From positions 129,692 through 193,691 of the forward strand of contig JAGMAD010000003.1 in assembly GCA_023130975.1 (NCBI GenBank): a DNA stretch of 64,000 nt, written 5' to 3'. The stretch comes from Candidatus Parcubacteria bacterium. Its GTDB lineage: Bacteria; Patescibacteriota; Minisyncoccia; Minisyncoccales; JAGMDC01. A program made the translations under genes and the position numbers. The notes under the pieces are model-generated. The model made no database searches. It worked only from the letters and a program-made list of their open reading frames with translations, and had not been told where the DNA came from. This document shows, piece by piece, positions 1 to 64,000 of the stretch (positions are counted from its first letter, which is position 1; every line of letters starts with the position of its first letter).

Positions 1-1
1 T

Positions 2-1036
2 TATGGACTACAAGGAGCTTTAGTTCCATTTGGCGGTCAGATAATGATGAAAATAGGTCTTAAAAAAGCTATGCTTGTTTCTCTGCCATTTTTTTGGGGA
101 TTTTATATCTGTCTGCTTTATTTTGATATTTCTCAGCTTTTTATTTTTTTATCAATAATTTTATATGTGCTAGGAATGATTTTTTTCTGGCCTGCTTATC
201 ACACCAATTTTGCTCGTGTTTCTGAAAGAAAAAAATTAGGAAAAGAGGTAGGAAAGCTTAATTTTGTAGTTGCTTTACCAGGAATTTTAGCTCCAGCTAT
301 TGGAGGAACTATTATTTTTCTTTTTGGATACCCAGCTTTATTTGTTGCAGTTTTATGTGTTTTATTAGCTTCAGCCATTCCTTTATTTTTATCCAAAGAT
401 ATTCATCAAATTTATACTGACTCTTATCTCGGTGCCTATCAAAGAATATTTAAAAAAGAAAATAGATATCATAATTTAGCTTTTGCCATTTTTGGCATAG
501 AGGCAACAATAAATAACTGCATTTGGCCTATATTTTTAGCTATTTTAGCTATTGGCTATATTACTATTGGAAGTGTGACTACTGTAGCTTTGATGGTCTC
601 TTTGTTTTTTACTTTGTATATGGGCAGAATTACTGACCGTCTGAATAAAACCAAACTTTTAACTATTGGTTCAGCGCTTACTTCTGGTGCTTGGCTGGGA
701 AAGTTTTTTGTGTTTAGTCCTATTTCTGCTTTTTTAGCTCAAGGATTTTATAAATTTGCCAGGACATCAGCGGGGATTCCTTTCCAAACCATTTTATATC
801 AAAAAGCAGAAGGCAAAGGTGCAGAAATTGATGAATTTATTATTTATAGAGGAATGGCAATAGCGTTTCCTCGTTGTGCTTTTCTTATAGTTTTAGCCGG
901 GATATTTTTTGTTATTCCTCATATAAGTATTAACTTTGCTTTTATTTTAGCAGCGGTGTTTTCGTTAGGATTTATATTTATGGGAAAAATCCCAGAACTT
1001 AAATCCTGGTTCAAAATAAATAATTTTGATTTATGA
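2..1036 (+). CDS. polytopic membrane transporter (MFS-like), 5'-truncated at the window edge
   Basis: The reading frame stays open back to position 2 with no upstream stop. The product has multiple hydrophobic helices. A TGA stop overlaps the next ATG (ATGA). Confidence 0.35.
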   Translation, partial: YGLQGALVPFGGQIMMKIGLKKAMLVSLPFFWGFYICLLYFDISQLFIFLSIILYVLGMIFFWPAYHTNFARVSERKKLGKEVGKLNFVVALPGILAPAIGGTIIFLFGYPALFVAVLCVLLASAIPLFLSKDIHQIYTDSYLGAYQRIFKKENRYHNLAFAIFGIEATINNCIWPIFLAILAIGYITIGSVTTVALMVSLFFTLYMGRITDRLNKTKLLTIGSALTSGAWLGKFFVFSPISAFLAQGFYKFARTSAGIPFQTILYQKAEGKGAEIDEFIIYRGMAIAFPRCAFLIVLAGIFFVIPHISINFAFILAAVFSLGFIFMGKIPELKSWFKINNFDL

Positions 1037-1539
1037 ATATTGATTTATATATTTTTCAGCAGATAAATGCATTAGCAGGACAGTATGCCTGGTTAGATAC
1101 CTTGGGTATTTTTTTTGCCAGGTATTTTGAGTATGCTTTAGTTTTTTGTTTATTTTTGTTTTTGGTAAAGAACTTCAAGAGATATTGGCCAATGGTTTGG
1201 CAGGCAATCTTTGCTGGAATTATTTCTCGTTTAATTTTTACTGAAATTATTCGCTGGCTCTGGTGGAAACCCAGACCTTTTGTAGAGAATCATATCAATC
1301 TGCTTTTAAGTCATACCAATTCTGCTGCTTTTCCTTCTGGCCATGCTGCTTTTTATTTTGCGATATCTTCGGTTGTCTATTTTTACAACAAAAAAGCTGG
1401 CATAATATTTTTTCTTGCCAGTTTTTTAATTTGTTTAAGCCGAGTTTTTTGCGGCATCCATTGGCCCTTAGATATCCTAGCCGGTGCTATAGTTGGTATT
1501 CTCTCTAGCTGGCTAATAATAAAAATCTTTAAAAAATGA
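1033..1539 (+). CDS. PAP2-family phosphatase (undecaprenyl-diphosphatase/BcrC-like)
   Basis: PAP2 signature motifs PSGH and SRvfcGiHwplD are present in a membrane protein. Confidence 0.6.
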   Translation: MNIDLYIFQQINALAGQYAWLDTLGIFFARYFEYALVFCLFLFLVKNFKRYWPMVWQAIFAGIISRLIFTEIIRWLWWKPRPFVENHINLLLSHTNSAAFPSGHAAFYFAISSVVYFYNKKAGIIFFLASFLICLSRVFCGIHWPLDILAGAIVGILSSWLIIKIFKK

Positions 1540-2651
1540 ATCTAATGGAAAATTTGAAAGAAAAAGTTGGACAATTATTTATTTGTAGAACACCCGAGGA
1601 TATTAATCAAATTGAAATGTTTATAAAGGAAGGGATTGGTGGTTTTATGATTGGTAAAGGCGGTGAGATTATCTCTAAAAGTCAGGCTGCATTAGAAGGG
1701 GATAGCTTGGAATCGTTGAAACGATTTGTAAAATTATTGAATAGATTATCGCAGAAAAGCAAAAAAGTTCCATTGTTTTTAGCAATTGATGGGGAAGGAG
1801 GAAAATATTTCAACAGGCTCAAATCAATATCAGATTATAAATCCCCTCGTTTTTATGGAAAGAAGTTTGAAAAAGATGGAGATTTAGAATTCTTTAAAAG
1901 AGAAGTAGCAAAATTTGCAGAGCTAATGAATCAAATTGGGTTTAATATGAATTTCGCGCCATTGGTTGATTGTGCAAAAAAAGGGTATAAAGGATATATA
2001 GCAGAAGAAAGAGTATTGATTAAAAATAAAGATGATTTAACAAAATCTGAAACTATAGCAGCAAACAGGTCTTATTCTGACAAAATGGAAACAGTAATCA
2101 CATTGGGTTTAACTGCAATGCGAATTTTTCAAGAACACAATATTATACCAACATTGAAACATTTTCCTTCATATGGAATTTTAAAGAAGAATCAAAATCC
2201 ACACAGAATTCTGCTAAAATTAGCTATTCTTAGAAATAAAATTTTAGCACAGATTGAGCCATATAAAAAAGCTTTTAAAAATGGCTGCTATGCAATAATG
2301 AAAGGACATATAATAACTTGTTTAGATTGGAATGTACCTACATCACTTTCAGTCAAAATTGATAAATTTCTAAAGGATGAATTAAGTTTTAATGGTTTGG
2401 TAATTGTGGATGAATTACATATGGGTGCAATAAGACAATATTATAGACTGGACAATAAAGAAGTTCCTAAAAGAGCTGCTGTTGATGCATTAAAAGTTAA
2501 TGATATTATATTAACCAGTCATCCAGGAGATTTTATTGTTATGCGGGATGCAGTTATTAAAGAAGCAAATAAAAATGAAAAATTTTTAGAGAGAGTTAAC
2601 GAAGCATACAAAAAAGTATTATATTATAAAAAAATCATAAATTTACTATAA
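1536..2651 (+). CDS. glycoside hydrolase family 3 N-terminal domain protein (NagZ-like beta-N-acetylhexosaminidase)
   Basis: Motifs AIDGEGG, FAPLVD, KHFPSYG and C-terminal GLVIVDELHMGAI match the GH3/NagZ pattern. Confidence 0.5.
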   Translation: MNLMENLKEKVGQLFICRTPEDINQIEMFIKEGIGGFMIGKGGEIISKSQAALEGDSLESLKRFVKLLNRLSQKSKKVPLFLAIDGEGGKYFNRLKSISDYKSPRFYGKKFEKDGDLEFFKREVAKFAELMNQIGFNMNFAPLVDCAKKGYKGYIAEERVLIKNKDDLTKSETIAANRSYSDKMETVITLGLTAMRIFQEHNIIPTLKHFPSYGILKKNQNPHRILLKLAILRNKILAQIEPYKKAFKNGCYAIMKGHIITCLDWNVPTSLSVKIDKFLKDELSFNGLVIVDELHMGAIRQYYRLDNKEVPKRAAVDALKVNDIILTSHPGDFIVMRDAVIKEANKNEKFLERVNEAYKKVLYYKKIINLL

Positions 2652-3580
2652 TGACAAAGAAAATGATAATCTTAAAAAGATATATTAAAAATCCTATTCT
2701 TAAACCGATAAAAAACCATCATTGGGAAGAATACGTTTACAATTGTGCTGCAATAATCTTGGATAATAAGGTTCATATAGTTTATAGAGCTTTAAGCAGA
2801 GATAAAATATCAAGGCTTGGTTATGCATCAAGTAAAGATGGTTTTAAAATTGATGAAAGGTTAGAGAAACCAATTTTTGTCCCAGAATTAGAATCTGAAA
2901 AGCCAATGGTAAAGTTCAATAATTCTGGTATTGAAGACCCGAGATTAACAAGGATTGGTGACAGAATTTATATGCTTTATGCCGGCCTAAATGGTAGAAC
3001 AGCTCAATCATCTATGGCTTCTATTAAAGTTGAGGATTTTTTACAAAAGAAATGGAATTGGAAAAGGCATGGGGTTCTTTTCCCAAATATTGACGATAGA
3101 AATGCAGGTTTATTTCCAGAAAAGATAAATGGTAAATATGTCCTTTATACAAGGTTTATGCCAAATATTTGGGTAAGTTATTCAAGGGATTTGAAAAACT
3201 GGTCAAGGCCAAAAATAGTAATGAAACCAAGAAAAGGGATGTGGGATGAATACAAAATTGGCATAGCTGGACCTCCTCTAAGATTGAATAATTCTTGGCT
3301 ATTGATTTATCATGGAGTTGAACAAAAGCAAGCCGGAAGATTTGGAAGAGTCTACAGATTAGGATTCGCTTTAATAGACCTTAAAGACCCGGAAAAAATT
3401 TTATATAGATGTGAAAAACCAATTTTTGAACCAGTCAAGAATTATGAATTAAAAGGACAAGTTCCAAATGTGGTTTTTTCATGTGCTGCTGTTATTAAGG
3501 GAAAGACACTTTTTGTTTATTATGGTGGTGCCGACACTGTAATAGGGGTAGCTACTGCAGACATTTCTAAGCTTCTTTGA
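2651..3580 (+). CDS. GH130/DUF377-like glycosidase-related protein
   Basis: GIEDPRLTRIGDRIYMLYAG and overall beta-propeller-like composition are typical of DUF377/GH130. Confidence 0.45.
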   Translation: MTKKMIILKRYIKNPILKPIKNHHWEEYVYNCAAIILDNKVHIVYRALSRDKISRLGYASSKDGFKIDERLEKPIFVPELESEKPMVKFNNSGIEDPRLTRIGDRIYMLYAGLNGRTAQSSMASIKVEDFLQKKWNWKRHGVLFPNIDDRNAGLFPEKINGKYVLYTRFMPNIWVSYSRDLKNWSRPKIVMKPRKGMWDEYKIGIAGPPLRLNNSWLLIYHGVEQKQAGRFGRVYRLGFALIDLKDPEKILYRCEKPIFEPVKNYELKGQVPNVVFSCAAVIKGKTLFVYYGGADTVIGVATADISKLL

Positions 3581-3585
3581 AAAAT

Positions 3586-3620
3586 AAGAACCTGTCTCGC
3601 TTTGCTCGGCAGAACCTTGA
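3586..3620. repeat. AGAACCTTG-family small repeat unit (AAGAACCTG-N-CAGAACCTTGA)
   Basis: Same unit recurs at >=13 loci in the window (see findings). Confidence 0.6.
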
Positions 3621-3656
3621 TTTTCACGGCTACGCCGTGAAAATTAAAAAAAATAG

Positions 3657-3680
3657 CGGGAATTGATTTCCCGTTTTTTT
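3657..3680 (+). terminator. intrinsic terminator after the glycosidase gene
   Basis: Hairpin cgggaa-ttgat-ttcccg followed by TTTTTTT. Confidence 0.5.
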
Positions 3681-3686
3681 ATTTTG

Positions 3687-3770
3687 TGCCGGGGGAGGGA
3701 CTCGAACCCTCAAGCCCTTGCGGACAGTGGATTTTGAATCCACCCTGTTTACCAATTTCAGCACTCCGGC
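3687..3770 (-). tRNA. tRNA-Leu (anticodon CAA)
   Basis: Manual cloverleaf: acceptor GCCGGAG/CCCCGGC with one A.C mismatch, 3-bp D stem, anticodon loop TTCAAAA, long variable arm, T arm GAGGG-TTCGAGT-CCCTC, discriminator A. The ORF-track start at 3718 is spurious. Confidence 0.75.
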
Positions 3771-3799
3771 TCATTTTCAGTTTATCAAAAATCTCCCTT

Positions 3800-3828
3800 T
3801 TGTCAATTTTAAAATTTTATGTTATATT
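3800..3828 (+). promoter_or_regulatory. sigma70-like promoter TTGTCA-17-TATATT for parA (near-leaderless)
   Basis: -35 at 3800-3805 and -10 at 3823-3828. The ATG is at 3835, ~7 nt downstream. Confidence 0.4.
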
Positions 3829-3834
3829 AAATTA

Positions 3835-4599
3835 ATGACACGGATTATTTCCATCGCCAATCAGAAAGGCGGAGTTGGAAAATCAAATGTTGCAGTTAAT
3901 CTTCCGGTTTTTTTAAGCGCTAAGGGAAAGAAAGTTTTGTTAGTGGATATGGATCCTCAGGCAAATGCTACTTTGAGTTTAGGCATTAACTGCCGCAATT
4001 TGCCTCTTTCTATTTATAATGTTTTAATGGACCAGATTACTCCTTCAGCTATTATCAGGAAGACCTCGTTTTTTGGATATGATATTATGCCGGCTTCTCC
4101 GGATTTGGCTGGTGCTACTGTAGAATTAGTAGAAGCAAAAAATCGAGAGTTCAAATTAGCTCAAATTTTAAAAAAAGTTGAAGAACCATACGATTTTATT
4201 ATCATTGATTCTCCTCCGAGTTTAGGAATTCTAACCCTTAATACCTTAGTTGGTTCCAAAGAGGTTTTAATTCCGGTTCAATGCGAATATTTGGCTTTGG
4301 AAGGATTAGGACAACTTTTAGATACAATTGCCTTAGTGAAAAATAATCTTGGTCAAGATTTAAAAATTGCCGGCGCTCTATTAACAATGTATAATAGAAA
4401 AAATCGTCTTTCCAGGGACGTAGCTAAAGAAGTTAGAAGGAATTTTCCTGGCTATGTCTTTGACAGCGTTATTCCCAGAAGCGTGGCTTTAGCTGAAGCG
4501 CCCAAATATGGCCAGACCATTTTACAATATGCTCCCGGCTCTCAAGCAGCCAAGGCCTATAGAGAATTAGCCGAAGAACTTATCAACAGAAATGACTAA
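3835..4599 (+). CDS. parA: ParA/Soj chromosome-partitioning ATPase
   Basis: N-terminal KGGVGKS deviant Walker A and ParA-like length. Start placed at the ATG downstream of the tRNA. Confidence 0.85.
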   Translation: MTRIISIANQKGGVGKSNVAVNLPVFLSAKGKKVLLVDMDPQANATLSLGINCRNLPLSIYNVLMDQITPSAIIRKTSFFGYDIMPASPDLAGATVELVEAKNREFKLAQILKKVEEPYDFIIIDSPPSLGILTLNTLVGSKEVLIPVQCEYLALEGLGQLLDTIALVKNNLGQDLKIAGALLTMYNRKNRLSRDVAKEVRRNFPGYVFDSVIPRSVALAEAPKYGQTILQYAPGSQAAKAYRELAEELINRND

Positions 4600-4724
4600 T
4601 AACTAATTCCTAATTACTAATCAAATCCCAATGACCAATGACTAAATGACTAAAAACTTTTAGACATTAGACATTTTGGAATTAGACATTGATTAGAAAT
4701 TAGACATTAGAAATTAGAAATTCC
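4600..4724. repeat. direct-repeat (iteron-like) spacer between parA and parB
   Basis: There are 3 copies of AATGAC(C/T)AA and 4 copies of TTAGACATT plus AGAAATT repeats. parA and parB are usually adjacent. Confidence 0.4.
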
Positions 4725-5621
4725 ATGAAACAATCTTTTGGTAAAGGCATAGAATCTTTAATTCCTAAGAAAAAACAAAAAAACATTGAAAAGCCAGTCA
4801 GTAAAAAAGAAGCAGTTTTTTCTATTGAGATTGAAAAAATAAAATCTAATCCCTATCAACCAAGAAAAGAGTTTAATATGGAAGCATTAAATTCCTTAGC
4901 TGAATCAGTTAGGGAGCACGGAATTTTACAGCCATTAATTGTTACTAAAATTGAAACAAGAGACTCAAAAGGTAAGAGTACGAGGACCGAATATCAATTG
5001 ATTGCTGGTGAAAGGCGTTTAATGGCTTCAAAAATAGCCGGTTTGAAAGAGGTGCCGGTAATTATAAGAAAGCCCACAGACAGAGAAAAGTTAGAAATGT
5101 CTTTAATTGAAAACGTCCAACGTTTTGACTTGAATCCAATAGAAAAAGCAGAAGCATTTAATCATTTACATAAGAAATTTGGTATGACTCATGAAAAAAT
5201 TAGTGAGATGACAGGAATAGGCAGGGTAGCAGTAACTAATCATATTCGACTTTTGGATCTCTCTGAGGAAATAAAAGAAGCAGTTAGGGCAGGAAAAGTC
5301 AATGAAGGCCAGGCCAGAGCGATTTTACTTACTAAAGGACCAAGAAAACAAAAAGCCGTTTTTCAGAAGATATTAAAAGACGGCTTAAATGTCAGGGAAT
5401 CAGAATATTTTGCTCAAAAACTTAATGTCTGGAAGCCGATGAAGAATAATTTAAAAACAGGAATTTCTGATGAGATAATAAATTTCGAAATGCGATTCAA
5501 AGAAATTTTTGGAGTAACTGCTAAAACTATTCGGCTGGTCTTGGAAAAAGGCAGGCCTAAATTAACAGTTTTTTTTGATTCCAGAAGCGGAGTTAAAAAA
5601 GTATTAGAAAAATTGAAATAA
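4725..5621 (+). CDS. parB: ParB/Spo0J partition protein
   Basis: ParB box LIAGERRLMASK and an HTH region. Confidence 0.85.
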   Translation: MKQSFGKGIESLIPKKKQKNIEKPVSKKEAVFSIEIEKIKSNPYQPRKEFNMEALNSLAESVREHGILQPLIVTKIETRDSKGKSTRTEYQLIAGERRLMASKIAGLKEVPVIIRKPTDREKLEMSLIENVQRFDLNPIEKAEAFNHLHKKFGMTHEKISEMTGIGRVAVTNHIRLLDLSEEIKEAVRAGKVNEGQARAILLTKGPRKQKAVFQKILKDGLNVRESEYFAQKLNVWKPMKNNLKTGISDEIINFEMRFKEIFGVTAKTIRLVLEKGRPKLTVFFDSRSGVKKVLEKLK

Positions 5622-5622
5622 C

Positions 5623-7407
5623 TCAATCCCAAGTGGCTTTAACAATTTTTTGAGGCCATTTTTCTTTTGTTCTTTTTAAATTAAGACAATCAGCCCTATG
5701 AATAGTGGCTCCTTTATTTTTAGTGATATAGCCAATAATTTTATCTCCGGGTTGAGGTGAACAGCATTTTGCTATATTTGTTAACATTCCTTTTTGTCCG
5801 GCTAAAGAAACAGTGCCTCTTTTTAAAGCTTTTTCTTCCTTTAGCTTCTTTTCTTTCCTAACCGGTATAGGTATGAAAGAAAGAATTTTAGGTAAAGTAG
5901 TTTTTTTCTCTAGTTGTTCTGCTGGACTAAACCATTTTTTAATTCTAATTCTGGCTAAGCTAGTTTTAACAAAATCCAGCCAATCTCTGGAAGGAGTTCT
6001 CTTTTTATTGGTGATAATTTCTACCAAATCACCGCTGTTTAGTCCCTGATTCAGACGGGCTATTTTTCCATTAACTTTTGCTTCTTGGCAGTGATTTCCC
6101 ACTTCTGTGTGAATGGCATAAGCAAAATCTACTGGGCAGGACTTTTCCGGCAAATCAATAATATCGCCTTTCGGAGTAAAAACGAAAACTCTCTGACCGA
6201 AAAAATCAATTTTCAAGGACTCTAAATATCTATCTGGAGAAAATTTCTTGGTTTCTTCCTGCCATTCTCTTAGCTGCTTTAACCAGTAAAGTTTACGTTC
6301 CGGCGGCTTACTGACCAATCTTTTAATATAAGTTTTAAGGCCTTTTTGCTCTGAATAATACCAATGGGCAGCAATACCAAATTCTGCTTCTCTATGCATC
6401 TGAGGAGTTCTGATTTGAATTTCAATAATTTTACTTTTTAATCCATTCGGGCATTTATTAGTTAATAAATCAGAACAAGAAACAGTACTATGCAGAGAAC
6501 GATAGCCATTTGGTTTTGGCCGAGAGATATAATCTTTAGTTCGTCCAGGAAAAGGTTTCCAGATTTTATGAATCACTCCTAATGTCTTGTAACACTCTTC
6601 TACATTTTTAACAATTATTCTTAAGGCAACTAAATCATAAATTTTGTCTAAATCATTATTGTATCTCTTCAGTTTTTGATAAAGAGAGTAATAATGTTTT
6701 GCTCGTGAGTGGATTTCTATTGTCTCAACCCCTTCTTTCTTTAGTTCTTTTTTCACAATGGGTACGATTTTTTCAATGTAATTTTCTCGTTCTTCATACT
6801 TATCTTTAACTCGAGAAATGAGCTGTTGGTATTCATTCGGATATACTATTGGGAAAGCAGCGTCTTCTAATCTGCCTTTGATTTCACCAATTCCTAAACG
6901 ATACGCCAAAGGAGCATAGATTTCAATTGTCTCTAAGGCAATTCTTTTAGCTTTATCTTCTCTTAGATAATTCAGGGTTTTTAAATTATGAAGTCGGTCG
7001 CACAATTTAATTAAGATAACCCGAACATCCTTTGCCATAGCTAAAAAAAGTTTTCTGAAATTCTCTGCTTGTCTTTCAACGCCGTGATATTTAATTTTTC
7101 CCAATTTACTAACCCCCTCTACTAAAAAAGCAATCTCTTTGCCAAATTCTTTTTTAATTTCTTCGTCAGTAACATCAGTGTCATCTGGTACATCATGAAG
7201 CAGGCCAGCAGCTATTGTGATTGGCTCTAATTTTATTTTTTTCAAACAAAGAGCAGTCTCTAAGGGATGAATAATAAAATCATCTCCAGACGCTCTTTTT
7301 TGATTACGATGGGCTTTTTCAGCAAATTGATAGGCCTTTTGAATTAATTTCGGCTCAACACTGCCTTTTATAATTTTTTGAACTATCTTTTGCTTTTGAG
7401 TTGACAT
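5623..7407 (-). CDS. rel: (p)ppGpp synthetase/hydrolase Rel/SpoT lacking the C-terminal ACT domain
   Basis: HD domain (HRNQKRASGDDFIIHPLE), synthetase domain, TGS (VFVFTPKGDIIDLP) and CC motif. It stops before the ACT/RRM domain. Confidence 0.85.
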   Translation of the reverse strand: MSTQKQKIVQKIIKGSVEPKLIQKAYQFAEKAHRNQKRASGDDFIIHPLETALCLKKIKLEPITIAAGLLHDVPDDTDVTDEEIKKEFGKEIAFLVEGVSKLGKIKYHGVERQAENFRKLFLAMAKDVRVILIKLCDRLHNLKTLNYLREDKAKRIALETIEIYAPLAYRLGIGEIKGRLEDAAFPIVYPNEYQQLISRVKDKYEERENYIEKIVPIVKKELKKEGVETIEIHSRAKHYYSLYQKLKRYNNDLDKIYDLVALRIIVKNVEECYKTLGVIHKIWKPFPGRTKDYISRPKPNGYRSLHSTVSCSDLLTNKCPNGLKSKIIEIQIRTPQMHREAEFGIAAHWYYSEQKGLKTYIKRLVSKPPERKLYWLKQLREWQEETKKFSPDRYLESLKIDFFGQRVFVFTPKGDIIDLPEKSCPVDFAYAIHTEVGNHCQEAKVNGKIARLNQGLNSGDLVEIITNKKRTPSRDWLDFVKTSLARIRIKKWFSPAEQLEKKTTLPKILSFIPIPVRKEKKLKEEKALKRGTVSLAGQKGMLTNIAKCCSPQPGDKIIGYITKNKGATIHRADCLNLKRTKEKWPQKIVKATWD

Positions 7408-7540
7408 ATAATTAATATTATATCATAACCAAAAAATTAGGTTTTATCAAGGAGAAAAACGGCTTTAAATAAAGTGAGAAGTGTTGTATGATCAAAGTAG
7501 AAAGGTCGTTGAATCGTAATCTATAATTTTTTAAAAAAAA

Positions 7541-7963
7541 ATGGCAAAAATTCTTATAACTTCAAATGATTCTGATTTAAATTCTTCTGTCTCAGCGGTT
7601 TTTGGAAGATGTCCTTATTTTTTGATAGTTGATGAAAAAGGAAAGTTAGAGAAAGCTATTCCTAATACTGGGGTTCAGGCAGTAAGAGGCGCTGGGATTG
7701 CTGCTGCTCAAACAGTAGTAAGCCAAGGAGCAACAGTAGTTATTACTGGAAATGTCGGACCTAATGCTTTTGCGGTTTTACAGCAATCAGGAGTTAAACT
7801 CTATAATGGAGTAGGAATGACTGCTAAAGAAGCTTTAGAGAGTTTTAAAGAGAATAAATTGACAGAGATTACTACATCAGCTGGCCGTTTTGGCGGTAGA
7901 GGGGCTGGCCAAGGTCCTGGAAGAGGAATGGGCGGCGGCATGGGAGGAGGAAGACGAGTTTAA
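7541..7963 (+). CDS. NifX/NifB-like dinitrogenase FeMo-cofactor family protein (PF02579-like) with a Gly/Arg-rich tail
   Basis: FGRCPYFLIVD ... VVITGNVGPNAF matches the family consensus. The C-terminus is GRFGGRGAGQGPGRGMGGGMGGGRRV. Confidence 0.65.
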   Translation: MAKILITSNDSDLNSSVSAVFGRCPYFLIVDEKGKLEKAIPNTGVQAVRGAGIAAAQTVVSQGATVVITGNVGPNAFAVLQQSGVKLYNGVGMTAKEALESFKENKLTEITTSAGRFGGRGAGQGPGRGMGGGMGGGRRV

Positions 7964-7987
7964 AATAATTTTTAATCTTAACTTTTT

Positions 7988-8821
7988 ATGAAACAAGTCG
8001 CCATCACAGGTGGAAAAGGAGGAACTGGAAAATCAACAGTAGCTATTTTACTGGCTAATAAATTGATAAAGAAGGACAAAATAGTCCTTCTTTGCGATTG
8101 TGATGTAGAGTGTCCAAATGACTATTTACTAATAGGTGAGAAATTGAAAAAGCCGGTTAGAAAAGTATTTGCTGAGTTTCCCAAATTAAACAAAAATAAG
8201 TGCCAGAAATGCGGACTTTGCTCCAAGACCTGCCAAAGCAACGCTATCTTCCAAGCTCCGGGAAAATATCCAGTCTTTATTAAAGATTTATGTTCTGCCT
8301 GCGGTGCTTGCTGGGCTGTTTGTCCTTATAGTGCAATTACACCTAAAAAAGAAGAAGTTGGAAAAATATACCTTAATAAACTCAAAGCCACAACTCAAAG
8401 CTCAAAACTATTTTATTTAATAACTGGAGTGGCTAAGCCGGGATTAGAAGAAACAGGGCCGGTTGTTATCCAGGTTAAAGAATTTGCTTTGGATTTTGCC
8501 AGAAAAATAAAAGCAGATTATCTTTTATTTGATACTGCGGCTGGCATCCATTGTCCAGTCATCAGCGCTTTATTGGGCTGCGATTTTGCTTATGCTGTTA
8601 CAGAACCAACACCAATGGGCGCTTATGATTTAAATTTAATTTTGGACTTGTGTAAAAAACTTAAAATACCAGCTAAAGTAATTATAAATCAAGCAGATTT
8701 AGGAGATAAAAAGGAAATTAAAAAAATTGCCAGAAAACACGAGACCAGAATAGTAAAAGAAATTCCTTATTCAAAAGAAATAGTTGATGCCTATTCTCAG
8801 GGCAGATTAAATAAATTATGA
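7988..8821 (+). CDS. MinD-superfamily P-loop ATPase with inserted 2x[4Fe-4S] ferredoxin domain (COG1149-like)
   Basis: GGKGGTGKST Walker A, CDCDVECPN, CQKCGLCSKTC and CSACGACWAVCP cluster motifs. Confidence 0.7.
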   Translation: MKQVAITGGKGGTGKSTVAILLANKLIKKDKIVLLCDCDVECPNDYLLIGEKLKKPVRKVFAEFPKLNKNKCQKCGLCSKTCQSNAIFQAPGKYPVFIKDLCSACGACWAVCPYSAITPKKEEVGKIYLNKLKATTQSSKLFYLITGVAKPGLEETGPVVIQVKEFALDFARKIKADYLLFDTAAGIHCPVISALLGCDFAYAVTEPTPMGAYDLNLILDLCKKLKIPAKVIINQADLGDKKEIKKIARKHETRIVKEIPYSKEIVDAYSQGRLNKL

Positions 8822-9684
8822 AATTTCAATTAGTGGTTTCAGGAGGAAAAGGCGGGGTAGGGAAGTCAATGCTGTGTTCTGTTTTGGCCATGCTTTTTAG
8901 TAGAAAGAAAAAAGTAGTGGCTGTTGACTGTGATGTTGATGCACCGAATTTAGCAATATGGCTTAATGAAACAAGGAATTGGCAGAAAATTAAGAAGATT
9001 TCTACTTCATCTAAGGCAGTGGTTGATTATGGGAAATGTACTGGTTGCGGTTTGTGTGCAGAACACTGCCGATTTAATGCTATAAAAATGGAAAAAGGCA
9101 AGCCAGTAATAAATCCTTTTTTATGTGAGGGCTGTGCTGCTTGTGAAGTTATTTGTCCTCAAAATGCCATTAAATTAAAACCAGTGAAGAACGGTGAGAT
9201 AAAAGTTAAAAGAACAAGGCAGGGTTTTTTCTTAGTTTCTGGCCAACTTCTTCCTGGTGAAACCGGTTCTGGCAAGATAGTAACTGAAATTAAAAAAGAA
9301 GGAGAGAAATTTGAATATGATATAATGCTCATAGATTCAGCTCCAGGCACTGGTTGTCCAGTAATTGCTTCTCTACAAGGCGCTGACTTTGTTGTTTTGG
9401 TCACTGAACCAACTCCTTCCGGGTTTTCTGACCTAAATCGGGTCTTAGAGGTAGTAAATCATTTTAATATTCCTTATAATATAATAATCAACAAATGGGA
9501 CATTAATGCTGATTTGAGCAAGAGAATTGAAAAATGGGCTGGCAAAAGATTTCTGGGTAAAATTTCTTATGACAAGAATATATTTAAAGCCATTTCTAAT
9601 TTAACCCCGATTTTAGAAACAGATTTAAAGGCGAAAAAAGAGATTGAAGAAATTTATCAAGAATTGGTTAAGAGAATAAATTAG
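8818..9684 (+). CDS. second MinD-superfamily Fe-S ATPase paralog
   Basis: GGKGGVGKS, CDVDAPN, CTGCGLCAEHC and CEGCAACEVICP. Overlaps the upstream gene by 4 nt. Confidence 0.7.
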   Translation: MKFQLVVSGGKGGVGKSMLCSVLAMLFSRKKKVVAVDCDVDAPNLAIWLNETRNWQKIKKISTSSKAVVDYGKCTGCGLCAEHCRFNAIKMEKGKPVINPFLCEGCAACEVICPQNAIKLKPVKNGEIKVKRTRQGFFLVSGQLLPGETGSGKIVTEIKKEGEKFEYDIMLIDSAPGTGCPVIASLQGADFVVLVTEPTPSGFSDLNRVLEVVNHFNIPYNIIINKWDINADLSKRIEKWAGKRFLGKISYDKNIFKAISNLTPILETDLKAKKEIEEIYQELVKRIN

Positions 9685-9785
9685 GGCTTGACTATCTTTC
9701 TTGCTTAATTTAAGCTAAAATATAGTAAAGAAGAAAGGTCGAAGAAATCAAAATATAATTATTAATTTTAAATACAATTTTAATT

Positions 9786-9953
9786 ATGGCTGAGAAAATT
9801 ACTGCTTATTGCGTAAAATGTAAAGCAAAAAGAGAAATGAATGATCCAAAAGAAGTTACTATGAAAGGGAAAGGAGGAGCTAAAAGAAGGGCTATGACCG
9901 GTACTTGTCCAAAATGCGGGACAAAGATGTTCAGAATAATGGGGAATAAGTAA
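9786..9953 (+). CDS. 55-aa zinc-ribbon protein (CxxC...CxxC)
   Basis: MAEKITAYCVKCKAKREM...TGTCPKCGTKMFRIMGNK is below the ORF-track size cutoff. It is followed by a strong terminator. Confidence 0.5.
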   Translation: MAEKITAYCVKCKAKREMNDPKEVTMKGKGGAKRRAMTGTCPKCGTKMFRIMGNK

Positions 9954-9978
9954 AATTTTAGAATATTCTAGAATTTTT

Positions 9979-10016
9979 AGCCCAATGCCGCTGAAAGCGG
10001 CATTGGGCTATTATTT
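9979..10016 (+). terminator. intrinsic terminator (13-bp perfect stem)
   Basis: agcccaatgccgc-tgaaa-gcggcattgggct followed by a T-rich run. Confidence 0.6.
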
Positions 10017-10037
10017 AATTTGGGTTATCATTAAACA

Positions 10038-10901
10038 ATGAAAAGGTCTAAAAGTTTTGTTTCAGTAATATTGGGGCTGTTATTTTTAGTAAATGTTTTG
10101 GCTTGGATAGAAGTTTATAATTTGACTCAATCGCAGGTTCTGGAAGTAACTTTTTTCGATATAGGACAAGGAGATAGTATTTTTATCCAAACCCCTCAAA
10201 AGCATCAGATTTTAATTGACGGTGGACCTGATTCGACTATTTTAGAGAAATTAGCAGAAGAAATGCCTTTTTGGGATAGAACTATTGATTTAATAATTCT
10301 TACTCATCCGGAACATGACCACGTAGCCGGCTTACTCGAGGTTCTTAGAAGATATAAAGTAGAGCAGATTCTCTGGACCGGCATTAAACGGGATACAGCC
10401 GAATATAGAAAGTGGCAGGAGTTAATTAAGAAAGAAGAGACAGAGGGAGCAAAAATATTTATAGCCCAGTCCAATCAAAGAATATTAACGAGAAATGTTC
10501 TCGTTAATATTTTATCTCCATTTGAAAATTTGGAGGGTCAAGAAGTTAAAAACACCAATAATAGCTCTATTATTGCTCGTTTAGTTTTTGGAAACAATAC
10601 TTTTCTCTTTACTGGCGATGCTTACAAATCAGTAGAAAGAGAATTGATAGAAAGAGACATTACTTTAAATTCAGATGTTTTAAAAGTTGGGCATCATGGA
10701 AGCAAGACATCGTCTTCTGAAGAATTTATCCAAGCAGTCAGTCCGGAAATTGCTGTTATTCAATGCGGGAAAGATAATCCATATGGCCATCCTTATCCAG
10801 AAACATTGGCAACCCTTGAAAAATTTGGTATAAAGATTTTAAGAACAGACCAAAATGGAGACGTTAAGATTATTTCCGATAGAAATAATCTTAAATTTTA
10901 A
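10038..10901 (+). CDS. membrane-anchored metallo-beta-lactamase fold protein (ComEC/Rec2 C-terminal domain-like)
   Basis: N-terminal TM helix, HPEHDHVAG (HxHxDH) and VGHHGSKTS motifs. Confidence 0.55.
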   Translation: MKRSKSFVSVILGLLFLVNVLAWIEVYNLTQSQVLEVTFFDIGQGDSIFIQTPQKHQILIDGGPDSTILEKLAEEMPFWDRTIDLIILTHPEHDHVAGLLEVLRRYKVEQILWTGIKRDTAEYRKWQELIKKEETEGAKIFIAQSNQRILTRNVLVNILSPFENLEGQEVKNTNNSSIIARLVFGNNTFLFTGDAYKSVERELIERDITLNSDVLKVGHHGSKTSSSEEFIQAVSPEIAVIQCGKDNPYGHPYPETLATLEKFGIKILRTDQNGDVKIISDRNNLKF

Positions 10902-10905
10902 AATC

Positions 10906-11973
10906 ATGAATTTCCCAATTTTCAAGACAAAAATAAAGGACTTGAGCCGAAAGTTTAATTTAACCGACCCCATGGAACGTCAGAAGTATTTTCAATTAAA
11001 AGCCGGCAAAGAAATAGAAAAAATCAGGGAATACTTGAAAAACAAAACCTTTATTGTTTATCTTTTGGGAAAGAAAAATTCTGGCAAAGGAACTTATGCC
11101 AAAATGTTCGCTGAAATAGTATGGCCGGAAAAGATATTTCATTTTTCCATAGGAGATATGATAAGAGAAATAGATGGGGAATTAAAAGATAAAGAGAAAA
11201 AAAAGCAGTTGATTGATTTTCTGGAGAAAGGCTATCGCGGCTGGGTTTCAGTCAATAAAATAATTTCTATATTAGAATCAAGAAGTACAAAAGAATTACT
11301 GCCGACAGAACTGATTTTAACTTTGATCAAAAGAGAAATAGCTAAGCAAAAAGGAAAAGCCATCTTTATTGACGGCTTTCCCAGAGAATTAGACCAAATA
11401 GCTTTTTCTTTGTTTTTTCGGGATTTAGTTGACTATAGGCAAGACCCGGATATTTTTGTTTTAATTGATGTGCCGGAAAAAATCATTGATGAAAGAATAA
11501 AATGGAGAAGAGTTTGTCCGGTTTGCCAAACATCAAGAAATTTAAAACTATTACCTACTTCAAAAATCGGTTACAACAAGGATAAAAAAGAATTTTTTCT
11601 CATTTGTGATAATCCAAAATGTAAAGGAGCCAAGATGCTTCAGAAAGAGGGAGATGCATCAGGCATAGGGCCGATAAAGGAACGTTTAGGCATAGATGAG
11701 GCATTAATTAAAAAGGCATTTTCTTTATACGGCATTCCTAAAATTTTATTGAGAAATTCCGTTCCAGTGAACAAAGCCAAAGAATTTATTGATAACTATG
11801 AGGTTACTCCGGAATATAGTTATCAATGGGATGAAAAAGGAAAAAAAGTAAAAATAATTGAAAAGCCCTGGATTGTTCAGGATGAAAAAAATGTTTCTTC
11901 TTACAGCTTGATGCCTCCACCAGTAGTGTTGTCTTTTATCTCTCAAATGGTTGATGTTTTAAATCTTCGCTAA
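10906..11973 (+). CDS. adenylate-kinase-like NMP kinase paralog with N- and C-terminal extensions
   Basis: GKKNSGKGT P-loop, IDGFPRELDQ, and zinc LID CPVCQ..C..C. Start moved to the ATG at 10906 after the upstream stop. Confidence 0.5.
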   Translation: MNFPIFKTKIKDLSRKFNLTDPMERQKYFQLKAGKEIEKIREYLKNKTFIVYLLGKKNSGKGTYAKMFAEIVWPEKIFHFSIGDMIREIDGELKDKEKKKQLIDFLEKGYRGWVSVNKIISILESRSTKELLPTELILTLIKREIAKQKGKAIFIDGFPRELDQIAFSLFFRDLVDYRQDPDIFVLIDVPEKIIDERIKWRRVCPVCQTSRNLKLLPTSKIGYNKDKKEFFLICDNPKCKGAKMLQKEGDASGIGPIKERLGIDEALIKKAFSLYGIPKILLRNSVPVNKAKEFIDNYEVTPEYSYQWDEKGKKVKIIEKPWIVQDEKNVSSYSLMPPPVVLSFISQMVDVLNLR

Positions 11974-12110
11974 AAAGATTTGACCCCGTTAGAGAATAGC
12001 AGGGTAGTTAAAAACAACAAACCTTATTTTTTAGAGAAAGATTGTAATGATAAATTGACATAACAATTCTCTAACGTGGTTGACAAATTCAAATTTTATT
12101 TTATTAAATA

Positions 12111-12139
12111 TTGACAAGAAATTTTGAAGGGTCTATAAT
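12111..12139 (+). promoter_or_regulatory. consensus sigma70 promoter TTGACA-17-TATAAT
   Basis: Perfect -35 (12111-12116) and -10 (12134-12139). Two further TTGACA boxes lie upstream (12055, 12080). Confidence 0.55.
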
Positions 12140-12145
12140 GAAAAT

Positions 12146-12412
12146 GCAGAAGGAATAGAATAGAAATTCGGCGGTGCTTCATTAGAAACTATATGATAAT
12201 AATTTCTAACGGAGCCCTGCTGGGTTCTTCAGATTCTGGAACAAAAGTTTTTTTTGGGAGCTATATTTATATAACCCTTGGGTTATACAAGAAGCACCCA
12301 CTTGGATAGTTTTCCGGAGATTCTTTAGAAACAGCAGGGTATTAAGTTTATTCGCCTTATCATTTTGGCGGATTTTTTTATACCAGAAAACAGCGGCTGA
12401 AAGCCGCTGTTT
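12146..12412 (+). ncRNA. putative ~265-nt small RNA of unknown class
   Basis: It runs from a consensus promoter to a bidirectional terminator with no ORF. There are internal 8-bp helices GGTGCTTC/GAAGCACC and CCCTGCTG/CAGCAGGG. No RNase P P4 or tmRNA T-arm signatures are present. Confidence 0.4.
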
Positions 12413-12416
12413 TTAA
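12388..12416. terminator. bidirectional intrinsic terminator
   Basis: Hairpin acagcggct-gaa-agccgctgt is flanked by an A-run upstream and a T-run downstream. Confidence 0.5.
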
Positions 12417-12490
12417 TCGGGGCGACTCGATTCGAACGAGCAACCGCCGGTACCCCATACCGGAACGCTAACCAATTGCGCCACGCCCCG
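12417..12490 (-). tRNA. tRNA-Pro (anticodon GGG)
   Basis: Manual fold: C1-G72 acceptor pair (bacterial Pro hallmark), 7-bp acceptor, anticodon loop ATGGGGT with G37, T loop TTCGAAT, discriminator A. Confidence 0.75.
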
Positions 12491-12498
12491 TTTTGTTC

Positions 12499-12720
12499 TC
12501 ACTTTAATTTAGAAAGTGTTTTAATACATTTAGTGCAGGCTAAGATTCTTTTGCCAGCAAATTTGCGGAAAGCTTTTCTTTCTACATCAATAGGAACTTT
12601 GACCCATTGGAGATTTGGGTATTTTCTTTTTTTTGGAGTAGGATTATACTTACCCCGAAGCTTATTCAACTTCCGAGCCATTAATCCTGTTTTTTTACAA
12701 ACAGCGCATTGTTTAGCCAT
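12499..12720 (-). CDS. rpmB: 50S ribosomal protein L28
   Basis: MAKQCAVCKKT...YNPT...PNLQ...CTKC zinc-binding L28 pattern. Confidence 0.8.
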   Translation of the reverse strand: MAKQCAVCKKTGLMARKLNKLRGKYNPTPKKRKYPNLQWVKVPIDVERKAFRKFAGKRILACTKCIKTLSKLK

Positions 12721-12799
12721 AGTAATTCTATCTTAATATCTTTTTATAAATTTGGCAATAGCTATTTTATTTGCTATAATTAAATTGAAAATTTAATTA

Positions 12800-12834
12800 C
12801 AAGGTTCTGCGAACAAAGTGAGCAGGTTCTTATT
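12800..12834. repeat. AGAACCTTG-family repeat unit (inverted orientation)
   Basis: caaggttctgcgaacaaagtgagcaggttcttatt. Confidence 0.55.
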
Positions 12835-12844
12835 ATAATAAAAC

Positions 12845-13486
12845 ATGGATCCTTTAACTTTAATTTTAATCATTGTAATATTTCTTTTTTCTGTTGTCAT
12901 CCACGAAGTGGCTCACGGAACAATGGCAAATATCTTAGGAGATCCAACTGCCAAATATGCTGGTCGGCTTACTTTAAATCCTTTAAAGCATTTAGATCTT
13001 TTTGGTTCTATCATCGTGCCTGGTATTCTAATTTTGACCAGTATGGCTGTTGGTGGCGGAATTATTTTTGGTTGGGCAAAACCAGTTCCTATCAATCCCT
13101 ATAATTTTCGAGACCAAAAATATGGTTCAGCCAAAACAGCTCTGGCTGGTCCGGCAGCTAATATTCTCCTGGCTTTAGTTTTCGGGCTGTTAATAAGATT
13201 TTTGCCTTTTGGAACAGGTTTATTTTCCCAAAATTTGATTTTTGTTTTTGGTTTTATTGTTTGGGTGAATTTACTTTTGGCAATATTTAATCTTTTGCCC
13301 ATTCCGCCCTTGGATGGTTCTCATATTCTTTTTGCTTTTTTACCCCAAAGTATGGAGAAGCTAAAGATGATTTTGGCTCAGTATGGTTTATTTATTTTAC
13401 TTTTTGTTATTTTCTTTTTATTGCATTGGATTATACCAGCAATTAACTATTTATTTTATTTAATCGTCGGCGTCCCATTTTTCTGA
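12845..13486 (+). CDS. site-2 protease family (M50-like) zinc metalloprotease
   Basis: HEVAHG HExxH motif in a polytopic membrane protein of the COG1994 type. Confidence 0.55.
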   Translation: MDPLTLILIIVIFLFSVVIHEVAHGTMANILGDPTAKYAGRLTLNPLKHLDLFGSIIVPGILILTSMAVGGGIIFGWAKPVPINPYNFRDQKYGSAKTALAGPAANILLALVFGLLIRFLPFGTGLFSQNLIFVFGFIVWVNLLLAIFNLLPIPPLDGSHILFAFLPQSMEKLKMILAQYGLFILLFVIFFLLHWIIPAINYLFYLIVGVPFF

Positions 13487-13528
13487 TTGACATTGTCTTC
13501 AACATCTGCTAAATTTAAAAACATCAAT

Positions 13529-13957
13529 ATGCCTACAATCCATCAATTAATTAAAAAGAAGAGAAAAACGACCAAGAAAGCCAATAAAAGGCCGGCTTTG
13601 AGTTTTGGCTTTAATGTTTTAAAGAATAGGCCTAAAAAATATCCTTCTCCATTAAAAAGAGGCGTTTGCCTTAAAGTATTCACTGTCACTCCCAGAAAAC
13701 CAAATTCTGCCTTAAGAAAAGTAGCCCGAGTCCGGTTAAGTAATGGAATGGAAGTTACTGCTTATATTCCAGGCATTGGCCATAACTTACAGGAGCATTC
13801 AGTTATTTTAATCAGGGGAGGGAGAGTTAAGGATTTGCCAGGAGTAAGGTATCATGTGGTTCGCGGTGTTCTTGATACTGGCGGAGTGGAAGAAAGAAAA
13901 CAGGGAAGAAGCAAGTATGGAACAAAGAAACAGAAAACATCAACACCAAAGACATAA
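13529..13957 (+). CDS. rpsL: 30S ribosomal protein S12
   Basis: [10 protein letters not shown] start, PNSALRKV and [13 protein letters not shown] motifs, and a Lys-rich C-terminal tail. Confidence 0.85.
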
Positions 13958-14125
13958 GACCTATTGCGAAATAATTTTTCGTTACGAAATCACAAAATTT
14001 TGAGCGAAAATTGTGAAGAATGAGGAGGTTATACATTGTATAGCCGACGAATTTTGAACAATTTGCAGCCAAAATTTTGGGATTGCAGTAGAAAAGGTTA
14101 TTTTGCAAGAGGTCTATAATAAATT

Positions 14126-14587
14126 ATGCGCGGAAAAATAAAAAAAAGAAAAATTTTGCCTGATTCTGTTTATGATAATATTATAGTCGCTCAGTTTATT
14201 AATCAGGTAATGCGTAAAGGTAAAAAAACAATTGCTATAAAAATTATTTATGGCGCTTTTGATATTATGAAAGAGAAAACAAAAAAAGAGCCCTTAGATG
14301 TTTTTGATTTAGCTATCCAAAATGCTTCTCCTTTACTTGAGGTAAAATCAAAAAGAATTGGAGGAGCTGTTTATCAAGTTCCCAGAGAAGTGAAAGGAGA
14401 GAGAAGAATAAGCTTGGCTATGCGCTGGATTATTGCTGCTGCCAAATCAAAAAAAGGAAAGACAATGAAAGAGAAGTTAGCTGAAGAACTAATCGCTGCT
14501 TCCAAAAACGAAGGTTCAGCTATCAAAAAGAAGAATGACACTCATCGTATGGCCGAGGCAAACCGCGCTTTTGCTCATTTTGCCTAA
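14126..14587 (+). CDS. rpsG: 30S ribosomal protein S7
   Basis: S7 sequence pattern ([24 protein letters not shown]). Confidence 0.85.
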
Positions 14588-14766
14588 AATATGATGGAAA
14601 CATTAGATTTTATTTTCGCTTTTATCCTGGTCTTACTTTTAATATACCTTTTACTAATTTGGTAAAAACTTGTTTTGGAATTTAATAAAAGGTTGATTCC
14701 TTGACAAATAAATAAAAAACTTTTAACTTTAAACTATAACTTTTCACTTTTCAATTCGAGCTTTGC

Positions 14767-14803
14767 GAGAATCAAGGTTCTTGCTGAAAGCGAGGTTCTT
14801 ATT
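14767..14803. repeat. AGAACCTTG-family repeat unit (inverted)
   Basis: gagaatcaaggttcttgctgaaagcgaggttcttatt upstream of fusA. Confidence 0.55.
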
Positions 14804-14824
14804 TTTAACTTTTAACTTAAGCGT

Positions 14825-16930
14825 ATGCGACAGTATCCCATTGAAAAAACAAGAGACATCGGTATTATCGCCCACATTGACGCTGGGAAAACAACCGTAA
14901 CTGAACGGGTGCTTTTTTATACTGGTATTTCTCATAAAATTGGCGAGGTTCATAAAGGAGAAGCAATTATGGACTGGATGGCTCAAGAAAAAGAGAGGGG
15001 AATTACTATCACTTCAGCCGCTACAACTTGCTTCTGGTCTCCAGAAGAGTATGCGGCAAAAGAGAAAACCCAGGAGCATCGTATCAACATTATTGATACA
15101 CCTGGCCATATTGATTTTACTGCTGAAGTTCAGCGCTCCCTTAGGGTCTTAGACGGTGCTGTAGTGGTTTTTGACGGAGTAGCCGGAGTAGAACCCCAAT
15201 CAGAGACAGTTTGGCGTCAGGCAGACAAATTTAAAGTTCCCAGAATTTGCTTTATAAACAAACTTGATAGGATAGGAGCTAACTTTGAAAAAAGTTTTGA
15301 TTCCATTGGCCAAAAACTTTCTCCTAATGCTGTAGCTATGCAAATACCTATTGGCGCTGAGGACAAACTTGAAGGAGTGATTGATTTAATGAAGATGAAA
15401 GCCCTGAAGTTTGAAGGCGAACTTGGTGAAAAAGTAGTAGAAGAAGAAATTCCCCAGGATTTAAAAGAAAAAGCAAAAGAATGGCGGAAGAGAATGGTAG
15501 AGAAAATTGCCAGCGAAGATGAAAAACTTTTAGAAAAATACTTGGCTGAAAAAGAAACCTCAGAACAGGAATTAAGAGAAGTTTTAAGAAAGGCCTGTAT
15601 AGATTATAGACTTATTCCAGTATTTTGCGGTTCAGCTTTAAAAAACAAAGGTGTTCAGCCGCTCTTGGACGCCATTGTTTGTTATCTTCCTTCTCCTGCT
15701 GATCTTCCGCCAATAGTTGGTAAAGATCCTAGAACCAATGAGGAAATGGAGAGAAAATCTGACGACAACGAGCCATTTACCGCTTTGGCCTTTAAAGTTG
15801 CTACTGATCCTTATGTAGGAACTTTAACTTATTTTAGGGTTTATTCAGGCAGTTTAAAAAAGGGCTCTTATGCTTTAAATACTACTACTGGAGAAAAAGA
15901 ACGATTAGGCAGAATTTTAAGAATGCATGCTGCTGAAAGAGAGGAAGTAGATGAACTTTTTGCTGGTGATATTGCTGCTACAGTTGGTTTGAAAAATACT
16001 AGTACTGGCCATACTTTATGCGATGAATCTCATCCTATTATCTTAGAAGAGATTACCTTTCCAGAGCCGGTTATTGGCATTAGAATTGAGCCAAAGACCA
16101 AAGCTGACCAGGAAAAAATGAGTTTGGCTTTAAAAAAACTTTCAGAGGAAGATCCTACTTTTAAGATGAAAAGCGATGAAGAAACCGGCGAAACCATTAT
16201 TTCTGGCATGGGCGAACTTCATCTTGATATACTTTGCGACCGGATGAAAAGAGAATTTAAAGTTGAAGCAAATATGGGCAGGCCTCAAGTGGCTTATAAA
16301 GAAACAATTAGAACCGAAGCAGAAGCAGAAGGCAAATATATCCGCCAGTCAGGTGGCCGGGGCCAGTATGGCCATGTTTGGCTTCGCATAGAACCAAAAG
16401 AAAGAGGAGAAGGTTTTGAATTTATCAATGAGATTAAAGGAGGAGTTATTCCACGTGAATTTATCCCAGCAGTAGAAAAAGGAGTAAAAGGAGCAAAAGA
16501 AAAAGGAGTGGTTGCTGGTTATCCAGTGATAGATATTTCTGTTGCTCTTTATGACGGCTCTTTTCATGAGGTTGATTCTTCAGAAATAGCTTTTAAAATT
16601 GCTGCTTCTATTGCTTTTCAAGAAGGGGTTAAGAGAGCAAAGCCAGTACTCCTTGAGCCGATTATGAAATTAGAAGTAGTTATTCCTGAAGATTTCTTAG
16701 GAGATGTAATTGGGGATTTGAGCGCCAGAAGAGGAAAAATAGAAGAAACCAAAGAGCGATTGAATATGAAAATAATTGATACTAAAATTCCTTTAGCAGA
16801 GATGTTTGGCTACGCTACTTCTCTCCGTTCTTTGACAGAAGGAAGGGGAACGTTTACTATGGAGTTTGACCATTACGAACCAGTACCAGAAAACATTGCC
16901 CAAGAAATTATAGAAGGAAAGAGGAAATAA
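14825..16930 (+). CDS. fusA: elongation factor G
   Basis: [10 protein letters not shown]1 motif and the full EF-G domain series. Confidence 0.9.
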
Positions 16931-17020
16931 TGTTTGACATCAGCGCTGTTTTAAATATAAAATAAGAGTAGAAATTCTTGAAGAGTCGGTTTTGAGGCAT
17001 AAATAAAAAACTACAAAAGT

Positions 17021-17391
17021 ATGCCTAATCAAAATTTTTCTAAATTTCATCATATTGTAGCGGTAACATGCTTAATAGAGAATAATGGGCGTTTTTTATT
17101 AATAAAAAGGAGCTCCAAAGAAGATTATTATGGTGGAAAATGGGTTTTTCCAGGAGGGAAGGTAGAAAGAGAAGAAGACGTAATCCAGACGTTACTTAGA
17201 GAAATAAAAGAAGAAACCGGGCTTGAAACTCAAAGAAAAGTCGCTTTTTAAGGAGTTATTCATTTTCAAGAAAAGATGGTTCCTCAACAACTGGTTTGGT
17301 ATTTTGTCTAAAGTATAAAAGCGGTAAGATAAAACTTGATAAAAATTCAGAAGATTTTGCATGGATTCTACCAGAAGAGATTTATAATTAA
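17021..17391 (+). pseudogene. NUDIX hydrolase with a frameshift (likely at the T-run near 17243-17248)
   Basis: Nudix box GGKVEREEDVIQTLLREIKEETGL in frame 2 ends at 17251. The C-terminal part (LVFCLKYKSGKIKLDKNSEDFAWILPEEIYN) continues in frame 1 to 17391. Confidence 0.5.
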
Positions 17392-17556
17392 GATACTATG
17401 CCCGGCATAGAAACACATATTAAGAATGCCCAGGAGGCAATTCAGAGAAATCTTTTTATGGACATTAAAAAACTTTCAAGAAGTGTCTAATTTGTAGGCA
17501 GTCAAACCCTTTTTTCGGGGTTGATTTTTTGAGAGAAGTTTGCTAATATAAAATAT

Positions 17557-17790
17557 ATGGCAACTTTATCTAAAAACTTAATAGTATCTAAAGAATTCAT
17601 TCAAAAAAGAGGAATGGTTTTTTTGCCTTTGGCGGAATATGAGAAAATAAAAGAAAAAATAGAAAGATTAGAAAGAGAAAGAAAATTTTCACAAGAGGAA
17701 GCAGAGATCCTAAGAATTATTGCGGAGGGAGAGAGAGAATATAAAGAAGGGAAATTAAAGCCGATAAAGTCCTTAGCCGAGATTAAATAA
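17557..17790 (+). CDS. putative antitoxin of a type II TA pair
   Basis: 77-aa coiled/charged protein that ends 2 nt before the RelE/ParE-like toxin gene. Confidence 0.4.
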   Translation: MATLSKNLIVSKEFIQKRGMVFLPLAEYEKIKEKIERLERERKFSQEEAEILRIIAEGEREYKEGKLKPIKSLAEIK

Positions 17791-17792
17791 TT

Positions 17793-18050
17793 ATGATTAT
17801 TTATCCAACTTCCCGATTTAGAAAATCTTTTAAGAAATTGCCGAGCACCATACAGAAAAAGGCTAAATTGAGAGACAAAATATTTAGGAAAGATCCTTTT
17901 GCTTTAAATCTTCAAACTCATAAACTTAAAGGCAAACTAAAAGATTACTGGGCATATTCGGTTAACGATGATTATCGCGTTCTCTTCCGTTTTATAAATG
18001 AAGACAGCGCGATTTATTTTAATATCGGTACCCATGAGATTTATAAATAA
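17793..18050 (+). CDS. RelE/ParE (YafQ-like) type II toxin
   Basis: HKLKGKLKDYWAYSVNDDYRVLFRF ... IGTHEIY pattern typical of RelE/ParE. Confidence 0.65.
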   Translation: MIIYPTSRFRKSFKKLPSTIQKKAKLRDKIFRKDPFALNLQTHKLKGKLKDYWAYSVNDDYRVLFRFINEDSAIYFNIGTHEIYK

Positions 18051-18090
18051 AAAATTTGATTTTTTTGGAGAAGTTTGTTAAAGTAAAAAT

Positions 18091-18384
18091 ATGAGTTTAG
18101 ATGAAATCAAAAATTTAATAAAAATAGATGGGGGAAAGTTTATTATAGTGGAAAATGGGGAACCAGTATTAATGGTAATGAGTTTTGATGACTATAAAAA
18201 AATAATAGGGAATTCTGAAAAAATTTCTTCGCAACAGTCAAATTCTAATTCTGAAAAAGAAATCCCAGGAGCTCAAGAAGTTCAAGAATTTAATTCAGGG
18301 AGCGATAACGAATATGCAGAAACAGTTGAAAAAGCATCTCCCCAAACCGAGGAATCATTAAAAATTGAGGATTTGCCAGTTTGA
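18091..18384 (+). CDS. Phd/YefM-like antitoxin domain protein (orphan)
   Basis: N-terminal GEPVLMVMSFDDYKKI matches the Phd/YefM fold signature. The C-terminal half is acidic and low-complexity. Confidence 0.5.
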   Translation: MSLDEIKNLIKIDGGKFIIVENGEPVLMVMSFDDYKKIIGNSEKISSQQSNSNSEKEIPGAQEVQEFNSGSDNEYAETVEKASPQTEESLKIEDLPV

Positions 18385-18470
18385 TTTAGATAATAGATAA
18401 TAGATGATAGATAAGTATTGACATAATTCTTTTATTTTATTACCATTAAAATATACAAAAATTAAAAAAT

Positions 18471-18599
18471 ATATAAAATAAAGATTTAGATAATAGAGAT
18501 TAGAATTTAGGTAATTTTTTATCTAACATCTAACATCTAATATCTAAAATCCAATTATGGCTGAGAAAGAAAAATTTGAAAGAGGAAAAACCCATCTTA
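18471..18599 (+). repeat. copy A of a 129-bp perfect duplication (tuf promoter, leader and first 14 codons)
   Basis: Identical to 19688-19816. Confidence 0.85.
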
Positions 18600-19627
18600 T
18601 AGGTTTAGTTTTAGCATTCATTATAACTATATTTATCTTTAATAGTTTTTATAGTACAATTTTTGCAGAAGATTCTTCATTAGAAAATATCTTCGCTCTC
18701 GTTACAATTGGAGATATAATCCAGAATCAATCACTATATGAAGGAAAGATTGTAACTATTTCTGGTAAATATGGTGGTTGGGGGCACAAAGAAGGAAACA
18801 TTCCCGGATGTGAGAGTGGACCACCAGTAACCAGAAGTGATTGGTGTATCTATGACGAAACTGGTTGTATTTATGTAGCAGGAGCGGAAATTTTAGAGTG
18901 TGGTGAATATACAACTGAGATAGACATCTATAAATATTGCTTTAATAACTTTGACCCTTCTGGAGGAGAAAGTATGGGTACTGATATGATAATAAAAGGA
19001 AGAGTTAAGATTAGCGATAAAGGTGTTACTTATGTAGGAAGAATAGTATCTCCAGTTAAACCTATTGAAATAGTAATACCAGAAGATAAAATGCCAAAAG
19101 AAATACAAGATGCAACGATAAAGTCAGTTACAATTAAACCTGGAGAGCCAATCAGAGTAAAAGCAGAGCGAGAAGAAGACGGGAAGATTATAAAAGATGT
19201 AACAGTGACTGAATATGAATCACCAATTAAACTAAATCTGACAACTAAAGATGGCTTAAAAGAAGTCGTTGTAAGGCAAGGAACGGATGAGCTAAAATTG
19301 ATTTCCAAAAATGTAACTGCAAGAACTAAAAATGAATTAGAAGTAGAAGAGGACACAATATACTTAAAGACAAAAACAGGGAGAAAAGAAATTAAGATAA
19401 TGCCTGATGTTGCATCACAAAAAGCAATAGAGAAACAAGAATTACACTATGTAGAAAGTATTGAACTTAAGGATGTTGGTAAGCCCATTTATGAAGTTAA
19501 TGGAGTTAAAAAAGTAAAATTATTATGGTTTATTCCAATTGACATGAGCATAAAAACAGAAATAGATGCTGAAACGGGAAAAGTTGAAAAGATTAAAAAG
19601 CCTTGGTGGAGTTTCTTAGCTTGGTAA
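18557..19627 (+). CDS. chimeric ORF: EF-Tu N-terminal 14 aa fused to a TM-anchored extracytoplasmic beta-rich protein
   Basis: The first 43 nt are identical to tuf ([14 protein letters not shown]). A TM helix and a ~320-aa Lys/Glu/Val-rich domain of unknown function follow. Confidence 0.5.
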   Translation: MAEKEKFERGKTHLIGLVLAFIITIFIFNSFYSTIFAEDSSLENIFALVTIGDIIQNQSLYEGKIVTISGKYGGWGHKEGNIPGCESGPPVTRSDWCIYDETGCIYVAGAEILECGEYTTEIDIYKYCFNNFDPSGGESMGTDMIIKGRVKISDKGVTYVGRIVSPVKPIEIVIPEDKMPKEIQDATIKSVTIKPGEPIRVKAEREEDGKIIKDVTVTEYESPIKLNLTTKDGLKEVVVRQGTDELKLISKNVTARTKNELEVEEDTIYLKTKTGRKEIKIMPDVASQKAIEKQELHYVESIELKDVGKPIYEVNGVKKVKLLWFIPIDMSIKTEIDAETGKVEKIKKPWWSFLAW

Positions 19628-19687
19628 ATTCAACTTAGATAGGGCATTTCTTAAATTAACAAAGAATATAAAATAGAATATAAAATA

Positions 19688-19816
19688 GAATATAAAATAA
19701 AGATTTAGATAATAGAGATTAGAATTTAGGTAATTTTTTATCTAACATCTAACATCTAATATCTAAAATCCAATTATGGCTGAGAAAGAAAAATTTGAAA
19801 GAGGAAAAACCCATCT
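19688..19816 (+). repeat. copy B of the 129-bp duplication (native tuf promoter/5' end)
   Basis: Identical to 18471-18599. It is preceded by 3x AATATAAAATAG tandem repeats. Confidence 0.85.
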
Positions 19817-20975
19817 TAATATTGGTACTATTGGTCACGTAGACCATGGTAAAACCACTCTTACAGCAGCTATTCTGCATGTTTTAAGGTTAAAAGGTCT
19901 TAAGGCATCAGAGAAAGCAGTGGAGCAAATTGATTCTGCTCCAGAAGAAAAAGCCCGTGGTTTAACTATTAACATTGCCCATTTAGAGTATGAGACAGAT
20001 AAAAGACACTATGCTCATATTGATTGTCCGGGCCATGCTGATTACATTAAGAATATGGTTACTGGTGCCGCTCAAATGGACGGAGCAATTTTAGTGGTTT
20101 CGGCTGCTGATGGTGTTATGCCTCAAACCAGAGAGCATATTTTGCTTGCTCGCCAAGTAGGATTATCTCAAATAGTGGTGTTTTTAAATAAATGCGATAC
20201 TGTAGATGATCCTGAGATAATTGATTTAGTTGAGTCAGAAGTAAAAGAGCTTTTAAAGAAATACGAATTTCCAGGAGATGAAATCCCAATTGTTCGCGGT
20301 TCAGCTCTTAAAGCCCTGGATGTAAAATCAGCTGACGATGAAGCCGCCAAACCAATTTTGGATTTAGTTAAAGCAGTAGATGATTACTTTCCTGAACCAA
20401 CTCGGGATATTGATAAACCATTTTTAATGGCTGTTGAGGATGTTTTCTCTATTGCTGGAAGAGGAACTGTTGCTACTGGCAGGATTGAGCGAGGAATAGT
20501 TCATCCAAACGATGAGGTAGAAATTGTTGGTTTTAAACCTACTCAAAAAACAGTGGCAGTGAGCGTGGAAATGTTTAATAAGATGCTTGATGAAGGAAGA
20601 GCCGGTGATAATGTCGGAATTTTACTTCGCGGACTCAAGAAAGAAGAGGTGGAAAGAGGACAAGTTTTAGCAAACCCCGGCAGCATTACTCCTCATACTG
20701 AATTTGACGGTGAAATTTATGTTTTAACCAAAGAAGAAGGCGGAAGACATTCTCCTTTTTTTGCCGGTTATAAGCCGCAATTTTACATTCGAACTACTGA
20801 TGTTACTGGAGATGTTGCTTTGCCAGAAGGGACAGAAATGGTTATGCCTGGAGATACTGTTAATCTAAAAGTTAAATTAATAGCTCCGGTTGCCCTTCAA
20901 GAAAAACAAAGATTTGCTATAAGAGAAGGAGGCAAGACCGTAGGCGCAGGAGTAGTGACGAAGATCATTAAGTAA
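19776..20975 (+). CDS. tuf: elongation factor Tu
   Basis: [18 protein letters not shown] and NKCD motifs; 399 aa. Confidence 0.9.
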
Positions 20976-21009
20976 GTTAAAAGTAGAAAGTTAAAAGTTA
21001 AAAATAAAC

Positions 21010-21348
21010 GTGGTTGTCAAAAAGAAAGCAGTTGAAGAAGAAACAAAGTCCAAGCTTCGCATTAAGTTGCGGGCTTATGACCATAAGGTTATTGATAATA
21101 GCGCTCGACAGATTGTTGAGGCGGCTCTGCGCTATGGTGTTGAAGTTTATGGACCCATTCCTTTACCGACTGAAATACATAAATATACAGTCAATAGGGC
21201 TTCTTTTATTCACAAAGACAGCCGGGAGCAGTTTGAAATGAGAATTCATAAACGGTTGATTGATATTCTCAATCCTAATCCGAAAGTTATTGATGCTTTG
21301 ACCAGTTTGACTCTTCCAGCTGGGGTAGAAATTGAAATCAAGATGTAA
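21010..21348 (+). CDS. rpsJ: 30S ribosomal protein S10 (GTG start)
   Basis: [21 protein letters not shown] matches the S10 core. Confidence 0.85.
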
Positions 21349-21465
21349 AATTATAATCCGAATCTACGAATGCCACGAATAAAATTCATCAATATTTATA
21401 TGCATATTTTATTCGATATTTTAGAAACATAAGAGTTTTGTTACAATAAATTTGGATTGCCACAA

Positions 21466-21489
21466 AAACTGGGCAATTGCCCAGTTTTT
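21466..21489 (+). terminator. terminator-like perfect palindrome between rpsJ and rplC
   Basis: aaaCTGGGCAATTGCCCAGttttt. Confidence 0.35.
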
Positions 21490-21504
21490 CATTAGCATTA
21501 TTTT

Positions 21505-22107
21505 ATGAAGTTTATCTTGGCAAAAAAATTAGAAATGTCACAGATGTTTGATGAAAAAGGCAAGGTCATTCCAGTGACCTTAATTGAAGCCGGACCTTGT
21601 TTTATCACTCAAATAAAAAACAAAGACAAGGATAAATATGAAGCAGTTCAGCTTGGTTTTGAAAAAATAACCAAACAGAAGAAAATAAAAAAAACAATGA
21701 AAGGAAAAGAATATAAATACATCAGAGAATACAAAATTGACGAGAACATTTCTCGTCAATTAAAGGTGGGAGATGAAATCAATGTTTCTGTTTTTCAAGA
21801 AGGGGATAAAGTAAAAATTTCTGGAATTTCTAAAGGAAAAGGATTTCAGGGAGCAGTAAAAAGATGGGGATTTCATGGAAGAAACGCTACTCATGGAGTT
21901 AAGCATGAACAAAGAACATTAGGTTCAGTTGGAAGTTCTTATCCAGAAAGAGTAATTAAAGGAAAAAAAATGCCCGGTAGAATGGGTGCCGAGCGAGTCA
22001 CAGTTAAAAATTTAAAAATAGCAAAAATTGACAAAGAGAATAATCTATTAGCAGTGAAAGGCGCAATACCAGGCCGACGCGGCACATTGCTTGAAATTAG
22101 AGGATAA
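21505..22107 (+). CDS. rplC: 50S ribosomal protein L3
   Basis: L3 pattern (GKGFQGAVKRWGFHG). Confidence 0.85.
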   Translation: MKFILAKKLEMSQMFDEKGKVIPVTLIEAGPCFITQIKNKDKDKYEAVQLGFEKITKQKKIKKTMKGKEYKYIREYKIDENISRQLKVGDEINVSVFQEGDKVKISGISKGKGFQGAVKRWGFHGRNATHGVKHEQRTLGSVGSSYPERVIKGKKMPGRMGAERVTVKNLKIAKIDKENNLLAVKGAIPGRRGTLLEIRG

Positions 22108-22216
22108 TTTCCAGAATTTCTAATTTCTAATAAATTTCTAATTCTTTAATTTTTAATTGAAAATTGGAGCATTGAAAATTGATTGAAAATTGATAATTGA
22201 TAATTGAAAATTTATC
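22108..22216. repeat. heptamer tandem-repeat spacer: (AATTTCT)n then (ATTGAAA)n
   Basis: 7-bp periodic AT repeats between rplC and rplD. Confidence 0.6.
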
Positions 22217-22858
22217 ATGGAAATCGAAACTTATAACCAAAATGGAGAAAAAGTAGGAAAAGCAGAACTTCCCGACGAAATATTCGGTTTAGATTTTAGT
22301 CCTGATTTGGTTCATCAGGTTGTTGTTTCGCAAATGGCAAATCGAAGGCAAGTTAGTGCTCATACTAAAGACAGGAGTGAGGTTCGTGGAGGTGGCAGGA
22401 AACCCTGGAGACAAAAAGGCACTGGTAGAGCAAGACATGGTTCTATCCGTTCACCTTTATGGAAAGGAGGAGGCGTAACCTTTGGTCCGACTAAAGAAAG
22501 AGATTTTAAAAAAATAATTCCTAAAAAAATGAAAAGAAAGGCTCTTTTTATGGTTTTAAGCCAAAAGGTAAAAGACAATGAATTGGTTGTCTTAGATGAG
22601 CTGAAGATTGAGAAACCGAAGACAAAAATAGTAAAAGAAATAATCCAGAATCTGAAATCAAAAATTAAAAACATTAAAACAGAAAGTTTTCTAATCACTT
22701 TACCAAAGATGGATAAGAATATTATTTTATCAACCAGAAACATTCCTAAAATAGCTACTATTCAAGCAAAAGAATTAAATTGTCTTGATATTTTAAATTA
22801 TAAATATTTGATGCTTCCTAAAGAAGCAATTGCAGTAATAAAGGAAACCTTTTTATGA
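22217..22858 (+). CDS. rplD: 50S ribosomal protein L4
   Basis: L4 pattern (GGGRKPWRQKGTGRAR). Confidence 0.85.
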   Translation: MEIETYNQNGEKVGKAELPDEIFGLDFSPDLVHQVVVSQMANRRQVSAHTKDRSEVRGGGRKPWRQKGTGRARHGSIRSPLWKGGGVTFGPTKERDFKKIIPKKMKRKALFMVLSQKVKDNELVVLDELKIEKPKTKIVKEIIQNLKSKIKNIKTESFLITLPKMDKNIILSTRNIPKIATIQAKELNCLDILNYKYLMLPKEAIAVIKETFL

Positions 22859-23346
22859 AAATATTAGATTTTTTTAAAAAAAAGAAAAAACCGGAAGTTA
22901 AAGAAGAAGTAAAACCGAAAGAGGAGGTAAAAAAGGAAGTAAAAGTAAAAAAAGAGGTAAAAAAGCCGCCGAAAGTTAGTGTTTTAAAACCAAAACCCGC
23001 CTTCGTTAAAAGAACCTCGACTGAGCTCGGTCGAAGTCCTTCGGCGGGCAAGGAGAAAAAGGTTGATTTGGCTTGGAAGGTTTTAGAGACACCTCATATT
23101 TCTGAAAAAGCCACTGACTTAACAAAGCAAAATAAGTATGTTTTTAGAGTTTTTCCTAAATCAAATAAAAAAGAAATAAAAAAAGCAGTGGAAGATATTT
23201 ATGGGATAGATGTTTTGAATGTTAAAATTATTAAAATTCCCAGAAAGAAGAAAATGAGAGGCAGGGTTTCTGGCTGGAAAAAGGGCTATAAAAAAGCAAT
23301 TGTGAAAGTAAAAGAAGGCCAGAAGATTGAATTATTACCAAGATAA
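22855..23346 (+). CDS. rplW: 50S ribosomal protein L23 with a ~60-aa Lys-rich N-terminal extension
   Basis: The core AWKVLETPHISEKAT is preceded by KKKKKPEVKEEVKPKEEVKK. The extension contains a GC-rich structured insert at 22993-23050. Confidence 0.8.
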   Translation: MKILDFFKKKKKPEVKEEVKPKEEVKKEVKVKKEVKKPPKVSVLKPKPAFVKRTSTELGRSPSAGKEKKVDLAWKVLETPHISEKATDLTKQNKYVFRVFPKSNKKEIKKAVEDIYGIDVLNVKIIKIPRKKKMRGRVSGWKKGYKKAIVKVKEGQKIELLPR

Positions 23347-23350
23347 ACCT

Positions 23351-24220
23351 ATGAAAAAGTATAAACCAACAACACCAGGAAGGAGAGGAATGACCAAGGT
23401 TGAATCTTCTCAATTAACTAAGAAAAAACCTGAAAAAGGTTTGCTTTCAGTAATTAAAAAAAGGGGAGGAAGAAATCTAAAAGGAAGAATCACAATCAGG
23501 CATAGGGGCGGCGGAGCAAAAAGGATGTATAGACATATTGATTTTGGTCAGGAGAAAGTTAATATTTCAGCAAAGGTCATTGCTTTAGAATATGATCCCA
23601 ATCGTTCTGCTTTTATTGCTCTTTTGGAATATCAGGATAAACCCCCCACCACTTTTCAGGGAAAAGTGGTGGGGGGTAAAGAAAAAAGATATATTTTGGC
23701 TCCTCAAGGATTAAAAGTGGGCGATGAAATCATTATTTCAGAAAAAGCAGGACTCAAGCCGGGAAATAGAATGAAATTAAAAAATATTCCAGTCGGAACT
23801 TTGATCTATAATGTTGAACTTGAGCAGGATAAAGGAGGAGTTATCGTAAAAGGAGCGGGCACCACAGCAAAGGTTTTGGCTCAGGAAGGAAGATATACTC
23901 ATCTTGTTTTTCCTTCTTCTGAAATTAGGAAAGTGCCCAAGGAATGTTTTGCTTCAATAGGCATAGTTTCCAATCCCGAACATAAGTATGTTACAATAGG
24001 AAAGGCAGGTAGAACACGTTATAAAGGCAAAAGGCCCCATGTTAGGGGAACGGCAATGAATCCTGTTGACCATGCTCATGGCGGCGGAGAAGGAAGAACT
24101 GGGATTGGACTAAAACATCCGAAAACTGCTTGGGGTAAGCCAGCTTTAGGGGTAAAAACAAGAAAGAAAAAATGGACAGACAAACTTATTATTAAAAGAA
24201 GAAAAAAGAAAAAGAAATAA
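23351..24220 (+). CDS. rplB: 50S ribosomal protein L2 carrying a 13-aa in-frame palindromic insertion
   Basis: L2 motifs (KPTTPGRRGMT, GGGEGR). The insertion KPPTTFQGKVVGG is encoded by a perfect hairpin at 23641-23677. Confidence 0.85.
   Translation: MKKYKPTTPGRRGMTKVESSQLTKKKPEKGLLSVIKKRGGRNLKGRITIRHRGGGAKRMYRHIDFGQEKVNISAKVIALEYDPNRSAFIALLEYQDKPPTTFQGKVVGGKEKRYILAPQGLKVGDEIIISEKAGLKPGNRMKLKNIPVGTLIYNVELEQDKGGVIVKGAGTTAKVLAQEGRYTHLVFPSSEIRKVPKECFASIGIVSNPEHKYVTIGKAGRTRYKGKRPHVRGTAMNPVDHAHGGGEGRTGIGLKHPKTAWGKPALGVKTRKKKWTDKLIIKRRKKKKK
23641..23677. repeat. GC-rich perfect hairpin (CCCCCCACCACTTTT-loop-AAAAGTGGTGGGGGG) inside the rplB ORF
   Basis: The 15-nt arms are identical to the 16S h44 tip (51882-51896 / 51971-51985). 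Confidence 0.8.
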
Positions 24221-24223
24221 CCT

Positions 24224-24346
24224 AATAAATTTTCAATTTTCAATTTTCAATTTTCAATGAATTTTCAATGATTTAATTTTCAATTAGAAATTAAAGAATT
24301 AGAAATTTAATAGAAATTAGAAATTAGAAATTAGAAATTTTGGATT
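24224..24346. repeat. heptamer tandem-repeat spacer: (TTTTCAA)n then (AGAAATT)n
   Basis: Reverse-complement arrangement of the 22108-22216 element. Confidence 0.6.
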
Positions 24347-24655
24347 GTGTCTCGTAGCTTAAAGAAGGGTCCTTATGTGGATCAAAAATTATTAAAAAAG
24401 ATAAGTAAAATCAAGAAAGGCGATAAGACAATTATTAAAACCTGGGCAAGGAGTTGTATTATATCTCCAGAAATGGTTGGTTTTACCTTTGGTGTCCACA
24501 ATGGTAAGGAGCATATTCCTGTTTTTGTTAGCGAAGATATGGTTGGTCATAAACTGGGAGAATTTGCTCCAACTAAAAAATTTACGAGGCACGGAGGAAA
24601 AATGCAAAAAGAACAGGAAATGAAAGCCAAGGGGCAAGAAAAAGAAAAATCTTAA
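24347..24655 (+). CDS. rpsS: 30S ribosomal protein S19 (GTG start) with a Lys/Glu-rich C-terminal tail
   Basis: [11 protein letters not shown] and [10 protein letters not shown] motifs. Confidence 0.85.
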
Positions 24656-24659
24656 AATT

Positions 24660-25196
24660 ATGGCCATTACAGCAAAATTAAAATATCTTCATATAGCTCC
24701 GAGAAAAGTTCGTTTAGTAACTGATTTGATTCGCGGAAAAAGGGCTGAGGAAGCTCAAACGATTTTGAATTTTAGTTCTAATAGAGCATCTCAACCATTA
24801 TTGAAACTGCTTAAATCCTGTATAGCTAATGCCAAAAATAATTTTCAAATTGAGCAGGAAAACCTTTATGTATCAAAGATTTTTGTTGATGAAGGACCAA
24901 AACTAAAAAGATGGCATGCTCAATCAAGAGGTCGAGCTGCTGAAATTCAAAAAAAAAGCTCTCATATTTGTTTAGAAATAAGTGAGATTAAAAAGAAAGC
25001 TAAAAAAGTTAAAAAGGTAGCAAAAACAAAAGAAAAGATTGTTGAAAAGAAACCCTCCCTTGCTGAAGTTAAGGAAGGTAAAAGAGACGAAGAAGCTCCA
25101 AAAATAGAAAAACCAAGAACAATCATTAGGAAAGAAAAACCTATGCCCAAAATAAAACAAACCATGAAGAGAGTATTTAGACGAAAGGCATTCTAA
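24660..25196 (+). CDS. rplV: 50S ribosomal protein L22 with a ~65-aa Lys-rich C-terminal extension
   Basis: L22 core (KYLHIAPRKVRLV) followed by a KKAKKVKKVAKTKEK... tail. Confidence 0.85.
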   Translation: MAITAKLKYLHIAPRKVRLVTDLIRGKRAEEAQTILNFSSNRASQPLLKLLKSCIANAKNNFQIEQENLYVSKIFVDEGPKLKRWHAQSRGRAAEIQKKSSHICLEISEIKKKAKKVKKVAKTKEKIVEKKPSLAEVKEGKRDEEAPKIEKPRTIIRKEKPMPKIKQTMKRVFRRKAF

Positions 25197-25274
25197 CTAA
25201 ATAGATATTAAATGATGGATTATAGATGTTAGTTAATTATCTAAAATCTAAAATCTAATATCTAAAATCTAACT

Positions 25275-25958
25275 TTGAGTCATAGAGTTCATCCAAAAGC
25301 ATATAGATTGAGAGAAACAAACGACTGGAATTCTCGATGGCAAGCTAAAAGAAATCTCCCGGAATATTTAAAGGAGGATTTTATAATAAGAGAGTTTTTA
25401 GAAAAAAAATTAAAAGATTCCGGAGTTCAGAATATTGAAATTGAAAGATTTTCCGGTAAAGTCAATATTATTATTAACACTTCAAAACCAGGTTTTATTA
25501 TTGGTCGTGGCGGAAAAGGAGCAGAAGAACTAAAAAGAGATTTAGAAAAGAAAATCATTAAAAGTTATAAATTATCTATTAATAAAAAGAAAACGGCTTC
25601 TTTAACTCAAGGAAAAAAAGAGATGAGGATTGAAATTAGAGAGATAAGAAATCCTTGGGCACATTCAACAATTGTTGCTCAATGGATTGCTCAACAAATT
25701 GAAAAAAGAATGCGTTATCGGAGAACGCTTAAACAGGCATTAAGCAAGGTTGTGGCCAATAAAGAAATAAAAGGAGTGAGAGTAGAAGTTTCCGGTCGTT
25801 TAGACGGGACCAAAATTGCTCGGCGAGAATGGCTTCAGGTCGGTCATCTTCCTCGTCAAACTTTAAGAGCAAAGATTGATTATGGAACAGCAGCGGCTCA
25901 CTGTACTTATGGAATAGTAGGAGTGAAAGTTTGGATATATAAGGGCGAACAGTTTTGA
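25275..25958 (+). CDS. rpsC: 30S ribosomal protein S3 (TTG start)
   Basis: KH domain GFIIGRGGKGAEEL and the S3 C-terminal domain. Confidence 0.85.
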   Translation: MSHRVHPKAYRLRETNDWNSRWQAKRNLPEYLKEDFIIREFLEKKLKDSGVQNIEIERFSGKVNIIINTSKPGFIIGRGGKGAEELKRDLEKKIIKSYKLSINKKKTASLTQGKKEMRIEIREIRNPWAHSTIVAQWIAQQIEKRMRYRRTLKQALSKVVANKEIKGVRVEVSGRLDGTKIARREWLQVGHLPRQTLRAKIDYGTAAAHCTYGIVGVKVWIYKGEQF

Positions 25959-26058
25959 GCGATAGCGAAAACCCCGCCCTCTATGCTTTTATAGAGGAGG
26001 AATAAAAAATTAATTATTGCTTAGAGGGCGGGGTACTCGCCTTCTAACAAAGACTCGT

Positions 26059-26463
26059 ATGTTGATGCCGAAAAAAATTAAACATCGTAAATGGCGAAAA
26101 GGCCGTTCAAAGGGGATAGAAAGGCGAGGAACTGAACTGTCTTTTGGTAGTTATGGTTTAAAAGTTTTAGAAAAAAAATGGATTACTGCTCGTCAGATCG
26201 AGGCAGCTCGTCGAGCGATTATTAGATATTTAAGAAAAGGAGGAAAACTTTGGATAAGGATTTTTCCAGATAAACCTATAACTAAAAAAGGAACAGAAGT
26301 TCCTATGGGCGGAGGCAAGGGAAGTGTTGAATATTATGCTTTTCCAGTAAAACCAGGCAGAATTATTTTTGAATTAGAAGGAATAAAAGAAGAGATGGCT
26401 AAGGAAGCTTTTAAAAGAGCGGCAGATAAATTACCAATAAAAACAAAATTTATTAAGCGATAA
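26059..26463 (+). CDS. rplP: 50S ribosomal protein L16
   Basis: [16 protein letters not shown] start and the L16 core. Confidence 0.85.
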
Positions 26464-26473
26464 AAAAGACCTT

Positions 26474-26653
26474 ATGAAAACAAAAGAATTACAACGAAAA
26501 TCCCAATCAGAACTTCAGCATATTTTAATAGAAGATCGTGAGAAATTACGGCAGTTGCGTTTTGATTTAGCTTCTGGTAAGGTTAAAAATGTTAGAGAAA
26601 TTCGAAAAATTAAAAAAGAAATTGCCCAAGCATTAACAATTTTAAAGCAATAG
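26474..26653 (+). CDS. rpmC: 50S ribosomal protein L29 (59 aa)
   Basis: MKTKELQRKSQSELQHILIEDREKLRQLRF... in the expected slot between rplP and rpsQ. Confidence 0.6.
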   Translation: MKTKELQRKSQSELQHILIEDREKLRQLRFDLASGKVKNVREIRKIKKEIAQALTILKQ

Positions 26654-26659
26654 TAATAT

Positions 26660-26846
26660 AAGAACCTGCCTCGCTAATGCTCGGCAGAACCTTGATTCCT
26701 TCGGAATTAAGAACCTGCCTCGCCAATGCTCGGCAGAACCTTGATTCCTGCCTGTCGGCAAGGCAGGCGCTAATGTATAAATATATAAGAACCTGCCTCG
26801 CTAATGCTCGGCAGAACCTTGAATGCTTCGCATTTAATCTTGAATT
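26660..26846 (+). repeat. three tandem AGAACCTTG-family units forming a composite ~150-bp 5'-region shared with rpmE
   Basis: Units at 26660-26695, 26709-26744 and 26787-26822. The stretch 26709-26856 is ~95% identical to the reverse complement of 45450-45600. Confidence 0.75.
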
Positions 26847-27110
26847 ATGAAAAAAGAATTAAAAGGAACAGTTGTTTCAAATAAAATGTCAAAAACTATA
26901 GTAGTAGAGGTGGAAAGGATAAAAGTTCATCCTAAATATAAAAGAAGATATAAAGTACACAAAAAATACAAAGTTCATAATGAAAAGGGAGAATTTAAAG
27001 TTGGAGATAGGGTTATAATCCAAGAGAGTAGACCATTAAGTAAAGAGAAGAAGTGGAGAGTGAAGGGATTTGTTCGCGAAGACAAACCGAAGGTGAAGTC
27101 TGAGCGGTAA
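26847..27110 (+). CDS. rpsQ: 30S ribosomal protein S17
   Basis: S17 OB-fold pattern ([18 protein letters not shown]). Confidence 0.85.
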
Positions 27111-27175
27111 AAAAGCTAGTCAATTTTGCAGCCAATCAGGCTGCGCTAAAGCTTGCCTTCTTGGGCAAAATTGGT

Positions 27176-27547
27176 ATGATTCAACCACAAACAATGTTAA
27201 AAATAGCAGATAATACTGGAGCTAAAATTGCTCAGTGTTTTAAGGTGCTTGGCGGTAGTCGGAGAAGATATGCTCAAATCGGAGATATAGTTGTGGCTGC
27301 CGTAAAAAAAGCAGAACCGAGAAAAGCTGTTAAAAAACATGATAAAGTAAGAGCAGTAATTGTTAGACAAAAAAAGGAATATAAGCGTTCAGACGGTTCC
27401 TATATTCGTTTTGATGATAATGCAGCAGTTATTCTTGAAGGTACTAGTAAAGAACCGAAAGGAGGAAGAATTTTAGGACCAGTGGCTCGAGAAATAAAAG
27501 AGAAAGGATTTGAGAAAATAGCTGGAATGGCAAAGGACCTAGTCTAA
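27176..27547 (+). CDS. rplN: 50S ribosomal protein L14
   Basis: MIQPQTMLKIADNTGAK start. Confidence 0.85.
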   Translation: MIQPQTMLKIADNTGAKIAQCFKVLGGSRRRYAQIGDIVVAAVKKAEPRKAVKKHDKVRAVIVRQKKEYKRSDGSYIRFDDNAAVILEGTSKEPKGGRILGPVAREIKEKGFEKIAGMAKDLV

Positions 27548-27584
27548 CCATACTAACATATAAACAAAATGTTAAAACGATTTT

Positions 27585-27675
27585 ATGAAGATTAAAAAAG
27601 GAGACCAGGTTTTAAATTCAAGAATATGTATTTATACATTAGCGAATCAAGGTTCTGGTCTCCTTTCTTATAATT
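27585..27675 (+). repeat. duplicated rplX start (ATGAAGATTAAAAAAGGAGACCAGGTT) plus a 64-bp insert forming a long imperfect hairpin
   Basis: The 27-bp copy at 27585-27611 matches the real start at 27676-27702 with 2 mismatches. The insert contains an AGAACCTTGATTC half-unit. The pseudo-start is out of frame. Confidence 0.6.
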
Positions 27676-27999
27676 ATGAAAATTAAAAAAGGAGACCAGG
27701 TTCTTATTATTTCCGGTAAAGACCGAGCCAGAAAAGGCAAGGTTCTTCAGGTTATTCCTAAAGAAGAAAGGGTTTTGGTTGAAGGTATTAATATAAGAAA
27801 AAAAAGTGTTAGGCCAAAAAAAAGCGGAGAAAAAGGACAGATAGTAGAAATGCCCGGTCCAATTTCTATTTCAAATTTGAAACTTATTTGTCCGAAATGT
27901 AAAAAAGCAACAAGAGTAGAGTATAAAATAATAAAATCAAAAGAGGGTAGCAAGAGGACAAAAATAAGAATATGCAAAAAATGCCAATCAGAAATATGA
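27676..27999 (+). CDS. rplX: 50S ribosomal protein L24 with a C-terminal zinc ribbon
   Basis: KOW motif KIKKGDQVLIISGKDRARKG plus CPKCKK...CKKCQ. Confidence 0.85.
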   Translation: MKIKKGDQVLIISGKDRARKGKVLQVIPKEERVLVEGINIRKKSVRPKKSGEKGQIVEMPGPISISNLKLICPKCKKATRVEYKIIKSKEGSKRTKIRICKKCQSEI

Positions 28000-28550
28000 T
28001 TAAACTAAAAGACAAATATATTAAAGAAGTAGTGCCGGCTATGAAAAAAAAGTTTGAATACAAGAACAGTATGGCTGTTCCTAAAATTGAGAAAGTAGTG
28101 ATTAATAATAGTTTTGGCAGAATGATAATAGATAAAACATCTGATGAGAAAAAAAAAATTAAAGAAGCAATTATACAGGATTTGTCTTTAATCTGCGGTC
28201 AGCGTCCAGTTTTAACTAAAGCAAAGAAGTCCATTTCTACTTTTAAAGTTCGTCAAGGTATGGAAATTGGGGCAAAAGTTACTTTGAGAAAGAAAAAAAT
28301 GTATGATTTCTTAGATAGGTTAATTCATATTACTCTTCCTCGCTCTCGTGATTTTCGAGGTATTGACCCTAAATCAATTGATGAAAAAGGAAATTTAACC
28401 ATCGCTATCAAAGAACATATTTCTTTTCCAGAAGTATCGCCAGAGAAGACAAGGTTTCTTTTTGGATTTGAAATAACTGTGGTGACTACTGCCAAAGATA
28501 AAAAACAGGGATTAGAATTATTAAAATTGTTGGGATTCCCGATTAAATAG
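27996..28550 (+). CDS. rplE: 50S ribosomal protein L5
   Basis: L5 pattern. The start overlaps the rplX stop (ATGA). Confidence 0.8.
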   Translation: MIKLKDKYIKEVVPAMKKKFEYKNSMAVPKIEKVVINNSFGRMIIDKTSDEKKKIKEAIIQDLSLICGQRPVLTKAKKSISTFKVRQGMEIGAKVTLRKKKMYDFLDRLIHITLPRSRDFRGIDPKSIDEKGNLTIAIKEHISFPEVSPEKTRFLFGFEITVVTTAKDKKQGLELLKLLGFPIK

Positions 28551-28644
28551 ATATTAGATGATAGATTATAGATTATGGATAATAGATGATGAAAAATAAA
28601 AATCCAAAATCCAACATCTAATATCCAACATCTAAAATCCAATT

Positions 28645-28830
28645 GTGGCTACACAATCTCAAATTGCAAAATCAGAGAAAAAATCTAAGTTTAGTTCCCG
28701 AATTGTTCGGAGATGTTTTAGGTGTGGCAGAAAAAGAGGGTATATGAGAAAATTTGGATTGTGTCGGATTTGTTTTCGGGAAATGGCAAATAAAGGATTG
28801 ATACCAGGAGTAAAGAAATCATCGTGGTAA
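28645..28830 (+). CDS. rpsN: 30S ribosomal protein S14 type Z (zinc-binding, 61 aa, GTG start)
   Basis: [23 protein letters not shown]. Confidence 0.8.
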
Positions 28831-28835
28831 ATTTT

Positions 28836-29222
28836 ATGGATCCTATCACTGATATGTTCAACAGAATAAAAAATGCTCAAGCCGTATTGAAACCTACGGT
28901 GAGTATTCCTTTTTCAAATTTAAAATATGAAATTGCTAAAATTTTAGAGAAAGAAAAATATGTCAAAAAAATAGAGAAAAAAAGAAGAAAAACAAAAAAG
29001 ACAATAGAAATTTCTCTTAAATATAATAAAAATATTCCGGCTATTATTGAATTGCGAAGAATCTCAAAATCAGGACAAAGAATTTATCTTCCAGTTCAGG
29101 AAATTAAGAAAGTAAAAGGAGGATTTGGTTTGTCTATTATTTCTACATCAAAAGGACTAATGACTAATAGAGAGGCAAGAAAACAGAAAGTCGGAGGTGA
29201 GATAATCGCTGAAATCTGGTAA
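28836..29222 (+). CDS. rpsH: 30S ribosomal protein S8
   Basis: MDPITDMFNRIKNAQ start. Confidence 0.85.
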   Translation: MDPITDMFNRIKNAQAVLKPTVSIPFSNLKYEIAKILEKEKYVKKIEKKRRKTKKTIEISLKYNKNIPAIIELRRISKSGQRIYLPVQEIKKVKGGFGLSIISTSKGLMTNREARKQKVGGEIIAEIW

Positions 29223-29376
29223 TCCGCTCGGGAATTAGTTTTTGGTACACGCAAATTTCTCCAGCGGAAATTTGCTGCTACTCGCGAATTACCCCCTCCT
29301 TTTGCGCAAGCGCGAAAAGGAGGGGGACCAAGCCAATTCGCTGCGGATTGTCCCAAAAACCAATTTCCTCGCTTAA
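29223..29376. mobile_element. MITE-like element with ~17-bp terminal inverted repeats and a variable GC hairpin core (copy 1)
   Basis: Ends CGGGAATTAGTTTTTGG...CCAAAAACCAATTTCCTCG. Core hairpin CCCCTCCTTTTGCGCAAGCGCGAAAAGGAGGGG. The paralog at 46502-46648 has a different core hairpin. Confidence 0.65.
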
Positions 29377-29431
29377 AATTATTCGCATATTCGCGTCATT
29401 CGCATAAATTCGCATATTCGTATTATACTTT

Positions 29432-30013
29432 ATGTCAAGAATAGGCAAAAAACCAATTGAAATACCAGATGGTGTCGAAGTAAAAATTGATGGTCAGAAA
29501 GTTATAGTAAAGGGCCCCAAAGGCGAACTTTCTAAAGAAATTCGACCTGAGATTAGAGTTGAAATGAAAAATAAAAAACTTCTCATTTTTCCCAAGAAAG
29601 AAATCCAAGAGAATTCTGTTGTGAAAAAAGATTTAGGAGAAACAAAACAAATTAAAGCATTTTGGGGTTTAACTAGATCCTTTTTAGCTAATATGACAAA
29701 AGGAGTTACTCAGGGTTACGAAAAAAAACTAGAAATACAAGGTTTAGGTTATAAAGCTTCTTTAGAGGGAAATGATTTAATATTGAACATCGGTTTTAGT
29801 CATCCCAAAAAAATTGAGACGCCGGAAGGCATAAAACTATCAGTAGAGAAAAATATTATTACTATTTCAGGCCTTGATAAAGAATTAGTAGGGAGAGTAG
29901 CTGCTGAGATAAGAAAAGTTAGGCCGCCAGAGCCATATAAAGGAAAAGGAATTAGATATGTTGACGAGGTGGTGAGAAAGAAAGTGGGTAAGAAGGCAGC
30001 AACTGCGGAATAA
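29432..30013 (+). CDS. rplF: 50S ribosomal protein L6
   Basis: [15 protein letters not shown] start. Confidence 0.85.
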
Positions 30014-30053
30014 TCTGTTCGTATATTCGTATCAATTCGTAATTCGTAGGAGT

Positions 30054-30494
30054 ATGTTAAAGAAACAAGAAAAACGCGTAAGGCGCCATAAGAAAGTAAG
30101 AGCGAAAATATTTGGGACTGGTAGTGTTCCGCGGCTTTGCGTTTTTAGGTCAAGTAGGCATATCTATGCCCAAGTTATCGATGATGAGAAGGGAAAAGTA
30201 ATCTCGAGTACAAGTGACTTTGAAATTAAAGAATCCAAGCTTGAAAAATCAAAAATCAAAAATCAAAAATCAAAAATACAAATCAAAAATCAAAAGTTGA
30301 AAGAAGGAGAAAAGAAAGAAGAGAAATCAAGAACAGGGAAAGTTGCCATTGCTTATGAGGTGGGAAAGTTAATTGCTGAAAAAGTGCTGGAGAAGAAAAT
30401 TAAAAAAGTACTATTTGATAGAGGAGGATATAAATACCACGGCCGAGTGAAAGCAGTTGCGGAGGGAGCGAGGAACGCAGGGTTAGTATTTTAG
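30054..30494 (+). CDS. rplR: 50S ribosomal protein L18 with an internal Lys-rich insert encoded by (AAAATCA)n
   Basis: L18 ends (RHIYAQVID...[24 protein letters not shown]). The tandem heptamer at 30248-30295 encodes [15 protein letters not shown]. Confidence 0.85.
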
Positions 30495-30578
30495 TTTCGG
30501 TAAGCTTAAAATTTCTAATTTCTAATTTTTAATTTCTAATAAAATCCCAAATAAAATCCCAAATTCTAAATTAGTATT

Positions 30579-31073
30579 ATGTTTAAACAAAGAGAAAAAC
30601 CAAAAGATGAGTTTGAATCCAAGTTATTGGATATAGCAAGGGTGACCAGGATGACCGCTGGTGGTCGTCGGCTTCGGTTTCGAGCCCTAATAGTGGTTGG
30701 TAACAAAAAAGGAAAAGTTGGGTTAGGGGTCGCTAAAGGCAAAGATGTAGCTCAAGCCATTGAAAAAGCCACTCGTTTAGCGAAGAAAAATTTAATTGAG
30801 GTTCCAATTGAAGACGGAACCATTCTTTATGAGGTTGTTTCTAAATTTGGAGCAGCTAAGGTTTTACTTAGACCTCAAAGAAAGACAAGAGGCCTGGTTG
30901 CTGGCGGCACTGTTCGGGTAATTTGCGATTTAGCTGGAATTAAAAATATCTCTTCAAAGATTCTCGGAAGGACGGGAAATAAGTTGAATAACGCCAAGGC
31001 TACAATTGAAGCATTAGAAAAGTTAAAAACTAAAAGCAAATATGCAATTACACCAATTACATCCAAAACATAA
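30579..31073 (+). CDS. rpsE: 30S ribosomal protein S5
   Basis: S5 dsRBD and C-terminal domain pattern. Confidence 0.85.
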   Translation: MFKQREKPKDEFESKLLDIARVTRMTAGGRRLRFRALIVVGNKKGKVGLGVAKGKDVAQAIEKATRLAKKNLIEVPIEDGTILYEVVSKFGAAKVLLRPQRKTRGLVAGGTVRVICDLAGIKNISSKILGRTGNKLNNAKATIEALEKLKTKSKYAITPITSKT

Positions 31074-31470
31074 ATCAAAGAGAAAAAAAAGAATTGGTCG
31101 CGGTGGCAAACGCGGTACCTTTTCTGGTCGTGGAGTAAAGGGACAAAAATCGCGTTCTGGAAGAAAATTAGAGCCGATTGTCCGAGGATTAATTAAAAAA
31201 TATCCTAAGTTAAGAGGATATAAATTTAATGAATGGAAAACCAAGCCAGTTGTAGTTAGCATTGGCAGTTTAGAGAGATTTGAAACTGGAGAAAAAATTA
31301 ATCCATCTGTCTTGCTTGAAAAGAAAATAATTCCTAAAATAAAAGGGAGAGTGCCAAAAGTAAAAATTTTAGGAAAAGGCGAACTGACTAAGGCACTGAC
31401 TATTGAAAATTGCGATATCTCAAAATCTGCCAGAGAGAAGGTAGAAAAAGCCGGAGGCAAAATAAAGTAA
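31042..31470 (+). CDS. rplO: 50S ribosomal protein L15 (directly after rpsE, no rpmD)
   Basis: L15 Gly/Arg-rich N-terminus. Overlaps rpsE by 32 nt, and no L30 gene intervenes. Confidence 0.8.
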   Translation: MQLHQLHPKHKSKRKKRIGRGGKRGTFSGRGVKGQKSRSGRKLEPIVRGLIKKYPKLRGYKFNEWKTKPVVVSIGSLERFETGEKINPSVLLEKKIIPKIKGRVPKVKILGKGELTKALTIENCDISKSAREKVEKAGGKIK

Positions 31471-31580
31471 ATTTTTAATTTCCAATTTTTAATTTTATAA
31501 ATAAATCCTAATTTTTAATTTTTAAAAATTTGAGCATTAAAAATTATTTAAAAATTACAAAATTATAAAATTGTTTTTTT

Positions 31581-32879
31581 ATGTGGTATCACAAACTTAT
31601 CCAAATATTTAAAATAAAAGATCTGCGCAAAAAGATTCTTTTCGTCTTATTTATTTTTGCTGTTTTTCGATTGATGGCAAATATTCCAATCCCAGGGGTA
31701 AATCTTGAGAATTTAAGAATGTTTTTTGCCAGCAATCAGAGTTTGAGCTTATTAAACTTGTTTACAGGCGGTGCTTTAGAGAAATCTTCTATTGTAATGT
31801 TGGGATTAGGTCCGTACATTACATCGGTTATTATTCTTCAGCTTTTAACAATGATTTTTCCCCAATTGGAAAGGATGTATAAAGAAGAAGGAGAGCAAGG
31901 CAGGCAAAAATTTAATCAGTTCGGTAGAATATTAACTGTTCCTCTGGCAGCTATGCAGGGATTTGCAATGTTAACCTTGCTTCAACGCCAGAGTCCGCCA
32001 GTAGTTGAATTTTCTTCTCCTGTTATGCTTTTTGCCGCTATTTTAAGCATTACTGCCGGAGCAGTATTTTTGATGTGGTTAGGAGAATTGATTACTGAAA
32101 AAGGAATTGGCAATGGCGTTTCTCTTTTAATTTTTGCTGGTATTATTGCTGCTTTTCCAATGTCTATTTATCAAAGTTATTTTGACATTGAGTCAAGTCC
32201 TGAAAAAACCTTTGCCTACCTTTTTTTCTTTATCTTGGCTTTGGTTATAATTTTCGGCGTTGTCTTAGTTAATGAAGCCAGAAGGAATATCCCTGTCTCT
32301 TACGCTAAGAGAGTAAGGGGAATGAAAATGTATGGAGGTGTCTCTACTTATTTGCCTTTAAATCTTAATCCAGCCGGGGTTATTCCTATTATTTTTGCTC
32401 TTTCTATTATGCTTTTTCCAGGAATGATTGCCAGCTTCTTAGGAGGAGCCGGGGGAGTTATTGGCAGTATTGCTCAGTCCATTGGAGGTTTTTTTGACCC
32501 TCAAAGAAATCTCCTTGGCTATGGATTTTTTTATTTTCTTTTAGTAGTTCTATTTACCTTTTTCTATACAGCAGTAACTTTTGACCCTAAGGCAATCTCT
32601 ACTAATTTGCAAAAGATGGGCGGATTTGTGCCAGGCATTAGACCTGGTTCCTCCACAGCTAATTTTCTAAAATATATTTTAAACAGAGTTCTGCTCTTCG
32701 GGGCTTTGTTTTTAGGCACTATTGCTGTAATGCCTTTTATGGTTAGTGCTATTACTAGTGTTCAAACGTTTACTTTTTTAATAGGAGGGACATCTTTATT
32801 GATTATAGTGGCAGTAGTTTTAGAAACAGTAAAACAAATTAAAGCCCAGTTGCAAATGAGAGACTATGATACGTTCTAG
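31581..32879 (+). CDS. secY: preprotein translocase SecY
   Basis: 10-TM SecY pattern. Confidence 0.9.
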   Translation: MWYHKLIQIFKIKDLRKKILFVLFIFAVFRLMANIPIPGVNLENLRMFFASNQSLSLLNLFTGGALEKSSIVMLGLGPYITSVIILQLLTMIFPQLERMYKEEGEQGRQKFNQFGRILTVPLAAMQGFAMLTLLQRQSPPVVEFSSPVMLFAAILSITAGAVFLMWLGELITEKGIGNGVSLLIFAGIIAAFPMSIYQSYFDIESSPEKTFAYLFFFILALVIIFGVVLVNEARRNIPVSYAKRVRGMKMYGGVSTYLPLNLNPAGVIPIIFALSIMLFPGMIASFLGGAGGVIGSIAQSIGGFFDPQRNLLGYGFFYFLLVVLFTFFYTAVTFDPKAISTNLQKMGGFVPGIRPGSSTANFLKYILNRVLLFGALFLGTIAVMPFMVSAITSVQTFTFLIGGTSLLIIVAVVLETVKQIKAQLQMRDYDTF

Positions 32880-32941
32880 CTCAATTTTAGTAAAAACTAA
32901 AATTGAGAATTTCTAATTTCTAATTTTTAATTTCTAAACAT

Positions 32942-33601
32942 ATGAATAAGCCGTTTAATTTTACTTTCATAGGGAGATCTGGTTCAGGAAAAGGGACCCA
33001 GGCAAAACTTTTGATGAAGCATTTCGGAAATTTATTTTATGTTTCTACTGGTGATTTATTTAGAGATTTATCCAAAGCCGATACAGATACAAGTATAAGA
33101 ATTCAAAAAATCTTAAAGCAAGGAGGATTACCATTTGATGATTTATCATCTACTTTATGGATGCACGAACTTGCCTATAATCTTAAAGAGAATGAAGGAT
33201 TTATTCTTGATGGCGCTCCCCGACGTGTTAATGAAGCCCAAACATTAGATAGATTTTTGGACTTTTTAGAGCGAAAAGAGACAACTTTTAATTTGTTAGT
33301 TGATATTTCCAGAGAAGAAGCATTTAACCGTTTATCAAAAAGACGGCTTTGTAAAAAGTGCGGCCGTTTAATTCCCTGGGTTGGCGAATTTAAAGAATTA
33401 AAAGTTTGTGATAAATGCGGCGGAGAATTGATTACTCGGGCCGATGATAGTCCAGAAGCAATAAAGAGTAGATTAGATTATTATGAAGAACGAGTAGTGC
33501 CGACCGTAAAATATTACGAAGAGCAGAGTAGATTACTAAAAATCAATGGCGAGCAATCTATAGAAGATGTTTTTAAGGATATCCTGAAAGCATTAAAATG
33601 A
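32942..33601 (+). CDS. adk: adenylate kinase (zinc LID)
   Basis: GRSGSGKGTQA, DGAPRRVNEAQ and CKKCGR...CDKCGGEL. Confidence 0.85.
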   Translation: MNKPFNFTFIGRSGSGKGTQAKLLMKHFGNLFYVSTGDLFRDLSKADTDTSIRIQKILKQGGLPFDDLSSTLWMHELAYNLKENEGFILDGAPRRVNEAQTLDRFLDFLERKETTFNLLVDISREEAFNRLSKRRLCKKCGRLIPWVGEFKELKVCDKCGGELITRADDSPEAIKSRLDYYEERVVPTVKYYEEQSRLLKINGEQSIEDVFKDILKALK

Positions 33602-34362
33602 TTTCTATAAAAACAAAAGAGGAAATTAAAATAATGGCTGAAGCAGGTAAAATCCTGGCAAAGATTATGAAGCAGTTAACGAAGATGGTTGAGCCGGGGA
33701 TTACTACCAAAGAATTAAATAGGGTCGCAGAAGACCTTATTTTTAAATACGGCGCAGAGCCAGGATTTAAAGGACCAATTTCCAAGGGCTATGGTGGTTT
33801 TCCTACAGCTTTATGTACCTCTATCAATCAAGTAATCGTCCACGGTGTTCCTTCTGATTATAAATTAAAACAAGGCGATATTTTATCTTTAGATTTAGGT
33901 TTGAAATTTAAAGGATTTTTTGCTGATATGGCTGTGACAGTGCCAATAGGAGAAATTTCTCCAGAAGCTCAACGTTTGATTAGAGTAACCAAAAAAGCCC
34001 TTAAAAGAGGCATAAAAAAAGTTCAGCCAGGAAATACATTTGGCGATATTGGAAATATAATTCAAAGATATGTTGAATCCCAAGGATTTAATGTGGTTCG
34101 TGAGCTTTGCGGACACGGCATTGGTAAAAAATTACATGAGGAACCCCAAATTTTAAACTACGGTAAAAGAAGGACTGGGCCTGAGCTTGTCGAAGGCATG
34201 GTATTTTGTCTTGAGCCGATGGTAACAATGGGGGACTGGAGAATTAAGAAATCAAAAGATGGCAATGGTTTTGAAACCGCTGATAGCTCTCTATCAGCTC
34301 ATTTCGAACACCAAATGGCAGTTACTCAAAATGGTTGCCAGGTCTTGACAAGTTTGGAATAA
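33598..34362 (+). CDS. map: methionine aminopeptidase type I
   Basis: MetAP motifs (HGVPSDYKL, D..FADMAVT, HGIG, EPM). Confidence 0.85.
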   Translation: MISIKTKEEIKIMAEAGKILAKIMKQLTKMVEPGITTKELNRVAEDLIFKYGAEPGFKGPISKGYGGFPTALCTSINQVIVHGVPSDYKLKQGDILSLDLGLKFKGFFADMAVTVPIGEISPEAQRLIRVTKKALKRGIKKVQPGNTFGDIGNIIQRYVESQGFNVVRELCGHGIGKKLHEEPQILNYGKRRTGPELVEGMVFCLEPMVTMGDWRIKKSKDGNGFETADSSLSAHFEHQMAVTQNGCQVLTSLE

Positions 34363-34401
34363 TAAGTAATATTAAAATCAGCACAAAATAGGAGGTAGAA
34401 A

Positions 34402-34584
34402 ATGATAGGATTTTGTTACATATGCGGAAACTTCCGATGGGTAAAAAAGGTAAAGTTAGTTTACAGAGATGTAGGGGGACAAGTAGAACTTAAGAAACGA
34501 TTATGTGGAAAATGCCTCGAACTAGGTAGAGGAAAACCGATTCTAAGTCTGTGCGGCGTTTACGAGATACAAGATATATTTTGA
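34402..34584 (+). CDS. 60-aa CxxC...CxxC zinc-ribbon protein with a strong SD
   Basis: AGGAGGT sits 7 nt upstream, which is unusual here. GC content is higher than in flanking genes. It sits in the slot where infA normally follows map. Confidence 0.4.
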   Translation: MIGFCYICGNFRWVKKVKLVYRDVGGQVELKKRLCGKCLELGRGKPILSLCGVYEIQDIF

Positions 34585-34753
34585 ATAAAAAAACAAAAAT
34601 AGGGTAAAAGCATATTCGCTTGAACCCTTTATTTTTTTGAGCGAAGCGAGAAAAATCAAGGTTCTTGAGCGAAGCGCAAGGTTCTTAATTTTTTCTTTAC
34701 AAAATCTGAATAATTTATTAAGCTAAGGATAGTACACCATAAAAGAAAAAAAA

Positions 34754-35284
34754 ATGATAGAAATAATAGATTTAGAAGAGGAAAAGATAAAAAGAGAGAG
34801 AATATTAGCGAAAGAAAAACCTCCATATGAACCAGAGTGGAACGAGATTTTTACAGGGAAATCAGAGGAAACCTTAGAAGGTAATATTGCTATTTTAATA
34901 GAGATGTTGAAGCAATTTGAAAAGTTCCACAACTATTTTAGCAATAGTAGCAGTAAAAGATGCTTATTTATAGAAGAAAGCACTCTGAACGGATACAAAC
35001 TGTGGCTACAAGGCATAGTGAGTTTTCTGGGCATAACAGCAATTCTTGCTAGAAGAGATAAAATTGTCTACCAGATTGTAGAGAAACGAGAGAGATTTTG
35101 TCTGTTTCTTTCTGCTGTAGATTGGAGTATTAAAGCAATGTATCCTTTTTTGAGAAGCAGTCAACAGACAGAAAAAGCAATAGTAAAGTATCTAATTCTG
35201 CTTAAAGACATCGACCAGTTTCACAAGAGCGAGGTTGAAGAACTATTAAGTATATTAGAGAAAAGAGCGAAAAAAAGTAAATAG
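34754..35284 (+). CDS. hypothetical protein
   Basis: 176-aa ORF with no recognisable motifs. Confidence 0.3.
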   Translation: MIEIIDLEEEKIKRERILAKEKPPYEPEWNEIFTGKSEETLEGNIAILIEMLKQFEKFHNYFSNSSSKRCLFIEESTLNGYKLWLQGIVSFLGITAILARRDKIVYQIVEKRERFCLFLSAVDWSIKAMYPFLRSSQQTEKAIVKYLILLKDIDQFHKSEVEELLSILEKRAKKSK

Positions 35285-35344
35285 ATCATGGGAGTTCTTA
35301 AAAAATTGCTCCCTATTTTTTTGTTTTTATGCTACAATAATGAA

Positions 35345-36064
35345 ATGTATTTATCAGTTATCATTCCCGCTTATAATGAGGAAAAACGGATTACCAATAC
35401 CTTAAAAGAAACTAATAAATATCTATCAAGGCAATCTTATGATTACGAAATCATTGTGGTTAATGATGGCTCAAAAGACAAAACAGCAGAAGTTGTCGAA
35501 TGTTTAAGACCCGACCTTAAACATTTGCGATTGATTGACAATAAAAAAAATCACGGCAAAGGTTACGTTGTTAAGCAGGGATTATTAGACGCAAAAGGAA
35601 AATACAGAATTTTTACTGATGCTGATAATTCCACCTCTATTGATCAGATAGAAAAGATGTGGCCAGAATTTGAAAAGGGTTATGAAGTGGTAATTGGTTC
35701 GCGGGATATTAAAGGTTCAGTGATTGCGGTTCCCCAATCTCGGTGGCGGATAATGTTAGGCAATGTCTTTAATTTGATCGTTCAATTAGTTTCCGGTCTT
35801 TTGGGGATATGGGATACTCAATGCGGCTTTAAAGGATTTACGAAAAAGACAGTAGAAGATATTTTTCCAAAATGTAAAATTAATCGTTTTGCTTTTGATG
35901 TAGAAGCTTTGGTTTTGGCAAAAAAAATGGGCTATAAAATTAAAGAAATTCCAGTTGTTTGGATAAACAGCCCGGAAAGCACAGTAGGATTTAAGAGTAT
36001 GGTAAAAATGTTATTAGAGGTTTTTCAAATTAGATGGAATTTAATTAGTAAAAGATATGGCTAA
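35345..36064 (+). CDS. GT2-family glycosyltransferase (polyprenol-phosphate sugar synthase / Dpm1-like)
   Basis: IIPAYNEE, VVNDGSKD and DAD motifs. Confidence 0.6.
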   Translation: MYLSVIIPAYNEEKRITNTLKETNKYLSRQSYDYEIIVVNDGSKDKTAEVVECLRPDLKHLRLIDNKKNHGKGYVVKQGLLDAKGKYRIFTDADNSTSIDQIEKMWPEFEKGYEVVIGSRDIKGSVIAVPQSRWRIMLGNVFNLIVQLVSGLLGIWDTQCGFKGFTKKTVEDIFPKCKINRFAFDVEALVLAKKMGYKIKEIPVVWINSPESTVGFKSMVKMLLEVFQIRWNLISKRYG

Positions 36065-37097
36065 AGATTCAAAATTGAAATTTCCTTCTGAATTGCGCTT
36101 TGACCTTGCTTCTAAGGACTGGGTTGTTATTGCGACTGGTAGAGCTCGAAGGCCGGAAACTTTTAAAAAAGAAAGACGAAAAATAGAAAAAGTTTCTAAA
36201 AAAGATTGTCCTTTTTGCCAGATTAATACTCAGGAAAAACCAACCATTGTGTTTTCTAAAGGAAAAAAGATTACCTTTAAATCACAAGACAAAGTGCCTA
36301 GCAACTGGACAACTATGTCAGTGCCCAACAAATATCCTGCTTTTATTCCTAATTCAAGAATAGATAAACATATTGAAGGGGGCTTATATGAGAAAATGAA
36401 CGCAGTGGGTTTTCACGAAGTGGTTATCACCCGGGACCATAACAAGCAAATGTCTCAGTTTTCAGTAAGCCAAATTAAAGAAGTAATAGATGTTTATCAA
36501 GAAAGATATTTGGGTCTGATGAAAGAAAAGTTCGTCAATTATATTTCTATTTTCCATAACCACGGTGTGGAATCAGGCGCTTCAATTGCTCATCCTCATT
36601 CTCAAATTATAACTACGCCTCTTATTGATACTGATTTAAAAAAAGCTATCCGTAATTCTAAAAAATATTTCAGAGCTCATAAAAAATGTCTTTATTGTTT
36701 AATGGGGGAATGGGAAAGGAAAACCAAAAAAAGAGTAGTTTTTGAAAACAAGGATTTTTTAGTCATTTGTCCTTTTGCCTCTAAAATGGCTTTTGAGGTA
36801 ATTATTTCTCCTAAAAAACACCTTTCTTATTTTGAAAGAATTACTGAAAAAGAAAAACAGCAGTTAGCAGAGGCATTTCAAAAGGCCTTAAGTAAACTTT
36901 ACAAAGGTTTAAATGATCCAGCTTATAATTTTTATCTCCATACTGCTCCTTGCGATGGAAGAAATTACGATCATTATCACTGGCATTGGACTATCTTACC
37001 GAAAACTTCAACCTGGGCTGGGTTTGAAATTGGCACCAGAATGGAAATTTCTACTATTGAACCGGAAAAAGCAGCAGACTATTTAAGAAAACAATGA
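36057..37097 (+). CDS. galactose-1-phosphate uridylyltransferase-like (GalT/HIT superfamily)
   Basis: CPFCQ zinc motif and HPHSQI (HxHxQ) active-site motif. Confidence 0.6.
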   Translation: MAKDSKLKFPSELRFDLASKDWVVIATGRARRPETFKKERRKIEKVSKKDCPFCQINTQEKPTIVFSKGKKITFKSQDKVPSNWTTMSVPNKYPAFIPNSRIDKHIEGGLYEKMNAVGFHEVVITRDHNKQMSQFSVSQIKEVIDVYQERYLGLMKEKFVNYISIFHNHGVESGASIAHPHSQIITTPLIDTDLKKAIRNSKKYFRAHKKCLYCLMGEWERKTKKRVVFENKDFLVICPFASKMAFEVIISPKKHLSYFERITEKEKQQLAEAFQKALSKLYKGLNDPAYNFYLHTAPCDGRNYDHYHWHWTILPKTSTWAGFEIGTRMEISTIEPEKAADYLRKQ

Positions 37098-37552
37098 TTT
37101 TGGAACTAAAAACATTTTTATTAGCAATGACGCCGATAGGCGAACTTCGGGCCTCTATCCCTTATGCATTAGAAGTGTATGATTTATCACTTTGGTCAGC
37201 TTATTTTTTTTCTGTTATTGGTAATTTGGTTCCAGCTATTTTTTTACTTTGGCTTTTAGGTCCAATTTCTCAATATCTTAGTCATCATTTTTACAGCTTT
37301 AACCGTTTTTTTGCCTGGCTTTTTGAAAGAAATAGAAAGAATCACCAGAAAAAATTTGAACATTGGAAAGAGCTGGCTTTAGTTATTTTAGTAGCGATTC
37401 CTCTTCCTTTTACTGGTGCCTGGACCGGCTCAATCTGCGCTTTTATTTTTAGAATTCCTTTTAAAATCGCTCTGCCCTTAATATTTATCGGAATCCTAAT
37501 AGCCGGCATATTAGTTACTTTATTAAGTTTAGGTCTATTACATTTTTTCTAA
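37094..37552 (+). CDS. small integral membrane protein
   Basis: Four predicted TM helices. Confidence 0.35.
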   Translation: MILELKTFLLAMTPIGELRASIPYALEVYDLSLWSAYFFSVIGNLVPAIFLLWLLGPISQYLSHHFYSFNRFFAWLFERNRKNHQKKFEHWKELALVILVAIPLPFTGAWTGSICAFIFRIPFKIALPLIFIGILIAGILVTLLSLGLLHFF

Positions 37553-37571
37553 AAAATCTTTAAAATTCTAT

Positions 37572-37605
37572 AAGAACCTATCTCGCTAACGCTCGGCAGA
37601 ACCTT
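37572..37605. repeat. AGAACCTTG-family repeat unit (extended ~70-bp version shared with 40973-41045)
   Basis: taagaacctatctcgctaacgctcggcagaaccttctaatt. Confidence 0.6.
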
Positions 37606-37668
37606 CTAATTATTTCGTTCGGTTAAAATACAAAAGTGAACTTTTGTATTTTACCTTCACTCATAATT

Positions 37669-40068
37669 ATGGAAAAATCACAAAAACATATTCTTTGGTA
37701 TAAGGAAATCTCTAAAGAAGATGTTGTTTTGGTTGGCGGGAAAAATGCTTCTTTGGGTGAGATGTTTTCCCAACTAACAAAAAAAGACCTGCCTGCCGGT
37801 AGGCAGGGAATTAATATTCCCGATGGGTTTGTTTTAACCTCAAAAGCATATTGGTATTTTTTAAAAGCAAATAAAATAGACGAACAAATAAAAGAGATTT
37901 TTCAAAAATTCAATCCAAAAAGCATAAAATCGCTTCAAGAGACCGGAAAGATGGCTCGGCAATTGATTTTGAAAGCTGATTTTCCAGCTGACTTTAAAAA
38001 AGAGATTTTAAAAAATTACAAAAAACTATCTCAAAAATATGGAGAGGAAGATACTGATATTGCTGTTAGAAGTTCAGCCACTGCTGAAGACCTGCCAAGT
38101 GCGAGTTTTGCCGGACAGCACGAAACGTATTTAAATATTTCCAGCGAGAAAGAATTGTTGAAAGCCATTAAAAAATGTATGGCTTCTTTGTTTACTGATA
38201 GAGCTATTGCTTATCGTGAGGAAAAAGGTTTTGACCACTTAAAAATTGCTCTTTCAGTTGGAGTTCAAAAAATGGTCAGGTCAGACATAGCTTCTTCTGG
38301 AGTAATATTTACCTTAGATACTGAAACTGGATTTCAAAATGTGGTTTTAATTAATTCTATTTATGGAGTGGGTGAGATGCTTGTTAAAGGAAAAATCACG
38401 CCTGATGAATTTTATGTTTTCAAGTCGACCCTAGAACAGGGCTATAAATCAATTATCTCCAAAAATTTAGGAAGAAAAACCAAAAAGTATATTTATAATA
38501 AAAATGGCGGATTAAAAGAAATAAATGTTTCAAAAAATCAGCAACTAAAATTTAGTTTAGATGACGAAGAAATTCTTACTTTGGCAAAATGGGCTTGTTT
38601 GATTGAAGAACATTACAAAATAGCTCAAGATATTGAGTGGGCAAAAGATGGAAAAACAGGCCAGTTATTTATTGTTCAGGCAAGACCAGAGACAGTGCAT
38701 ACCCCTGAAGTTAAAAAAGTTTATGAAGAATATAGAATTCAAACAAAGAAAAAGCCGATTTTAGAAGGAATTGCTATTGGAAATAAAATCGGTCAGGGAA
38801 AAGTTCACATAATTCCTAATGTTTCAAAAATTGGTCAATTCAGAGATGGAGAGGTTTTGGTAACCAAAATCACAGATCCGGATTGGGTTCCAATAATGCG
38901 GTTGGCTTCGGCTATTATTACTGATGAAGGCGGCAAGACCTGCCACTCTGCTATAGTAGCCCGGGAGTTAGGAATACCCTGTATTGTTGGAACAAAAACC
39001 GCTACAAAAATCTTGAAAAACGGCCAAGATATAACCATTGATTGTACCCAAGGCTTAGAAGGAAGAATATTTTTAGGGAAAATTTCTTTTGAAATTAAAA
39101 AATATAATTTGAGAAAGATTCCCAGATTAAAAACAAAAATTATGCTTAACATCGGTGCTCCAGATATTGCTTTCAAAACCTCGTTTCTGCCAAATGACGG
39201 AGTAGGTCTAGCTAGAGAAGAGTTTATTATTGCGGAAAAAATTAGAATTCATCCCTTGGCTCTTTATCACTACAAAAAATTAAAAGACAAAATATTAAAG
39301 AAAAAAATTGAGAAAATAACCATTGGCTATAAAGATAAAAAGCAATATTTTGTTGATAAGTTAGCTGAAGGCGTCGGCACAATCGCAGCTGCCTTTTATC
39401 CCAAAGAAGTGATTTTGAGATTTTCTGATTTTAAGACCAATGAATATAGAAATTTAATAGGCGGCGAACTTTTTGAGCAGGAAGAAGCAAATCCAATGCT
39501 TGGTTTTAGAGGCGCTTGCCGCTATCTTGATAAAGAATTTCAGCCAGCTTTTGAAATGGAATGCCAGGCAGTAAAAAAAGCCAGAGATGTCTTTGGCTTA
39601 AAAAATATTACTTTAATGGTTCCTTTTTGCCGGACAGTAAAAGAAGGTAAAGAGGTAATTAAATTAATGAAGCGATTTGGATTAGAAAAAGGAAAAGACG
39701 GTTTAAAAGTTATTGTAATGTGCGAAATTCCATCTAATGTAATTTTAGCAGAAGAGTTTTTAGAGATTTTTGACGGGATGTCAATCGGTTCCAATGATTT
39801 AACACAGTTATCATTAGGAATGGACCGGGACAATGCTCGGATTGCTCATATTACAGATGAAAGAGACCCGACCATAAAAAAAATGCTGGCAAAAGTAATA
39901 ATGCTCTGCCGCCAAAAGAAAAAATACTGTGGAATCTGCGGCCAAGCTCCGTCGGATTATAAAGAATTCGCTGAATTTTTAGTCAAAGAAGGAATTGAAA
40001 GCATTTCTTTAAACCCAGACACTGTCATTAAAACAATTTTGAATTTGGCAAAAAAGAAGAATAAGTGA
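37669..40068 (+). CDS. ppsA: phosphoenolpyruvate synthase / pyruvate,water dikinase
   Basis: Phosphohistidine domain GGKTCHSAIVARELGIPCIVG, plus N-terminal ATP-grasp-like and C-terminal PEP-utilising TIM domains. Confidence 0.8.
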   Translation: MEKSQKHILWYKEISKEDVVLVGGKNASLGEMFSQLTKKDLPAGRQGINIPDGFVLTSKAYWYFLKANKIDEQIKEIFQKFNPKSIKSLQETGKMARQLILKADFPADFKKEILKNYKKLSQKYGEEDTDIAVRSSATAEDLPSASFAGQHETYLNISSEKELLKAIKKCMASLFTDRAIAYREEKGFDHLKIALSVGVQKMVRSDIASSGVIFTLDTETGFQNVVLINSIYGVGEMLVKGKITPDEFYVFKSTLEQGYKSIISKNLGRKTKKYIYNKNGGLKEINVSKNQQLKFSLDDEEILTLAKWACLIEEHYKIAQDIEWAKDGKTGQLFIVQARPETVHTPEVKKVYEEYRIQTKKKPILEGIAIGNKIGQGKVHIIPNVSKIGQFRDGEVLVTKITDPDWVPIMRLASAIITDEGGKTCHSAIVARELGIPCIVGTKTATKILKNGQDITIDCTQGLEGRIFLGKISFEIKKYNLRKIPRLKTKIMLNIGAPDIAFKTSFLPNDGVGLAREEFIIAEKIRIHPLALYHYKKLKDKILKKKIEKITIGYKDKKQYFVDKLAEGVGTIAAAFYPKEVILRFSDFKTNEYRNLIGGELFEQEEANPMLGFRGACRYLDKEFQPAFEMECQAVKKARDVFGLKNITLMVPFCRTVKEGKEVIKLMKRFGLEKGKDGLKVIVMCEIPSNVILAEEFLEIFDGMSIGSNDLTQLSLGMDRDNARIAHITDERDPTIKKMLAKVIMLCRQKKKYCGICGQAPSDYKEFAEFLVKEGIESISLNPDTVIKTILNLAKKKNK

Positions 40069-40086
40069 TATAATAATATAAATATT

Positions 40087-40974
40087 ATGATAAAAGCATT
40101 AACATTAAAAGAATATGTGAAAAAAAACGATAAAGAACTGGCAGGTTTGATTGTAAAGATGGCTGGTATTGCAGAAAGAATAAGCCAGGAGCTTCCATAC
40201 AGGCGAGGCAAGGCAGATACAAAAAATGTATTCGGAGAAAAGCAATTAGTTGCAGATAAATGGGCCGATAAATTTATTATTAAAGAATTAGACAAATCAG
40301 GATTAGTTAAGGAAATGGTATCGGAAGAGCAGGAGGATGTTGTTAAGCTTAATGATAAAGCATTGTTTAGTATTACTTTAGATCCATTAGACGGTTCTTC
40401 AAATATTGAAAGCAATAATTTAGTTGGCACAATTTTTGGTATATATAAAAAAGACCTGCCAGCTAAAGGAAGGCACCAGGTAGGCGCGCTGTATATTTTA
40501 TATGGTCCCGTAATGACTTTAGTTTATGCAACAAGAAATGGAGTTAACGAATTCCTGCATACCAGAAAAGGATTTGTGCTTAAGGAGAAAAATATAAAAC
40601 TTCCAAAGCAAGGTAAACTATATGGGGTTGGGGGACTGCGTAAGGATTGGCTTCCCGGGTTTAGAAAATATATTAAGGGATTAGAAACAGAGGGATATAA
40701 ATTAAGATATGGAGGAGCATTTGTTGGTGATTTTAATCAGATTCTCCATTATGGCGGGATTTTTGCTTATCCAGCGCTTAGTACCAAGCCAAATGGGAAA
40801 TTAAGATTATTAGCCGAAAGCAATCCAATGTCATTTATTATAAAGCAAGCAGGCGGTGCTTCAACCAATGGCGCAGGGTCAATATTAGATATTGAGCCAG
40901 AAAGCATTAATCAAAGAGTTCCAACTTATGTTGGCAATAAAGGTCTCATTAAAAATTTAGAAAAAATATTATAA
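40087..40974 (+). CDS. fbp: fructose-1,6-bisphosphatase class I
   Basis: LDPLDGSSNI metal-binding motif. Confidence 0.75.
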   Translation: MIKALTLKEYVKKNDKELAGLIVKMAGIAERISQELPYRRGKADTKNVFGEKQLVADKWADKFIIKELDKSGLVKEMVSEEQEDVVKLNDKALFSITLDPLDGSSNIESNNLVGTIFGIYKKDLPAKGRHQVGALYILYGPVMTLVYATRNGVNEFLHTRKGFVLKEKNIKLPKQGKLYGVGGLRKDWLPGFRKYIKGLETEGYKLRYGGAFVGDFNQILHYGGIFAYPALSTKPNGKLRLLAESNPMSFIIKQAGGASTNGAGSILDIEPESINQRVPTYVGNKGLIKNLEKIL

Positions 40975-41008
40975 GAACCTGCCTCGCTAACGCTTGGTAG
41001 AACCTTCT
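40973..41008. repeat. AGAACCTTG-family repeat unit overlapping the fbp stop codon
   Basis: taagaacctgcctcgctaacgcttggtagaaccttct. Confidence 0.6.
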
Positions 41009-41085
41009 AATTGTTTCGTTTAGTCAAAATATAAAAATAAATTTTTCTATTTTCTCTCTCACTTACAATTATAAAAAAAATAACC

Positions 41086-42000
41086 ATGAAAAAAATAGAT
41101 ATTAAGATTCCATTAGATGTTCCAAAAACAATGCGAAAAAAATATACTCAGAATTATCTGAATATAACGCATAATTCCGGCAGACTCATGCTTTTTGCCG
41201 GGGATCAAAAGATAGAACATTTGAATAAGGATTTTTATGGTGAAGGAATACATACTGATGATGCTAATCCAGAGCATCTTTTCCGAATTGCAAATAAAGC
41301 AAAAATCGGAGTCTTTGCTACACAACTTGGACTTATTGCCGAATATGGTGCTGATTATAAAAATATTCAGTATCTTGTAAAACTTAATTCAAAAACGAAT
41401 CTTATTAAAACAGAACAGAGGGATCCGTATAGTGGAAAAATTACTGCTCTTAATGAAGTTATTGAATTTCAGAAAAATTCTGGTTTAAAGATAGTTGCTG
41501 TTGGATATACAATTTATTTAGGGAGTGAATATGAAGTAGAAATGTTGAGAGATGCATCGCGAATGGTTTATGAAGCGCATAAAAATGGTCTTTTAACGGT
41601 TCTTTGGATATACCCGCGAGGAAAAGCAGTAAAAGATGAAAAAGATCCGCATTTAATTGCAGGCGCAACAGGTGTGGCTGCTTGTTTGGGTAGTGATTTT
41701 GTCAAAATTAATTATCCAAAAAAGGAAGGAGAAGAATCAAAAGAATTATTAAAAGAGGCGATTCAATCAGCAGGCAGAACAGGTGTTGTGTGTGCAGGTG
41801 GTTCTTCAATAGATGTTAAGGAATTTTTACAACGGTTGTATGATCAGATTGAGGTTGGAGCATGCGGAAATGCCACTGGAAGAAATATTCATCAAAAAGG
41901 ATTTAAAGAAGCAGTAGCAATGTGTAATGCAATTTACGCTATCACTGTTGAAAATAAAACAGTTGATGACGCTTTAAAAATTTATAATCAAACTACATAA
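41086..42000 (+). CDS. class I fructose-bisphosphate aldolase (DhnA/archaeal type)
   Basis: GSDFVKINYP-type Schiff-base lysine context and a TIM-barrel-like pattern. Confidence 0.5.
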   Translation: MKKIDIKIPLDVPKTMRKKYTQNYLNITHNSGRLMLFAGDQKIEHLNKDFYGEGIHTDDANPEHLFRIANKAKIGVFATQLGLIAEYGADYKNIQYLVKLNSKTNLIKTEQRDPYSGKITALNEVIEFQKNSGLKIVAVGYTIYLGSEYEVEMLRDASRMVYEAHKNGLLTVLWIYPRGKAVKDEKDPHLIAGATGVAACLGSDFVKINYPKKEGEESKELLKEAIQSAGRTGVVCAGGSSIDVKEFLQRLYDQIEVGACGNATGRNIHQKGFKEAVAMCNAIYAITVENKTVDDALKIYNQTT

Positions 42001-42077
42001 AAAAGATATAATAAAAAGTTTGATTACAAGGTTCTGCCGAAGGCAGGTTTTTACAATCGAAGCGTCTAATAGTTTTC

Positions 42078-42107
42078 TTGACTTTTTTGCTTATATTCTG
42101 ATAAAAT
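42078..42107 (+). promoter_or_regulatory. promoter TTGACT-18-TAAAAT for the ferredoxin gene
   Basis: -35 at 42078-42083, -10 at 42102-42107, ATG at 42119. Confidence 0.4.
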
Positions 42108-42118
42108 ATACAAGCATT

Positions 42119-42334
42119 ATGGTAAAAATTATTTTAGATAAATCAAAGTGTGTTGGATGCGGGGCATGCCAGGCGATCTGCCCGAAGTATTTTGAATTGG
42201 GTCAAGATGGCAAATCTAAACTTAAAAAAGGAAAGAACAACTCAGATAAAGAGAAATTAGAAATAGATGAAATTGATTGCGCCCAAGAAGCAGTAGAATC
42301 CTGTCCAGCCCAGTGTATCCACATTGAAAATTAA
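42119..42334 (+). CDS. small ferredoxin (single Fe-S cluster)
   Basis: CVGCGACQAICP ... CP motifs; 71 aa. The ORF-track start at 42020 runs through a repeat unit. Confidence 0.65.
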   Translation: MVKIILDKSKCVGCGACQAICPKYFELGQDGKSKLKKGKNNSDKEKLEIDEIDCAQEAVESCPAQCIHIEN

Positions 42335-43010
42335 TATGCTTAGTTTATCTGCCAAAATTAGAAAAGAAGAGAAATCAGGTACCCTTAGAAATAAGGGTCT
42401 TTTGCCCGCGGTTCTTTATGGGCCAAAGATAAAAAATCTTTCTTTACAGGTAGATGAAAAAGAATTTGAAAAAATTTTTAAAGAAGCAGGCGAAAGCTCA
42501 TTAATTAAGTTAAAAGTTGGTGAGGATGAATTCTTGGTTTTAGTCCATGATCTTCAAAAAGATCCCTTAAAAGGTAATTTTATTCATATTGATTTTTATC
42601 AACCCGTCCTTGACGAAGAAACTGAAGCTACTGTACCCTTAGAATTTATTGGCGAGGCAGCGGCAGTGAAAGAATTAGCAGGAACATTGGTTAAAAATAT
42701 TAAAGAATTAGAAGTAAGAGCTTTGCCTCAAAATCTTCCTCATGATATTAAAGTCAATGTGGAAAGCTTAAAAACCTTTGAAGACACTATTACAATAAAG
42801 GATTTAAAAATTCCAGAAGGGGTAAAAGTGTTAAAAGAACCGGAGGAAATTATAGCTTTAGTTACTCCTCCGGAAAAAGTAGAAGAAGAATTAGAAAAGC
42901 CAGTTGAGGAAAAAGTAGAAGAAGTAGAGAAAGTAGGCGAGAAAGAGAAAGAAGAGGAAAGAGAAGAGAAAGAGGCGGAAAAAGGCGAAGAAGAAAAAAA
43001 AGTTAGTTGA
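42324..43010 (+). CDS. rplY: 50S ribosomal protein L25/Ctc with a Glu/Lys-rich C-terminal tail
   Basis: L25 N-terminal pattern (RNKGLLPAVLYG). Confidence 0.7.
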   Translation: MKINMLSLSAKIRKEEKSGTLRNKGLLPAVLYGPKIKNLSLQVDEKEFEKIFKEAGESSLIKLKVGEDEFLVLVHDLQKDPLKGNFIHIDFYQPVLDEETEATVPLEFIGEAAAVKELAGTLVKNIKELEVRALPQNLPHDIKVNVESLKTFEDTITIKDLKIPEGVKVLKEPEEIIALVTPPEKVEEELEKPVEEKVEEVEKVGEKEKEEEREEKEAEKGEEEKKVS

Positions 43011-43046
43011 AATTTTCAATTTTCAATTTTCAATTTTCAATTTTCA

Positions 43047-44453
43047 ATGAATTTTCAATTTTCAATTTTCAAACAAGCAATTTTATTTGTTCTTATATTA
43101 TTTTTGGTCTTACCTAGTTTTTTTCTATTAGCTGAAGAAGATTTAGAAGAAATCTGCCAGATAGAAAATATTGAGAAAAAAGAAAGCGAACTTTCCAAGG
43201 AAGATTACGAAGCTTTTTTAAAGAAATGCGAAGCATATTTTGTAGAAAAAAGCAAAGAGATTGAAAAGGATATCAATAAAACTGAAGCAGAGAAAAAGAC
43301 ATTGCAAAATAAAATTTATAGTTTAAGAAAAAAAATTCAAAACTTAAATTATAAAATCAATCAGAGCAATCTAATAATAAAAGACCTTGATTTACAAATT
43401 GGAGATACCCAGTTTTCCATAGAAGAAACCGGTTTAGAGATAGAAGATTTAAAGCAGAGATTAGTAAAACTTTTACGGCTTGTTTATGAAGAAGACCAAA
43501 AATCATTGATTGAGATTTTTCTTTCAGAAGAAGAAATCTCTGATTTCTTTGATAATTTGGTAGCATTGGAAATACTTAATTCTGAGAATCAAGAAATTTT
43601 AGATAATATTAAAAGCTTAAAATCTTATTTAGAAAATCAAAAAATATCCCTGGATGAAGAAAAGGAGGACAGAGAGAATACTCTTGCTGTTTATAATTTA
43701 CAAAAACAAGAAAATGCAGAAATAAAAAAAGAACAGGAATATTTTCTCAAATTAACTGAAAAAGAATATCAAAAGTATATTGCAGAGAAGGAAGAGACAG
43801 ATAAAACTGCTTCTGAGATAAGGGCTCGGATTTTTGAATTAGTCGGTGTTGTCAAAGCTCCTACTTTTGGCGAAGCATATGAATTAGCTAAGTATGTTCA
43901 GGGCATTACAGGAATTCGTCCTGCATTTTTGTTGGCGATTTTAACCCAGGAATCAAATATTGGTAAAAATGTTGGCCAATGTTATTTGAAAAATACAAAA
44001 ACAGGTGAGGGGATTTATATTAAAACAGGAAATACAGCTCCTAAGACAATGGGTCCTAAGAGTATTCCTAAGTTTTTGAACATTACCAAAGAGTTAGGAA
44101 GAGATCCTTATAGCACGCCTGTTTCCTGCTGTATGTATTACAAGGGCAAACCCTATGGCTGGGGAGGAGCAATGGGCCCAGCCCAGTTTATTCCTTCCAC
44201 TTGGGTTTTATATCAAGATAAAATAAGAGCAGTTACTGGAACTACTCCAGATCCTTGGAACATAAAAGACGCCTTTTTAGCGTCTGGTATTTATTTAAAA
44301 GAATTGGGCGGCAGTAGAAATGAATTTAAGGCAGCCATGCATTATTTTTCCGGAAGCACTTGGACTAAATATGAAGAATTTTACGGAAGGTCAGTAATAT
44401 CCTTAGCTGATAGATATGAAAAAGATATTGCTAAGCTTGAAAGCGAGAAGTAA
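43047..44453 (+). CDS. lytic transglycosylase (SLT domain) with an N-terminal signal/TM and coiled coil
   Basis: LTQESNIG (catalytic E-S) and GAMGPAQFIPSTW motifs. The N-terminal codons come from a (TTTTCAA)n repeat. Confidence 0.55.
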   Translation: MNFQFSIFKQAILFVLILFLVLPSFFLLAEEDLEEICQIENIEKKESELSKEDYEAFLKKCEAYFVEKSKEIEKDINKTEAEKKTLQNKIYSLRKKIQNLNYKINQSNLIIKDLDLQIGDTQFSIEETGLEIEDLKQRLVKLLRLVYEEDQKSLIEIFLSEEEISDFFDNLVALEILNSENQEILDNIKSLKSYLENQKISLDEEKEDRENTLAVYNLQKQENAEIKKEQEYFLKLTEKEYQKYIAEKEETDKTASEIRARIFELVGVVKAPTFGEAYELAKYVQGITGIRPAFLLAILTQESNIGKNVGQCYLKNTKTGEGIYIKTGNTAPKTMGPKSIPKFLNITKELGRDPYSTPVSCCMYYKGKPYGWGGAMGPAQFIPSTWVLYQDKIRAVTGTTPDPWNIKDAFLASGIYLKELGGSRNEFKAAMHYFSGSTWTKYEEFYGRSVISLADRYEKDIAKLESEK

Positions 44454-44459
44454 AAAACT

Positions 44460-45212
44460 TTAATCTTTTAGGTTTTTTTCTAAAGTTTTAACCATTTTAT
44501 CTAATTCTCCATCCATAATTTTTTCAATATGGTGCCAGGACTTTTTGATGCGATGGTCTGTTATTCTGTCTTGAGGAAAATTATAGGTTCTGATTTTTTC
44601 TGCCCTCATTGCTGCATGAATTTGGGCTTTTCTTTTGTCTCCGATCATTTCTTCTTGTTCCCTTTGTTTTTTTTCTAAAATCCTGACTTCTAAAATACTC
44701 AAAGCATTTTCTTTGTTCTCTAACTGATTTCTTTCTGTTTGCGATGTAACCACTATTCCAGTAGGCAGGTGAGTGACTCTAATTGCTGTTTCTCTTTTGT
44801 TGACGTTTTGTCCTCCTGGTCCAGATGATTTATAAATGTCAATTTTTAAATCTTTTGGATCTATTTTAGTTTGAGTTTTTTTTGATTTTGGCAGAACAGC
44901 TACAGTCGCTGTAGAGGTATGGGTTCTTCCTCCTTTTTCGGTTTTTGGAATTCTTTGAATTCTATGAACCCCTCCTTCGTATTTTATTTTAGACCAAACA
45001 TCTCCATTCTTTAATTCAAATGTTATCTGTTTATATCCTCCTAATTCTGTTTTTTGAGAATCCAGAATTTTTTGCTTCCAGTCCTGATTTTGAGCATATC
45101 TTGTATACATTCTAAATAACTCAGCGGCAAACAAAGCTGCTTCTTCTCCGCCAGTACCAGCTCGAATTTCTATGATTACTGAGTCAATTTTTGATTCGTT
45201 CTCGCCAGACAT
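44460..45212 (-). CDS. prfA: peptide chain release factor 1 lacking N-terminal domain 1
   Basis: PKT (PxT) codon-recognition motif and GGQ motif. At 250 aa it starts at domain 2, immediately downstream of rpmE. Confidence 0.7.
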   Translation of the reverse strand: MSGENESKIDSVIIEIRAGTGGEEAALFAAELFRMYTRYAQNQDWKQKILDSQKTELGGYKQITFELKNGDVWSKIKYEGGVHRIQRIPKTEKGGRTHTSTATVAVLPKSKKTQTKIDPKDLKIDIYKSSGPGGQNVNKRETAIRVTHLPTGIVVTSQTERNQLENKENALSILEVRILEKKQREQEEMIGDKRKAQIHAAMRAEKIRTYNFPQDRITDHRIKKSWHHIEKIMDGELDKMVKTLEKNLKD

Positions 45213-45213
45213 A

Positions 45214-45459
45214 TTATTTTTTTCCCTGCCTGCCTACCGGCGGGTTTCTTTTCCTTTCTTTTTTTGCCAACCGTTTTCTAAATTTTTCAACTCTTCCAGC
45301 AGTATCTACCATTTTCTCTTGGCCTGTATAAAAAGGATGACATTGAGAGCAAATCTCAATTTCAATGAGTTCTTTTGTTGAGCCAATAGTAAAACTATTT
45401 CCGCAGGCACAGCGGACTTGAGCGTTAGGATAGTATTTAGGATGAATGTCTTTTTTCAT
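45214..45459 (-). CDS. rpmE: 50S ribosomal protein L31
   Basis: [10 protein letters not shown] ... CxxC zinc-ribbon L31 pattern. Confidence 0.8.
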
Positions 45460-45600
45460 AATTCAAGATTAAATGCGAAGCATTCAAGGTTCTGCCAAGC
45501 GTTAGCGAGGCAGGTTCTTATATATTTATACATTAGCGCCTGCCTTGCCGACAGGCAGGAATCAAGGTTCTGCCAAGCGTTAGCGAGGCAGGTTCTTATA
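45460..45600 (-). repeat. inverted copy of the composite AGAACCTTG-unit 5'-region (see 26709-26846)
   Basis: ~95% identical to 26709-26856, including the ATGAAAAAAG start context. Confidence 0.75.
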
Positions 45601-45706
45601 TTATATATTAGCAATAATATTTCAAAAAATCAACCCCATAGTAGAAATTTTCACTATTGGGTTAACTCTTGATTATTTTTCAAAGTGATGATATATTATA
45701 ATTATT

Positions 45707-46501
45707 ATGACGGATAAAAAAGAAACCAAAGAGAAACAAAAAAAAGAAAAGGAAACCAAAAAAGAAAAACCAAAGGAAGAAAAAAAAGAAGTTAAAAAAG
45801 TTGCCAAGAAAGCACCTGATTTTAAAATTGATGTAGATGAAATGTTGGCAGTCGGAGTTCATTTCGGTCATCGGACTTCCCGTTTGCATCCCAAAATGGA
45901 ACCATATTTAGCTGGTGTCAAGAATACGGTTCATATCATTGATCTAGAAAAAACAGCGGAAAAATTGAAAGAAGCCCTGAAGTTCATCCAGGAAATTATT
46001 TCCGAAAATAAGGTCTTGCTTTTAGTGGGGACAAAAATTCAGATTAAAGATTTAGTTAAAGAAATTGCTCAAGAATGTGAATTACCTTATGTTAACGAAA
46101 GATGGCTGGGCGGCACTCTGACTAATTTTGAAGTAATTTCAAAAAGAGTTGGATACTTAAAAGAAATAGAAGAAAAAAAGGCAAGCGGAGCATGGGAAAA
46201 GTACACAAAGAAGGAAAGGATTAAAATGAATAGGGAATTTCAGAATCTCAAGACAAAATTTGAAGGTCTTAAAACACTCTCCAGAGTTCCTGATACTATG
46301 TTTGTTTTAGATATAAGAAAAGATGATTTAGCAGTGAAAGAAGCTAAAATGAAAGGGATAAAAGTAATTGCTATTTGTGATACCAATACCGACCCTAGTT
46401 TGATTGATTATCCTATTCCAGCAAATGACGATGCTATTTCATCTGTGAAATATATTTTAGAAAAGGTTAAAGAAGCAATACTAAAAACAAAGGCAAAGTA
46501 A
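45707..46501 (+). CDS. rpsB: 30S ribosomal protein S2 with a ~40-aa Lys/Glu-rich N-terminal extension
   Basis: S2 core from MLAVGVHFGH. Confidence 0.85.
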   Translation: MTDKKETKEKQKKEKETKKEKPKEEKKEVKKVAKKAPDFKIDVDEMLAVGVHFGHRTSRLHPKMEPYLAGVKNTVHIIDLEKTAEKLKEALKFIQEIISENKVLLLVGTKIQIKDLVKEIAQECELPYVNERWLGGTLTNFEVISKRVGYLKEIEEKKASGAWEKYTKKERIKMNREFQNLKTKFEGLKTLSRVPDTMFVLDIRKDDLAVKEAKMKGIKVIAICDTNTDPSLIDYPIPANDDAISSVKYILEKVKEAILKTKAK

Positions 46502-46648
46502 TACGCTCGAGAATTAGTTTTTGGTACACGCAAATTTCTCCAGCGGAAATTTGCTGCTACTCGCGAATTGCCGAGCACTCAACAAGTTGAGTGCTCGAAC
46601 CAAGCCAATTCGCTGCGGATTGTCCCAAAAACTAATTCCCTCGCTTAA
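46502..46648. mobile_element. MITE-like element copy 2 (same TIRs as 29223-29376, different core hairpin)
   Basis: CGAGAATTAGTTTTTGG...CCAAAAACTAATTCCCTCG. Core CGAGCACTCAACAAGTTGAGTGCTCG. It starts directly after the rpsB stop. Confidence 0.65.
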
Positions 46649-46662
46649 AACTTTCAAGTTTT

Positions 46663-47247
46663 ATGATTACTATTGATCAACTCAAACAACTTCGTGAAGA
46701 GACCGATGTTTCTGTCACAGAATGTAAAAAGGCGTTAGAAGAGTCAAAAGGTGATATTAAATTAGCCAAGGAAATTTTGAGAAAATGGGGAAAGGATTTG
46801 GCTGGGAAAAAATCAGAAAGAGAGGTCAAGCAGGGAATAATTGAAAGTTATATTCATCCTAATAAAAAGGTTGGGGCAATGTTGAAGATTCTTTGCGAGA
46901 CCGATTTTGTAGCAAAATCAGAACAATTTCAGCAATTAGCCCATGAAATTTGTCTTCAAATTGCTGCTTCCAAGCCCTTGTTTTTAAAAGAAGAAGATAT
47001 CCCAGAAGATTTTTTAGATGGAGAAAAAAAGATTTATCAAGAGCAGTTTAAGGACTCTGGAAAGCCGCAAAAGATTGTAGATGGGATAATAGAAGGAAAA
47101 CTAAAAAAGTATAAGAAAGAAGTTTCATTGTTATCCCAGGATTGGATAAAAGACGAAACAAAGACAATAAAGGATTTGATTGACGAATACATTGCAAAGA
47201 TTGGAGAAAATATTGTGGTAGAACAATTTGGACGCTACGAAATCTAA
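46663..47247 (+). CDS. tsf: elongation factor Ts (short form)
   Basis: N-terminal UBA-like LREETDVSVTECKKALEESKGDI. Confidence 0.8.
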   Translation: MITIDQLKQLREETDVSVTECKKALEESKGDIKLAKEILRKWGKDLAGKKSEREVKQGIIESYIHPNKKVGAMLKILCETDFVAKSEQFQQLAHEICLQIAASKPLFLKEEDIPEDFLDGEKKIYQEQFKDSGKPQKIVDGIIEGKLKKYKKEVSLLSQDWIKDETKTIKDLIDEYIAKIGENIVVEQFGRYEI

Positions 47248-47680
47248 AAATATGGCAGCACTAATCGCAACAATAATTTTATTTGGTAGTTTGTCAGGCA
47301 TGGCAGTAATTTTATTCCGGAAGGTTCCGGTTTTAGTTGAGCTGCCGTCTATTCCGGGAAAAGAGCAGGAAGGATTGTTTTTGAAAACAAAAAGAAAAAT
47401 CAAAGAATTAGATTTTTTTGAAATTTTTGATTTTAAAAACTTTTTACAAAAATTTCTTATGCGGATTCGCATTTTGACTTTAAAGATTGAAAACACAACC
47501 AGCAAAACCTTGGAAGGATTGCGTCAGAAAGAAAGAATGAAAAATAACTTTATTTCTAATAGCAATAACGAAAATAATTATAAAGAAGATAATTATTGGA
47601 AAGAAATAAAAAAATTTAATAATAAAAAAACAAAAAGCCAAAAGCCAAAATCAAAGTTAAGAGTTAATAATAAAAAGTAG
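47228..47680 (+). CDS. hypothetical membrane protein with a Lys/Asn-rich tail
   Basis: One TM helix and a low-complexity tail. Overlaps the tsf end. Confidence 0.3.
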   Translation: MDATKSKNMAALIATIILFGSLSGMAVILFRKVPVLVELPSIPGKEQEGLFLKTKRKIKELDFFEIFDFKNFLQKFLMRIRILTLKIENTTSKTLEGLRQKERMKNNFISNSNNENNYKEDNYWKEIKKFNNKKTKSQKPKSKLRVNNKK

Positions 47681-47736
47681 ATAACAAATTTATTGCCCGG
47701 GTAGCTCAATTAGTAAAACAGCCCCGTCAAAATTTG

Positions 47737-47807
47737 GCCTCCTTAGCTTAGTGGCAGAGCAATGGTTTTGTAAACCATAGACGTCAGTCCAATTCTGACA
47801 GGAGGCT
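47737..47807 (+). tRNA. tRNA-Thr (anticodon TGT)
   Basis: Manual fold: acceptor GCCTCCT/AGGAGGC, anticodon loop TTTGTAA, T arm GTCAG-TCCAATT-CTGAC, discriminator T. Confidence 0.7.
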
Positions 47808-47822
47808 TTTTGAAAATTTTTA

Positions 47823-48455
47823 ATGATTTACGATTTTTATCAATCTAAAAAATATAAGGAGAAACAAAGCGCAATAATAAAAGAAAACTGGAGAAAGGGT
47901 CTTTTTGATTTCCATTTCAAAAGAGAAGAAAGAGTATGTGCCAGAGAGGGATGCCATAGAATTTTTAAAGTTATACCAAGCGATCCAAAGATTTATTGTA
48001 GTAAAAATTGTGCCGCGAGAGTTAATAATGTAAAGGGAGGGTCGCGGCCAGACAAGATAAAATTAAAAATAGCCAAGGCATTAAAGGGAAGGAAAAATCC
48101 TCACAAAGGAACTAAAAGAGTACCGAGAATAGAAACCATATGTGCCAATCCTAGATGTAAAAAGATATTTTTAAGAGAACCATGGGTAAATAGAAAATTT
48201 TGTAGCAATAAGTGTGTAATGGAAGTAATAAGTAGGAGACCAACTTCACCAAAAGCAGCAAGAGGAAAAGCAGGTATCCGGACAGATATTAGTAAAACAA
48301 TTTATTTTTATAGTCGTTGGGAAGCGAATGTCGCTCGTTTGTTTGAATATTTAGGTATTAAATGGATACATCAAGCAAAAACTTTTGATTTAGTTTCGCA
48401 GACATATACTCCAGATTTTTATTTACCTGAGCGCGATATTGAAAAGTTTTTATGA
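47823..48455 (+). CDS. basic zinc-ribbon protein (two CxxC...CSxxC motifs) with a truncated nuclease-like C-terminus
   Basis: CAREGCHRIF...YCSKNC and CANPRCKKIF...FCSNKC. C-terminal PDFYLPE resembles the start of a DUF559/Vsr-like fold but ends at the next gene. Confidence 0.35.
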   Translation: MIYDFYQSKKYKEKQSAIIKENWRKGLFDFHFKREERVCAREGCHRIFKVIPSDPKIYCSKNCAARVNNVKGGSRPDKIKLKIAKALKGRKNPHKGTKRVPRIETICANPRCKKIFLREPWVNRKFCSNKCVMEVISRRPTSPKAARGKAGIRTDISKTIYFYSRWEANVARLFEYLGIKWIHQAKTFDLVSQTYTPDFYLPERDIEKFL

Positions 48456-50149
48456 AACGAGTTTTACTAATTTTTCTTTTTGCCTTTATATTAGGAATTT
48501 CTGTTGATTATTTATTCTATGGGAAGCCGATTGGTATTTCCTTTTTTGTTTTTGTTTTAATTTCCCTGATTTTTTCCTTAATTTTATTTAAGAAATTTGG
48601 ACCGCAAATAACAAAGGTCCAATATGCTCTTTTAATTCCAATCACATTATTTTCAGCAATGGTCTTTTTGAGGACAAGCGGATTCTTGACTTTTTTCAAT
48701 ATTGCCGTTACTTTGTTTTTAATTTTACTTTTCTTTACCTTATTCCCAAAGAAAAATCTTTTAGGTTTTAGTTTTCAAGAGTATTTTTTCGCTCCACTTG
48801 TTTTTTTCTTAAAATCTTTTAGGAAATCAGCCAGATTTATTGAGGAATACATAGCCAAAATGCAAGCCAAGAGAAATCTGGGTTCTTCAACATTTCAAAG
48901 TGTAGTTAAGGGAATCATTATTTCTATTCCGATTTTAGCTCTTTTTATCTGGCTATTCGCTTCGGCAGATATTGTTTTTCAAAAATATTTGGACAAATTA
49001 TTAATATATCCAGATATTGAAAGTGTCCCAGAAATAATTTTGAGGATATTAATTGTGTTTCTGGCTTCTTATATTTTCATCGGTATTTTTGCCAAAGTTT
49101 TTGATAAACAAAAATCCGAAACTTTTCAATTAAAAGACAATAGCTCTAAAAAATTTTTAGGCAATATTGAAAGCTCGGTTATTTTAAGTTTGGTTTCTCT
49201 GTTGTTTTTAATTTTTATTGTTATTCAGTTTGTTTATCTTTTTGGCGGGAGAGATTATGTCTGGGGAATAGAAGAGTACATCACTTATTCTGAATATGCC
49301 AGAAAAGGATTTGGAGAGTTAATGGCTGTTTCCATAATTTCTTTTCTTTTGATTTACGCAATTGACAGATTTGCAAAAAGAGAGAATTTTAGTCAGAAAA
49401 ATCTTTTTAAAATTTTAAGCGGAATTCTTGGTTTTGAGGTTTTTATAATAATGGGTTCGGCTCTTACCCGTCTTTCTCTTTATATTGATGGTTATGGATA
49501 CACACTTTATCGTTTTTTGAGTTTTATTTTTCTTTTTTATGTTTTTTCTGTTTTTCTGTTTTTTCTTTATAAGATATTCAGAGAGAAAAAAGAAGAATTA
49601 TTTTTGTTTTCTGTATTTTGTCTGACAATTTTATTCTGGATGGGAGTGAACTTCTTAAGTCCCGATGCTTTTATTGCCAAAAGGAATATTGAAAGGTATA
49701 GTCAGGGAAAACAATTAGATTATTGGTATTTTAATAATTTATCTGCGGATGCGATTCCTGAAATAGTAAAAGTTTTTAATACACATGGAGAGGAAAAAAT
49801 AAAAATAGAAATAGCCCAGAAATTCGGTTTTAGATATGGGATTTACCCGCGTTATCTTATTTATCCTTGGGCAAGAGAGGAATACCACGAAATGTCAGGA
49901 ATTATGAAAAAAGTTGGCGAGTGGCAATCATTCAATTTAGCTGAAGAAAAAGCATTGATTGTTTTAGAAGAAAATTCTCAAGAAATTAAGAAATATTTAA
50001 TTCTTTATTGGGATAAAGAAATAGAAAGGTGCCAAGGAGATCTTGAAAAATGCGAGAGAGAAGAAAAAGGAGGATGTAATTTCATAAAAGATGATTGTGA
50101 GAAATTTCAAAAAAGGAAAATAAAATTAGAAGAATTTGATGAAGCATAA
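48452..50149 (+). CDS. large polytopic membrane protein with a C-terminal cytoplasmic Cys-rich domain
   Basis: ~12 TM helices followed by a charged tail. Confidence 0.35.
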   Translation: MKRVLLIFLFAFILGISVDYLFYGKPIGISFFVFVLISLIFSLILFKKFGPQITKVQYALLIPITLFSAMVFLRTSGFLTFFNIAVTLFLILLFFTLFPKKNLLGFSFQEYFFAPLVFFLKSFRKSARFIEEYIAKMQAKRNLGSSTFQSVVKGIIISIPILALFIWLFASADIVFQKYLDKLLIYPDIESVPEIILRILIVFLASYIFIGIFAKVFDKQKSETFQLKDNSSKKFLGNIESSVILSLVSLLFLIFIVIQFVYLFGGRDYVWGIEEYITYSEYARKGFGELMAVSIISFLLIYAIDRFAKRENFSQKNLFKILSGILGFEVFIIMGSALTRLSLYIDGYGYTLYRFLSFIFLFYVFSVFLFFLYKIFREKKEELFLFSVFCLTILFWMGVNFLSPDAFIAKRNIERYSQGKQLDYWYFNNLSADAIPEIVKVFNTHGEEKIKIEIAQKFGFRYGIYPRYLIYPWAREEYHEMSGIMKKVGEWQSFNLAEEKALIVLEENSQEIKKYLILYWDKEIERCQGDLEKCEREEKGGCNFIKDDCEKFQKRKIKLEEFDEA

Positions 50150-50152
50150 AAC

Positions 50153-50181
50153 TTGACAATGATTTTCTAAAGAGATAAGAT
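50153..50181 (+). promoter_or_regulatory. possible rRNA promoter TTGACA-17-TAAGAT
   Basis: -35 at 50153-50158, ~90 nt upstream of the 16S 5' end. Confidence 0.3.
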
Positions 50182-50283
50182 AAAGATGAAAGAAATAAGG
50201 AAAGTTCTTTGAAAATTTTTAGATTAAGAATTGAGTAAATTTAATTGGTTTTTTAGAGTTGTCCCGATTTTATTTGAGAGTTC

Positions 50284-50315
<32 letters not shown>

Positions 50316-50707
50316 GATAAGGCATGCAAGTCGAGGGGTCACCTTCGGGTGGCACCGGCAAACGGGTTAGTAACACGTGGATACATACCCTAAAGACTCG
50401 TATAACTCGGAGAAATCCGAGCTAATTCGAGATAGTCTGGTAGTCTATTTTTGGAAGTCAACTATAAGAATTTTTAATTTTCAATTTCTAATTTTTATTT
50501 AATTTCTAATTTTCAATGTTTAAAAAGCAACCCTACGGGGAATCCCGAACTTCATTCGGTCTAGAAATCATTAAAAATTTATTAAAAATTAAGAATTAGA
50601 AATTAGAAATTTTCTGCGTATTTAATAATAGATAAAGTTGATTTTTAGGAATAGGCTACCAGTAAAGGTTATACTTTGTATTTCCGCTTTGGGACTGGTC
50701 CGCGGCT

Positions 50708-50743
<36 letters not shown>

Positions 50744-52018
50744 GATGACGAGTAGGGGGCATGAGAGTGTGTTCCCCAACAATGGTACTGAGAACGGACC
50801 ATACTCCTACGGGAGGCAGCAGTCGAGAATATTGGGCAATGGGCGAAAGCCTGACCCAGCGACGCCGCGTGCGGGAAGAAGGTCTTCGGATTGTAAACCG
50901 CTTTTATTAAGGAACAATCCGCCAGTCGGCGGATGAGCGTACTTGATGAATAAGGAGCCGCTAATCACGTGCCAGAAGCGTCGGTAATACGTGAGCTCCA
51001 AGCGTTATCCGGATTTATTGGGCGTAAAGCGTCCGTAGGCGGTTTGAAAAGTCTTTGGTTAAATCCTAGGGCTTAACCTTTGGACTGTCAAAGATACTTT
51101 CAGACTAGAGGGTGTTAGAGGCTGATGGAACGGTCGGTGTAGGGGTGAAATCCGTTGATATCGACCGGAACACCGAAAGCGAAGGCATTCAGCTAGTGCA
51201 ACCCTGACGCTGAGGGACGAAAGCGTGGGTAGCGAATGGGATTAGATACCCCAGTAGTCCACGCTGTAAACTATGGACACTAGCTATTGGTAGTGTCGAC
51301 CCTATCAGTGGCGAAGCTAACGCGTTAAGTGTCCCGCCTGGGAAGTACGAGCGCAAGCTTAAAACTCAAAGGAATAGACGGGGACTCACACAAGCGGTGG
51401 ATCATGTGGCTCAATTCGACGATAAACGAAGAACCTCACCAGGGCTTGACATGCTAGTGAAATCCCGACGAAAGTTGGGACTACCCACAAGGACACTAGC
51501 ACAGGTGCTGCATGGTTGTCGTCAGCAGGTGTCGTGAGACGCTCCTTTTAATAGGGAAACCTGCGCAACCCTTGCCCTATGTTTTACTTGTCATAGGGGA
51601 CTGCCCGGGATAACTGGGAGGAAGGTGAGGATAACGCCAAATCAGCATGGCCCTTTGATGCCCTGGGCTGCACACATGATACAATGGCCGGTACAATGGG
51701 CTGCTTAACCGCAAGGCGAAGCAAATCCCTTAAAGCCGGTCCCAGTTCGGATTGAGGTCTGCAACTCGACCTCATGAAGCCGGAATCGCTAGTAATCGCC
51801 AATCAGCTATGTGGCGATGAATATGTTCCTGAGTCTTGTACTCACTGCCCGTCACACCAAGAGAGCTGGCAGTACCCGAAACCCCCCACCACTTTTCGTG
51901 AAGATATTTAGATTAAGAAGAATTTTTGAAAAAGTCTATTTTAAATTCTTTTGACGGTTTATAATTCATGAAAAGTGGTGGGGGGCTAAGGTAAGGTCAG
52001 TAATATGGGTGAAGTCGT

Positions 52019-52821
52019 AGATGTAATCTACTTGTTGCGACTCTTGAAAGGCAACTTTCAGGAAAAAACTTGGCTATATGCTGGAACATCTGTGTTATAA
52101 TAGAGTAATATGAGTAAAAGTTTATACGCAGACAATCAGCAGGGAAGTCTCCGCCAGCTGGCGGATGACCCCTCAGAGACTACACGCCGAGCCCCTCTTT
52201 CTAAAAGAGAAATTCAATCTTATTTTCTTGGAGCTATACATGATGGAACATTTAGTAGTAATCAAAGATTTCGAATTTCACAGAAAGGTACCCAATGGCT
52301 TAAATTTTTACAAAAACTTTTTGGCAAACTCGGTTACAATTCATGGATTTATAAAGAAGGTAAAAACAGAAAAGTTTATGTGTTAGAAACTTTAGCAGAT
52401 TTTTTAGATTTCAGATTTGATCCTTCGCGATTAAATACAAAAGAAGAAAAGATTGGTTACATAAAAGGATTTTTCGATGCCGAAGGTGGCATTCCTAGAG
52501 ATCACAAAGCAAGATTTTATATTCAGTTGACCCAGAATGATGAAGAAAAGCTCAAAAAATTAAAAGTAATGCTTAGTGATTTAGGAATAAAAACAGGAAA
52601 AATTCATAACCCAAGCCAAAAAGTAGATCCTGATTATTGGAGAATGTATGTTTTAGCAGGTTCACAAAAAACATTCGTAGAAAAAATAGGATCATGGCAT
52701 CCAAGAAAGATAAGAACCTTGAATCAAAGATTCAAGAACCTTGATTCCTTCGGGATTAAAAATTTTAGAAAAGAGGGTGAAGATATAGTCCATGCTCTAT
52801 AGCGATATAGGGACAAATATG
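52019..52821 (+). mobile_element. group I-type intron in the 16S gene (between E. coli-equivalent U1498 and A1499)
   Basis: The 5' exon ends ...GAAGTCGT, the intron ends with G, and the 3' exon resumes AACAAGG. The intron carries a LAGLIDADG ORF. Confidence 0.65.
52110..52802 (+). CDS. LAGLIDADG homing endonuclease (intron-encoded)
   Basis: Two LAGLIDADG-like motifs, FLGAIHDGTF and IKGFFDAEGGI. Confidence 0.7.
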   Translation: MSKSLYADNQQGSLRQLADDPSETTRRAPLSKREIQSYFLGAIHDGTFSSNQRFRISQKGTQWLKFLQKLFGKLGYNSWIYKEGKNRKVYVLETLADFLDFRFDPSRLNTKEEKIGYIKGFFDAEGGIPRDHKARFYIQLTQNDEEKLKKLKVMLSDLGIKTGKIHNPSQKVDPDYWRMYVLAGSQKTFVEKIGSWHPRKIRTLNQRFKNLDSFGIKNFRKEGEDIVHAL

Positions 52822-53015
52822 AACAAGGCATGCGTAGCGGAAGCTGTGCATGGATCATTACATTCTAAAAGTGTTGACTAAAGTTGAAGAGCGAGAATTC
52901 TCTCTTTAACTTTAAGGTATTAATCGAACACCTTAAAGATCGATTTCCTTCTTCGCCTCGCTACGCGAGGTCTCGGAGGACAAACTCGGGACAACTCTAA
53001 GAAACTTCGTAAGAA

Positions 53016-53052
53016 CCCCGCCTGTCCTAATAGACAGGCGGGGCTATTTTTG
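53016..53052 (+). terminator. intrinsic terminator after the 16S gene
   Basis: ccccgcctgtc-ctaata-gacaggcgggg followed by CTATTTTT. Confidence 0.6.
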
Positions 53053-53061
53053 ATAAAATAA

Positions 53062-53327
53062 GGGTGCGGAGTTCGAACCAGAATCAATTTAGCGGAGCGA
53101 ATTTTATTCAGATTCAAGGCGCGAGGAGCGTAATGTATCCAAAGGATACATAAGCGACGAGCAACAAAGAATCTGGATAAAATTCTCCCGTCCAAAGGGA
53201 AGCGAAATAATGGCTGATTTCTTTGTCGCTCCTTCTTGAAGTATTAGTAATACTCCTTCGTCGTCGCTTCTTGAAATCAGCTCTTTATTTCGCTTCTAAA
53301 CTTGATTCTGGTTCGAACTCCTCACCC
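53062..53327. repeat. structured ~265-bp element bounded by 26-bp inverted repeats in the alaS leader
   Basis: GGGTGCGGAGTTCGAACCAGAATCAA at 53062-53087 pairs with TTGATTCTGGTTCGAACTCCTCACCC at 53302-53327. Several internal hairpins are present. Confidence 0.5.
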
Positions 53328-53333
53328 TCAATT

Positions 53334-55136
53334 ATGAAATCCTCTGAACTTCGGAAAAAATTTTTAGATTTTTTTAAAAAAAACAGGCATATCATTACTC
53401 CCTCAAGCCCCCTTTTACCTTCTGATTCTACGGTTCTATTTACTACGGCTGGAATGCAGCAGTTTTCCCAATACTTGGCTGGAGAGAAAGATCCTTTAAA
53501 AGATTTCAAAACCAGACATTTAACTGATTGTCAGAAATGTTTTCGCAGCGATGATATTGAAGAAGTAGGAGATGATACGCATAATACCTTTTTTGAGATG
53601 TTGGGAAACTGGTCAATTGGCCAGGATGAGAAAGGAAATTATTTTAAACAAGGAGCAATTAAATATGCTTTGGAATTTTTAATAAATGAACTCAAGTTAG
53701 ATAAAAATAGATTTTATATCACTATTTTTCGAGGCGATAAAGAAATTTCCAGAGATAATGAGTCAGAAAAAATCTGGCAGAAATACGATATTTCCAAAGA
53801 GAGAATCAAAGAGTTTGGAGAAGAAGATAATCTCTGGGGGCCAGTAGGAGAAGTTGGTGTTTGTGGCCCAAATTCGGAGATTCACTATGATAGAGGAAAA
53901 GAATTTGGTTGTGGTAGAAAAGATTGTGGCCCTAATTGTCCTTATTGTAAAAGAATTGTAGAGATATGGAATCTTGTTTTTATCCAGTATTATAAAGATG
54001 AAAATGGAAATTTTCAGAAGCTTTCTCAAAAGAGCGTAGATACTGGAATGGGTTTTGAAAGAGTTTTAGCAATTTTAGAAAACAAACCTTCAGCTTATGA
54101 AACTGATTTATTTTTACCTATTATTCAGGAAATAGAAAAACTTTGTTCTAAAAAATATGAAGAAAACAAGAAAACTTTCAGAATAATAGCGGATCATATT
54201 CGGGGCTCTGTTTTTTTAATCAGCGAAGGATTTTTTCCCTCTAATGTAGAGCAAGGATATGTTTTAAGGCGGATTTTGAGAAGAGCTATCCGTTATGGTA
54301 AAATAATAGAAGCAAAGCCAGGATTTTTAATTCCCTTAGCAAATAAAACCATTGAGATTTATAAAAATATTTATCCCGAAGTTTTTTCCAAGCAAGCAGA
54401 TATTTTAACTGTTATTCAAAAAGAAGAAGAAAAATTTGAAAAGACATTAGAAAAAGGACTAAAAGAATTTAAAGCTCAAAGCTCAAAGCTCAAAGTTCAA
54501 AACCACAACTTAAAACTCAAAACTATTTCAGGTAAAGTTGCTTTTAACTTATATCAGAGTTTCGGTTTTCCTTTAGAAATGACAAAAGAGATGGCTAAAG
54601 GAGAAGGTTTAGAAGTGGATGAGAGAGAATTTCAGGAAGAATTAAAAAAACACCAAGAGATTTCCCGGGCTGGTAAAGAAAAAAAGTTTGGCGGCGGAGG
54701 CAAGTTTTCGCCAAAACTCCATACTGCTACTCATCTTCTTCATGGTGCTTTAAGAGAAATTCTGGGGCAAAAAGTCAAACAAATGGGTTCTGATATTACT
54801 TCAGAGAGATTAAGGTTTGATTTTTCTTTTGAAAGGAAATTATCTTCAGAAGAGCTCAAAAAAGTTGAGGACTTAGTTAATAAAAAAATAAAAGAAGATT
54901 TAGAAATTAAACAAGAAGAAATGTCTTTAAGGCAAGCATTAAACTCAGGTTCCTTGGCTTTTTTCAAGGAAAAATACCCTAAAAAAGTAACCGTTTATTC
55001 AATCAATAGTTTTTCTAAAGAAATCTGCGCTGGTCCTCATGTAAAAAGAACTGGAGAATTGGGAAAATTTAAAATTATAAAAGAAGAATCAAGCAGTAGC
55101 GGCATTAGAAGAATAAAAGCCATTCTTGAGAAATAA
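53334..55136 (+). CDS. alaS: alanyl-tRNA synthetase lacking the C-terminal C-Ala domain
   Basis: MKSSELRKKFLDFFKKNRHIITPSSPL...FTTAGM and an editing domain with HTATHLLH and CAGPHV. Start placed at the ATG at 53334. Confidence 0.85.
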   Translation: MKSSELRKKFLDFFKKNRHIITPSSPLLPSDSTVLFTTAGMQQFSQYLAGEKDPLKDFKTRHLTDCQKCFRSDDIEEVGDDTHNTFFEMLGNWSIGQDEKGNYFKQGAIKYALEFLINELKLDKNRFYITIFRGDKEISRDNESEKIWQKYDISKERIKEFGEEDNLWGPVGEVGVCGPNSEIHYDRGKEFGCGRKDCGPNCPYCKRIVEIWNLVFIQYYKDENGNFQKLSQKSVDTGMGFERVLAILENKPSAYETDLFLPIIQEIEKLCSKKYEENKKTFRIIADHIRGSVFLISEGFFPSNVEQGYVLRRILRRAIRYGKIIEAKPGFLIPLANKTIEIYKNIYPEVFSKQADILTVIQKEEEKFEKTLEKGLKEFKAQSSKLKVQNHNLKLKTISGKVAFNLYQSFGFPLEMTKEMAKGEGLEVDEREFQEELKKHQEISRAGKEKKFGGGGKFSPKLHTATHLLHGALREILGQKVKQMGSDITSERLRFDFSFERKLSSEELKKVEDLVNKKIKEDLEIKQEEMSLRQALNSGSLAFFKEKYPKKVTVYSINSFSKEICAGPHVKRTGELGKFKIIKEESSSSGIRRIKAILEK

Positions 55137-55141
55137 AAATT

Positions 55142-56377
55142 ATGAAAAAGATATTTGATATTATTCCTCCTAAAAAAAATAATTTAAATAATTCTTTATT
55201 TAAACAAAAAGAGGAATTCTTTAAACGAGAAAAGAAAAATATTTCTTTTCCTAAAAAGAAAGCCATTTTCTTATTGTTTGCCTTTGTTTTTTCAGGTATC
55301 TTTGTCCATTTTGCTTTTTCTAAAGCAGAGATAAAAATTTGGCCAGAAACAAAATCATTAAGTTTTGAAGATGAAGTTGCTGTAAATTCACAAATTACAA
55401 ATCTGGATTTTTCAAGCAGTACCATTCCAGGAAAAATTATTGAAGAAGAAAAAGAAATTAATCAGCAATTTCCAGCTACTGGTTCTGTTTCCAAAAAAGC
55501 CAGAGGCATTATTCAGATTTATAATGCTTATTCTACTTCTTCCCAGGTTTTAGTGGCAACAACAAGGTTTGTTTCTGCTTCGGGAAAACTATTCCGCACT
55601 CCAAAAAAAGTTAGAATACCTGGTGGTCATTATGAAAGAGGAAAGTTAGTTCCGGGCCAGATTGATATTGAGGTAATTGCTGATCAACCTGGTGAAGATT
55701 ATAATATTGAACCAACTACTTTTTCTATCCCTGGCTTTGCCGGTCATGCAAAGTTCACTTTCTTTTATGCTAAATCATTTTCTCCTATGACAGGCGGAGG
55801 CACAGTTGCCCAAATTACTGAAAAAGATTTAGAAAATGCTGAAAAAGTTTTATTAGACAGTTTAAAAAGAGTAGCTAAGGACTCTTTATTAATGAAGGCG
55901 GAAGAGAAGTTTATTTTATTAGATAAAACCTTAAAGCAGGAAGTTCAAGAATCGTCTTCATCAATTGAAGCTGGAAGAGAAGCAGAGAATTTTAATTATA
56001 AAGTTAGAATAAAATCAAAGGCATTAGTGTTTAAGGAACAGAATCTTAAAGATTTTGCTAAAAGCTATATTACCTCTCAAATTGAAGAAGATAAGAAATT
56101 ATATGAGGAAAGTGTTGAACTCAATTATTTTGCTAAAAAAATTGACTTAGAATCCGGTAAAATAAACCTTTTCTTAGAATTTTCCTGTAAGATTTATCCT
56201 GACATTGATGTTTTGTCTTTTAAAAGGGCTTTGAGTAATAAGTTGTTGAATGAAGCAAAAATACTTTTAGAGAACCAATCAGGGATTACTTCTTTCCAAA
56301 TAGAACTCTATCCCTTTTGGCTTAAAAAAGTTCCAGAAAATATAGATAAAATTAACATTGAAATTAAACTTGACTGA
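55142..56377 (+). CDS. hypothetical secreted/membrane-anchored protein
   Basis: N-terminal TM helix; 411 aa with no motif found. Confidence 0.3.
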   Translation: MKKIFDIIPPKKNNLNNSLFKQKEEFFKREKKNISFPKKKAIFLLFAFVFSGIFVHFAFSKAEIKIWPETKSLSFEDEVAVNSQITNLDFSSSTIPGKIIEEEKEINQQFPATGSVSKKARGIIQIYNAYSTSSQVLVATTRFVSASGKLFRTPKKVRIPGGHYERGKLVPGQIDIEVIADQPGEDYNIEPTTFSIPGFAGHAKFTFFYAKSFSPMTGGGTVAQITEKDLENAEKVLLDSLKRVAKDSLLMKAEEKFILLDKTLKQEVQESSSSIEAGREAENFNYKVRIKSKALVFKEQNLKDFAKSYITSQIEEDKKLYEESVELNYFAKKIDLESGKINLFLEFSCKIYPDIDVLSFKRALSNKLLNEAKILLENQSGITSFQIELYPFWLKKVPENIDKINIEIKLD

Positions 56378-56407
56378 TCTTAAGAAATTTGTTAATCTTA
56401 AACCCAG

Positions 56408-56515
56408 ATGGGAGATTTAAATAATAAAAATTCAAATAAAATAAGAACCTGCTTCGCAGAACCTTGTTTTCTCAAATGAGAGATTCAAATAGCAAAAATT
56501 CAGATAAAATAAGAA
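56408..56515 (+). repeat. duplicated infA start region flanking an AGAACCTTG-family unit
   Basis: ATGgGAGATTtAAATAatAAAAATTCAaATAAAATAAGAA (56408-56447) versus ATGaGAGATTcAAATAgcAAAAATTCAgATAAAATAAGAA (56476-56515). The unit CCTGCTTCGCAGAACCTTG lies between them. Confidence 0.65.
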
Positions 56516-56709
56516 AGGAGGGAATAGTTTTAGAAACTCTGCCTAGTTTAAAATTTAAAGTGAGGTTAGATGATGGAAAGGAAATATTAGCCCATTTAGC
56601 CGGTCGGTTGCGTATGTACAGAATTAAAGTTTTAGCTGGAGATAAAGTCACTGTAGAAATGACTCCTTATGACGAAAATAGAGGCAGGATTGTCTATCGG
56701 GGAAAATAG
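56476..56709 (+). CDS. infA: translation initiation factor IF-1
   Basis: [51 protein letters not shown]1-fold. Start chosen at the second (non-disrupted) start copy. Confidence 0.8.
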
Positions 56710-56809
56710 ATAATAGATAATGGATTATAGAGCTTGATTTTTTTATTTACCAAGGTATTTTTTAAAGGATTATCGATAATCTAAAATCCAGTATCTAATA
56801 TCCAATTTT

Positions 56810-56926
56810 ATGAAAGTTAGGGCATCAGTGAAAAAAATGTGTAAAGATTGTAAAGTCGTCCGAAGAAAAGGACGAGTTTATATTATTTGTAAGAAAAATC
56901 CAAAGCATAAACAGAGACAGGGCTAA
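56810..56926 (+). CDS. rpmJ: 50S ribosomal protein L36 (38 aa)
   Basis: [38 protein letters not shown]. Confidence 0.8.
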
Positions 56927-57048
56927 CCTTTTGCTTCGCAAAAGGAATTTCTAATTTCTAATTTCCAATCAATTTCTAATTTTCATTGAAAATTCTAAAA
57001 TTGAAAATTTAATGAAAATTGAAAATTGAAAATTGAAAATTAAATTTT
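56927..57048. repeat. terminator-like hairpin plus heptamer spacer: (AATTTCT)n then (ATTGAAA)n
   Basis: ccttttgc-ttcg-caaaagg followed by 7-bp periodic repeats. Confidence 0.55.
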
Positions 57049-57438
57049 ATGCCGCGTATTGCTGGGGTTAATATCCCGGAAAACAAACAAATAGAAATTG
57101 CTTTAACCTATATTTATGGAATAGGTTCGTCTTTGGCTATAAAAATTTTAGCAGAAGCCAAAATTGATCCTTATAGTCAGACCTCAAAGCTAACTCCAGA
57201 ACAAATTAATTTACTTAGAGAAATTATTGAAAAGAATTATAAAATTGAAGGAGATCTCCGACGGGAGAGAATGGTGGCTATAAAACGGCTGAAAGATATT
57301 GGTTGTTTAAGAGGAATTCGCCACATCAAGGGTTTACCAGTAAGAGGCCAAAGAACTAAAAGCAATAGTAGAACTATTCGCGGTAATGTGAGAAAAACAG
57401 TTGGTAGCGGAAGAAAGCCTGCTCCAACACCAAAGTAA
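57049..57438 (+). CDS. rpsM: 30S ribosomal protein S13
   Basis: MPRIAGVNIPENKQIEIALTYIYGIG. Confidence 0.85.
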   Translation: MPRIAGVNIPENKQIEIALTYIYGIGSSLAIKILAEAKIDPYSQTSKLTPEQINLLREIIEKNYKIEGDLRRERMVAIKRLKDIGCLRGIRHIKGLPVRGQRTKSNSRTIRGNVRKTVGSGRKPAPTPK

Positions 57439-57439
57439 T

Positions 57440-57892
57440 ATGGGTAAGAAACGTATTATTCAAAAAACTGAAAAAGAGTTGATTGAAGAAAGAGAAAAAG
57501 TAGAGGCAGCTGTAAAAAAAGAAGCAAAAATTCAACCTTCTAAAAAAGTGAAAGAAGGTAGAGTTTGTATTACTTCCTCTTATAATAATACGATTATTAG
57601 TTTAACTGATTTAGAGGGAAATATTTTAACTTGGGCAAGCGCTGGAAATATTGGCTTCAAGGGAACAAAAAAAGCCACTCCTTTTGCTGCTTCAAAAGTG
57701 GCTGAGGCATTGGTTCAGCGGGCTAGAAAAATAGGAATAGAGAGAGTGCAAATAATGGTAAAAGGTATTGGCAGCGGCAGAGATTCAGCCATTAGAGCAT
57801 TAGCTAACAAAGGTCTTGATATTCTATCTATTGAGGATGTTACGCCTATACCTCATAACGGATGCAGGCCTCGAAAAGCACGGAGAGTGTAA
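57440..57892 (+). CDS. rpsK: 30S ribosomal protein S11 with a Lys-rich N-terminal extension
   Basis: S11 core from GRVCITSSYNNTIISLTD. Confidence 0.85.
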   Translation: MGKKRIIQKTEKELIEEREKVEAAVKKEAKIQPSKKVKEGRVCITSSYNNTIISLTDLEGNILTWASAGNIGFKGTKKATPFAASKVAEALVQRARKIGIERVQIMVKGIGSGRDSAIRALANKGLDILSIEDVTPIPHNGCRPRKARRV

Positions 57893-57897
57893 ATTTT

Positions 57898-58527
57898 ATG
57901 GAAACTGATAAATGTAAAATTTGTCGCCGGGCAGGAGTTAAACTTTTTTTAAAAGGGGAACGTTGTTTTTCTCCGAAATGCGCAATGATAAAAAAACCTT
58001 ATTCGCCGGGAAGGAAACTGAAAAGAAAAGTTCGGACTCTTTCTGAATATGGAAAAGAATTAAAAGAAAAACAGAAGCTTAAGAATTGGTATAATTTAAA
58101 AGAGGAACAATTTAGCAAATATGTGAAAAAGGCATTGGAAAAAAGAGGAAAAGTAGAGGATGCTGGAACTTTTCTTATAAAAGAATTGGAGAGCCGTTTT
58201 GATAATGTAATTTTCAAATTAGGCTGGGCTTCTTCCCATTCTCAAGCTCGTCAAATGATTTCTCATAAACATTTTTTAGTTAATGGAAAAATAGTTAATA
58301 TACCTTCTTATAGATTAAAAAAAGGAGACAAAATCACTATTCGTCCTTCTTCTCTTAAATTAAATATTTTTCAGAATCTTCCCACTGTTTTAAAAAAATA
58401 TCAACCTCCTTCTTGGTTAGAGCTTAATTTAGAAAAGATAGAAGGAGAAGTTAAAGAAGAACCCTTAGTAGAAGAATCAGATTTACCAGCTGAAATTTCT
58501 ATAATCTTTGAATATTATTCAAGGTAA
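57898..58527 (+). CDS. rpsD: 30S ribosomal protein S4 (zinc-ribbon type)
   Basis: CKICRRAG...CFSPKC. Confidence 0.85.
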   Translation: METDKCKICRRAGVKLFLKGERCFSPKCAMIKKPYSPGRKLKRKVRTLSEYGKELKEKQKLKNWYNLKEEQFSKYVKKALEKRGKVEDAGTFLIKELESRFDNVIFKLGWASSHSQARQMISHKHFLVNGKIVNIPSYRLKKGDKITIRPSSLKLNIFQNLPTVLKKYQPPSWLELNLEKIEGEVKEEPLVEESDLPAEISIIFEYYSR

Positions 58528-58664
58528 AATTTTAAAAATTTTCAATTTTCAATTTTCAATTTTCATTAAATTTTCAATTAACTAATTTTCAATGAATTAT
58601 TTAGAAATTGAATCATTAGAAATTTAATAAAAATTAGAAATTAGAAATTAGAAATTTAATTTGT
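58528..58664. repeat. heptamer spacer: (TTTTCAA)n then (AGAAATT)n
   Basis: Same composite as 24224-24346. Confidence 0.6.
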
Positions 58665-59462
58665 ATGATTTCTTTACCCGACAAAATAAAAGTTATTGAA
58701 AAAAAAGATAATTGGGCCCGTTTTCAAATCCAAGCCCTTTATCCTGGTTATGGAGTTACTATTGGAAATAGTTTGAGAAGGGTTCTTCTTTCCTCATTAC
58801 AGGGGGCAGCTGTTACCCAGGTAAAAATTAAGGGAGTTTCTCATGAGTTCTCTGTTATTCCCGGTGTCTTAGAAGATATAGTTTCAATTTTATTAAACTT
58901 AAAACAATTGAGATTTAAAGTTTATGGTGATGAACCACAGAAGGCAGTTCTTTCGATAAAAGGTGAAAAAAAAGTGAAAGGTTCTGATTTTCAACTGCCC
59001 TCTCAATTGTCTTTAATAAACAAAGATGCTTTTGTGGTTACCTTGACTGATAAGAAAGCGGAATTAGAAATGGAGATTTTAGTCGAGAAAGGATTTGGTT
59101 ATGAACCAGTAGAATGGAGAAAAAAAGAAAAGTTAGAAATAGGTGAAATTCCTCTTGATGCTATTTTTACTCCAGTGAGAAAGGTTAGTTTTAATGTAGA
59201 GAATGTTAGAGTAGAGGAGAGAACAGATTTTGATAGTTTAGAGTTAGGGATTGAGACCGATGGAACCATTACTCCGGAACAAGCTCTTTTTCAGGCCTCT
59301 GAAATTTTAGTTAATCACTTTTCTTTATTTGTAGATATCTTTAAGGAAAAAGAGACAACAAAGCCGCCAGAAGCCGAAAAACCAGTAAAAAAGAAGAAAT
59401 CTACAAAGGCAAAAACTAAAACTACGATACAAAAGAAAAAAAAGAAAACACAAAAGAAATAA
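58665..59462 (+). CDS. rpoA: RNA polymerase alpha subunit with an N-terminal domain only and a Lys-rich tail
   Basis: NTD motifs (GYGVTIGNSLRRVLLSSLQGAAVT, HEFSVIPGVLEDIVSILLNLK). It ends at 265 aa with KKKKSTKAKTKTTIQKKKKKTQKK instead of an alphaCTD. Confidence 0.75.
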   Translation: MISLPDKIKVIEKKDNWARFQIQALYPGYGVTIGNSLRRVLLSSLQGAAVTQVKIKGVSHEFSVIPGVLEDIVSILLNLKQLRFKVYGDEPQKAVLSIKGEKKVKGSDFQLPSQLSLINKDAFVVTLTDKKAELEMEILVEKGFGYEPVEWRKKEKLEIGEIPLDAIFTPVRKVSFNVENVRVEERTDFDSLELGIETDGTITPEQALFQASEILVNHFSLFVDIFKEKETTKPPEAEKPVKKKKSTKAKTKTTIQKKKKKTQKK

Positions 59463-59487
59463 CAGATATTTAGAAATCTACAGTATT

Positions 59488-59838
59488 ATGCGTAAACAAA
59501 AAGAAGGACGAAAACTTTCAAGAAAAAAAAGTCAAAGAAGTGCCTTATTAAAAACACTGGCTAGTGCTCTTATTTTAAATGAGAAAATAAAAACCACTGA
59601 AGCCAAAAGCAAAGAAGTTTCTAAATTTGTTGAGAAAAAAATTACTAAAGCAAAAAAAGGTGATTTAACTGCCAGGAGATTATTAAGTCAATCTTTTTCT
59701 CCTAAAATAGTCAAGAAACTTGTAGATGAGATTGGGCCAAGATATAAAGAGAGAAAAGGAGGGTACACTCGGATTATAAAATTAGTACCAAGAAAGAGTG
59801 ATGGAGCAAGAATGGCAATAATTGAATTTGTAAAATAA
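59488..59838 (+). CDS. rplQ: 50S ribosomal protein L17
   Basis: L17 pattern. Confidence 0.8.
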
Positions 59839-59842
59839 TTTT

Positions 59843-60190
59843 ATGGAAAGAAATACTCACACAATTGATGCAACAGACAAGGTATTAGGGAGATTAGCCA
59901 CTCAGATAGCGGTGCTGTTGCGTGGTAAGCACAAACCTGATTTTGTTCCCTATAAAGATATGGGAGATTTTGTTGTGGTAAAAAATGTTGATAAAATTAA
60001 AATTACTGGTAAAAAAATGGAGCAAAAAGTTTATTACCATCACAGCGGTTTTTTGGGCGGTTTGAAAGAAACTCCTCTTAAAAAACTTTTAAAAGAAAAA
60101 CCTGAAGAAGTCTTAAAAAAAGCGGTTTTTGGAATGCTGCCGAAGAATAAACTACGCAGTAAGATAATAAAGCGTTTAAAGATTAAGTAA
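59843..60190 (+). CDS. rplM: 50S ribosomal protein L13
   Basis: L13 pattern ([20 protein letters not shown]). Confidence 0.85.
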
Positions 60191-60195
60191 TTTTT

Positions 60196-60744
60196 ATGGA
60201 AAAAAAGAAACCAAAAAAAAATCCGTCATCCGCCAGCCGGCGGAGCGGAAAAAAAGAAAAGAAAAAAGAAGTTAAAAAAATAAAAAAAGTGATCCCTAAA
60301 ACAGTTGAGAAGAAACCCAAACCCAAACCCAAACTTACACCAAAACCCAAAAAAGCTTCTTACATAGAAGCAATTGGAAGAAGAAAGACATCAGTGGCTC
60401 GAGTGCGTCTTTGGACAAAAGGGGAAAAAGAGTTTTTAGTTAATAATAAACCATTAGAGGATTATTTTCCAAATCTTGAGATTCAGAAAATTGCTGCTGA
60501 TAGTTTAGATAAAATGAAAAGCCAGGACAGATTTAAAATCCAGGTTTTAGTAAAAGGAGGAGGTTTTCATTCTCAAGCTGAGGCAGTGAGGCATGGGGTA
60601 GCTCGGATTTTACTTAAATTTAATCCTGATTTTAAAAAACGTTTAAAAAAATCGGGTTTTTTAACCCGAGATCCCAGAATGAGAGAAAGAAAAAAATTCG
60701 GTCTCAAAAGAGCCCGTCGAGCTCCCCAGTGGAGAAAACGGTAA
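60196..60744 (+). CDS. rpsI: 30S ribosomal protein S9 with a Lys/Pro-rich N-terminal extension
   Basis: S9 core (GRRKTSVARVRLW...GGGFHSQAEAVRHGVARIL). Confidence 0.85.
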   Translation: MEKKKPKKNPSSASRRSGKKEKKKEVKKIKKVIPKTVEKKPKPKPKLTPKPKKASYIEAIGRRKTSVARVRLWTKGEKEFLVNNKPLEDYFPNLEIQKIAADSLDKMKSQDRFKIQVLVKGGGFHSQAEAVRHGVARILLKFNPDFKKRLKKSGFLTRDPRMRERKKFGLKRARRAPQWRKR

Positions 60745-60745
60745 T

Positions 60746-61420
60746 ATGTTAACAGAAATCATAGATAAATTTTATTTGGAGCAGCAAAAAAGCAGGGAAC
60801 AGAATCATTTTTATATTACTGATGTAGGCAAATGTCCTCGGGCAGTTTTTTTTAAATTTAAAAACGTGCCTAGAGAAAAAATGGATGCCCGCATTTTAAG
60901 AATATTTGAACGTGGAGAGTCAATGCATATGAATATTATTAATACCTTGATTAGATTAGGTATTGTGGTGGCAGCGGAAATAAAAATCCCTGCTCAAGAA
61001 ATCATTTCCGGCCGAGCTGATGTAATTCTTTCTTTAAATAACGAACTTTATGTCTTAGATATTAAAAGTATGAATAGTATGATTTTTAGAAATTTAACTG
61101 AACCAAAGCCAGAAAATTTACAACAGGTCCAGCTTTATCTTCATTATTTTAAAATTAAAAAAGGGATATTACTTTACATTGACAAAGACCAGCAAAACAT
61201 AAAAGAATTTGTCTTTAATTATGACTCAAAGCTTGTGAAATCACTTTTAGATGATTTTCAAAAACTTAAAACAAAAATTGATTCTGATACTATTCCCCCA
61301 AAATTATTAGATTGGTCTGAAAATTGGCAGTGTCGATACTGCCAATTTAAAGATATTTGTTCAGAGGTCGGAGAAGGAGATCTCCATTGGAATGGTTTTA
61401 AAAATAAGTTAGAGAGCTAA
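60746..61420 (+). CDS. Cas4-like / RecB-family PD-(D/E)xK nuclease with a 4-Cys cluster (stand-alone)
   Basis: N-terminal Cys (GKCPRAVFFK), motif II D (GRADVIL), motif III LDIKS, QxxxY (QVQLYLHY), and C-terminal CRYCQFKDIC (CxxCx5C). Confidence 0.55.
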   Translation: MLTEIIDKFYLEQQKSREQNHFYITDVGKCPRAVFFKFKNVPREKMDARILRIFERGESMHMNIINTLIRLGIVVAAEIKIPAQEIISGRADVILSLNNELYVLDIKSMNSMIFRNLTEPKPENLQQVQLYLHYFKIKKGILLYIDKDQQNIKEFVFNYDSKLVKSLLDDFQKLKTKIDSDTIPPKLLDWSENWQCRYCQFKDICSEVGEGDLHWNGFKNKLES

Positions 61421-62822
61421 ATTGTAAAACATTTTCTTCAGTAAGCAGATAGAGGTTTTTGTTTTTATTATCCCAATTTAATTTTTTAATTTCTGAGCAT
61501 AAATCATAGTCATTAATCTTGTCTCGTTCATCAATTTCGATGACTTTTATTTTACTTTCTAAATTAAATATCAAATAATGGGGATTAAACCAGAAAACAT
61601 CATCAATTTTTTCTGAGAAACGGGTTAGAAATTGTTTAGACAAAGCTTCTTTTCGCGGCTGTTCTGTTTGGGCTTCTAAAAATAAAATCCAGATTTCATG
61701 TTCGTTAAAATAAAGAATTTTTTTAGCATCAGGGGATATTTTAATTTCTTTTACTGGTTCAAAAATTTTTTCAAAATTTTTTGTCTCTGGATTAAACAAA
61801 TACAAATTTTTATCTTCTAAAATAAAAATAAAACCCTGTTCAACTTTTAATTCGTATTTGGTTTCTTGTTTTAAGGAGAAAGGAGAATTGCTCATTTTTT
61901 CTTCAAATTCAAAAGATAGATTGTTTTTAAAAATATAACCAGATTCATCAATATAATAAATACTATTCTCTAAAATTTTGTAAGTAAGTAGACCCTTTAA
62001 AACGCATTGAGAACCGTTCTCGGCACGTTTTGATAAGTCGGCTTCGAACAAATCACCATCTTTAAAATAAAATATTATGCTTGGCTCTTCAGGATGAAAA
62101 TCAAGTTTTTCAATATCTGGTTCTAAAATTAAAGAATCAAGAGAGATCAATTTATTTGGACTTTCAGTTAGATCTAAAATAAAGTGTTCTAATTGCTCTT
62201 TGAGGCCTATTTTTAAAATCACTCTTTCCCCATTAGGAGAAATTTTGAGTTCTAACAATTCTGGTTCTTTTTTAGAAATTTCTTTTTCACTAATTAAATG
62301 GCTCTTAAGATTGTTTTCTAAATTAAATATTTTTAAAGCCCATTCATCCTTGTCCGCCGAAGCTTCAGCGAAGGCGGATTCTTTCAAAATTATTTTGTTC
62401 TCAGACAAAATCCAAAAATCTTCTACCCCTTTATTTAAAATTTGGAGTTCTAAATTTTTAGGAATAAGAATAATATTTTTTGCTTCTGCTACTTCTTTTT
62501 CTTTTACTTCTAAGTTCTTTTCCCAGACATTATAACCCTCTTTTTGAACTTGAATGTTATATTTTTTTGGCAAAAGATTATTAATATAGACAGAACCAAA
62601 AAAGAAACTAGTTTTTTCTTCTAGCCTTCCATCTAAAAATACCTCAACATTTTTCGGTGAAGCTTTTAAAAACAATCCACCAGTTTGAGTGATTTTTATT
62701 CCGCCGTCTGGCGGATTAAAATCAAAACGATAACCCTGGGAATATAAAATCAGAATAGGGGTAATCAAAAAAAACAAAGATATTAAAACACAAATTAGAA
62801 TTGTTCTGCTTTTTTTAGACAT
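61398..62822 (-). CDS. secreted PEGA-domain protein with a beta-rich periplasmic region
   Basis: N-terminal TM, then GYRFDF...VEVFLDG...YNIQVQKEGY PEGA-like motif. Confidence 0.4.
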   Translation of the reverse strand: MSKKSRTILICVLISLFFLITPILILYSQGYRFDFNPPDGGIKITQTGGLFLKASPKNVEVFLDGRLEEKTSFFFGSVYINNLLPKKYNIQVQKEGYNVWEKNLEVKEKEVAEAKNIILIPKNLELQILNKGVEDFWILSENKIILKESAFAEASADKDEWALKIFNLENNLKSHLISEKEISKKEPELLELKISPNGERVILKIGLKEQLEHFILDLTESPNKLISLDSLILEPDIEKLDFHPEEPSIIFYFKDGDLFEADLSKRAENGSQCVLKGLLTYKILENSIYYIDESGYIFKNNLSFEFEEKMSNSPFSLKQETKYELKVEQGFIFILEDKNLYLFNPETKNFEKIFEPVKEIKISPDAKKILYFNEHEIWILFLEAQTEQPRKEALSKQFLTRFSEKIDDVFWFNPHYLIFNLESKIKVIEIDERDKINDYDLCSEIKKLNWDNKNKNLYLLTEENVLQFSSLTYF

Positions 62823-62973
62823 TGATTTAATTTTCCTTAATTACATTATATCCCGGCATTGACAAAAAGCAAACCATTTGCTATGCTTACAATTAGCGAG
62901 GGTCTGCCGTTTTTTAGGCAAGCCGATGAGCTGTACATTTAGAAGTAAATAATAGAAGAAAGAAAAGAAATAG

Positions 62974-63327
62974 GTGAAAAAAATGATAAAAGTGAATATT
63001 TCGGCAGAAGTGGGTATTTGGGGAAAAGAGATAGTAGATATAGATATAACAGAAATAGCAAGGATAGAGACGCGAGAAGACATAAAGAATTGTTTGTTAG
63101 AAAGGCAGTGGAACGCACTTGTCTCAGGAGAGAATACGAGGACAGTGTTTAGACAAACGACAGTATCAAGAAGGTCGGGAGAGGGAGAGTTAGAAATAGA
63201 ACCAAGAATAGTGGAAGTTTACACAAGAGGAGACCATATAGGTGGATTGAAAATAAATGGAGATGGGACAAAACCGGAACTCCTTAGTGGGATACCAGCG
63301 ATATCTGATGTTTTTATCTGGAGATAA
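62974..63327 (+). CDS. hypothetical protein in a purine-skewed block
   Basis: SD-like GGTGA upstream. The coding strand is extremely A+G rich. Confidence 0.3.
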   Translation: MKKMIKVNISAEVGIWGKEIVDIDITEIARIETREDIKNCLLERQWNALVSGENTRTVFRQTTVSRRSGEGELEIEPRIVEVYTRGDHIGGLKINGDGTKPELLSGIPAISDVFIWR

Positions 63328-63340
63328 GGACATAAAAGGA

Positions 63341-63523
63341 ATGAGACAAAAAATGGAAGAAGAGATAATAGAGGTAGAGATTATTTCCCTTGGAGCGAAG
63401 CGACTTGGCAATAATATATATGGAGAGCAAGTGCAATGCCCAGTTTGCAGGAGAGAGTACCCTATGTCATCGATACCACGTGAATGCGAATGTAAGAGAC
63501 AGCTTATACTACCGCGAAATTAG
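63341..63523 (+). CDS. small CxxC protein in the purine-skewed block
   Basis: MRQKMEEEIIEVE...CPVCRREY...CECK. The ORF-track version starts earlier at 63257. Confidence 0.3.
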   Translation: MRQKMEEEIIEVEIISLGAKRLGNNIYGEQVQCPVCRREYPMSSIPRECECKRQLILPRN

Positions 63524-63604
63524 AAAAGGAGTAAAAGCCGTGCCTGGCTTAAAATAAGGCAGATGATAAAAATGAGATAAAAAGGAGGAGATAAAAAGAA
63601 AAAA

Positions 63605-64000
63605 ATGGGAGAATTTGAAGAGTTGATGGAAAAGAGAGATAAAGAATATAGTGATGGAAATTGGAAGGAATCCATTCCTTTTGCAACAGCAGCAATAAGT
63701 GTCGCAATACAAGCAACAGCGCTTGCTCAAAATGGAAGAGCTTGGGGTAGAAGATATGTTGGATATAAAACAGATGATCCGCAAGAGAGAGAAACCATGT
63801 ATAGATTGGCAAGACAAGACTGGAGAGCAGTGTTGAAAACATCTACCAATATAGATACCAGAATATCAGCGATAAAGGGACTCATGTTACTTCCGGAAGA
63901 GAATATTCCGGAACTGTGTGAGTTAGGGATAAGAGAAATCAAATTACGGATTCCAGAATATCAAAGAAGAGAAAACATAAAAGCAGAGTTGCTGAATTCA
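63605..64000 (+). CDS. hypothetical HEAT-like repeat protein, 3'-truncated at the window edge
   Basis: GGAGG lies 15 nt upstream and the frame is open to the window end. The protein is helical and repeat-like. Confidence 0.25.
   Translation, partial: MGEFEELMEKRDKEYSDGNWKESIPFATAAISVAIQATALAQNGRAWGRRYVGYKTDDPQERETMYRLARQDWRAVLKTSTNIDTRISAIKGLMLLPEENIPELCELGIREIKLRIPEYQRRENIKAELLNS

Follow-up and report, generated by a model that had tools for sequence, protein, structure and literature searches.

Three archaeal group I introns of subgroup IB4 have been reported at SSU/1498, which was called the one site previously unseen (Nawrocki, Jones & Eddy 2018, NAR; PMC6125680). On the bacterial side, a survey of 380 CPR 16S genes (Tsurumaki et al. 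2024, J Bacteriol; PMC11270868) located group I introns at several hot spots and explicitly mentioned an insertion at position 1498, which carries LAGLIDADG_2 or LAGLIDADG_3 genes. The LAGLIDADG_3 open reading frames (ORFs) in that survey numbered 39, all in 16S and 35 of them within group I introns. From the text of that paper we infer that its site 16IS10 is position 1498. As related there, the CPR insertion at this position was first seen by Brown et al. 2015, a work also cited there for the removal of CPR rRNA insertions from transcripts. The CPR LAGLIDADG proteins were described as predominantly single-domain, with a 'non-domain' N-terminal region in LAGLIDADG_3 (PMC11270868); the one enzyme among them for which cleavage has been assayed is I-ShaI (LAGLIDADG_1, 23S site). 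According to PMC11270868 and PMC4853749, experiments demonstrated the self-splicing of the bacterial 16S group I introns of Salman 2012 (PNAS). These share host domain and gene with the intron studied here but are reported to belong to other subgroups (IA3, IC1 and ID) and to other insertion sites. A review of bacterial group I introns (PMC3984707) gives no 16S sites.

We analysed a stretch of 64,000 nucleotides from a Candidatus Parcubacteria bacterium (assembly GCA_023130975.1, contig JAGMAD010000003.1; hereafter the window), in which the 16S rRNA gene is interrupted. By far the most probable reading makes the insert a mobile group I intron, located at 1498/1499 of the 16S gene of a Parcubacteria (CPR) bacterium, whose P8 loop encodes an I-DmoI-like two-domain LAGLIDADG endonuclease. 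Its insertion position is identical, in E. coli numbering, to that of the SSU/1498 introns of DPANN archaea (PMC6125680); the latter are of subgroup IB4 with archaeal hosts, whereas the window intron has a CPR host and was compared by the generic RF00028 model. With the 1498 insertion of Tsurumaki et al. (PMC11270868) it shares clade, gene, position, intron class and Pfam family, all identical. The preliminary description, made from the letters of this DNA, had presented the site as unusual, a view that does not survive the published SSU/1498 introns of archaea (PMC6125680) and CPR bacteria (PMC11270868).

The evidence firmly places the window intron in a family, and at a site, that are already in the literature; the family is common in metagenomes. 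As a discovery it carries little weight, being one more copy of that family with a protein already annotated at NCBI. The additions are minor: an in-frame overlap between ORF and ribozyme core, a predicted two-domain fold for a LAGLIDADG_3 protein and a putative promoter-like motif. The overlap and the motif are small, testable supplements to the published work.

Insertion site and transcription unit

The 16S rRNA gene is matched by Rfam RF00177 from 50270 onwards (1336 bits). It follows the bacterial consensus colinearly as far as GGGTGAAGTCGT, whose last base is 52018, and picks up again at 52822 with AACAAGGCATGCGTAGCGGAAGCTGTGCATGGATCA and helix 45. The insert starts with AGATG, ends with AAATATG and measures exactly 803 nt, so that the earlier placement of the break, after U1498 and some 800 nt before AACAAGG at 52019-52821, was right. 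The flanks are those of the universal 1492R primer target, AAGTCGTAACAAGG over positions 1492-1505 and AAGTCGTAACAAGGTAACC over positions 1492-1510; because this target has a fixed numbering, the insert must separate U1498 from A1499 (E. coli numbering). The spacing (A1492, A1493, G, U, C, G, U1498, then the break before A1499) puts the insertion 5 nt 3' of A1493, not 1-2 nt from A1492/A1493 as first proposed, although its assignment to the decoding region was correct; the insert lies in the 3' strand of helix 44, at the top of that helix. Since the intron splits the 1492R binding site into 7 nt and 12 nt, carriers are missed or mis-sized in amplicon surveys.

The gene and its surroundings comprise the following features, all on the forward strand:

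50153 to 50181, forward strand: promoter-like site TTGACA-17-TAAGAT upstream of the 16S leader (10/12 in a consensus scan; a consensus match only)
50248 to 50271, forward strand: leader half of the pre-16S processing stem, pairing with 52982-53005
50270 to 52018, forward strand: 16S rRNA 5' exon, ending GGGUGAAGUCGU (U1498), from RF00177 (1336 bits) and the sequence
52019 to 52821, forward strand: group I intron of 803 nt at SSU/1498, from the RF00028 halves, covariation and homologues above the gathering score
52822 to 52866, forward strand: 16S rRNA 3' exon, with AACAAGG, helix 45 and the 3' tail GGAUCAUUACAUUCU; mature end approximate
52982 to 53005, forward strand: trailer half of the processing stem, pairing with the leader half 50248-50271
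53016 to 53043, forward strand: terminator-like hairpin (11 pairs, 9 G-C) and then a T run, 3' of the 16S trailer

The leader/trailer inverted repeat (24 nt, 92% complementary) encloses the whole gene together with the intron. The 3' exon and tail were judged against the E. coli 3' end; the tail GGAUCAUUACAUUCU lacks CCUCC, and the absence of an anti-Shine-Dalgarno sequence at the 16S 3' end has already been published for a Parcubacteria subgroup. Two other insertions in this 16S gene (50430-50660 and 51882-51985) gave no intron model in the Rfam E-value search, and the miRNA hairpin matches that it returned there are meaningless. Group II-like insertions near position 1400 were seen in the 16S of relatives.

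A group I core divided by an ORF

At the gathering threshold, Rfam gave no match in the insert. A sensitive Rfam search gave two matches to RF00028, the first at 52017-52192 (46.1 bits, E 2.2e-10, model 5-158) spanning P1 to P7/P3', and the second (28 bits, E 5.7e-05) covering the J8/7-P7'-P9 half and containing GAAGAUAUAGUC; the confident part of the latter is GGGUGAAGAUAUAGUCC plus a hairpin. The gathering score of RF00028 is 50 bits, and the two window pieces (46.1 and 28.0) each fall below it because a P8 insert of about 570 nt, the ORF, divides the core. Above the gathering score are four ORF-bearing relatives (L004, L006, L009 and L010), with 56.9-62.4 bits, and ORF-less relatives at this junction, whose alignments span the full model (1-253) and score 58.7-86.1 bits. 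An Rfam search for a P3-P7 core had been set beforehand as a check on the proposed group I intron; the core was found (46.1 and 28 bits), and these RF00028 halves, together with covariation of the full fold, uphold that assignment.

An intervening sequence of another type, be it an RNase III-processed IVS, an archaeal-type bulge-helix-bulge intron or a group II intron, has a negligible probability. All three kinds are found in rRNA genes, and relatives have the group II-like insertions near 1400. Yet we found no inverted repeat linking the insert ends (about 52019 with about 52821), as the stem of an IVS or a bulge-helix-bulge intron would require, and no group II family matched in 51950-52900 at E up to 10 in Rfam. 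Together with a group I core that is both matched and co-varying, these results effectively refute the alternatives.

Structure and covariation

The structure of the intron as a group I ribozyme, P1 to P10, comprises the following elements, all on the forward strand:

52013 to 52042, forward strand: P1, exon AGUCGU (52013-52018) with guide GCGACU (52037-42), including the U1498-G52037 wobble
52031 to 52036, forward strand: P10 part of the guide, CUUGUU, complementary to 3' exon AACAAG (52822-52827), from the sequence
52043 to 52062, forward strand: P2 hairpin with a GCAA (GNRA) loop; 8/8 pairs compensatory, present in the MFE fold
52069 to 52191, forward strand: P3 (52069-74 / 52186-91), enclosing P4, P5, P6 and the 5' strand of P7; Rfam model 5-158
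52079-84 / 52136-41, forward strand: P4, inside P3
52089-94 / 52127-32, forward strand: P5, inside P3
52142 to 52172, forward strand: P6, inside P3
52176-81, forward strand: 5' strand of P7, inside P3
52193 to 52777, forward strand: P8 (52193-52200 / 52770-52777), its loop being the endonuclease gene body; 5/8 pairs compensatory
52778 to 52791, forward strand: J8/7 (UGAAGAUAU) and the 3' strand of P7, AGUCC, within the Rfam alignment GAAGAUAUAGUC; P7 100% paired
52792 to 52821, forward strand: P9.0 (AU/AU), P9 hairpin with a GCGA loop (52795-52812) and omega-G (52821); 5/7 P9 pairs compensatory

Covariation was assessed on an alignment of ORF-deleted cores from 16 copies. The P1-P10 structure was paired in 91.7% of cells among these homologues, against 42-44% when the 3' partners were slid by 1-3 columns; having been drawn by hand on the window sequence, it has an advantage over the slid controls, though the margin is very large. 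Compensatory changes, with both sides altered, occurred at 36 of the 66 pairs, and none of 500 shuffles matched any observed pairing measure. The bulk of these changes lie in P2 (8/8 pairs), P3, P4, P8 and P9. P3, P4, P5, P6, P8 and P9 are 76-98% paired with compensatory changes, as are helices 5-8 of the structure, in the P3-to-P7 region, at 88-98%; P7 is 100% paired but invariant, and is therefore uninformative for covariation. When the ORF was deleted from the window sequence, the construct folded with z = -4.99, and its MFE and centroid structures jointly recovered P1, P2, P3, P4-P6, P8 and P9. In the ORF-less homologues P8 is closed by a short loop at exactly the point where the body of the window ORF is inserted.

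The two strands of P1 are separated by a small extension hairpin. Its splice-site U-G wobble is invariant (16/16 homologues), and two of its pairs show compensatory changes between exon and guide. In L004 the exon substitution C1496U (GUUGU) is matched by a guide change from G to A (GCAAC), and in L007 and L010 G1497A (GUCAU) is matched by a guide change from C to U (GUGAC); in the same sequences C1496U and G1497A are also compensated across helix 44, at 1405 and 1404. This co-change of exon and guide is the strongest single item of covariation. That the guide tracks rare substitutions at 16S positions 1496/1497 is to be expected only under selection for P1 formation, and hence for splicing, and it provides sequence-level evidence of such selection. 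The GUU/AAC part of P10 is paired in 97.9% of cells.

The encoded protein

The ORF lies in the P8 loop and beyond it, with both motifs quoted in the preliminary description, on the forward strand:

52110 to 52802, forward strand: ORF of 230 aa, predicted LAGLIDADG_3 homing endonuclease of I-DmoI type, with its start in L5 and its stop in the 5' strand of P9
52221 to 52253, forward strand: LAGLIDADG motif 1, YFLGAIHDGTF, with D45 presumed catalytic; aligns with I-DmoI motif 1
52461 to 52493, forward strand: LAGLIDADG motif 2, IKGFFDAEGGI, with E125 presumed catalytic; aligns with IKGLYVAEG of I-DmoI

The Pfam check proposed for the suspected LAGLIDADG homing endonuclease agreed with it: PF14528 (LAGLIDADG_3) matched in two stretches with 65.8 bits (cut-off 22.5; E 4.3e-18). 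This E-value and those of the two RF00028 halves leave no room for a chance match. The product has 883 homologues, and NCBI annotates an identical protein, from Candidatus Parcubacteria bacterium, as a LAGLIDADG family homing endonuclease. Among 35 homologues H44, D45, D123, E125, G126 and G127 are invariant, in the blocks H44-D45 and D123-A-E125-G-G. A phmmer search of the PDB with the single ORF sequence returned chance kinase matches only (E 0.3), and a profile was needed to reach I-DmoI; that of the 35 homologues did so with E about 0.003-0.01 and both motifs aligned.

The AlphaFold2 model (mean pLDDT 79, pTM 0.74) has pLDDT >90 for most of residues 30-212 and <50 for residues 1-28 and 213-230. 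I-DmoI took rank 1 in Foldseek (E 6.7e-11, TM about 0.65), and the top 34 matches were all I-DmoI, with TM 0.62-0.68 as normalised to the target, followed by I-Tsp061I (E 8e-08), WhiA and intein endonucleases. The predicted fold has the two-domain, pseudo-dimeric alpha-beta-beta-alpha-beta-beta-alpha arrangement according to AlphaFold2 and Foldseek, and this model suggests that the ORF product is most likely an active two-domain monomer. Its two best structural matches, I-DmoI from the 23S intron of Desulfurococcus mobilis and I-Tsp061I from a Thermoproteus 16S intron, are likewise encoded in rRNA introns, are similar in size and have an acidic residue in each aligned motif. They differ in sequence (about 20% identity), in belonging to archaeal bulge-helix-bulge introns and in having other rRNA target sites. 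Whereas CPR proteins were described as predominantly single-domain (PMC11270868), the window protein has two Pfam stretches and an I-DmoI-like predicted fold of two domains.

Distribution and site fidelity

The protein search led to 19 genome loci, and the same intron occupies the same junction in 19/19. All of these inserts end with G directly before AACAAGG, and are preceded by AAGTCGT or a variant of it. Metagenomes were scanned with the pattern AAGTCGT...GTTGCGAC...GCTRTAT, which stands for exon, guide sequence and P3/J3-4, and at least 120 contigs matched. Both junctions were readable in at least 94 of them, with the intron at the same site in 94/94 among the matches listed. The terminal G before AACAAGG is present in 94/94 metagenome copies (among the matches listed) and 20/20 genome and window copies. 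Thus the boundaries proposed earlier, U as the last base of the 5' exon and G as the last base of the insert, are correct in the window and extend to the family: all 114 copies (for the metagenome part, among the matches listed) end in G, and every 5' exon ends in U.

The state of the ORF varies at this constant site. Among the matches listed, 77 of the 94 metagenome copies are introns of at least 600 nt; in 71 of those 77 the frame stays open for at least 160 codons, and in 6 it is decayed. A further 16/94 of the matches listed are ORF-less introns of 204-313 nt, and one 423-nt copy keeps only internal ORF remnants. The ORF-less copies are colinear with the ORF-deleted window core. Such a mixture of intact, decayed and absent frames is what a homing element should leave behind as its ORF is gained, decays and is lost.

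Archaeal SSU and LSU rRNA sequences flank one metagenome copy, L073, which has no ORF. It shares the core blocks GCUAUAUGCUGGAA, CAAUCAGCAGGGAAGUC, CCUCAGAGACUACACGC and GAUAUAGUCC with the window intron and is 61% identical to it over 242 aligned positions. Its archaeal flanks and the shared blocks therefore show that the intron family crosses domains. That the target is among the most conserved sequences in biology explains the presence of the same intron family in CPR bacteria and archaea.

The source of the window is a metagenome-assembled genome, and an assembly chimera might in principle have joined an intron to a 16S gene. The chance of this is minimal: the identical window allele, with identical protein and context, was assembled independently in at least 4 samples, on contigs of up to 284,771 nt (GCA_030629575.1), which excludes a chimera, and the same junctions occur on more than 110 independent contigs. 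A chimera is thus refuted. The source samples are represented by GCA_030629575.1 and by ENA ZHAN22-2 (SAMN18200500/502/505).

Predicted splicing and homing

Our data show the anatomy, the covariation, the family membership, the fidelity to the site and population signs that the ORF is gained, decays and is lost; the course of catalysis, exon ligation and DNA cleavage set out here, like the way in which the ORF is expressed, is predicted from the sequence. The whole unit would be transcribed in the pre-16S rRNA, which would extend between the promoter-like site (50153) and the terminator (53016) and be closed by the leader/trailer stem. The guide GCGACU would pair with exon AGUCGU to form P1 with its U1498-G wobble, whereupon an external guanosine bound in P7 would attack after U1498. 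The adjacent CUUGUU would then pair with the 3' exon AACAAG to form P10, and the terminal G (52821) would enter the G site. Exon ligation would restore the GUCGU-AACAAGG strand at the top of helix 44, the predicted spliced junction being GAAGUCGU joined to AACAAGGC, also given as GAAGUCGU joined to AACAAGGCAUGC. In homing, the endonuclease would cut intron-less 16S genes at a universally conserved site, and repair would copy the intron in; the predicted intron-less target is GGGTGAAGTCGTAACAAGGCATGCG, also given as GGGTGAAGTCGTAACAAGGCATGCGTAG.

It might be argued that the element is dead or does not ligate its exons, so that the gene would be a 16S pseudogene, or the intron would be excised leaving the 3' piece of 45 nt separate, a fate known for some intervening sequences of bacterial rRNA, whose excision is not followed by ligation (PMC11270868). 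We hold this to be very unlikely. All elements that the two splicing steps call for, namely the U-G wobble, the co-varying guide, P10, P9.0 and the terminal G, are present and conserved, and the remainder of the 16S is intact (1336 bits), complete with processing stem, promoter-like site and terminator. CPR genomes moreover usually have a single 16S gene (PMC11270868).

A less remote alternative, though still an improbable one, grants a genuine group I intron that needs a protein cofactor for splicing in vivo, for example its own LAGLIDADG protein as a maturase. LAGLIDADG maturases serve some organellar group I introns (PMC11270868), the P5 extension of relatives is deleted in the window copy, and the ORF overlaps the ribozyme core. 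Against this, the core helices are complete and well paired, and ORF-less copies with intact cores (59-86 bits) persist at the site in 16/94 contigs among the matches listed; the endonuclease is therefore not generally required. A mobile intron with a complete ribozyme core is the reading that we retain.

An ORF that runs through the ribozyme core

The window copy and its nearest relatives have their start codon in loop L5, and the frame crosses P5', P4', P6, J6/7, P7, P3' and P8 before it reaches the first LAGLIDADG helix, only after P8. In more distant relatives (L011-L013, L017 and L018) the start AUG is just inside the P8 loop. The stop codon is the UAG within the invariant GAUAUAGUC (J8/7-P7') in 19/20 genome copies; the window ORF ends at a UAG in P9 because an extra UUCG hairpin shifts the frame. 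The part of the core that the ORF covers amounts to about 100 nt on the 5' side and about 30 nt on the 3' side, and translation and ribozyme folding must therefore compete.

The leading 35 or so residues of the protein are translated ribozyme core; PMC11270868 describes a 'non-domain' N-terminal region in LAGLIDADG_3 proteins. The N-terminal NQQGS and DPSETTRRAP are invariant because they are translated core, and the same residues are disordered in the model. A variable segment of P6 ranges from 17 to 97 nt among copies. Its length is congruent to 2 mod 3 in 44/53 distinct ORF-bearing introns (among the matches listed), all ORF-bearing classes having been pooled to avoid circularity, against mod-3 classes of 3:3:3 in the ORF-less introns (among the matches listed). 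Since the length is kept at 2 mod 3 despite its variation, the leader, with its codons in the ribozyme core, appears to be translated.

Upstream of the start codon, loop L5 holds a further element:

52093 to 52101, forward strand: TGTTATAAT, putative extended -10-like element, situated in loop L5 and preceding the ORF AUG by 8 nt

In at least 26/46 distinct subclade sequences the corresponding motif TGnTAnnnT precedes the start codon by 5-9 nt, against a background of 1 per 583 nt, and its conserved positions are those that count for promoters of the extended -10 type. TGTTATAAT in L5 was not called by the two-hexamer promoter scan because it has no -35 element. One might speculate that in this Parcubacteria-type subclade the ORF is more than a cargo of P8, with about 35 codons doubling as core and the UAG in GAUAUAGUC as the normal stop, and that TGnTAnnnT is an intron-internal extended -10 promoter, whose endonuclease mRNA would be leaderless, or nearly so, and would not depend on how the pre-rRNA folds. 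We consider this combined proposal doubtful and treat it as a lead. If true, an mRNA of this kind would suit a host whose 16S lacks an anti-Shine-Dalgarno sequence.

Relatives have a co-varying stem in which an upstream ACNCAU pairs with the AUG and the codon after it; its 5' strand is absent from the window copy. RNA structure therefore accounts for part of the conservation of the L5 motif; to explain the motif as ribozyme structure only is thus partly true, but TAnnnT sits in the loop. Both divergent ORF-less copies that were inspected, L021 and L053, have lost TAnnnT, and this weakly ties the motif to ORF expression.

Endonuclease gene remnants and further introns in related rRNA operons

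A Wildermuthbacteria intron copy (locus L019:2271-3142) has both ribozyme ends intact, and its endonuclease gene has decayed, the longest open frame comprising just 118 codons. The 16S gene of an Actinomycetota MAG (L020:591-940) has the junction GAAGTCGT/AACAAGG without the intron, and about 150 nt downstream of its 3' end lies a 50-aa fragment with 54% identity to the C-terminal part of the endonuclease.

Several rRNA operons with the SSU/1498-type intron carry additional introns, with group II D1-D4 matches present in 16S genes of these relatives. Such multiplicity within one operon is consistent with published descriptions of CPR rRNA genes that contain several introns.

Additional introns in rRNA operons with an SSU/1498-type intron (coordinates within each locus)
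L002:1208-1275
L003:861-948
L021:885-960
L137:592-667
L004:1694-1962, second group I intron of the 16S gene
L061:656-978 and 1517-1822, two group I introns of the 23S gene

Some intron-bearing loci (L013, L015 and L016, plus L002, L004, L006 and L010, 'Saccharibacteria') have Gammaproteobacteria, Pseudomonadales or Saccharibacteria as database labels. Their 16S genes nevertheless contain this CPR-type intron and have 3' ends identical to Microgenomates-like copies, and the taxonomic labels look unreliable. Alternatively, the intron is found outside the CPR too, for example in L065, a locus with a complete 16S-23S-5S operon.

Other features of the 16S gene and its surroundings

The 3' tail of the 16S gene (52852-52866, GGAUCAUUACAUUCU) is without the anti-Shine-Dalgarno sequence CCUCC. 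Among the matches listed, 94 homologous metagenome 16S genes have both intron junctions readable, and the tails of 35 of them are also without it. Its absence is already known in Parcubacteria, having been published for one subgroup (PMC9297842).

Further structured features in the window
50430-50660, very A+T-rich 16S insertion of about 230 nt (5' domain, V2 region)
50917-50933, hairpin in 16S V3, AUCCGCCAGUCGGCGGA
51882-51985, extra long hairpin at the helix 44 tip (inverted repeat I7)
52150-52166, hairpin at the tip of intron helix P6, UCCGCCAGCUGGCGGAU
53056-53333, structured element of about 280 nt, after the 16S terminator and ahead of alaS, whose ATG start codon is at 53335

The V2 insertion contains long imperfect inverted repeats (50469-50521 and 50566-50611) and gave no match to intron models. 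Candidate explanations are an expansion segment and an intervening sequence that is cut out. At the helix 44 tip, the hairpin arms are 21 nt long, 95% complementary and 62 nt apart. The palindromic hairpin of V3 recurs near-identically at the P6 tip (inverted repeat I9), a likeness that could reflect coincidence, a shared tertiary-contact motif or sequence exchange.

The element upstream of alaS is bounded by terminal inverted repeats of 35 nt and encloses two long inner hairpins, with a folding energy of -124 kcal/mol (z = -11.6). It corresponds to no Rfam family, and its possible identities include a MITE-like insertion and a structured leader of unknown type. It is single-copy in the window and, among the fetched loci, was seen in the window genome only.

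Follow-up and report, generated by a model that had tools for sequence, protein, structure and literature searches.

[quoted passage not shown] It recognises UP elements and docks many activators, and it is needed for normal growth in model bacteria. The E. coli truncations alpha-235 and alpha-256, the work of Igarashi and Ishihama in 1991 and of Ross et al. in 1993, reportedly demonstrated that the N-terminal domain (alphaNTD) alone supports assembly and basal transcription, while UP-element and class I activation are said to be lost. These were laboratory constructs without a replacement tail, in contrast to the natural and conserved tail described below. Archaeal Rpo3/Rpo11 (RpoD/RpoL) and eukaryotic Rpb3/Rpb11 are homologues of the alphaNTD and naturally lack an alphaCTD.

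Natural loss of the domain from a bacterial alpha subunit has been documented in the extremely reduced endosymbionts Hodgkinia and Tremblaya, and it is mentioned for Parcubacteria in one line (PMC8321222). The statement on Parcubacteria was not found in the text or supplements of Nelson & Stegen 2015, the source cited for it by PMC8321222. With an alpha subunit lacking the CTD, RNA polymerase assembles and keeps basal transcription, and UP elements and class I activators become unusable (summary in PMC8321222). The locus studied here resembles those of Hodgkinia and Tremblaya in that the alphaNTD is kept and the alphaCTD is lost in a small-genome, host-dependent organism, and in the predicted loss of UP-element and activator contacts. 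PMC8321222 differs in holding no analysis of Parcubacteria, and we found no basic tail described for the endosymbionts. In Parcubacteria the CTD has been lost patchily and repeatedly among close relatives, and a strongly basic tail stands in the place of the CTD.

The locus lies in a 64-kb stretch of DNA that was analysed as a whole and is called the window here. The rpoA gene (58665..59462, + strand) encodes a CTD-less RNA polymerase alpha subunit of 265 aa, assigned by Pfam, NCBIfam and PDB matches. The translated ORF has KKKKSTKAKTKTTIQKKKKKTQKK as its C-terminal end. The alphaNTD, which is the platform for dimerisation and beta/beta' assembly, comprises aa 1–225 (58665..59339, + strand). 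Both Pfam NTD domains are complete: the RpoA insert domain PF01000 matches over its full profile at residues 53–169 (E=1.7e-29), and the Rpb3/Rpb11-type dimerisation domain PF01193 over its full profile at residues 27–219 (E=4e-21). The full-profile matches and the ORF agree with a preliminary description of this DNA, which had claimed a complete alphaNTD in a protein ending at 265 aa. PF03118, the Pfam family of the alphaCTD, gives no match in the window RpoA even at E<=1.

The NCBIfam rpoA equivalogs cover only model positions ~2–257 of ~300–320. TIGR02027 scores 255.6 bits and passes the bacterial RpoA equivalog cut-off of 227.8, and NF003519 passes as well, with 280.4 against a cut-off of 277; for want of the C-terminal third of RpoA, the other six PRK05182 sub-models do not reach their cut-offs. 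RpoA chains in the PDB align only with residues 4–250 of the window protein (best E=7e-62). An identity as the archaeal subunit RpoD/Rpo3 was rejected, the model NF001988 scoring 29.8 bits against a cut-off of 153 bits. The archaeal Rpo3/Rpo11 are thus different proteins from the window RpoA, which passes the cut-offs for bacterial rpoA and not the one for archaeal RpoD.

Structural modelling, which the preliminary description had recommended, gave a confident NTD and a disordered C-terminal end. With 45 homologues in the input, AlphaFold returned a pLDDT of ~87–94 over most of aa 11–230 of RpoA, and the order of strands and helices in the predicted NTD fold is canonical. The alignment with 45 relatives contains 47 invariant RpoA columns. 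The gene order S13-S11-S4-rpoA-L17 is kept, with ORFs at 57049, 57440, 57862, 58665 and 59488. The RpoA of the window is authentic and typical of its lineage; its bearer is a Nealsonbacteria-like member of the Patescibacteria (CPR, Parcubacteria/Paceibacteria).

The space in which a CTD would be encoded is bounded by rplQ (L17; 59488..59838, + strand; PF01196, E=1e-33). There is no room for a CTD, because rplQ starts 25 nt past the rpoA stop. A tblastn search of the window, for which the queries were 13 CPR CTDs and that of E. coli, returned a best match of E 0.039, located inside the L3 gene. A six-frame scan with a CPR-CTD HMM found no CTD in any frame of the 64-kb window at E<=1. When the same HMM was run in six frames over the window and 80 loci, it matched only in the rpoA ORFs of CTD-bearing loci. 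The claim that the alphaCTD is absent is therefore upheld by Pfam, by both searches of the window and by the position of rplQ. No CTD-like coding sequence was found in any frame, so that a frameshift restoring a CTD downstream of 59462, a caveat of the preliminary description, is refuted, and these 64 kb contain no separate CTD.

An error of sequencing or assembly, either a truncation or a shift of the reading frame within an A-run, could in principle mimic a short alpha subunit. The coding region of the tail does include long A-runs, and public assemblies do contain frameshifted rpoA genes. However, the gap between the rpoA stop and rplQ is too short and CTD-like sequence too clearly missing from every frame for such an error, and the same architecture turns up in three or more independent datasets and dozens of further species, making an artefact extremely improbable. 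We regard the loss of the CTD as real with near certainty.

The nearest genome locus (L001, JAUWMZ01) comes from an independent Candidatus Nealsonbacteria MAG and is 94–95% identical. Its RpoA is likewise 265 aa long, the stop codon falls at the identical position, and rplQ follows after an equally short gap. The architecture is shared by two further, independent proteins from metagenomes, P0001 (ENA) and P0002 (JGI); together with L001 they measure 265–271 aa. Among the 120 nearest proteins in a collection of 5.8 billion, about 90 are 240–290 aa long and lack PF03118, and about 30 are 300–327 aa long and carry it.

The comparison of rpoA across CPR lineages suggested earlier was made on the complete genes of species-representative Patescibacteria genomes. 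The CTD is missing in 47 of these 79 genes and present in 32; the sample takes in Nealson-, Azam-, Moran-, Wildermuth-, Colwell-, Buchanan- and Gribaldobacteria, Minisyncoccales and Paceibacterota. Loss of the CTD among Patescibacteria is widespread and patchy. Neighbour-joining trees were built from 200 NTD sequences; on them, Fitch parsimony required 27 changes of state, with a bootstrap range of 24–33, a number of losses that is inflated by the noise of a single-domain tree. With shuffled states, 44–58 changes were needed. The CTD state is therefore phylogenetically clustered, yet has changed many times.

The window, L001, P0001 and P0002 form a clade in 173 of 200 bootstrap replicates. Its sister group was CTD-bearing in all 200 replicates, and in 187 of them consisted of the locus L002 and the protein P0003, with ~87% NTD identity. 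Outside the clade, the best CTD-less locus reaches 73% identity. Since the sister group bears the CTD in every replicate, the loss in the window clade is independent and recent.

A split subunit, in which the CTD is still produced by its own gene at another genomic locus and acts in trans, would also give a short RpoA. Four short metagenome contigs (L081–L084) carry a CPR-type CTD ORF of 77–106 aa directly upstream of rplQ, and the sequence upstream of that ORF is not rpoA-like; an Rfam search upstream of these ORFs detected neither an intron nor an ncRNA. Public data also hold many short ORFs with PF03118 only. Nevertheless, the four contigs measure only 0.7–1.3 kb, and the coverage of L081 is ~1.5x according to its record name. 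No CTD was found by the six-frame HMM in any frame within +/-6 kb of the CTD-less rpoA of 46 relatives, in addition to its absence from the window, and for 78 of 80 CTD matches in JGI metagenomes the CTD is fused in a full-length rpoA.

Wider searches for standalone CTD genes gave a similar picture. The CPR-CTD profile had 14,529 matches among 1.84 billion representative proteins, of which the best 150 were mostly proteins with 2–13 tandem CTD-like repeats, with a few short single-domain ORFs. An index search yielded a list of 120 short ORFs with PF03118 as their only domain. Most of these lie on contigs below 3 kb and were rejected as fragments at contig edges. Each short CTD ORF that was checked on a long contig proved to be an artefact: L166 has an N-run gap in the linker, L165 and L167 are long-read contigs full of indel errors, and in L165 and L168 the linker is frameshifted and the CTD frame runs on upstream. 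A CTD without its tether would, moreover, lose the function of recruiting the polymerase. Within the sequences searched there is no sound evidence overall for a trans-encoded CTD, and a split alpha subunit is very unlikely.

In the place of the CTD, the window RpoA has a Lys-rich disordered tail of 40 aa, FKEKETTKPPEAEKPVKKKKSTKAKTKTTIQKKKKKTQKK (59340..59459, + strand), assigned by composition and AlphaFold. The tail is 45% Lys with a net charge of +14, and its distal half consists almost only of Lys and Thr. Residues 235–265 have a pLDDT below 50 and no secondary structure in the AlphaFold model. The tail is kept in L001, P0001 and P0002.

The tails of CTD-less proteins (n=141) have a median length of 37 aa (IQR 32–43), 41% Lys and a median net charge of +12 (IQR +8 to +15). 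The linkers of CTD-bearing proteins (n=58) have a median length of 24 aa, 26% Lys and a median net charge of 0; the difference in net charge is significant at p ~1e-22. The charge of the CTD-less tails is concentrated distally, with +10 in the distal half against +2 in the proximal, linker-equivalent half. The CTD-less tails are therefore more than leftover linker, being longer and far more basic.

The tail may nonetheless be a neutral remnant. According to this explanation, a symbiont poor in regulators could spare the CTD, which was lost by deletion, and the tail is the linker plus A-rich read-through, tolerated as a disordered and functionless end. Several observations are compatible with such an origin. 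The linkers of CTD-bearing relatives are already rich in Lys and Glu, an easy starting point for neutral change. The Lys fraction of the tail drops as genome GC rises (Spearman -0.66), and in the group with GC>0.5 (7 genomes, Moranbacteria-like) the tails are non-basic, with a net charge of -2; a basic tail is therefore not obligatory. The tail sequence also evolves faster than the NTD, the window and P0002 being only ~55% identical in the distal 20 aa and 87% identical in the NTD. Alignment of the DNA with the CTD-bearing L002 gave no convincing homology, and a recognisable remnant of CTD coding sequence within the tail was thus rejected.

A remnant of the linker would not be expected, however, to exceed the linkers by 13 aa and +12 in charge, with the excess placed distally. 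The length of the tails falls in a narrow range (the IQR given above) although stops arise easily in AT-rich DNA. Basic tails converge in most CTD-less clades, since the net charge is at least +6 in 28 of the 32 such clades on the tree, including the independently derived window clade (+11 to +14). A positional end motif, K[HDY][EA]KKKKRKK[TI]K, is common to 27 of the 141 CTD-less tails. The motif is missing from the window RpoA, as expected from the separate origin of the window clade.

The strongly basic termini of the window are almost confined to nucleic-acid-binding proteins. The last 30 aa of RpoA (+13) form the second most basic terminus of the 68 window proteins, and only 1 of the 33 window proteins without an assigned nucleic-acid-binding role has a terminus of at least +10. 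AT-rich codon bias alone is therefore insufficient to explain the tail. Weighing these points, we consider the neutral remnant rather unlikely and, from sequence comparison, the basic tail to be probably under selection. The part of the earlier interpretation that treated the tail as a basic module is accordingly supported: with +12 against 0 for linkers, its charge placed distally and an independent origin in the window clade, the tail looks like a selected module and not like linker debris.

The preliminary description had set the alpha tail beside Lys-rich extensions of ribosomal proteins. The lengths of these extensions were taken from Pfam domain boundaries. L23 has an N-terminal Lys/Glu/Val/Pro-rich extension of 75 aa (22855..23079, + strand), PF00276 starting at residue 76 of 163. 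L22 has a C-terminal Lys-rich extension of 73 aa (24975..25193, + strand), with PF00237 ending at residue 105 of 178 and a net charge of +10 in the last 30 aa. The N-terminal Lys/Pro-rich extension of S9 is 60 aa long (60196..60375, + strand; PF00380 starts at residue 61 of 182) with a net charge of +12 in the first 30 aa, and that of S2, which is Lys/Glu-rich, is 45 aa long (45707..45841, + strand; PF00318 starts at residue 46 of 264). S11 has 40 aa ahead of its domain, L18 an internal insert and S19 a C-terminal extension of 20 aa. For these seven proteins the Lys-rich extensions are borne out. In S12 the C-terminal extension is only 6 aa, accompanied by an internal/N-terminal insert. The claim does not hold for L25 (gene 42336-43010), whose 45-aa C-terminal extension (42873..43007, + strand) is acidic: PF14693 ends at residue 179 of 224, and the tail is Glu-rich with a net charge of -7 in the last 30 aa.

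Extensions of this kind are known from CPR ribosomes. In Tsurumaki et al. 2022 (PMC9297842), a Parcubacteria-specific Ala/Lys-rich C-terminal region is described for uS19, uS11, uS12, uL22, uL23 and bL25 are reported as enlarged in CPR, and uL13 is reported as shortened. The window extensions match those published there. The paper does not treat RNA polymerase, and the extensions of S9 and S2 were not seen singled out in its text. The uL13 of the window, with 115 aa, agrees with the shortened uL13 in PMC9297842.

The Lys-rich extensions of S9 and S11 have about equal length and Lys content in CTD-bearing and CTD-less relatives, and a coupling of CTD loss to the ribosomal-protein tails was rejected on this ground. 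A coupling to GC content was likewise rejected, with values of 0.37 and 0.38 for CTD-bearing and CTD-less relatives, respectively. The Lys-rich extensions of ribosomal proteins are a lineage-wide trait.

The spacers between the ribosomal-protein genes also figured in the earlier proposal. The S4-rpoA spacer (58528..58664, + strand) consists of an (AATTTTC)n array followed by an (AAATTAG)n array, detected by Tandem Repeats Finder at 58537-58593 and 58631-58656. Its RNA is predicted to fold into a long interrupted AU hairpin of -21.1 kcal/mol (z=-2.2). The heptamer spacers are real as described, period-7 arrays being common between the genes of the ribosomal-protein operons. The S4-rpoA arrays are present in L001 too, and the CTD-bearing L002 has an analogue with a different repeat sequence. 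No heptamer hairpin spacers were seen in nine more distant relatives that were inspected, eight of them CTD-less. Since a CTD-bearing relative has such a spacer and eight CTD-less ones have none, the spacers are not linked to CTD loss. The suggestion that the alpha tail, the ribosomal tails and the heptamer spacers belong together is thus not supported, the S9 and S11 extensions being alike in both types of relatives and the spacers not being coupled to the loss.

The architecture of the subunit suggests how a CTD-less polymerase might work. The alphaCTD, a helix-hairpin-helix domain of ~65 aa, has been deleted, and an intrinsically disordered tail of ~40 aa occupies its place. Because the alphaNTD is intact, alpha2 can still nucleate beta/beta' assembly. 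Without the CTD, UP elements would no longer be read and class-I-type activators would have no docking site. In CPR, a notable gap in the repertoire is that of CRP/FNR-type activators with ligand-binding domains (PMC12531629). At +14 per chain, the two chains would bring about +28 to each polymerase. The tail would leave the NTD at the exit point of the usual linker, from where DNA upstream of -35 could be within its reach. Most likely it would serve as a sequence-independent electrostatic tether, which would retain the non-specific upstream-DNA contact of the alphaCTD without its sequence or activator specificity.

We favor, as fairly probable, the reading that the tail is a selected, basic and disordered appendage that makes sequence-independent contacts to upstream DNA. 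Upstream promoter DNA as the specific ligand is a tentative assignment, which we infer from the position of the tail. A more doubtful generalization, though a possible one, is that in Paceibacteria the alphaCTD has been repeatedly discarded and each time replaced by a convergent poly-lysine tail acting as a minimal, sequence-blind clamp on upstream DNA.

Lys-rich tails with comparable properties occur elsewhere. The C-terminal ones of actinobacterial TopA and HupB, and those of histone H1-like bacterial proteins, increase processivity or the non-specific affinity for DNA, and they share with the RpoA tail a low-complexity, Lys-rich composition. They belong to other proteins and other phyla, and we know of none that replaces a lost folded DNA-binding domain of RNA polymerase. 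A parallel within RNA polymerase is archaeal Rpo13, a subunit with a disordered Lys-rich C-tail that is needed for non-specific binding of dsDNA (PMC3479171). Rpo13, however, is an unrelated subunit located near the downstream DNA, and the analogy extends to mechanism only.

The tail might instead be functional with another ligand, such as nascent RNA, the ribosome (in transcription-translation coupling), an acidic protein, or the nucleoid or a condensate. It has no sequence specificity, and many ribosomal proteins of the same genome bear comparable Lys-rich extensions that presumably contact RNA. A precedent may be seen in YidC, whose positively charged C-tails in other bacteria partially complement the loss of SRP; Nelson & Stegen made the comparison with parcubacterial YidC, parcubacterial genomes being without SRP genes (PMC4508563). 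The architecture of RNA polymerase nevertheless suggests that DNA is the nearest polyanion, as the tail exits where a normal linker steers the CTD towards DNA upstream. The analysis brought up no candidate for an acidic partner, and the tails of the ribosomal proteins vary independently of CTD loss. A partner other than upstream DNA is thus unlikely, and the contact to upstream DNA remains the preferred reading.

In view of the one-line mention in PMC8321222 and of PMC9297842, the bare loss of the CTD and the ribosomal-protein extensions are already known. CPR papers searched other than PMC8321222 do not mention CTD loss, and no analysis of the distribution, the recurrence or the basic replacement tail of CTD-less alpha was found in the full-text literature searched. 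That a basic tail has recurrently taken the place of the CTD thus appears to be undescribed in that literature.

For the study of CPR genomes, the patchy loss means that the length or domain content of rpoA is unsuitable as a flag of completeness or quality. Over half of the Paceibacteria species in the sample manage without an alphaCTD, through many separate losses, and nearly always have a highly basic, disordered tail instead. The CTD-less alpha subunit with its basic tail offers a concrete and testable model of simplified transcription initiation in ultra-small symbionts. If the proposed role of the tail is true, these bacteria would constitute a natural experiment showing that charge alone can do the core job of the alphaCTD, and that activator docking and the reading of UP elements may be dispensable in regulator-poor symbionts.

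The motif K[HDY][EA]KKKKRKK[TI]K closes 27 of the 141 alpha subunits without a CTD that were compared, among them the public proteins P0009, P0018, P0021 and P0054 and those of the genome or metagenome loci L003, L006, L009, L021, L026 and L027. It lies 0–4 residues from the C-terminus, and this conserved position points to a short linear motif, not to composition alone. The window RpoA does not carry it.

The N-terminal extension of S11 (MGKKRIIxKTEEELLKEREKVE..., nt 57440–57538) is well conserved among Paceibacteria, in lineages with CTD-bearing and CTD-less alpha alike, and is not low-complexity drift. L13 (nt 59843–60190) is only 115 residues long, in agreement with a truncation described for Parcubacteria (PMC9297842). 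The 45-residue tail of L25 (nt 42873–43007) is Glu-rich and strongly acidic, opposite in charge to the other extensions.

Tandem arrays of period 7 occupy sixteen intervals in the intergenic spacers of the window: nt 4591–4722, 14718–14818, 18387–18551, 19663–19770, 20974–21003, 22115–22212, 24228–24339, 25239–25272, 28546–28642, 30510–30564, 31470–31572, 32908–32937, 43011–43072, 50469–50611, 56946–57041 and 58537–58656. Many of these spacers fall within the S10/spc/alpha ribosomal protein operons, where genes are normally tightly packed. Typically (AATTTTC)n is followed by (AATTAGA)n, or the arrangement is the reverse complement, and the paired arrays together form long, interrupted AU-rich hairpins, which may be signals for RNA processing or termination. 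Arrays of the same kind are found in the spacers of L001, a close relative with a CTD-less alpha; L002, the locus of a relative with a CTD-bearing alpha, has an array at the equivalent position, but with a different repeat unit. No such spacer arrays were found in nine more distant relatives inspected.

The 16S rRNA gene (nt 50270–52037) spans 1768 nt against 1533 nt for the model, indicating insertions. It is followed by an ORF resembling LAGLIDADG-type homing endonucleases (nt 52110–52802) and then by alaS; since the 23S gene does not directly follow at this locus, linkage of the rRNA genes has apparently been lost.

Many proteins in public data consist of 2–13 tandem alphaCTD-like helix-hairpin-helix repeats (P0121–P0159; for instance P0126, 452 residues with 6 repeats, and P0143, 323 residues with 4), and in some of them the N-terminus is hydrophobic.

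On each of four short contigs from metagenomes, an ORF of 77–106 residues that encodes only a CPR-type alphaCTD lies immediately 5′ of rplQ (L081 nt 346–621, L082 nt 83–316, L083 nt 332–652 and L084 nt 179–421), and the DNA 5′ of these ORFs does not resemble rpoA. The contigs may hold genuine split alpha genes or may be chimeric low-coverage assemblies. Split rpoA calls in three other public assemblies were traced to frameshifts in the linker (L165 nt 5001–5195 and L168 nt 3001–3195), caused by indels in A-runs, or to a scaffold N-gap (L166 nt 4920–4935). The Lys/Glu-rich, A-rich rpoA linker is an error hotspot, and errors within it can pass for CTD loss under automated annotation.

Follow-up and report, generated by a model that had tools for sequence, protein, structure and literature searches.

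A solo Cas4-family nuclease gene at the end of a ribosomal protein operon in Parcubacteria

The nuclease locus

The stretch of Candidatus Parcubacteria DNA analysed here (the window, 64 kb in full) contains a block of ribosomal protein genes followed by a nuclease gene and a convergent gene of borderline family assignment (Table 1). The block closes with rpsI (Pfam Ribosomal_S9), which ends at position 60744, and the ATG of the nuclease gene lies 1 nt past its stop codon. No terminator-like site was found on the + strand between position 56945 and the nuclease gene; from this and the 1-nt spacer, rpsI and the nuclease gene are likely to be co-transcribed. Matches to a sigma-70-like promoter were no commoner than in shuffled sequence and are uninformative about an internal promoter. 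The 474-aa product of the convergent gene scores 20.7 bits with PEGA, just short of the cutoff of 20.8. This PEGA-like gene is part of the conserved neighbourhood but belongs to a different transcript.

Table 1. Features of the nuclease locus, in window coordinates.
Feature	Position	Strand	Remarks
Upstream block rpsM-rpsK-rpsD-rpoA-rplQ-rplM-rpsI	57049..60744	+	Pfam labels on identical contig L001
Solo Cas4-family PD-(D/E)XK nuclease gene	60746..61420	+	ATG start, 224 aa plus stop codon
Cys30 codon (GKCPRAV), N-terminal ligand of predicted Fe-S cluster	60833..60835	+	Aligns with SSO0001 CPRRV cysteine
Asp92 codon, motif II, GRAD (GRADVIL)	61019..61021	+	Aligns with SSO0001 GRAD
Asp105-Ile-Lys107 codons, motif III (D/E)xK (LDIKS)	61058..61066	+	SSO0001 counterpart is EIK
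Gln127...Tyr131 codons, QxxxY motif (QVQLYLHY)	61124..61138	+	Aligns with SSO0001 QLQIY
Cys196-x-x-Cys199-x5-Cys205 codons (CRYCQFKDIC), predicted C-terminal Fe-S ligands	61331..61360	+	Aligns with SSO0001 CKYCIFSVIC
Convergent 474-aa gene, borderline PEGA match	61398..62822	-	23-bp overlap with 3' end of nuclease gene

Family assignment

The original prediction had described the open reading frame as a Cas4/RecB-type PD-(D/E)XK nuclease with a four-cysteine signature; the frame and every motif named there were recovered, at the residues given in Table 1, and profile searches led to Cas4 and PDDEXK_1 and to no other family. The matches to Pfam PDDEXK_1 (PF12705; 2.8e-7, 31.2 bits against a cutoff of 22) and Cas_Cas4 (PF01930; 1.5e-5, 25.6 bits against 22.7) both pass the gathering cutoffs, and homologs show no variation at the motif residues, so the motif pattern is not a product of chance. 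Among the profile libraries the strongest matches were PHROG 1706 (1.9e-34) and PHROG 1990 (1.2e-28), while PADLOC returned only Cas4 models (4e-15) and a weak match to DruK. The TIGR00372 profile, which represents the cas4 equivalog, scored 47.9 bits, below its trusted cutoff of 65, and the protein is thus not assigned to CRISPR-associated Cas4 by that measure.

Conservation was followed in two alignments, one of 32 close homologs (A1) and one of 42 divergent relatives with identities down to 24% (A2). Asp92, Lys107, Gln127, Tyr131, Cys196 and Cys199 are invariant in both, and Cys30 and Cys205 are invariant in A1 and kept in at least 90% of A2. Loss of the cysteines in homologs would have spoken against the assignment; all four are kept. 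Position 105 is D within the close family; distant relatives have a consensus E there, as does SSO0001. A family-specific C-terminal tail contains two residues, W215 and K219, that are invariant in A1.

Searches against known structures point the same way. The single sequence matched PDB 4IC1 (SSO0001 Cas4) over its full length at 4e-11, and the family profile matched 4IC1 at 6.8e-23 and 4R5Q at 2.9e-10, followed by MGME1 and Exo5. An AF2 model (pLDDT 79.5) submitted to Foldseek placed 4IC1 at the top, then the Cas4-family protein ACE1, MGME1 and the Cas4 of a Cas4-Cas1-Cas2 complex. TM-scores to 4IC1 and other Cas4 structures were only about 0.4, because the model is poor in the Fe-S and N-terminal region (pLDDT below 50 at residues 20-39, around the N-terminal cysteine), and the fold search served as rank-order support only. 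Judged by its above-threshold profile matches, RecB-type catalytic motifs and four cysteines, the protein belongs to the Cas4 family, and Cys30, Cys196, Cys199 and Cys205 are predicted to bind an Fe-S cluster.

Absence of CRISPR-Cas

The gene had been predicted to stand alone, and the scans bore this out. Neither TRF nor direct-repeat scans found a CRISPR-like array in the 64 kb, and a scan with Rfam over the same length returned 16S rRNA and tRNAs only. The candidate array repeats were short AT-rich heptamers and one 42-nt palindromic repeat, present in 3+2 copies at irregular spacing (49/78 nt); none is CRISPR-like. Pfam scans of 40 non-ribosomal ORFs of the window, outside the ribosomal block at 21.5-34.4 kb, detected no cas, defence, integrase or phage genes. 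In related loci the neighbours of the nuclease gene are rpsI and the PEGA-like gene, most of these loci leave no room for a cas gene or array, and in neither the window nor the syntenic loci was cas1 or cas2 seen beside the nuclease gene. Within the 64-kb window the gene is a solo-Cas4, without a CRISPR partner.

Operon linkage and vertical inheritance

The nuclease gene occurs in at least 191 species-level genomes, with matches from Nealsonbacteria, Staskawiczbacteria, Gribaldobacteria and Parcubacteria, and a relative with 47% identity is found in Woesearchaeota (DPANN). A profile search gave 5,307 matches. The 80 loci examined are the best matches by choice, which biases their range of identities upwards. 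Among 69 loci from GTDB species, rpsI lies within 200 nt upstream of the nuclease gene in 43 and within 4 kb in 61, and the order of the ribosomal block seen in the window recurs in 61 of the 69, as well as in L004 and L005. The junction of stop codon plus 1 nt between rpsI and the nuclease gene is common to 11 loci; in the closest genome (L007) the spacer measures 537 nt, compared with 1 nt in the window, and a conserved ncRNA in that longer spacer was considered and set aside, as it gave no credible Rfam match. On the other flank, 61 of 72 loci carry a convergent PEGA-like homolog, with a median identity of only 39%, and murA/mreB/holB/frr come after it in related loci.

The rate at which the nuclease evolves resembles that of its neighbours. 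Its mean pairwise p-distance is 0.366, against 0.35-0.385 for S9, L13, L17 and RpoA, and its dN/dS is 0.105-0.117, against 0.102 for rplM. Distances for the nuclease correlate with those of the ribosomal proteins significantly, though modestly (Mantel rho 0.22, 0/999 permutations). The correlation among the ribosomal proteins themselves is stronger (0.48-0.75), and some within-clade transfer or saturation of the signal is therefore possible. Synteny on both flanks, together with ribosomal-protein-like divergence and purifying selection, identifies the nuclease as a core gene passed down vertically in a Parcubacteria/Paceibacteria clade to which Nealsonbacteria, Staskawiczbacteria, Gribaldobacteria and their relatives belong. 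Lying outside cas loci and mobile elements and being mainly vertical in descent, it is one of the solo-Cas4 genes of CPR bacteria and DPANN archaea.

A proposed housekeeping role in DNA end processing

We give about an even chance to the reading that this is a solo Cas4-family housekeeping DNA nuclease, a vertically inherited core gene of the ribosomal operon that acts in end processing and repair. In the RecB-like PD-(D/E)XK fold, Asp92, Asp105 and Lys107 would hold the catalytic Mg2+ or Mn2+, Gln127 and Tyr131 would make up the QxxxY DNA-binding motif, and Cys30 with Cys196, Cys199 and Cys205 would clamp the N- and C-terminal segments around the Fe-S cluster. The nuclease gene is most likely transcribed together with rpsI and coupled to it in translation, and its position at the tail of the operon would give constitutive expression, in step with growth. 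Its presumed substrate is DNA: the Mg/Mn-dependent enzyme may process DNA ends or flaps as a matter of housekeeping, leaving 3' overhangs that could feed recombination, repair or replication restart through RecA in genomes as reduced as these. The end-processing role is proposed because of the analogy with characterised Cas4 proteins and the homologous nuclease domains of AddB, RecB and Dna2. From homology and genomic context only, a cellular role in recombination or repair appears most likely. The solo-Cas4 of Methanosarcina mazei acts preferentially on supercoiled dsDNA, and its induction falls in stationary phase (PMC12501428); substrate preferences are therefore not uniform within the family.

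A bolder version is possible, but we hold it only tentatively: an essential genome-maintenance solo-Cas4 might be the main nuclease for resecting or processing DNA ends, taking over the function of RecBCD/AddAB-type machines in these ultra-reduced symbionts, with phage and CRISPR Cas4 proteins as its offshoots. Its scope would take in a large Parcubacteria clade and, through the 47%-identical homolog, DPANN archaea, with co-expression alongside ribosomal proteins. Full-text literature searches on the absence of RecBCD, AddAB or RecFOR in CPR bacteria returned nothing relevant.

Alternative explanations

The original prediction had also suggested that the gene might mark a mobile-element boundary or be a phage or anti-defence gene, and neither suggestion held. 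A phage- or mobile-element-derived gene at the edge of an island, for instance an anti-defence or phage recombination exonuclease, would be consistent with the PHROG families 1706 and 1990 being the strongest library matches, and with more distant relatives at 35-37% identity, whose contigs resemble phages or MGEs and place PolB/ThyA, an integrase or numerous small ORFs next to them. Conserved core genes nevertheless flank the nuclease gene on both sides across dozens of species, which with the absence of any compositional break at the gene rules out such a boundary, and purifying selection on it equals that on rplM. Phage and viral collections hold distant relatives only: nothing in the INPHARED phage set or IMG/VR exceeds 29% identity, ruling out recent phage origin. 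A purine-skewed block (~62970-64000), about 1.5 kb downstream, had been suggested as a possible sign of such a boundary; it does vary, being missing from the two closest genomes, but the conserved PEGA-like gene parts it from the nuclease gene. Phage or mobile-element origin is thus barely credible, and synteny refutes it for this locus. Hardly better are the chances that the protein serves CRISPR adaptation in trans, as the Cas4 of a CRISPR-Cas locus in another part of the genome. Cas4 models are its best profile matches, yet the TIGR00372 score falls below the equivalog cutoff, cas1 and cas2 are never adjacent, and a CRISPR-bearing Nealsonbacterium carries a dedicated cas4 inside its own CRISPR locus. 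CRISPR-Cas is reported in only about 2.4% of Parcubacteria/Microgenomates, against at least 191 species-level genomes with the nuclease gene; this distribution largely refutes the trans-acting role. An RNA-processing nuclease for ribosome biogenesis, one that removes, for example, the insertions typical of CPR rRNAs, would account for the place of the gene in a ribosomal operon. Some PD-(D/E)XK enzymes do cut RNA, the 16S rRNA of the window bears a 205-nt insertion, and the lower ranks of the fold search include bunyavirus cap-snatching and tRNA-splicing endonucleases. We consider this very improbable all the same: the close characterised relatives (Cas4, MGME1, Exo5, AddB/RecB) are all DNA nucleases, the phage relatives are located in DNA replication modules, and ribosomal operons commonly include unrelated housekeeping genes.

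A stand-alone or accessory nuclease that degrades phage or plasmid DNA, possibly with restriction-modification (R-M), Argonaute-like or other systems, seems unlikely. Such a role sets the partner systems elsewhere in the genome, in organisms mostly without CRISPR-Cas. Defence genes are usually patchy and island-borne, and the ribosomal-protein-like conservation of the nuclease (dN/dS 0.10) and its fixed chromosomal position are atypical of them; no defence gene was found in the 64-kb scans or the conserved neighbourhood. Defence is nonetheless one of the options raised by Hudaiberdiev et al., and DPANN solo-Cas4 genes sometimes adjoin R-M genes (PMC5704561); ACE1, which is among the top structural matches of our model, is a Cas4-family protein that is reported to work with pAgo (PMC12094033). 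PADLOC contributed only its Cas4 models and the weak DruK match. A distant relative (L108) does adjoin a DNA methyltransferase, but in an integrase-bearing mobile-element context and at only about 35% identity. The idea of nucleotide salvage, by which a constitutive cytoplasmic exonuclease would turn imported (com/T4P) or host DNA into mononucleotides, has several points in its favour: CPR bacteria do not synthesise nucleotides, and DNA taken up through com has been put forward as a source of them (PMC10633639), the same enrichment is seen in nucleotide-auxotrophic DPANN archaea, and a metabolic role would go well with a gene expressed in step with growth from a ribosomal operon. It is rather improbable in our judgement, given that comEC is dispensable for growth of the Saccharibacterium S. 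epibionticum, which argues against com-dependent nucleotide acquisition (PMC10633639), that no salvage genes are linked to the nuclease gene in syntenic loci, and that Fe-S Cas4 enzymes are known for end processing and not for bulk degradation (PMC5704561).

Significance

Cas4 is usually regarded as a CRISPR adaptation factor. The Cas4-family nuclease described here behaves like a core housekeeping gene: it keeps its place at the tail of the ribosomal protein operon and is conserved at the level of ribosomal proteins. The housekeeping reading bears on how DNA is maintained or recycled with a minimal repair toolkit in ultra-small symbionts (CPR and DPANN, which share close homologs). As its hosts almost never carry CRISPR-Cas, the clade offers a clean system for the roles of Cas4 nucleases outside CRISPR. 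For genome annotation, such genes should not be counted as evidence of CRISPR-Cas, of phage or of an island boundary.

Comparison with known systems

AddB, Dna2 and Exo5 have an Fe-S 'staple' architecture, and the nuclease domains of AddB, RecB, AdnAB and Dna2, as well as MGME1 and Exo5, have the PD-(D/E)XK catalytic core in common with the window nuclease. MGME1, Exo5, AdnAB, AddAB and RecBCD were among its fold or profile matches, all remote (E-values 1e-3 to 1e-6). Unlike AddB, RecB, AdnAB and Dna2, the window protein is a single 224-aa domain without a fused or adjacent helicase. The phage Cas4-like/RecB-family exonucleases of PHROG 1706 and 1990, whose members include those of Thermus phage phiYS40, Moorella phage MTATph1 and Streptomyces phages, equal it in domain architecture and size, and metagenomic relatives at 35-37% identity sit within phage replication modules; the window gene differs from the phage exonucleases in being chromosomal and syntenic with core-gene flanks, and its identity to any deposited phage or IMG/VR sequence is 29% or less.

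The best matches in both sequence and structure are SSO0001 of Sulfolobus solfataricus (4IC1) and Pcal_0546 (4R5Q), with a full-length alignment that covers the CPR cysteine, GRAD, (E/D)IK, QxQxY and CxxCx5C. These two are metal-dependent 5'->3' ssDNA exonucleases with Fe-S clusters, and characterised Cas4 proteins in general are metal-dependent 5'->3' ssDNA exonucleases or endonucleases (PMC5704561). The window nuclease departs from them in its identity of only about 27%, its bacterial mesophilic host, its lack of a CRISPR context and its C-terminal tail with W215 and K219.

Solo-Cas4 genes in CPR bacteria are a kind already known. They are over-represented in CPR and DPANN, mostly vertical and suggested to act in repair or defence (Hudaiberdiev et al., 2017; PMC5704561), and those of CPR group with DPANN archaea, their function being unknown in that study (BMC Evol Biol 17:232). 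The window gene is of the same kind, with the full PD-(D/E)XK motifs, four cysteines, a position outside CRISPR-cas and a small-genome Parcubacteria-type host, and it shares with them predominantly vertical inheritance and a close DPANN relative (Woesearchaeota, 47%). Linkage to a ribosomal operon is not mentioned by Hudaiberdiev et al. (2017), in whose main text the word 'ribosomal' occurs 0 times. What the present analysis adds to the known solo-Cas4 group is a conserved link to the rplM-rpsI ribosomal operon, at its 3' end, and an evolutionary rate like that of ribosomal proteins.

Family assignment and solo status

The nuclease reading frame and all of its motifs (GKC30PRAV, GRAD92VIL, LD105IK107S, Q127VQLY131LHY and C196RYC199QFKDIC205) were present exactly as originally predicted, with codons matched to the raw sequence, and the proposed Cas4-like identity was upheld by matches to Pfam PDDEXK_1 (2.8e-7) and Cas_Cas4 (1.5e-5), both above gathering thresholds. 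The NCBIfam cas4 equivalog TIGR00372 matched end to end at 47.9 bits, under its cutoff of 65. The best library matches were the phage families PHROG 1706 (1.9e-34, 'CRISPR/Cas system associated') and PHROG 1990 (1.2e-28, 'Cas4-domain exonuclease'), and among PADLOC models only Cas4 matched, besides weak DruK (3e-4) and Cas1g (3e-3). The sole PDB sequence match was 4IC1, Sulfolobus SSO0001 Cas4 (4e-11), in a full-length alignment that includes the CPR-motif cysteine, GRAD, (E/D)IK, QxQxY and the C-terminal CxxCx5C. A profile of 42 divergent relatives recovered 4IC1 (6.8e-23) and Pyrobaculum Cas4 4R5Q (2.9e-10), then MGME1 and Exo5. Foldseek with the AlphaFold2 model (mean pLDDT 79.5, <50 around Cys30) also ranked 4IC1 first, with ACE1, MGME1 and the Cas4 subunit of the Cas4-Cas1-Cas2 complex among the top matches, at TM-scores of only ~0.4, so that the fold search serves as rank-order support only.

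The cysteines, on whose conservation the prediction had been staked beforehand, are kept in close and divergent homologues alike. C30, C196, C199, C205, D92, D105, K107, Q127 and Y131 are invariant in the 32 close homologues (61–88% identity); D92, K107, Q127, Y131, C196 and C199 are invariant in 42 divergent cluster representatives (24–54% identity), at least 90% of which keep C30 and C205. Residue 105 is D among the close family and E among distant relatives, the classical (D/E)xK motif. The protein, with its active-site and cluster signatures intact, is almost certainly a Cas4-family nuclease.

Its solo status was likewise confirmed within the 64 kb. TRF and direct-repeat searches found no CRISPR-like array, Rfam found only 16S rRNA and tRNAs, and Pfam found no cas or defence genes among 40 non-ribosomal ORFs outside the ribosomal-protein block at 21.5–34.4 kb, only housekeeping genes including ParA/ParB, RelA/SpoT, EF-G, EF-Tu, PPDK, FBPase, RF2, S2, EF-Ts and AlaRS.

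Features of the window
Feature	Position	Strand	Remarks
Cas4-family nuclease ORF	60746-61420	+	ATG start, 224 aa
Convergent PEGA-like ORF	61398-62822	-	474 aa; 23 bp overlap with nuclease
Purine-skewed block	~62970-64000		GC skew 0.3–0.5, AT skew ~0.3
16S rRNA gene	50270-52037		1768 nt
16S rRNA insertion	~50448-50652		205 nt, near model position 188
LAGLIDADG_3 homing-endonuclease-like ORF	52110-52802		230 aa; 72 nt past 16S 3' end
42-nt palindromic repeat	26659-26827, 45479-45601		GC-rich; core AACCTGCCTCGCTAATGCTCGGCAGAACCTTGA
(AATTTTC)n examples	22155-22212, 24228-24339, 43011-43072, 50469-50523, 56985-57041, 58537-58593	either orientation	tandem heptamers
RpoA	58665-59462		265 aa
S9 N-terminal extension	60196-60360		~55 aa, Lys/Pro-rich
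Phd/YefM-like ORF	18091-18384		97 aa

Synteny and distribution

Directly upstream lies rpsI (Pfam Ribosomal_S9 on an identical public contig), whose TAA ends at 60744, a single nucleotide before the nuclease ATG, and no plus-strand terminator-like site was found from the beginning of the ribosomal block up to the nuclease. As read from the sequence, this junction is consistent with co-transcription and translational coupling with rpsI. The PEGA match of the downstream neighbour is borderline (20.7 bits against a Pfam cutoff of 20.8).

The family is large, with >1,500 word-sharing matches, nearly all of 224–260 aa and from Patescibacteria/Parcubacteria. Homologues at 62–69% identity on contigs of 290–785 kb occupy the same chromosomal place, in the order rpsM-rpsK-rpsD-rpoA-rplQ-rplM-rpsI, nuclease, a convergent 430–470-aa gene and murA/mreB/holB/frr. 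With each GTDB species represented by a single genome, 191 loci encoding the nuclease were found, the closest in a Ca. Nealsonbacteria MAG (94% identity); synteny was counted in the best 80 of these, which belong to Nealsonbacteria, Staskawiczbacteria, Gribaldobacteria, Minisyncoccales and other Parcubacteria. Upstream sequence reaches 1.5 kb or more in 69 of these best 80 loci; among the 69, rpsI ends within 200 nt of the nuclease in 43 and within 4 kb in 61. The stop-plus-1-nt junction is shared by 11 of the best 80. On the downstream side, 72 of the best 80 extend for 1.5 kb or more, and 61 of these have the convergent PEGA-like gene there. In L007, the closest genome (Ca. Nealsonbacteria), a non-coding, partly GC-rich and self-complementary insert of 537 nt (3464-4000), for which Rfam gave no credible match, parts rpsI and the nuclease, against 1 nt in the window; gaps of 270–730 nt occur at this junction in ~8 related loci.

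An exhaustive profile search returned 5,307 cluster representatives at E<=1e-3, only 53 of them at E<=1e-30. A chromosomal homologue at 45% identity keeps a convergent gene and mreB-holB-frr downstream and lacks the rpsI linkage. Phage- or MGE-like contigs carry relatives at 35–37% identity, beside PolB/ThyA, an integrase and methyltransferase, or strings of small ORFs; the broad family therefore includes phage exonucleases, but the window gene's own clade is chromosomal and core. A Woesearchaeota (DPANN) homologue in an archaeal-looking context is 47% identical over its full length, unusually close across domains and consistent, as a sequence comparison, with the CPR–DPANN transfer proposed in 2017. 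It lies at 5001-5696 of the locus extracted from MAG contig JAIYOV010000022.1, near RNase HII and a faint TrmB match.

Evolutionary rate

The mean pairwise p-distance of the nuclease across 54 genomes (0.366) falls within the range for S9, L13, L17 and RpoA (0.351–0.385). Median identity to the window copy is 63%, against 39% for the PEGA-like neighbour, in 80 loci that are best matches and so cut the identity range at its lower end. Between the window and its two closest genomes, dN/dS is 0.105 and 0.117 (rplM, 0.102); the nuclease is under purifying selection and retains core synteny. Nuclease distances correlate with those of ribosomal proteins at rho 0.22 (Mantel 0/999), more weakly than ribosomal proteins among themselves (0.48–0.75), so vertical descent dominates, although some within-clade exchange or signal saturation may also contribute.

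Proposed role and alternatives

C30, C196, C199 and C205 would bind an Fe-S cluster and D92, D105 and K107 would cleave DNA with Mg2+ or Mn2+, most probably as a 5'->3' ssDNA exo/endonuclease by analogy with characterised Cas4 proteins, whose activities are summarised in PMC5704561. Substrate specificity is not simply transferable from member to member, since a Methanosarcina solo-Cas4 prefers supercoiled dsDNA; that protein is induced in stationary phase (PMC12501428). The window protein would be produced constitutively together with ribosomal proteins, and its likeliest role would be to process DNA ends or flaps as a housekeeping enzyme serving RecA-dependent recombination, repair or replication restart, by analogy with the homologous nuclease domains of AddB, RecB and Dna2. 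Relatives in phage replication/recombination modules are consistent with end processing. We give this analogy-based reading of a core, housekeeping solo-Cas4 an even chance of being correct.

A defence enzyme is unlikely: such a role has been proposed for some DPANN solo-Cas4 genes and has a precedent in ACE1-pAgo, but is hard to reconcile with ribosomal-protein-like conservation, and no defence gene neighbours the nuclease. Since CPR bacteria lack nucleotide synthesis, the enzyme could plausibly serve to salvage nucleotides from imported DNA, but a cultured Saccharibacterium can do without comEC (PMC10633639), which weakens this alternative; we rate it slightly lower still. A trans-acting CRISPR adaptation factor and an rRNA- or RNA-processing enzyme are both highly improbable. 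Least probable is a phage or island gene; the mobile-element, phage or anti-defence origin first suggested was not borne out, given the core synteny, the unbroken composition and the lack of any sequence above 29% identity in deposited phages and IMG/VR.

The nuclease had also been proposed to mark a mobile-element boundary with the purine-skewed block. This block is a genuine variable, strain-specific region, with the PEGA-like gene on one side and the MFS/murA genes on the other; in the two closest genomes, conservation stops ~146 nt past the PEGA-like gene. We reject the boundary because the conserved PEGA-like gene stands between the block and the nuclease, which are ~1.5 kb apart, and because no compositional break occurs at the nuclease. 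The small ORFs of the block, of 117 aa, 88 aa (bearing CxxC…CxC) and 232 aa (start only), have no family matches.

Other features of the window

The 16S rRNA gene covers the full 1533-position bacterial model and is not followed by a 23S gene, so the rRNA genes are unlinked. The 42-nt repeat (RNA fold z-score -5.5) occurs as three direct copies in the 190-nt rpmC (L29)–rpsQ (S17) spacer, within the ribosomal-protein operon, and as two inverted copies between prfB and rpsB; its irregular spacing (49 and 78 nt) rules out CRISPR and makes it REP/MITE-like. None of the 107 related loci examined contains it. Heptamer repeats occupy many intergenic spacers, including those before rpsM and rpoA (20 window matches to a two-unit probe, 0.93 expected by chance), and could be promoter, UP-element or curved-DNA sequences.

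RpoA is short, with a Lys-rich tail (…KKKKSTKAKTKTTIQKKKKKTQKK), and matches RNA_pol_L and RNA_pol_A_bac (N-terminal and insert domains), with the alpha C-terminal domain unmatched; the RpoA of a relative (L004) has 310 aa and RNA_pol_A_CTD. The S9 extension (KKPKKNPSS…KPKPKPKLTPKPKK), whose coding DNA is purine-rich and of low complexity, differs in length in L007. The Phd/YefM antitoxin match is sub-threshold (24.9 bits, cutoff 29.8); this ORF is situated in the spacer region from EF-G to EF-Tu, with AT-rich heptamer repeats on both sides, and no partner toxin was identified.

Comparison with known solo-Cas4 proteins

Many CPR genomes, Parcubacteria among those named, encode solo-Cas4, and some of these proteins cluster with DPANN homologues (Hudaiberdiev et al., 2017; PMC5704561); the window nuclease belongs to this group. 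That study described mainly vertical evolution of solo-cas4 genes, with their function (repair or defence) uncharacterised. Its main text lacks the word 'ribosomal' and mentions neither operon linkage nor evolutionary rate, and a full-text literature search found no other paper on either for solo-Cas4. Beyond the group as described there, the window's clade shows a conserved attachment to the 3' end of the rplM-rpsI ribosomal operon and a ribosomal-protein-like evolutionary rate, incremental yet useful details because they point to a constitutive, growth-coupled function rather than to inducible defence.
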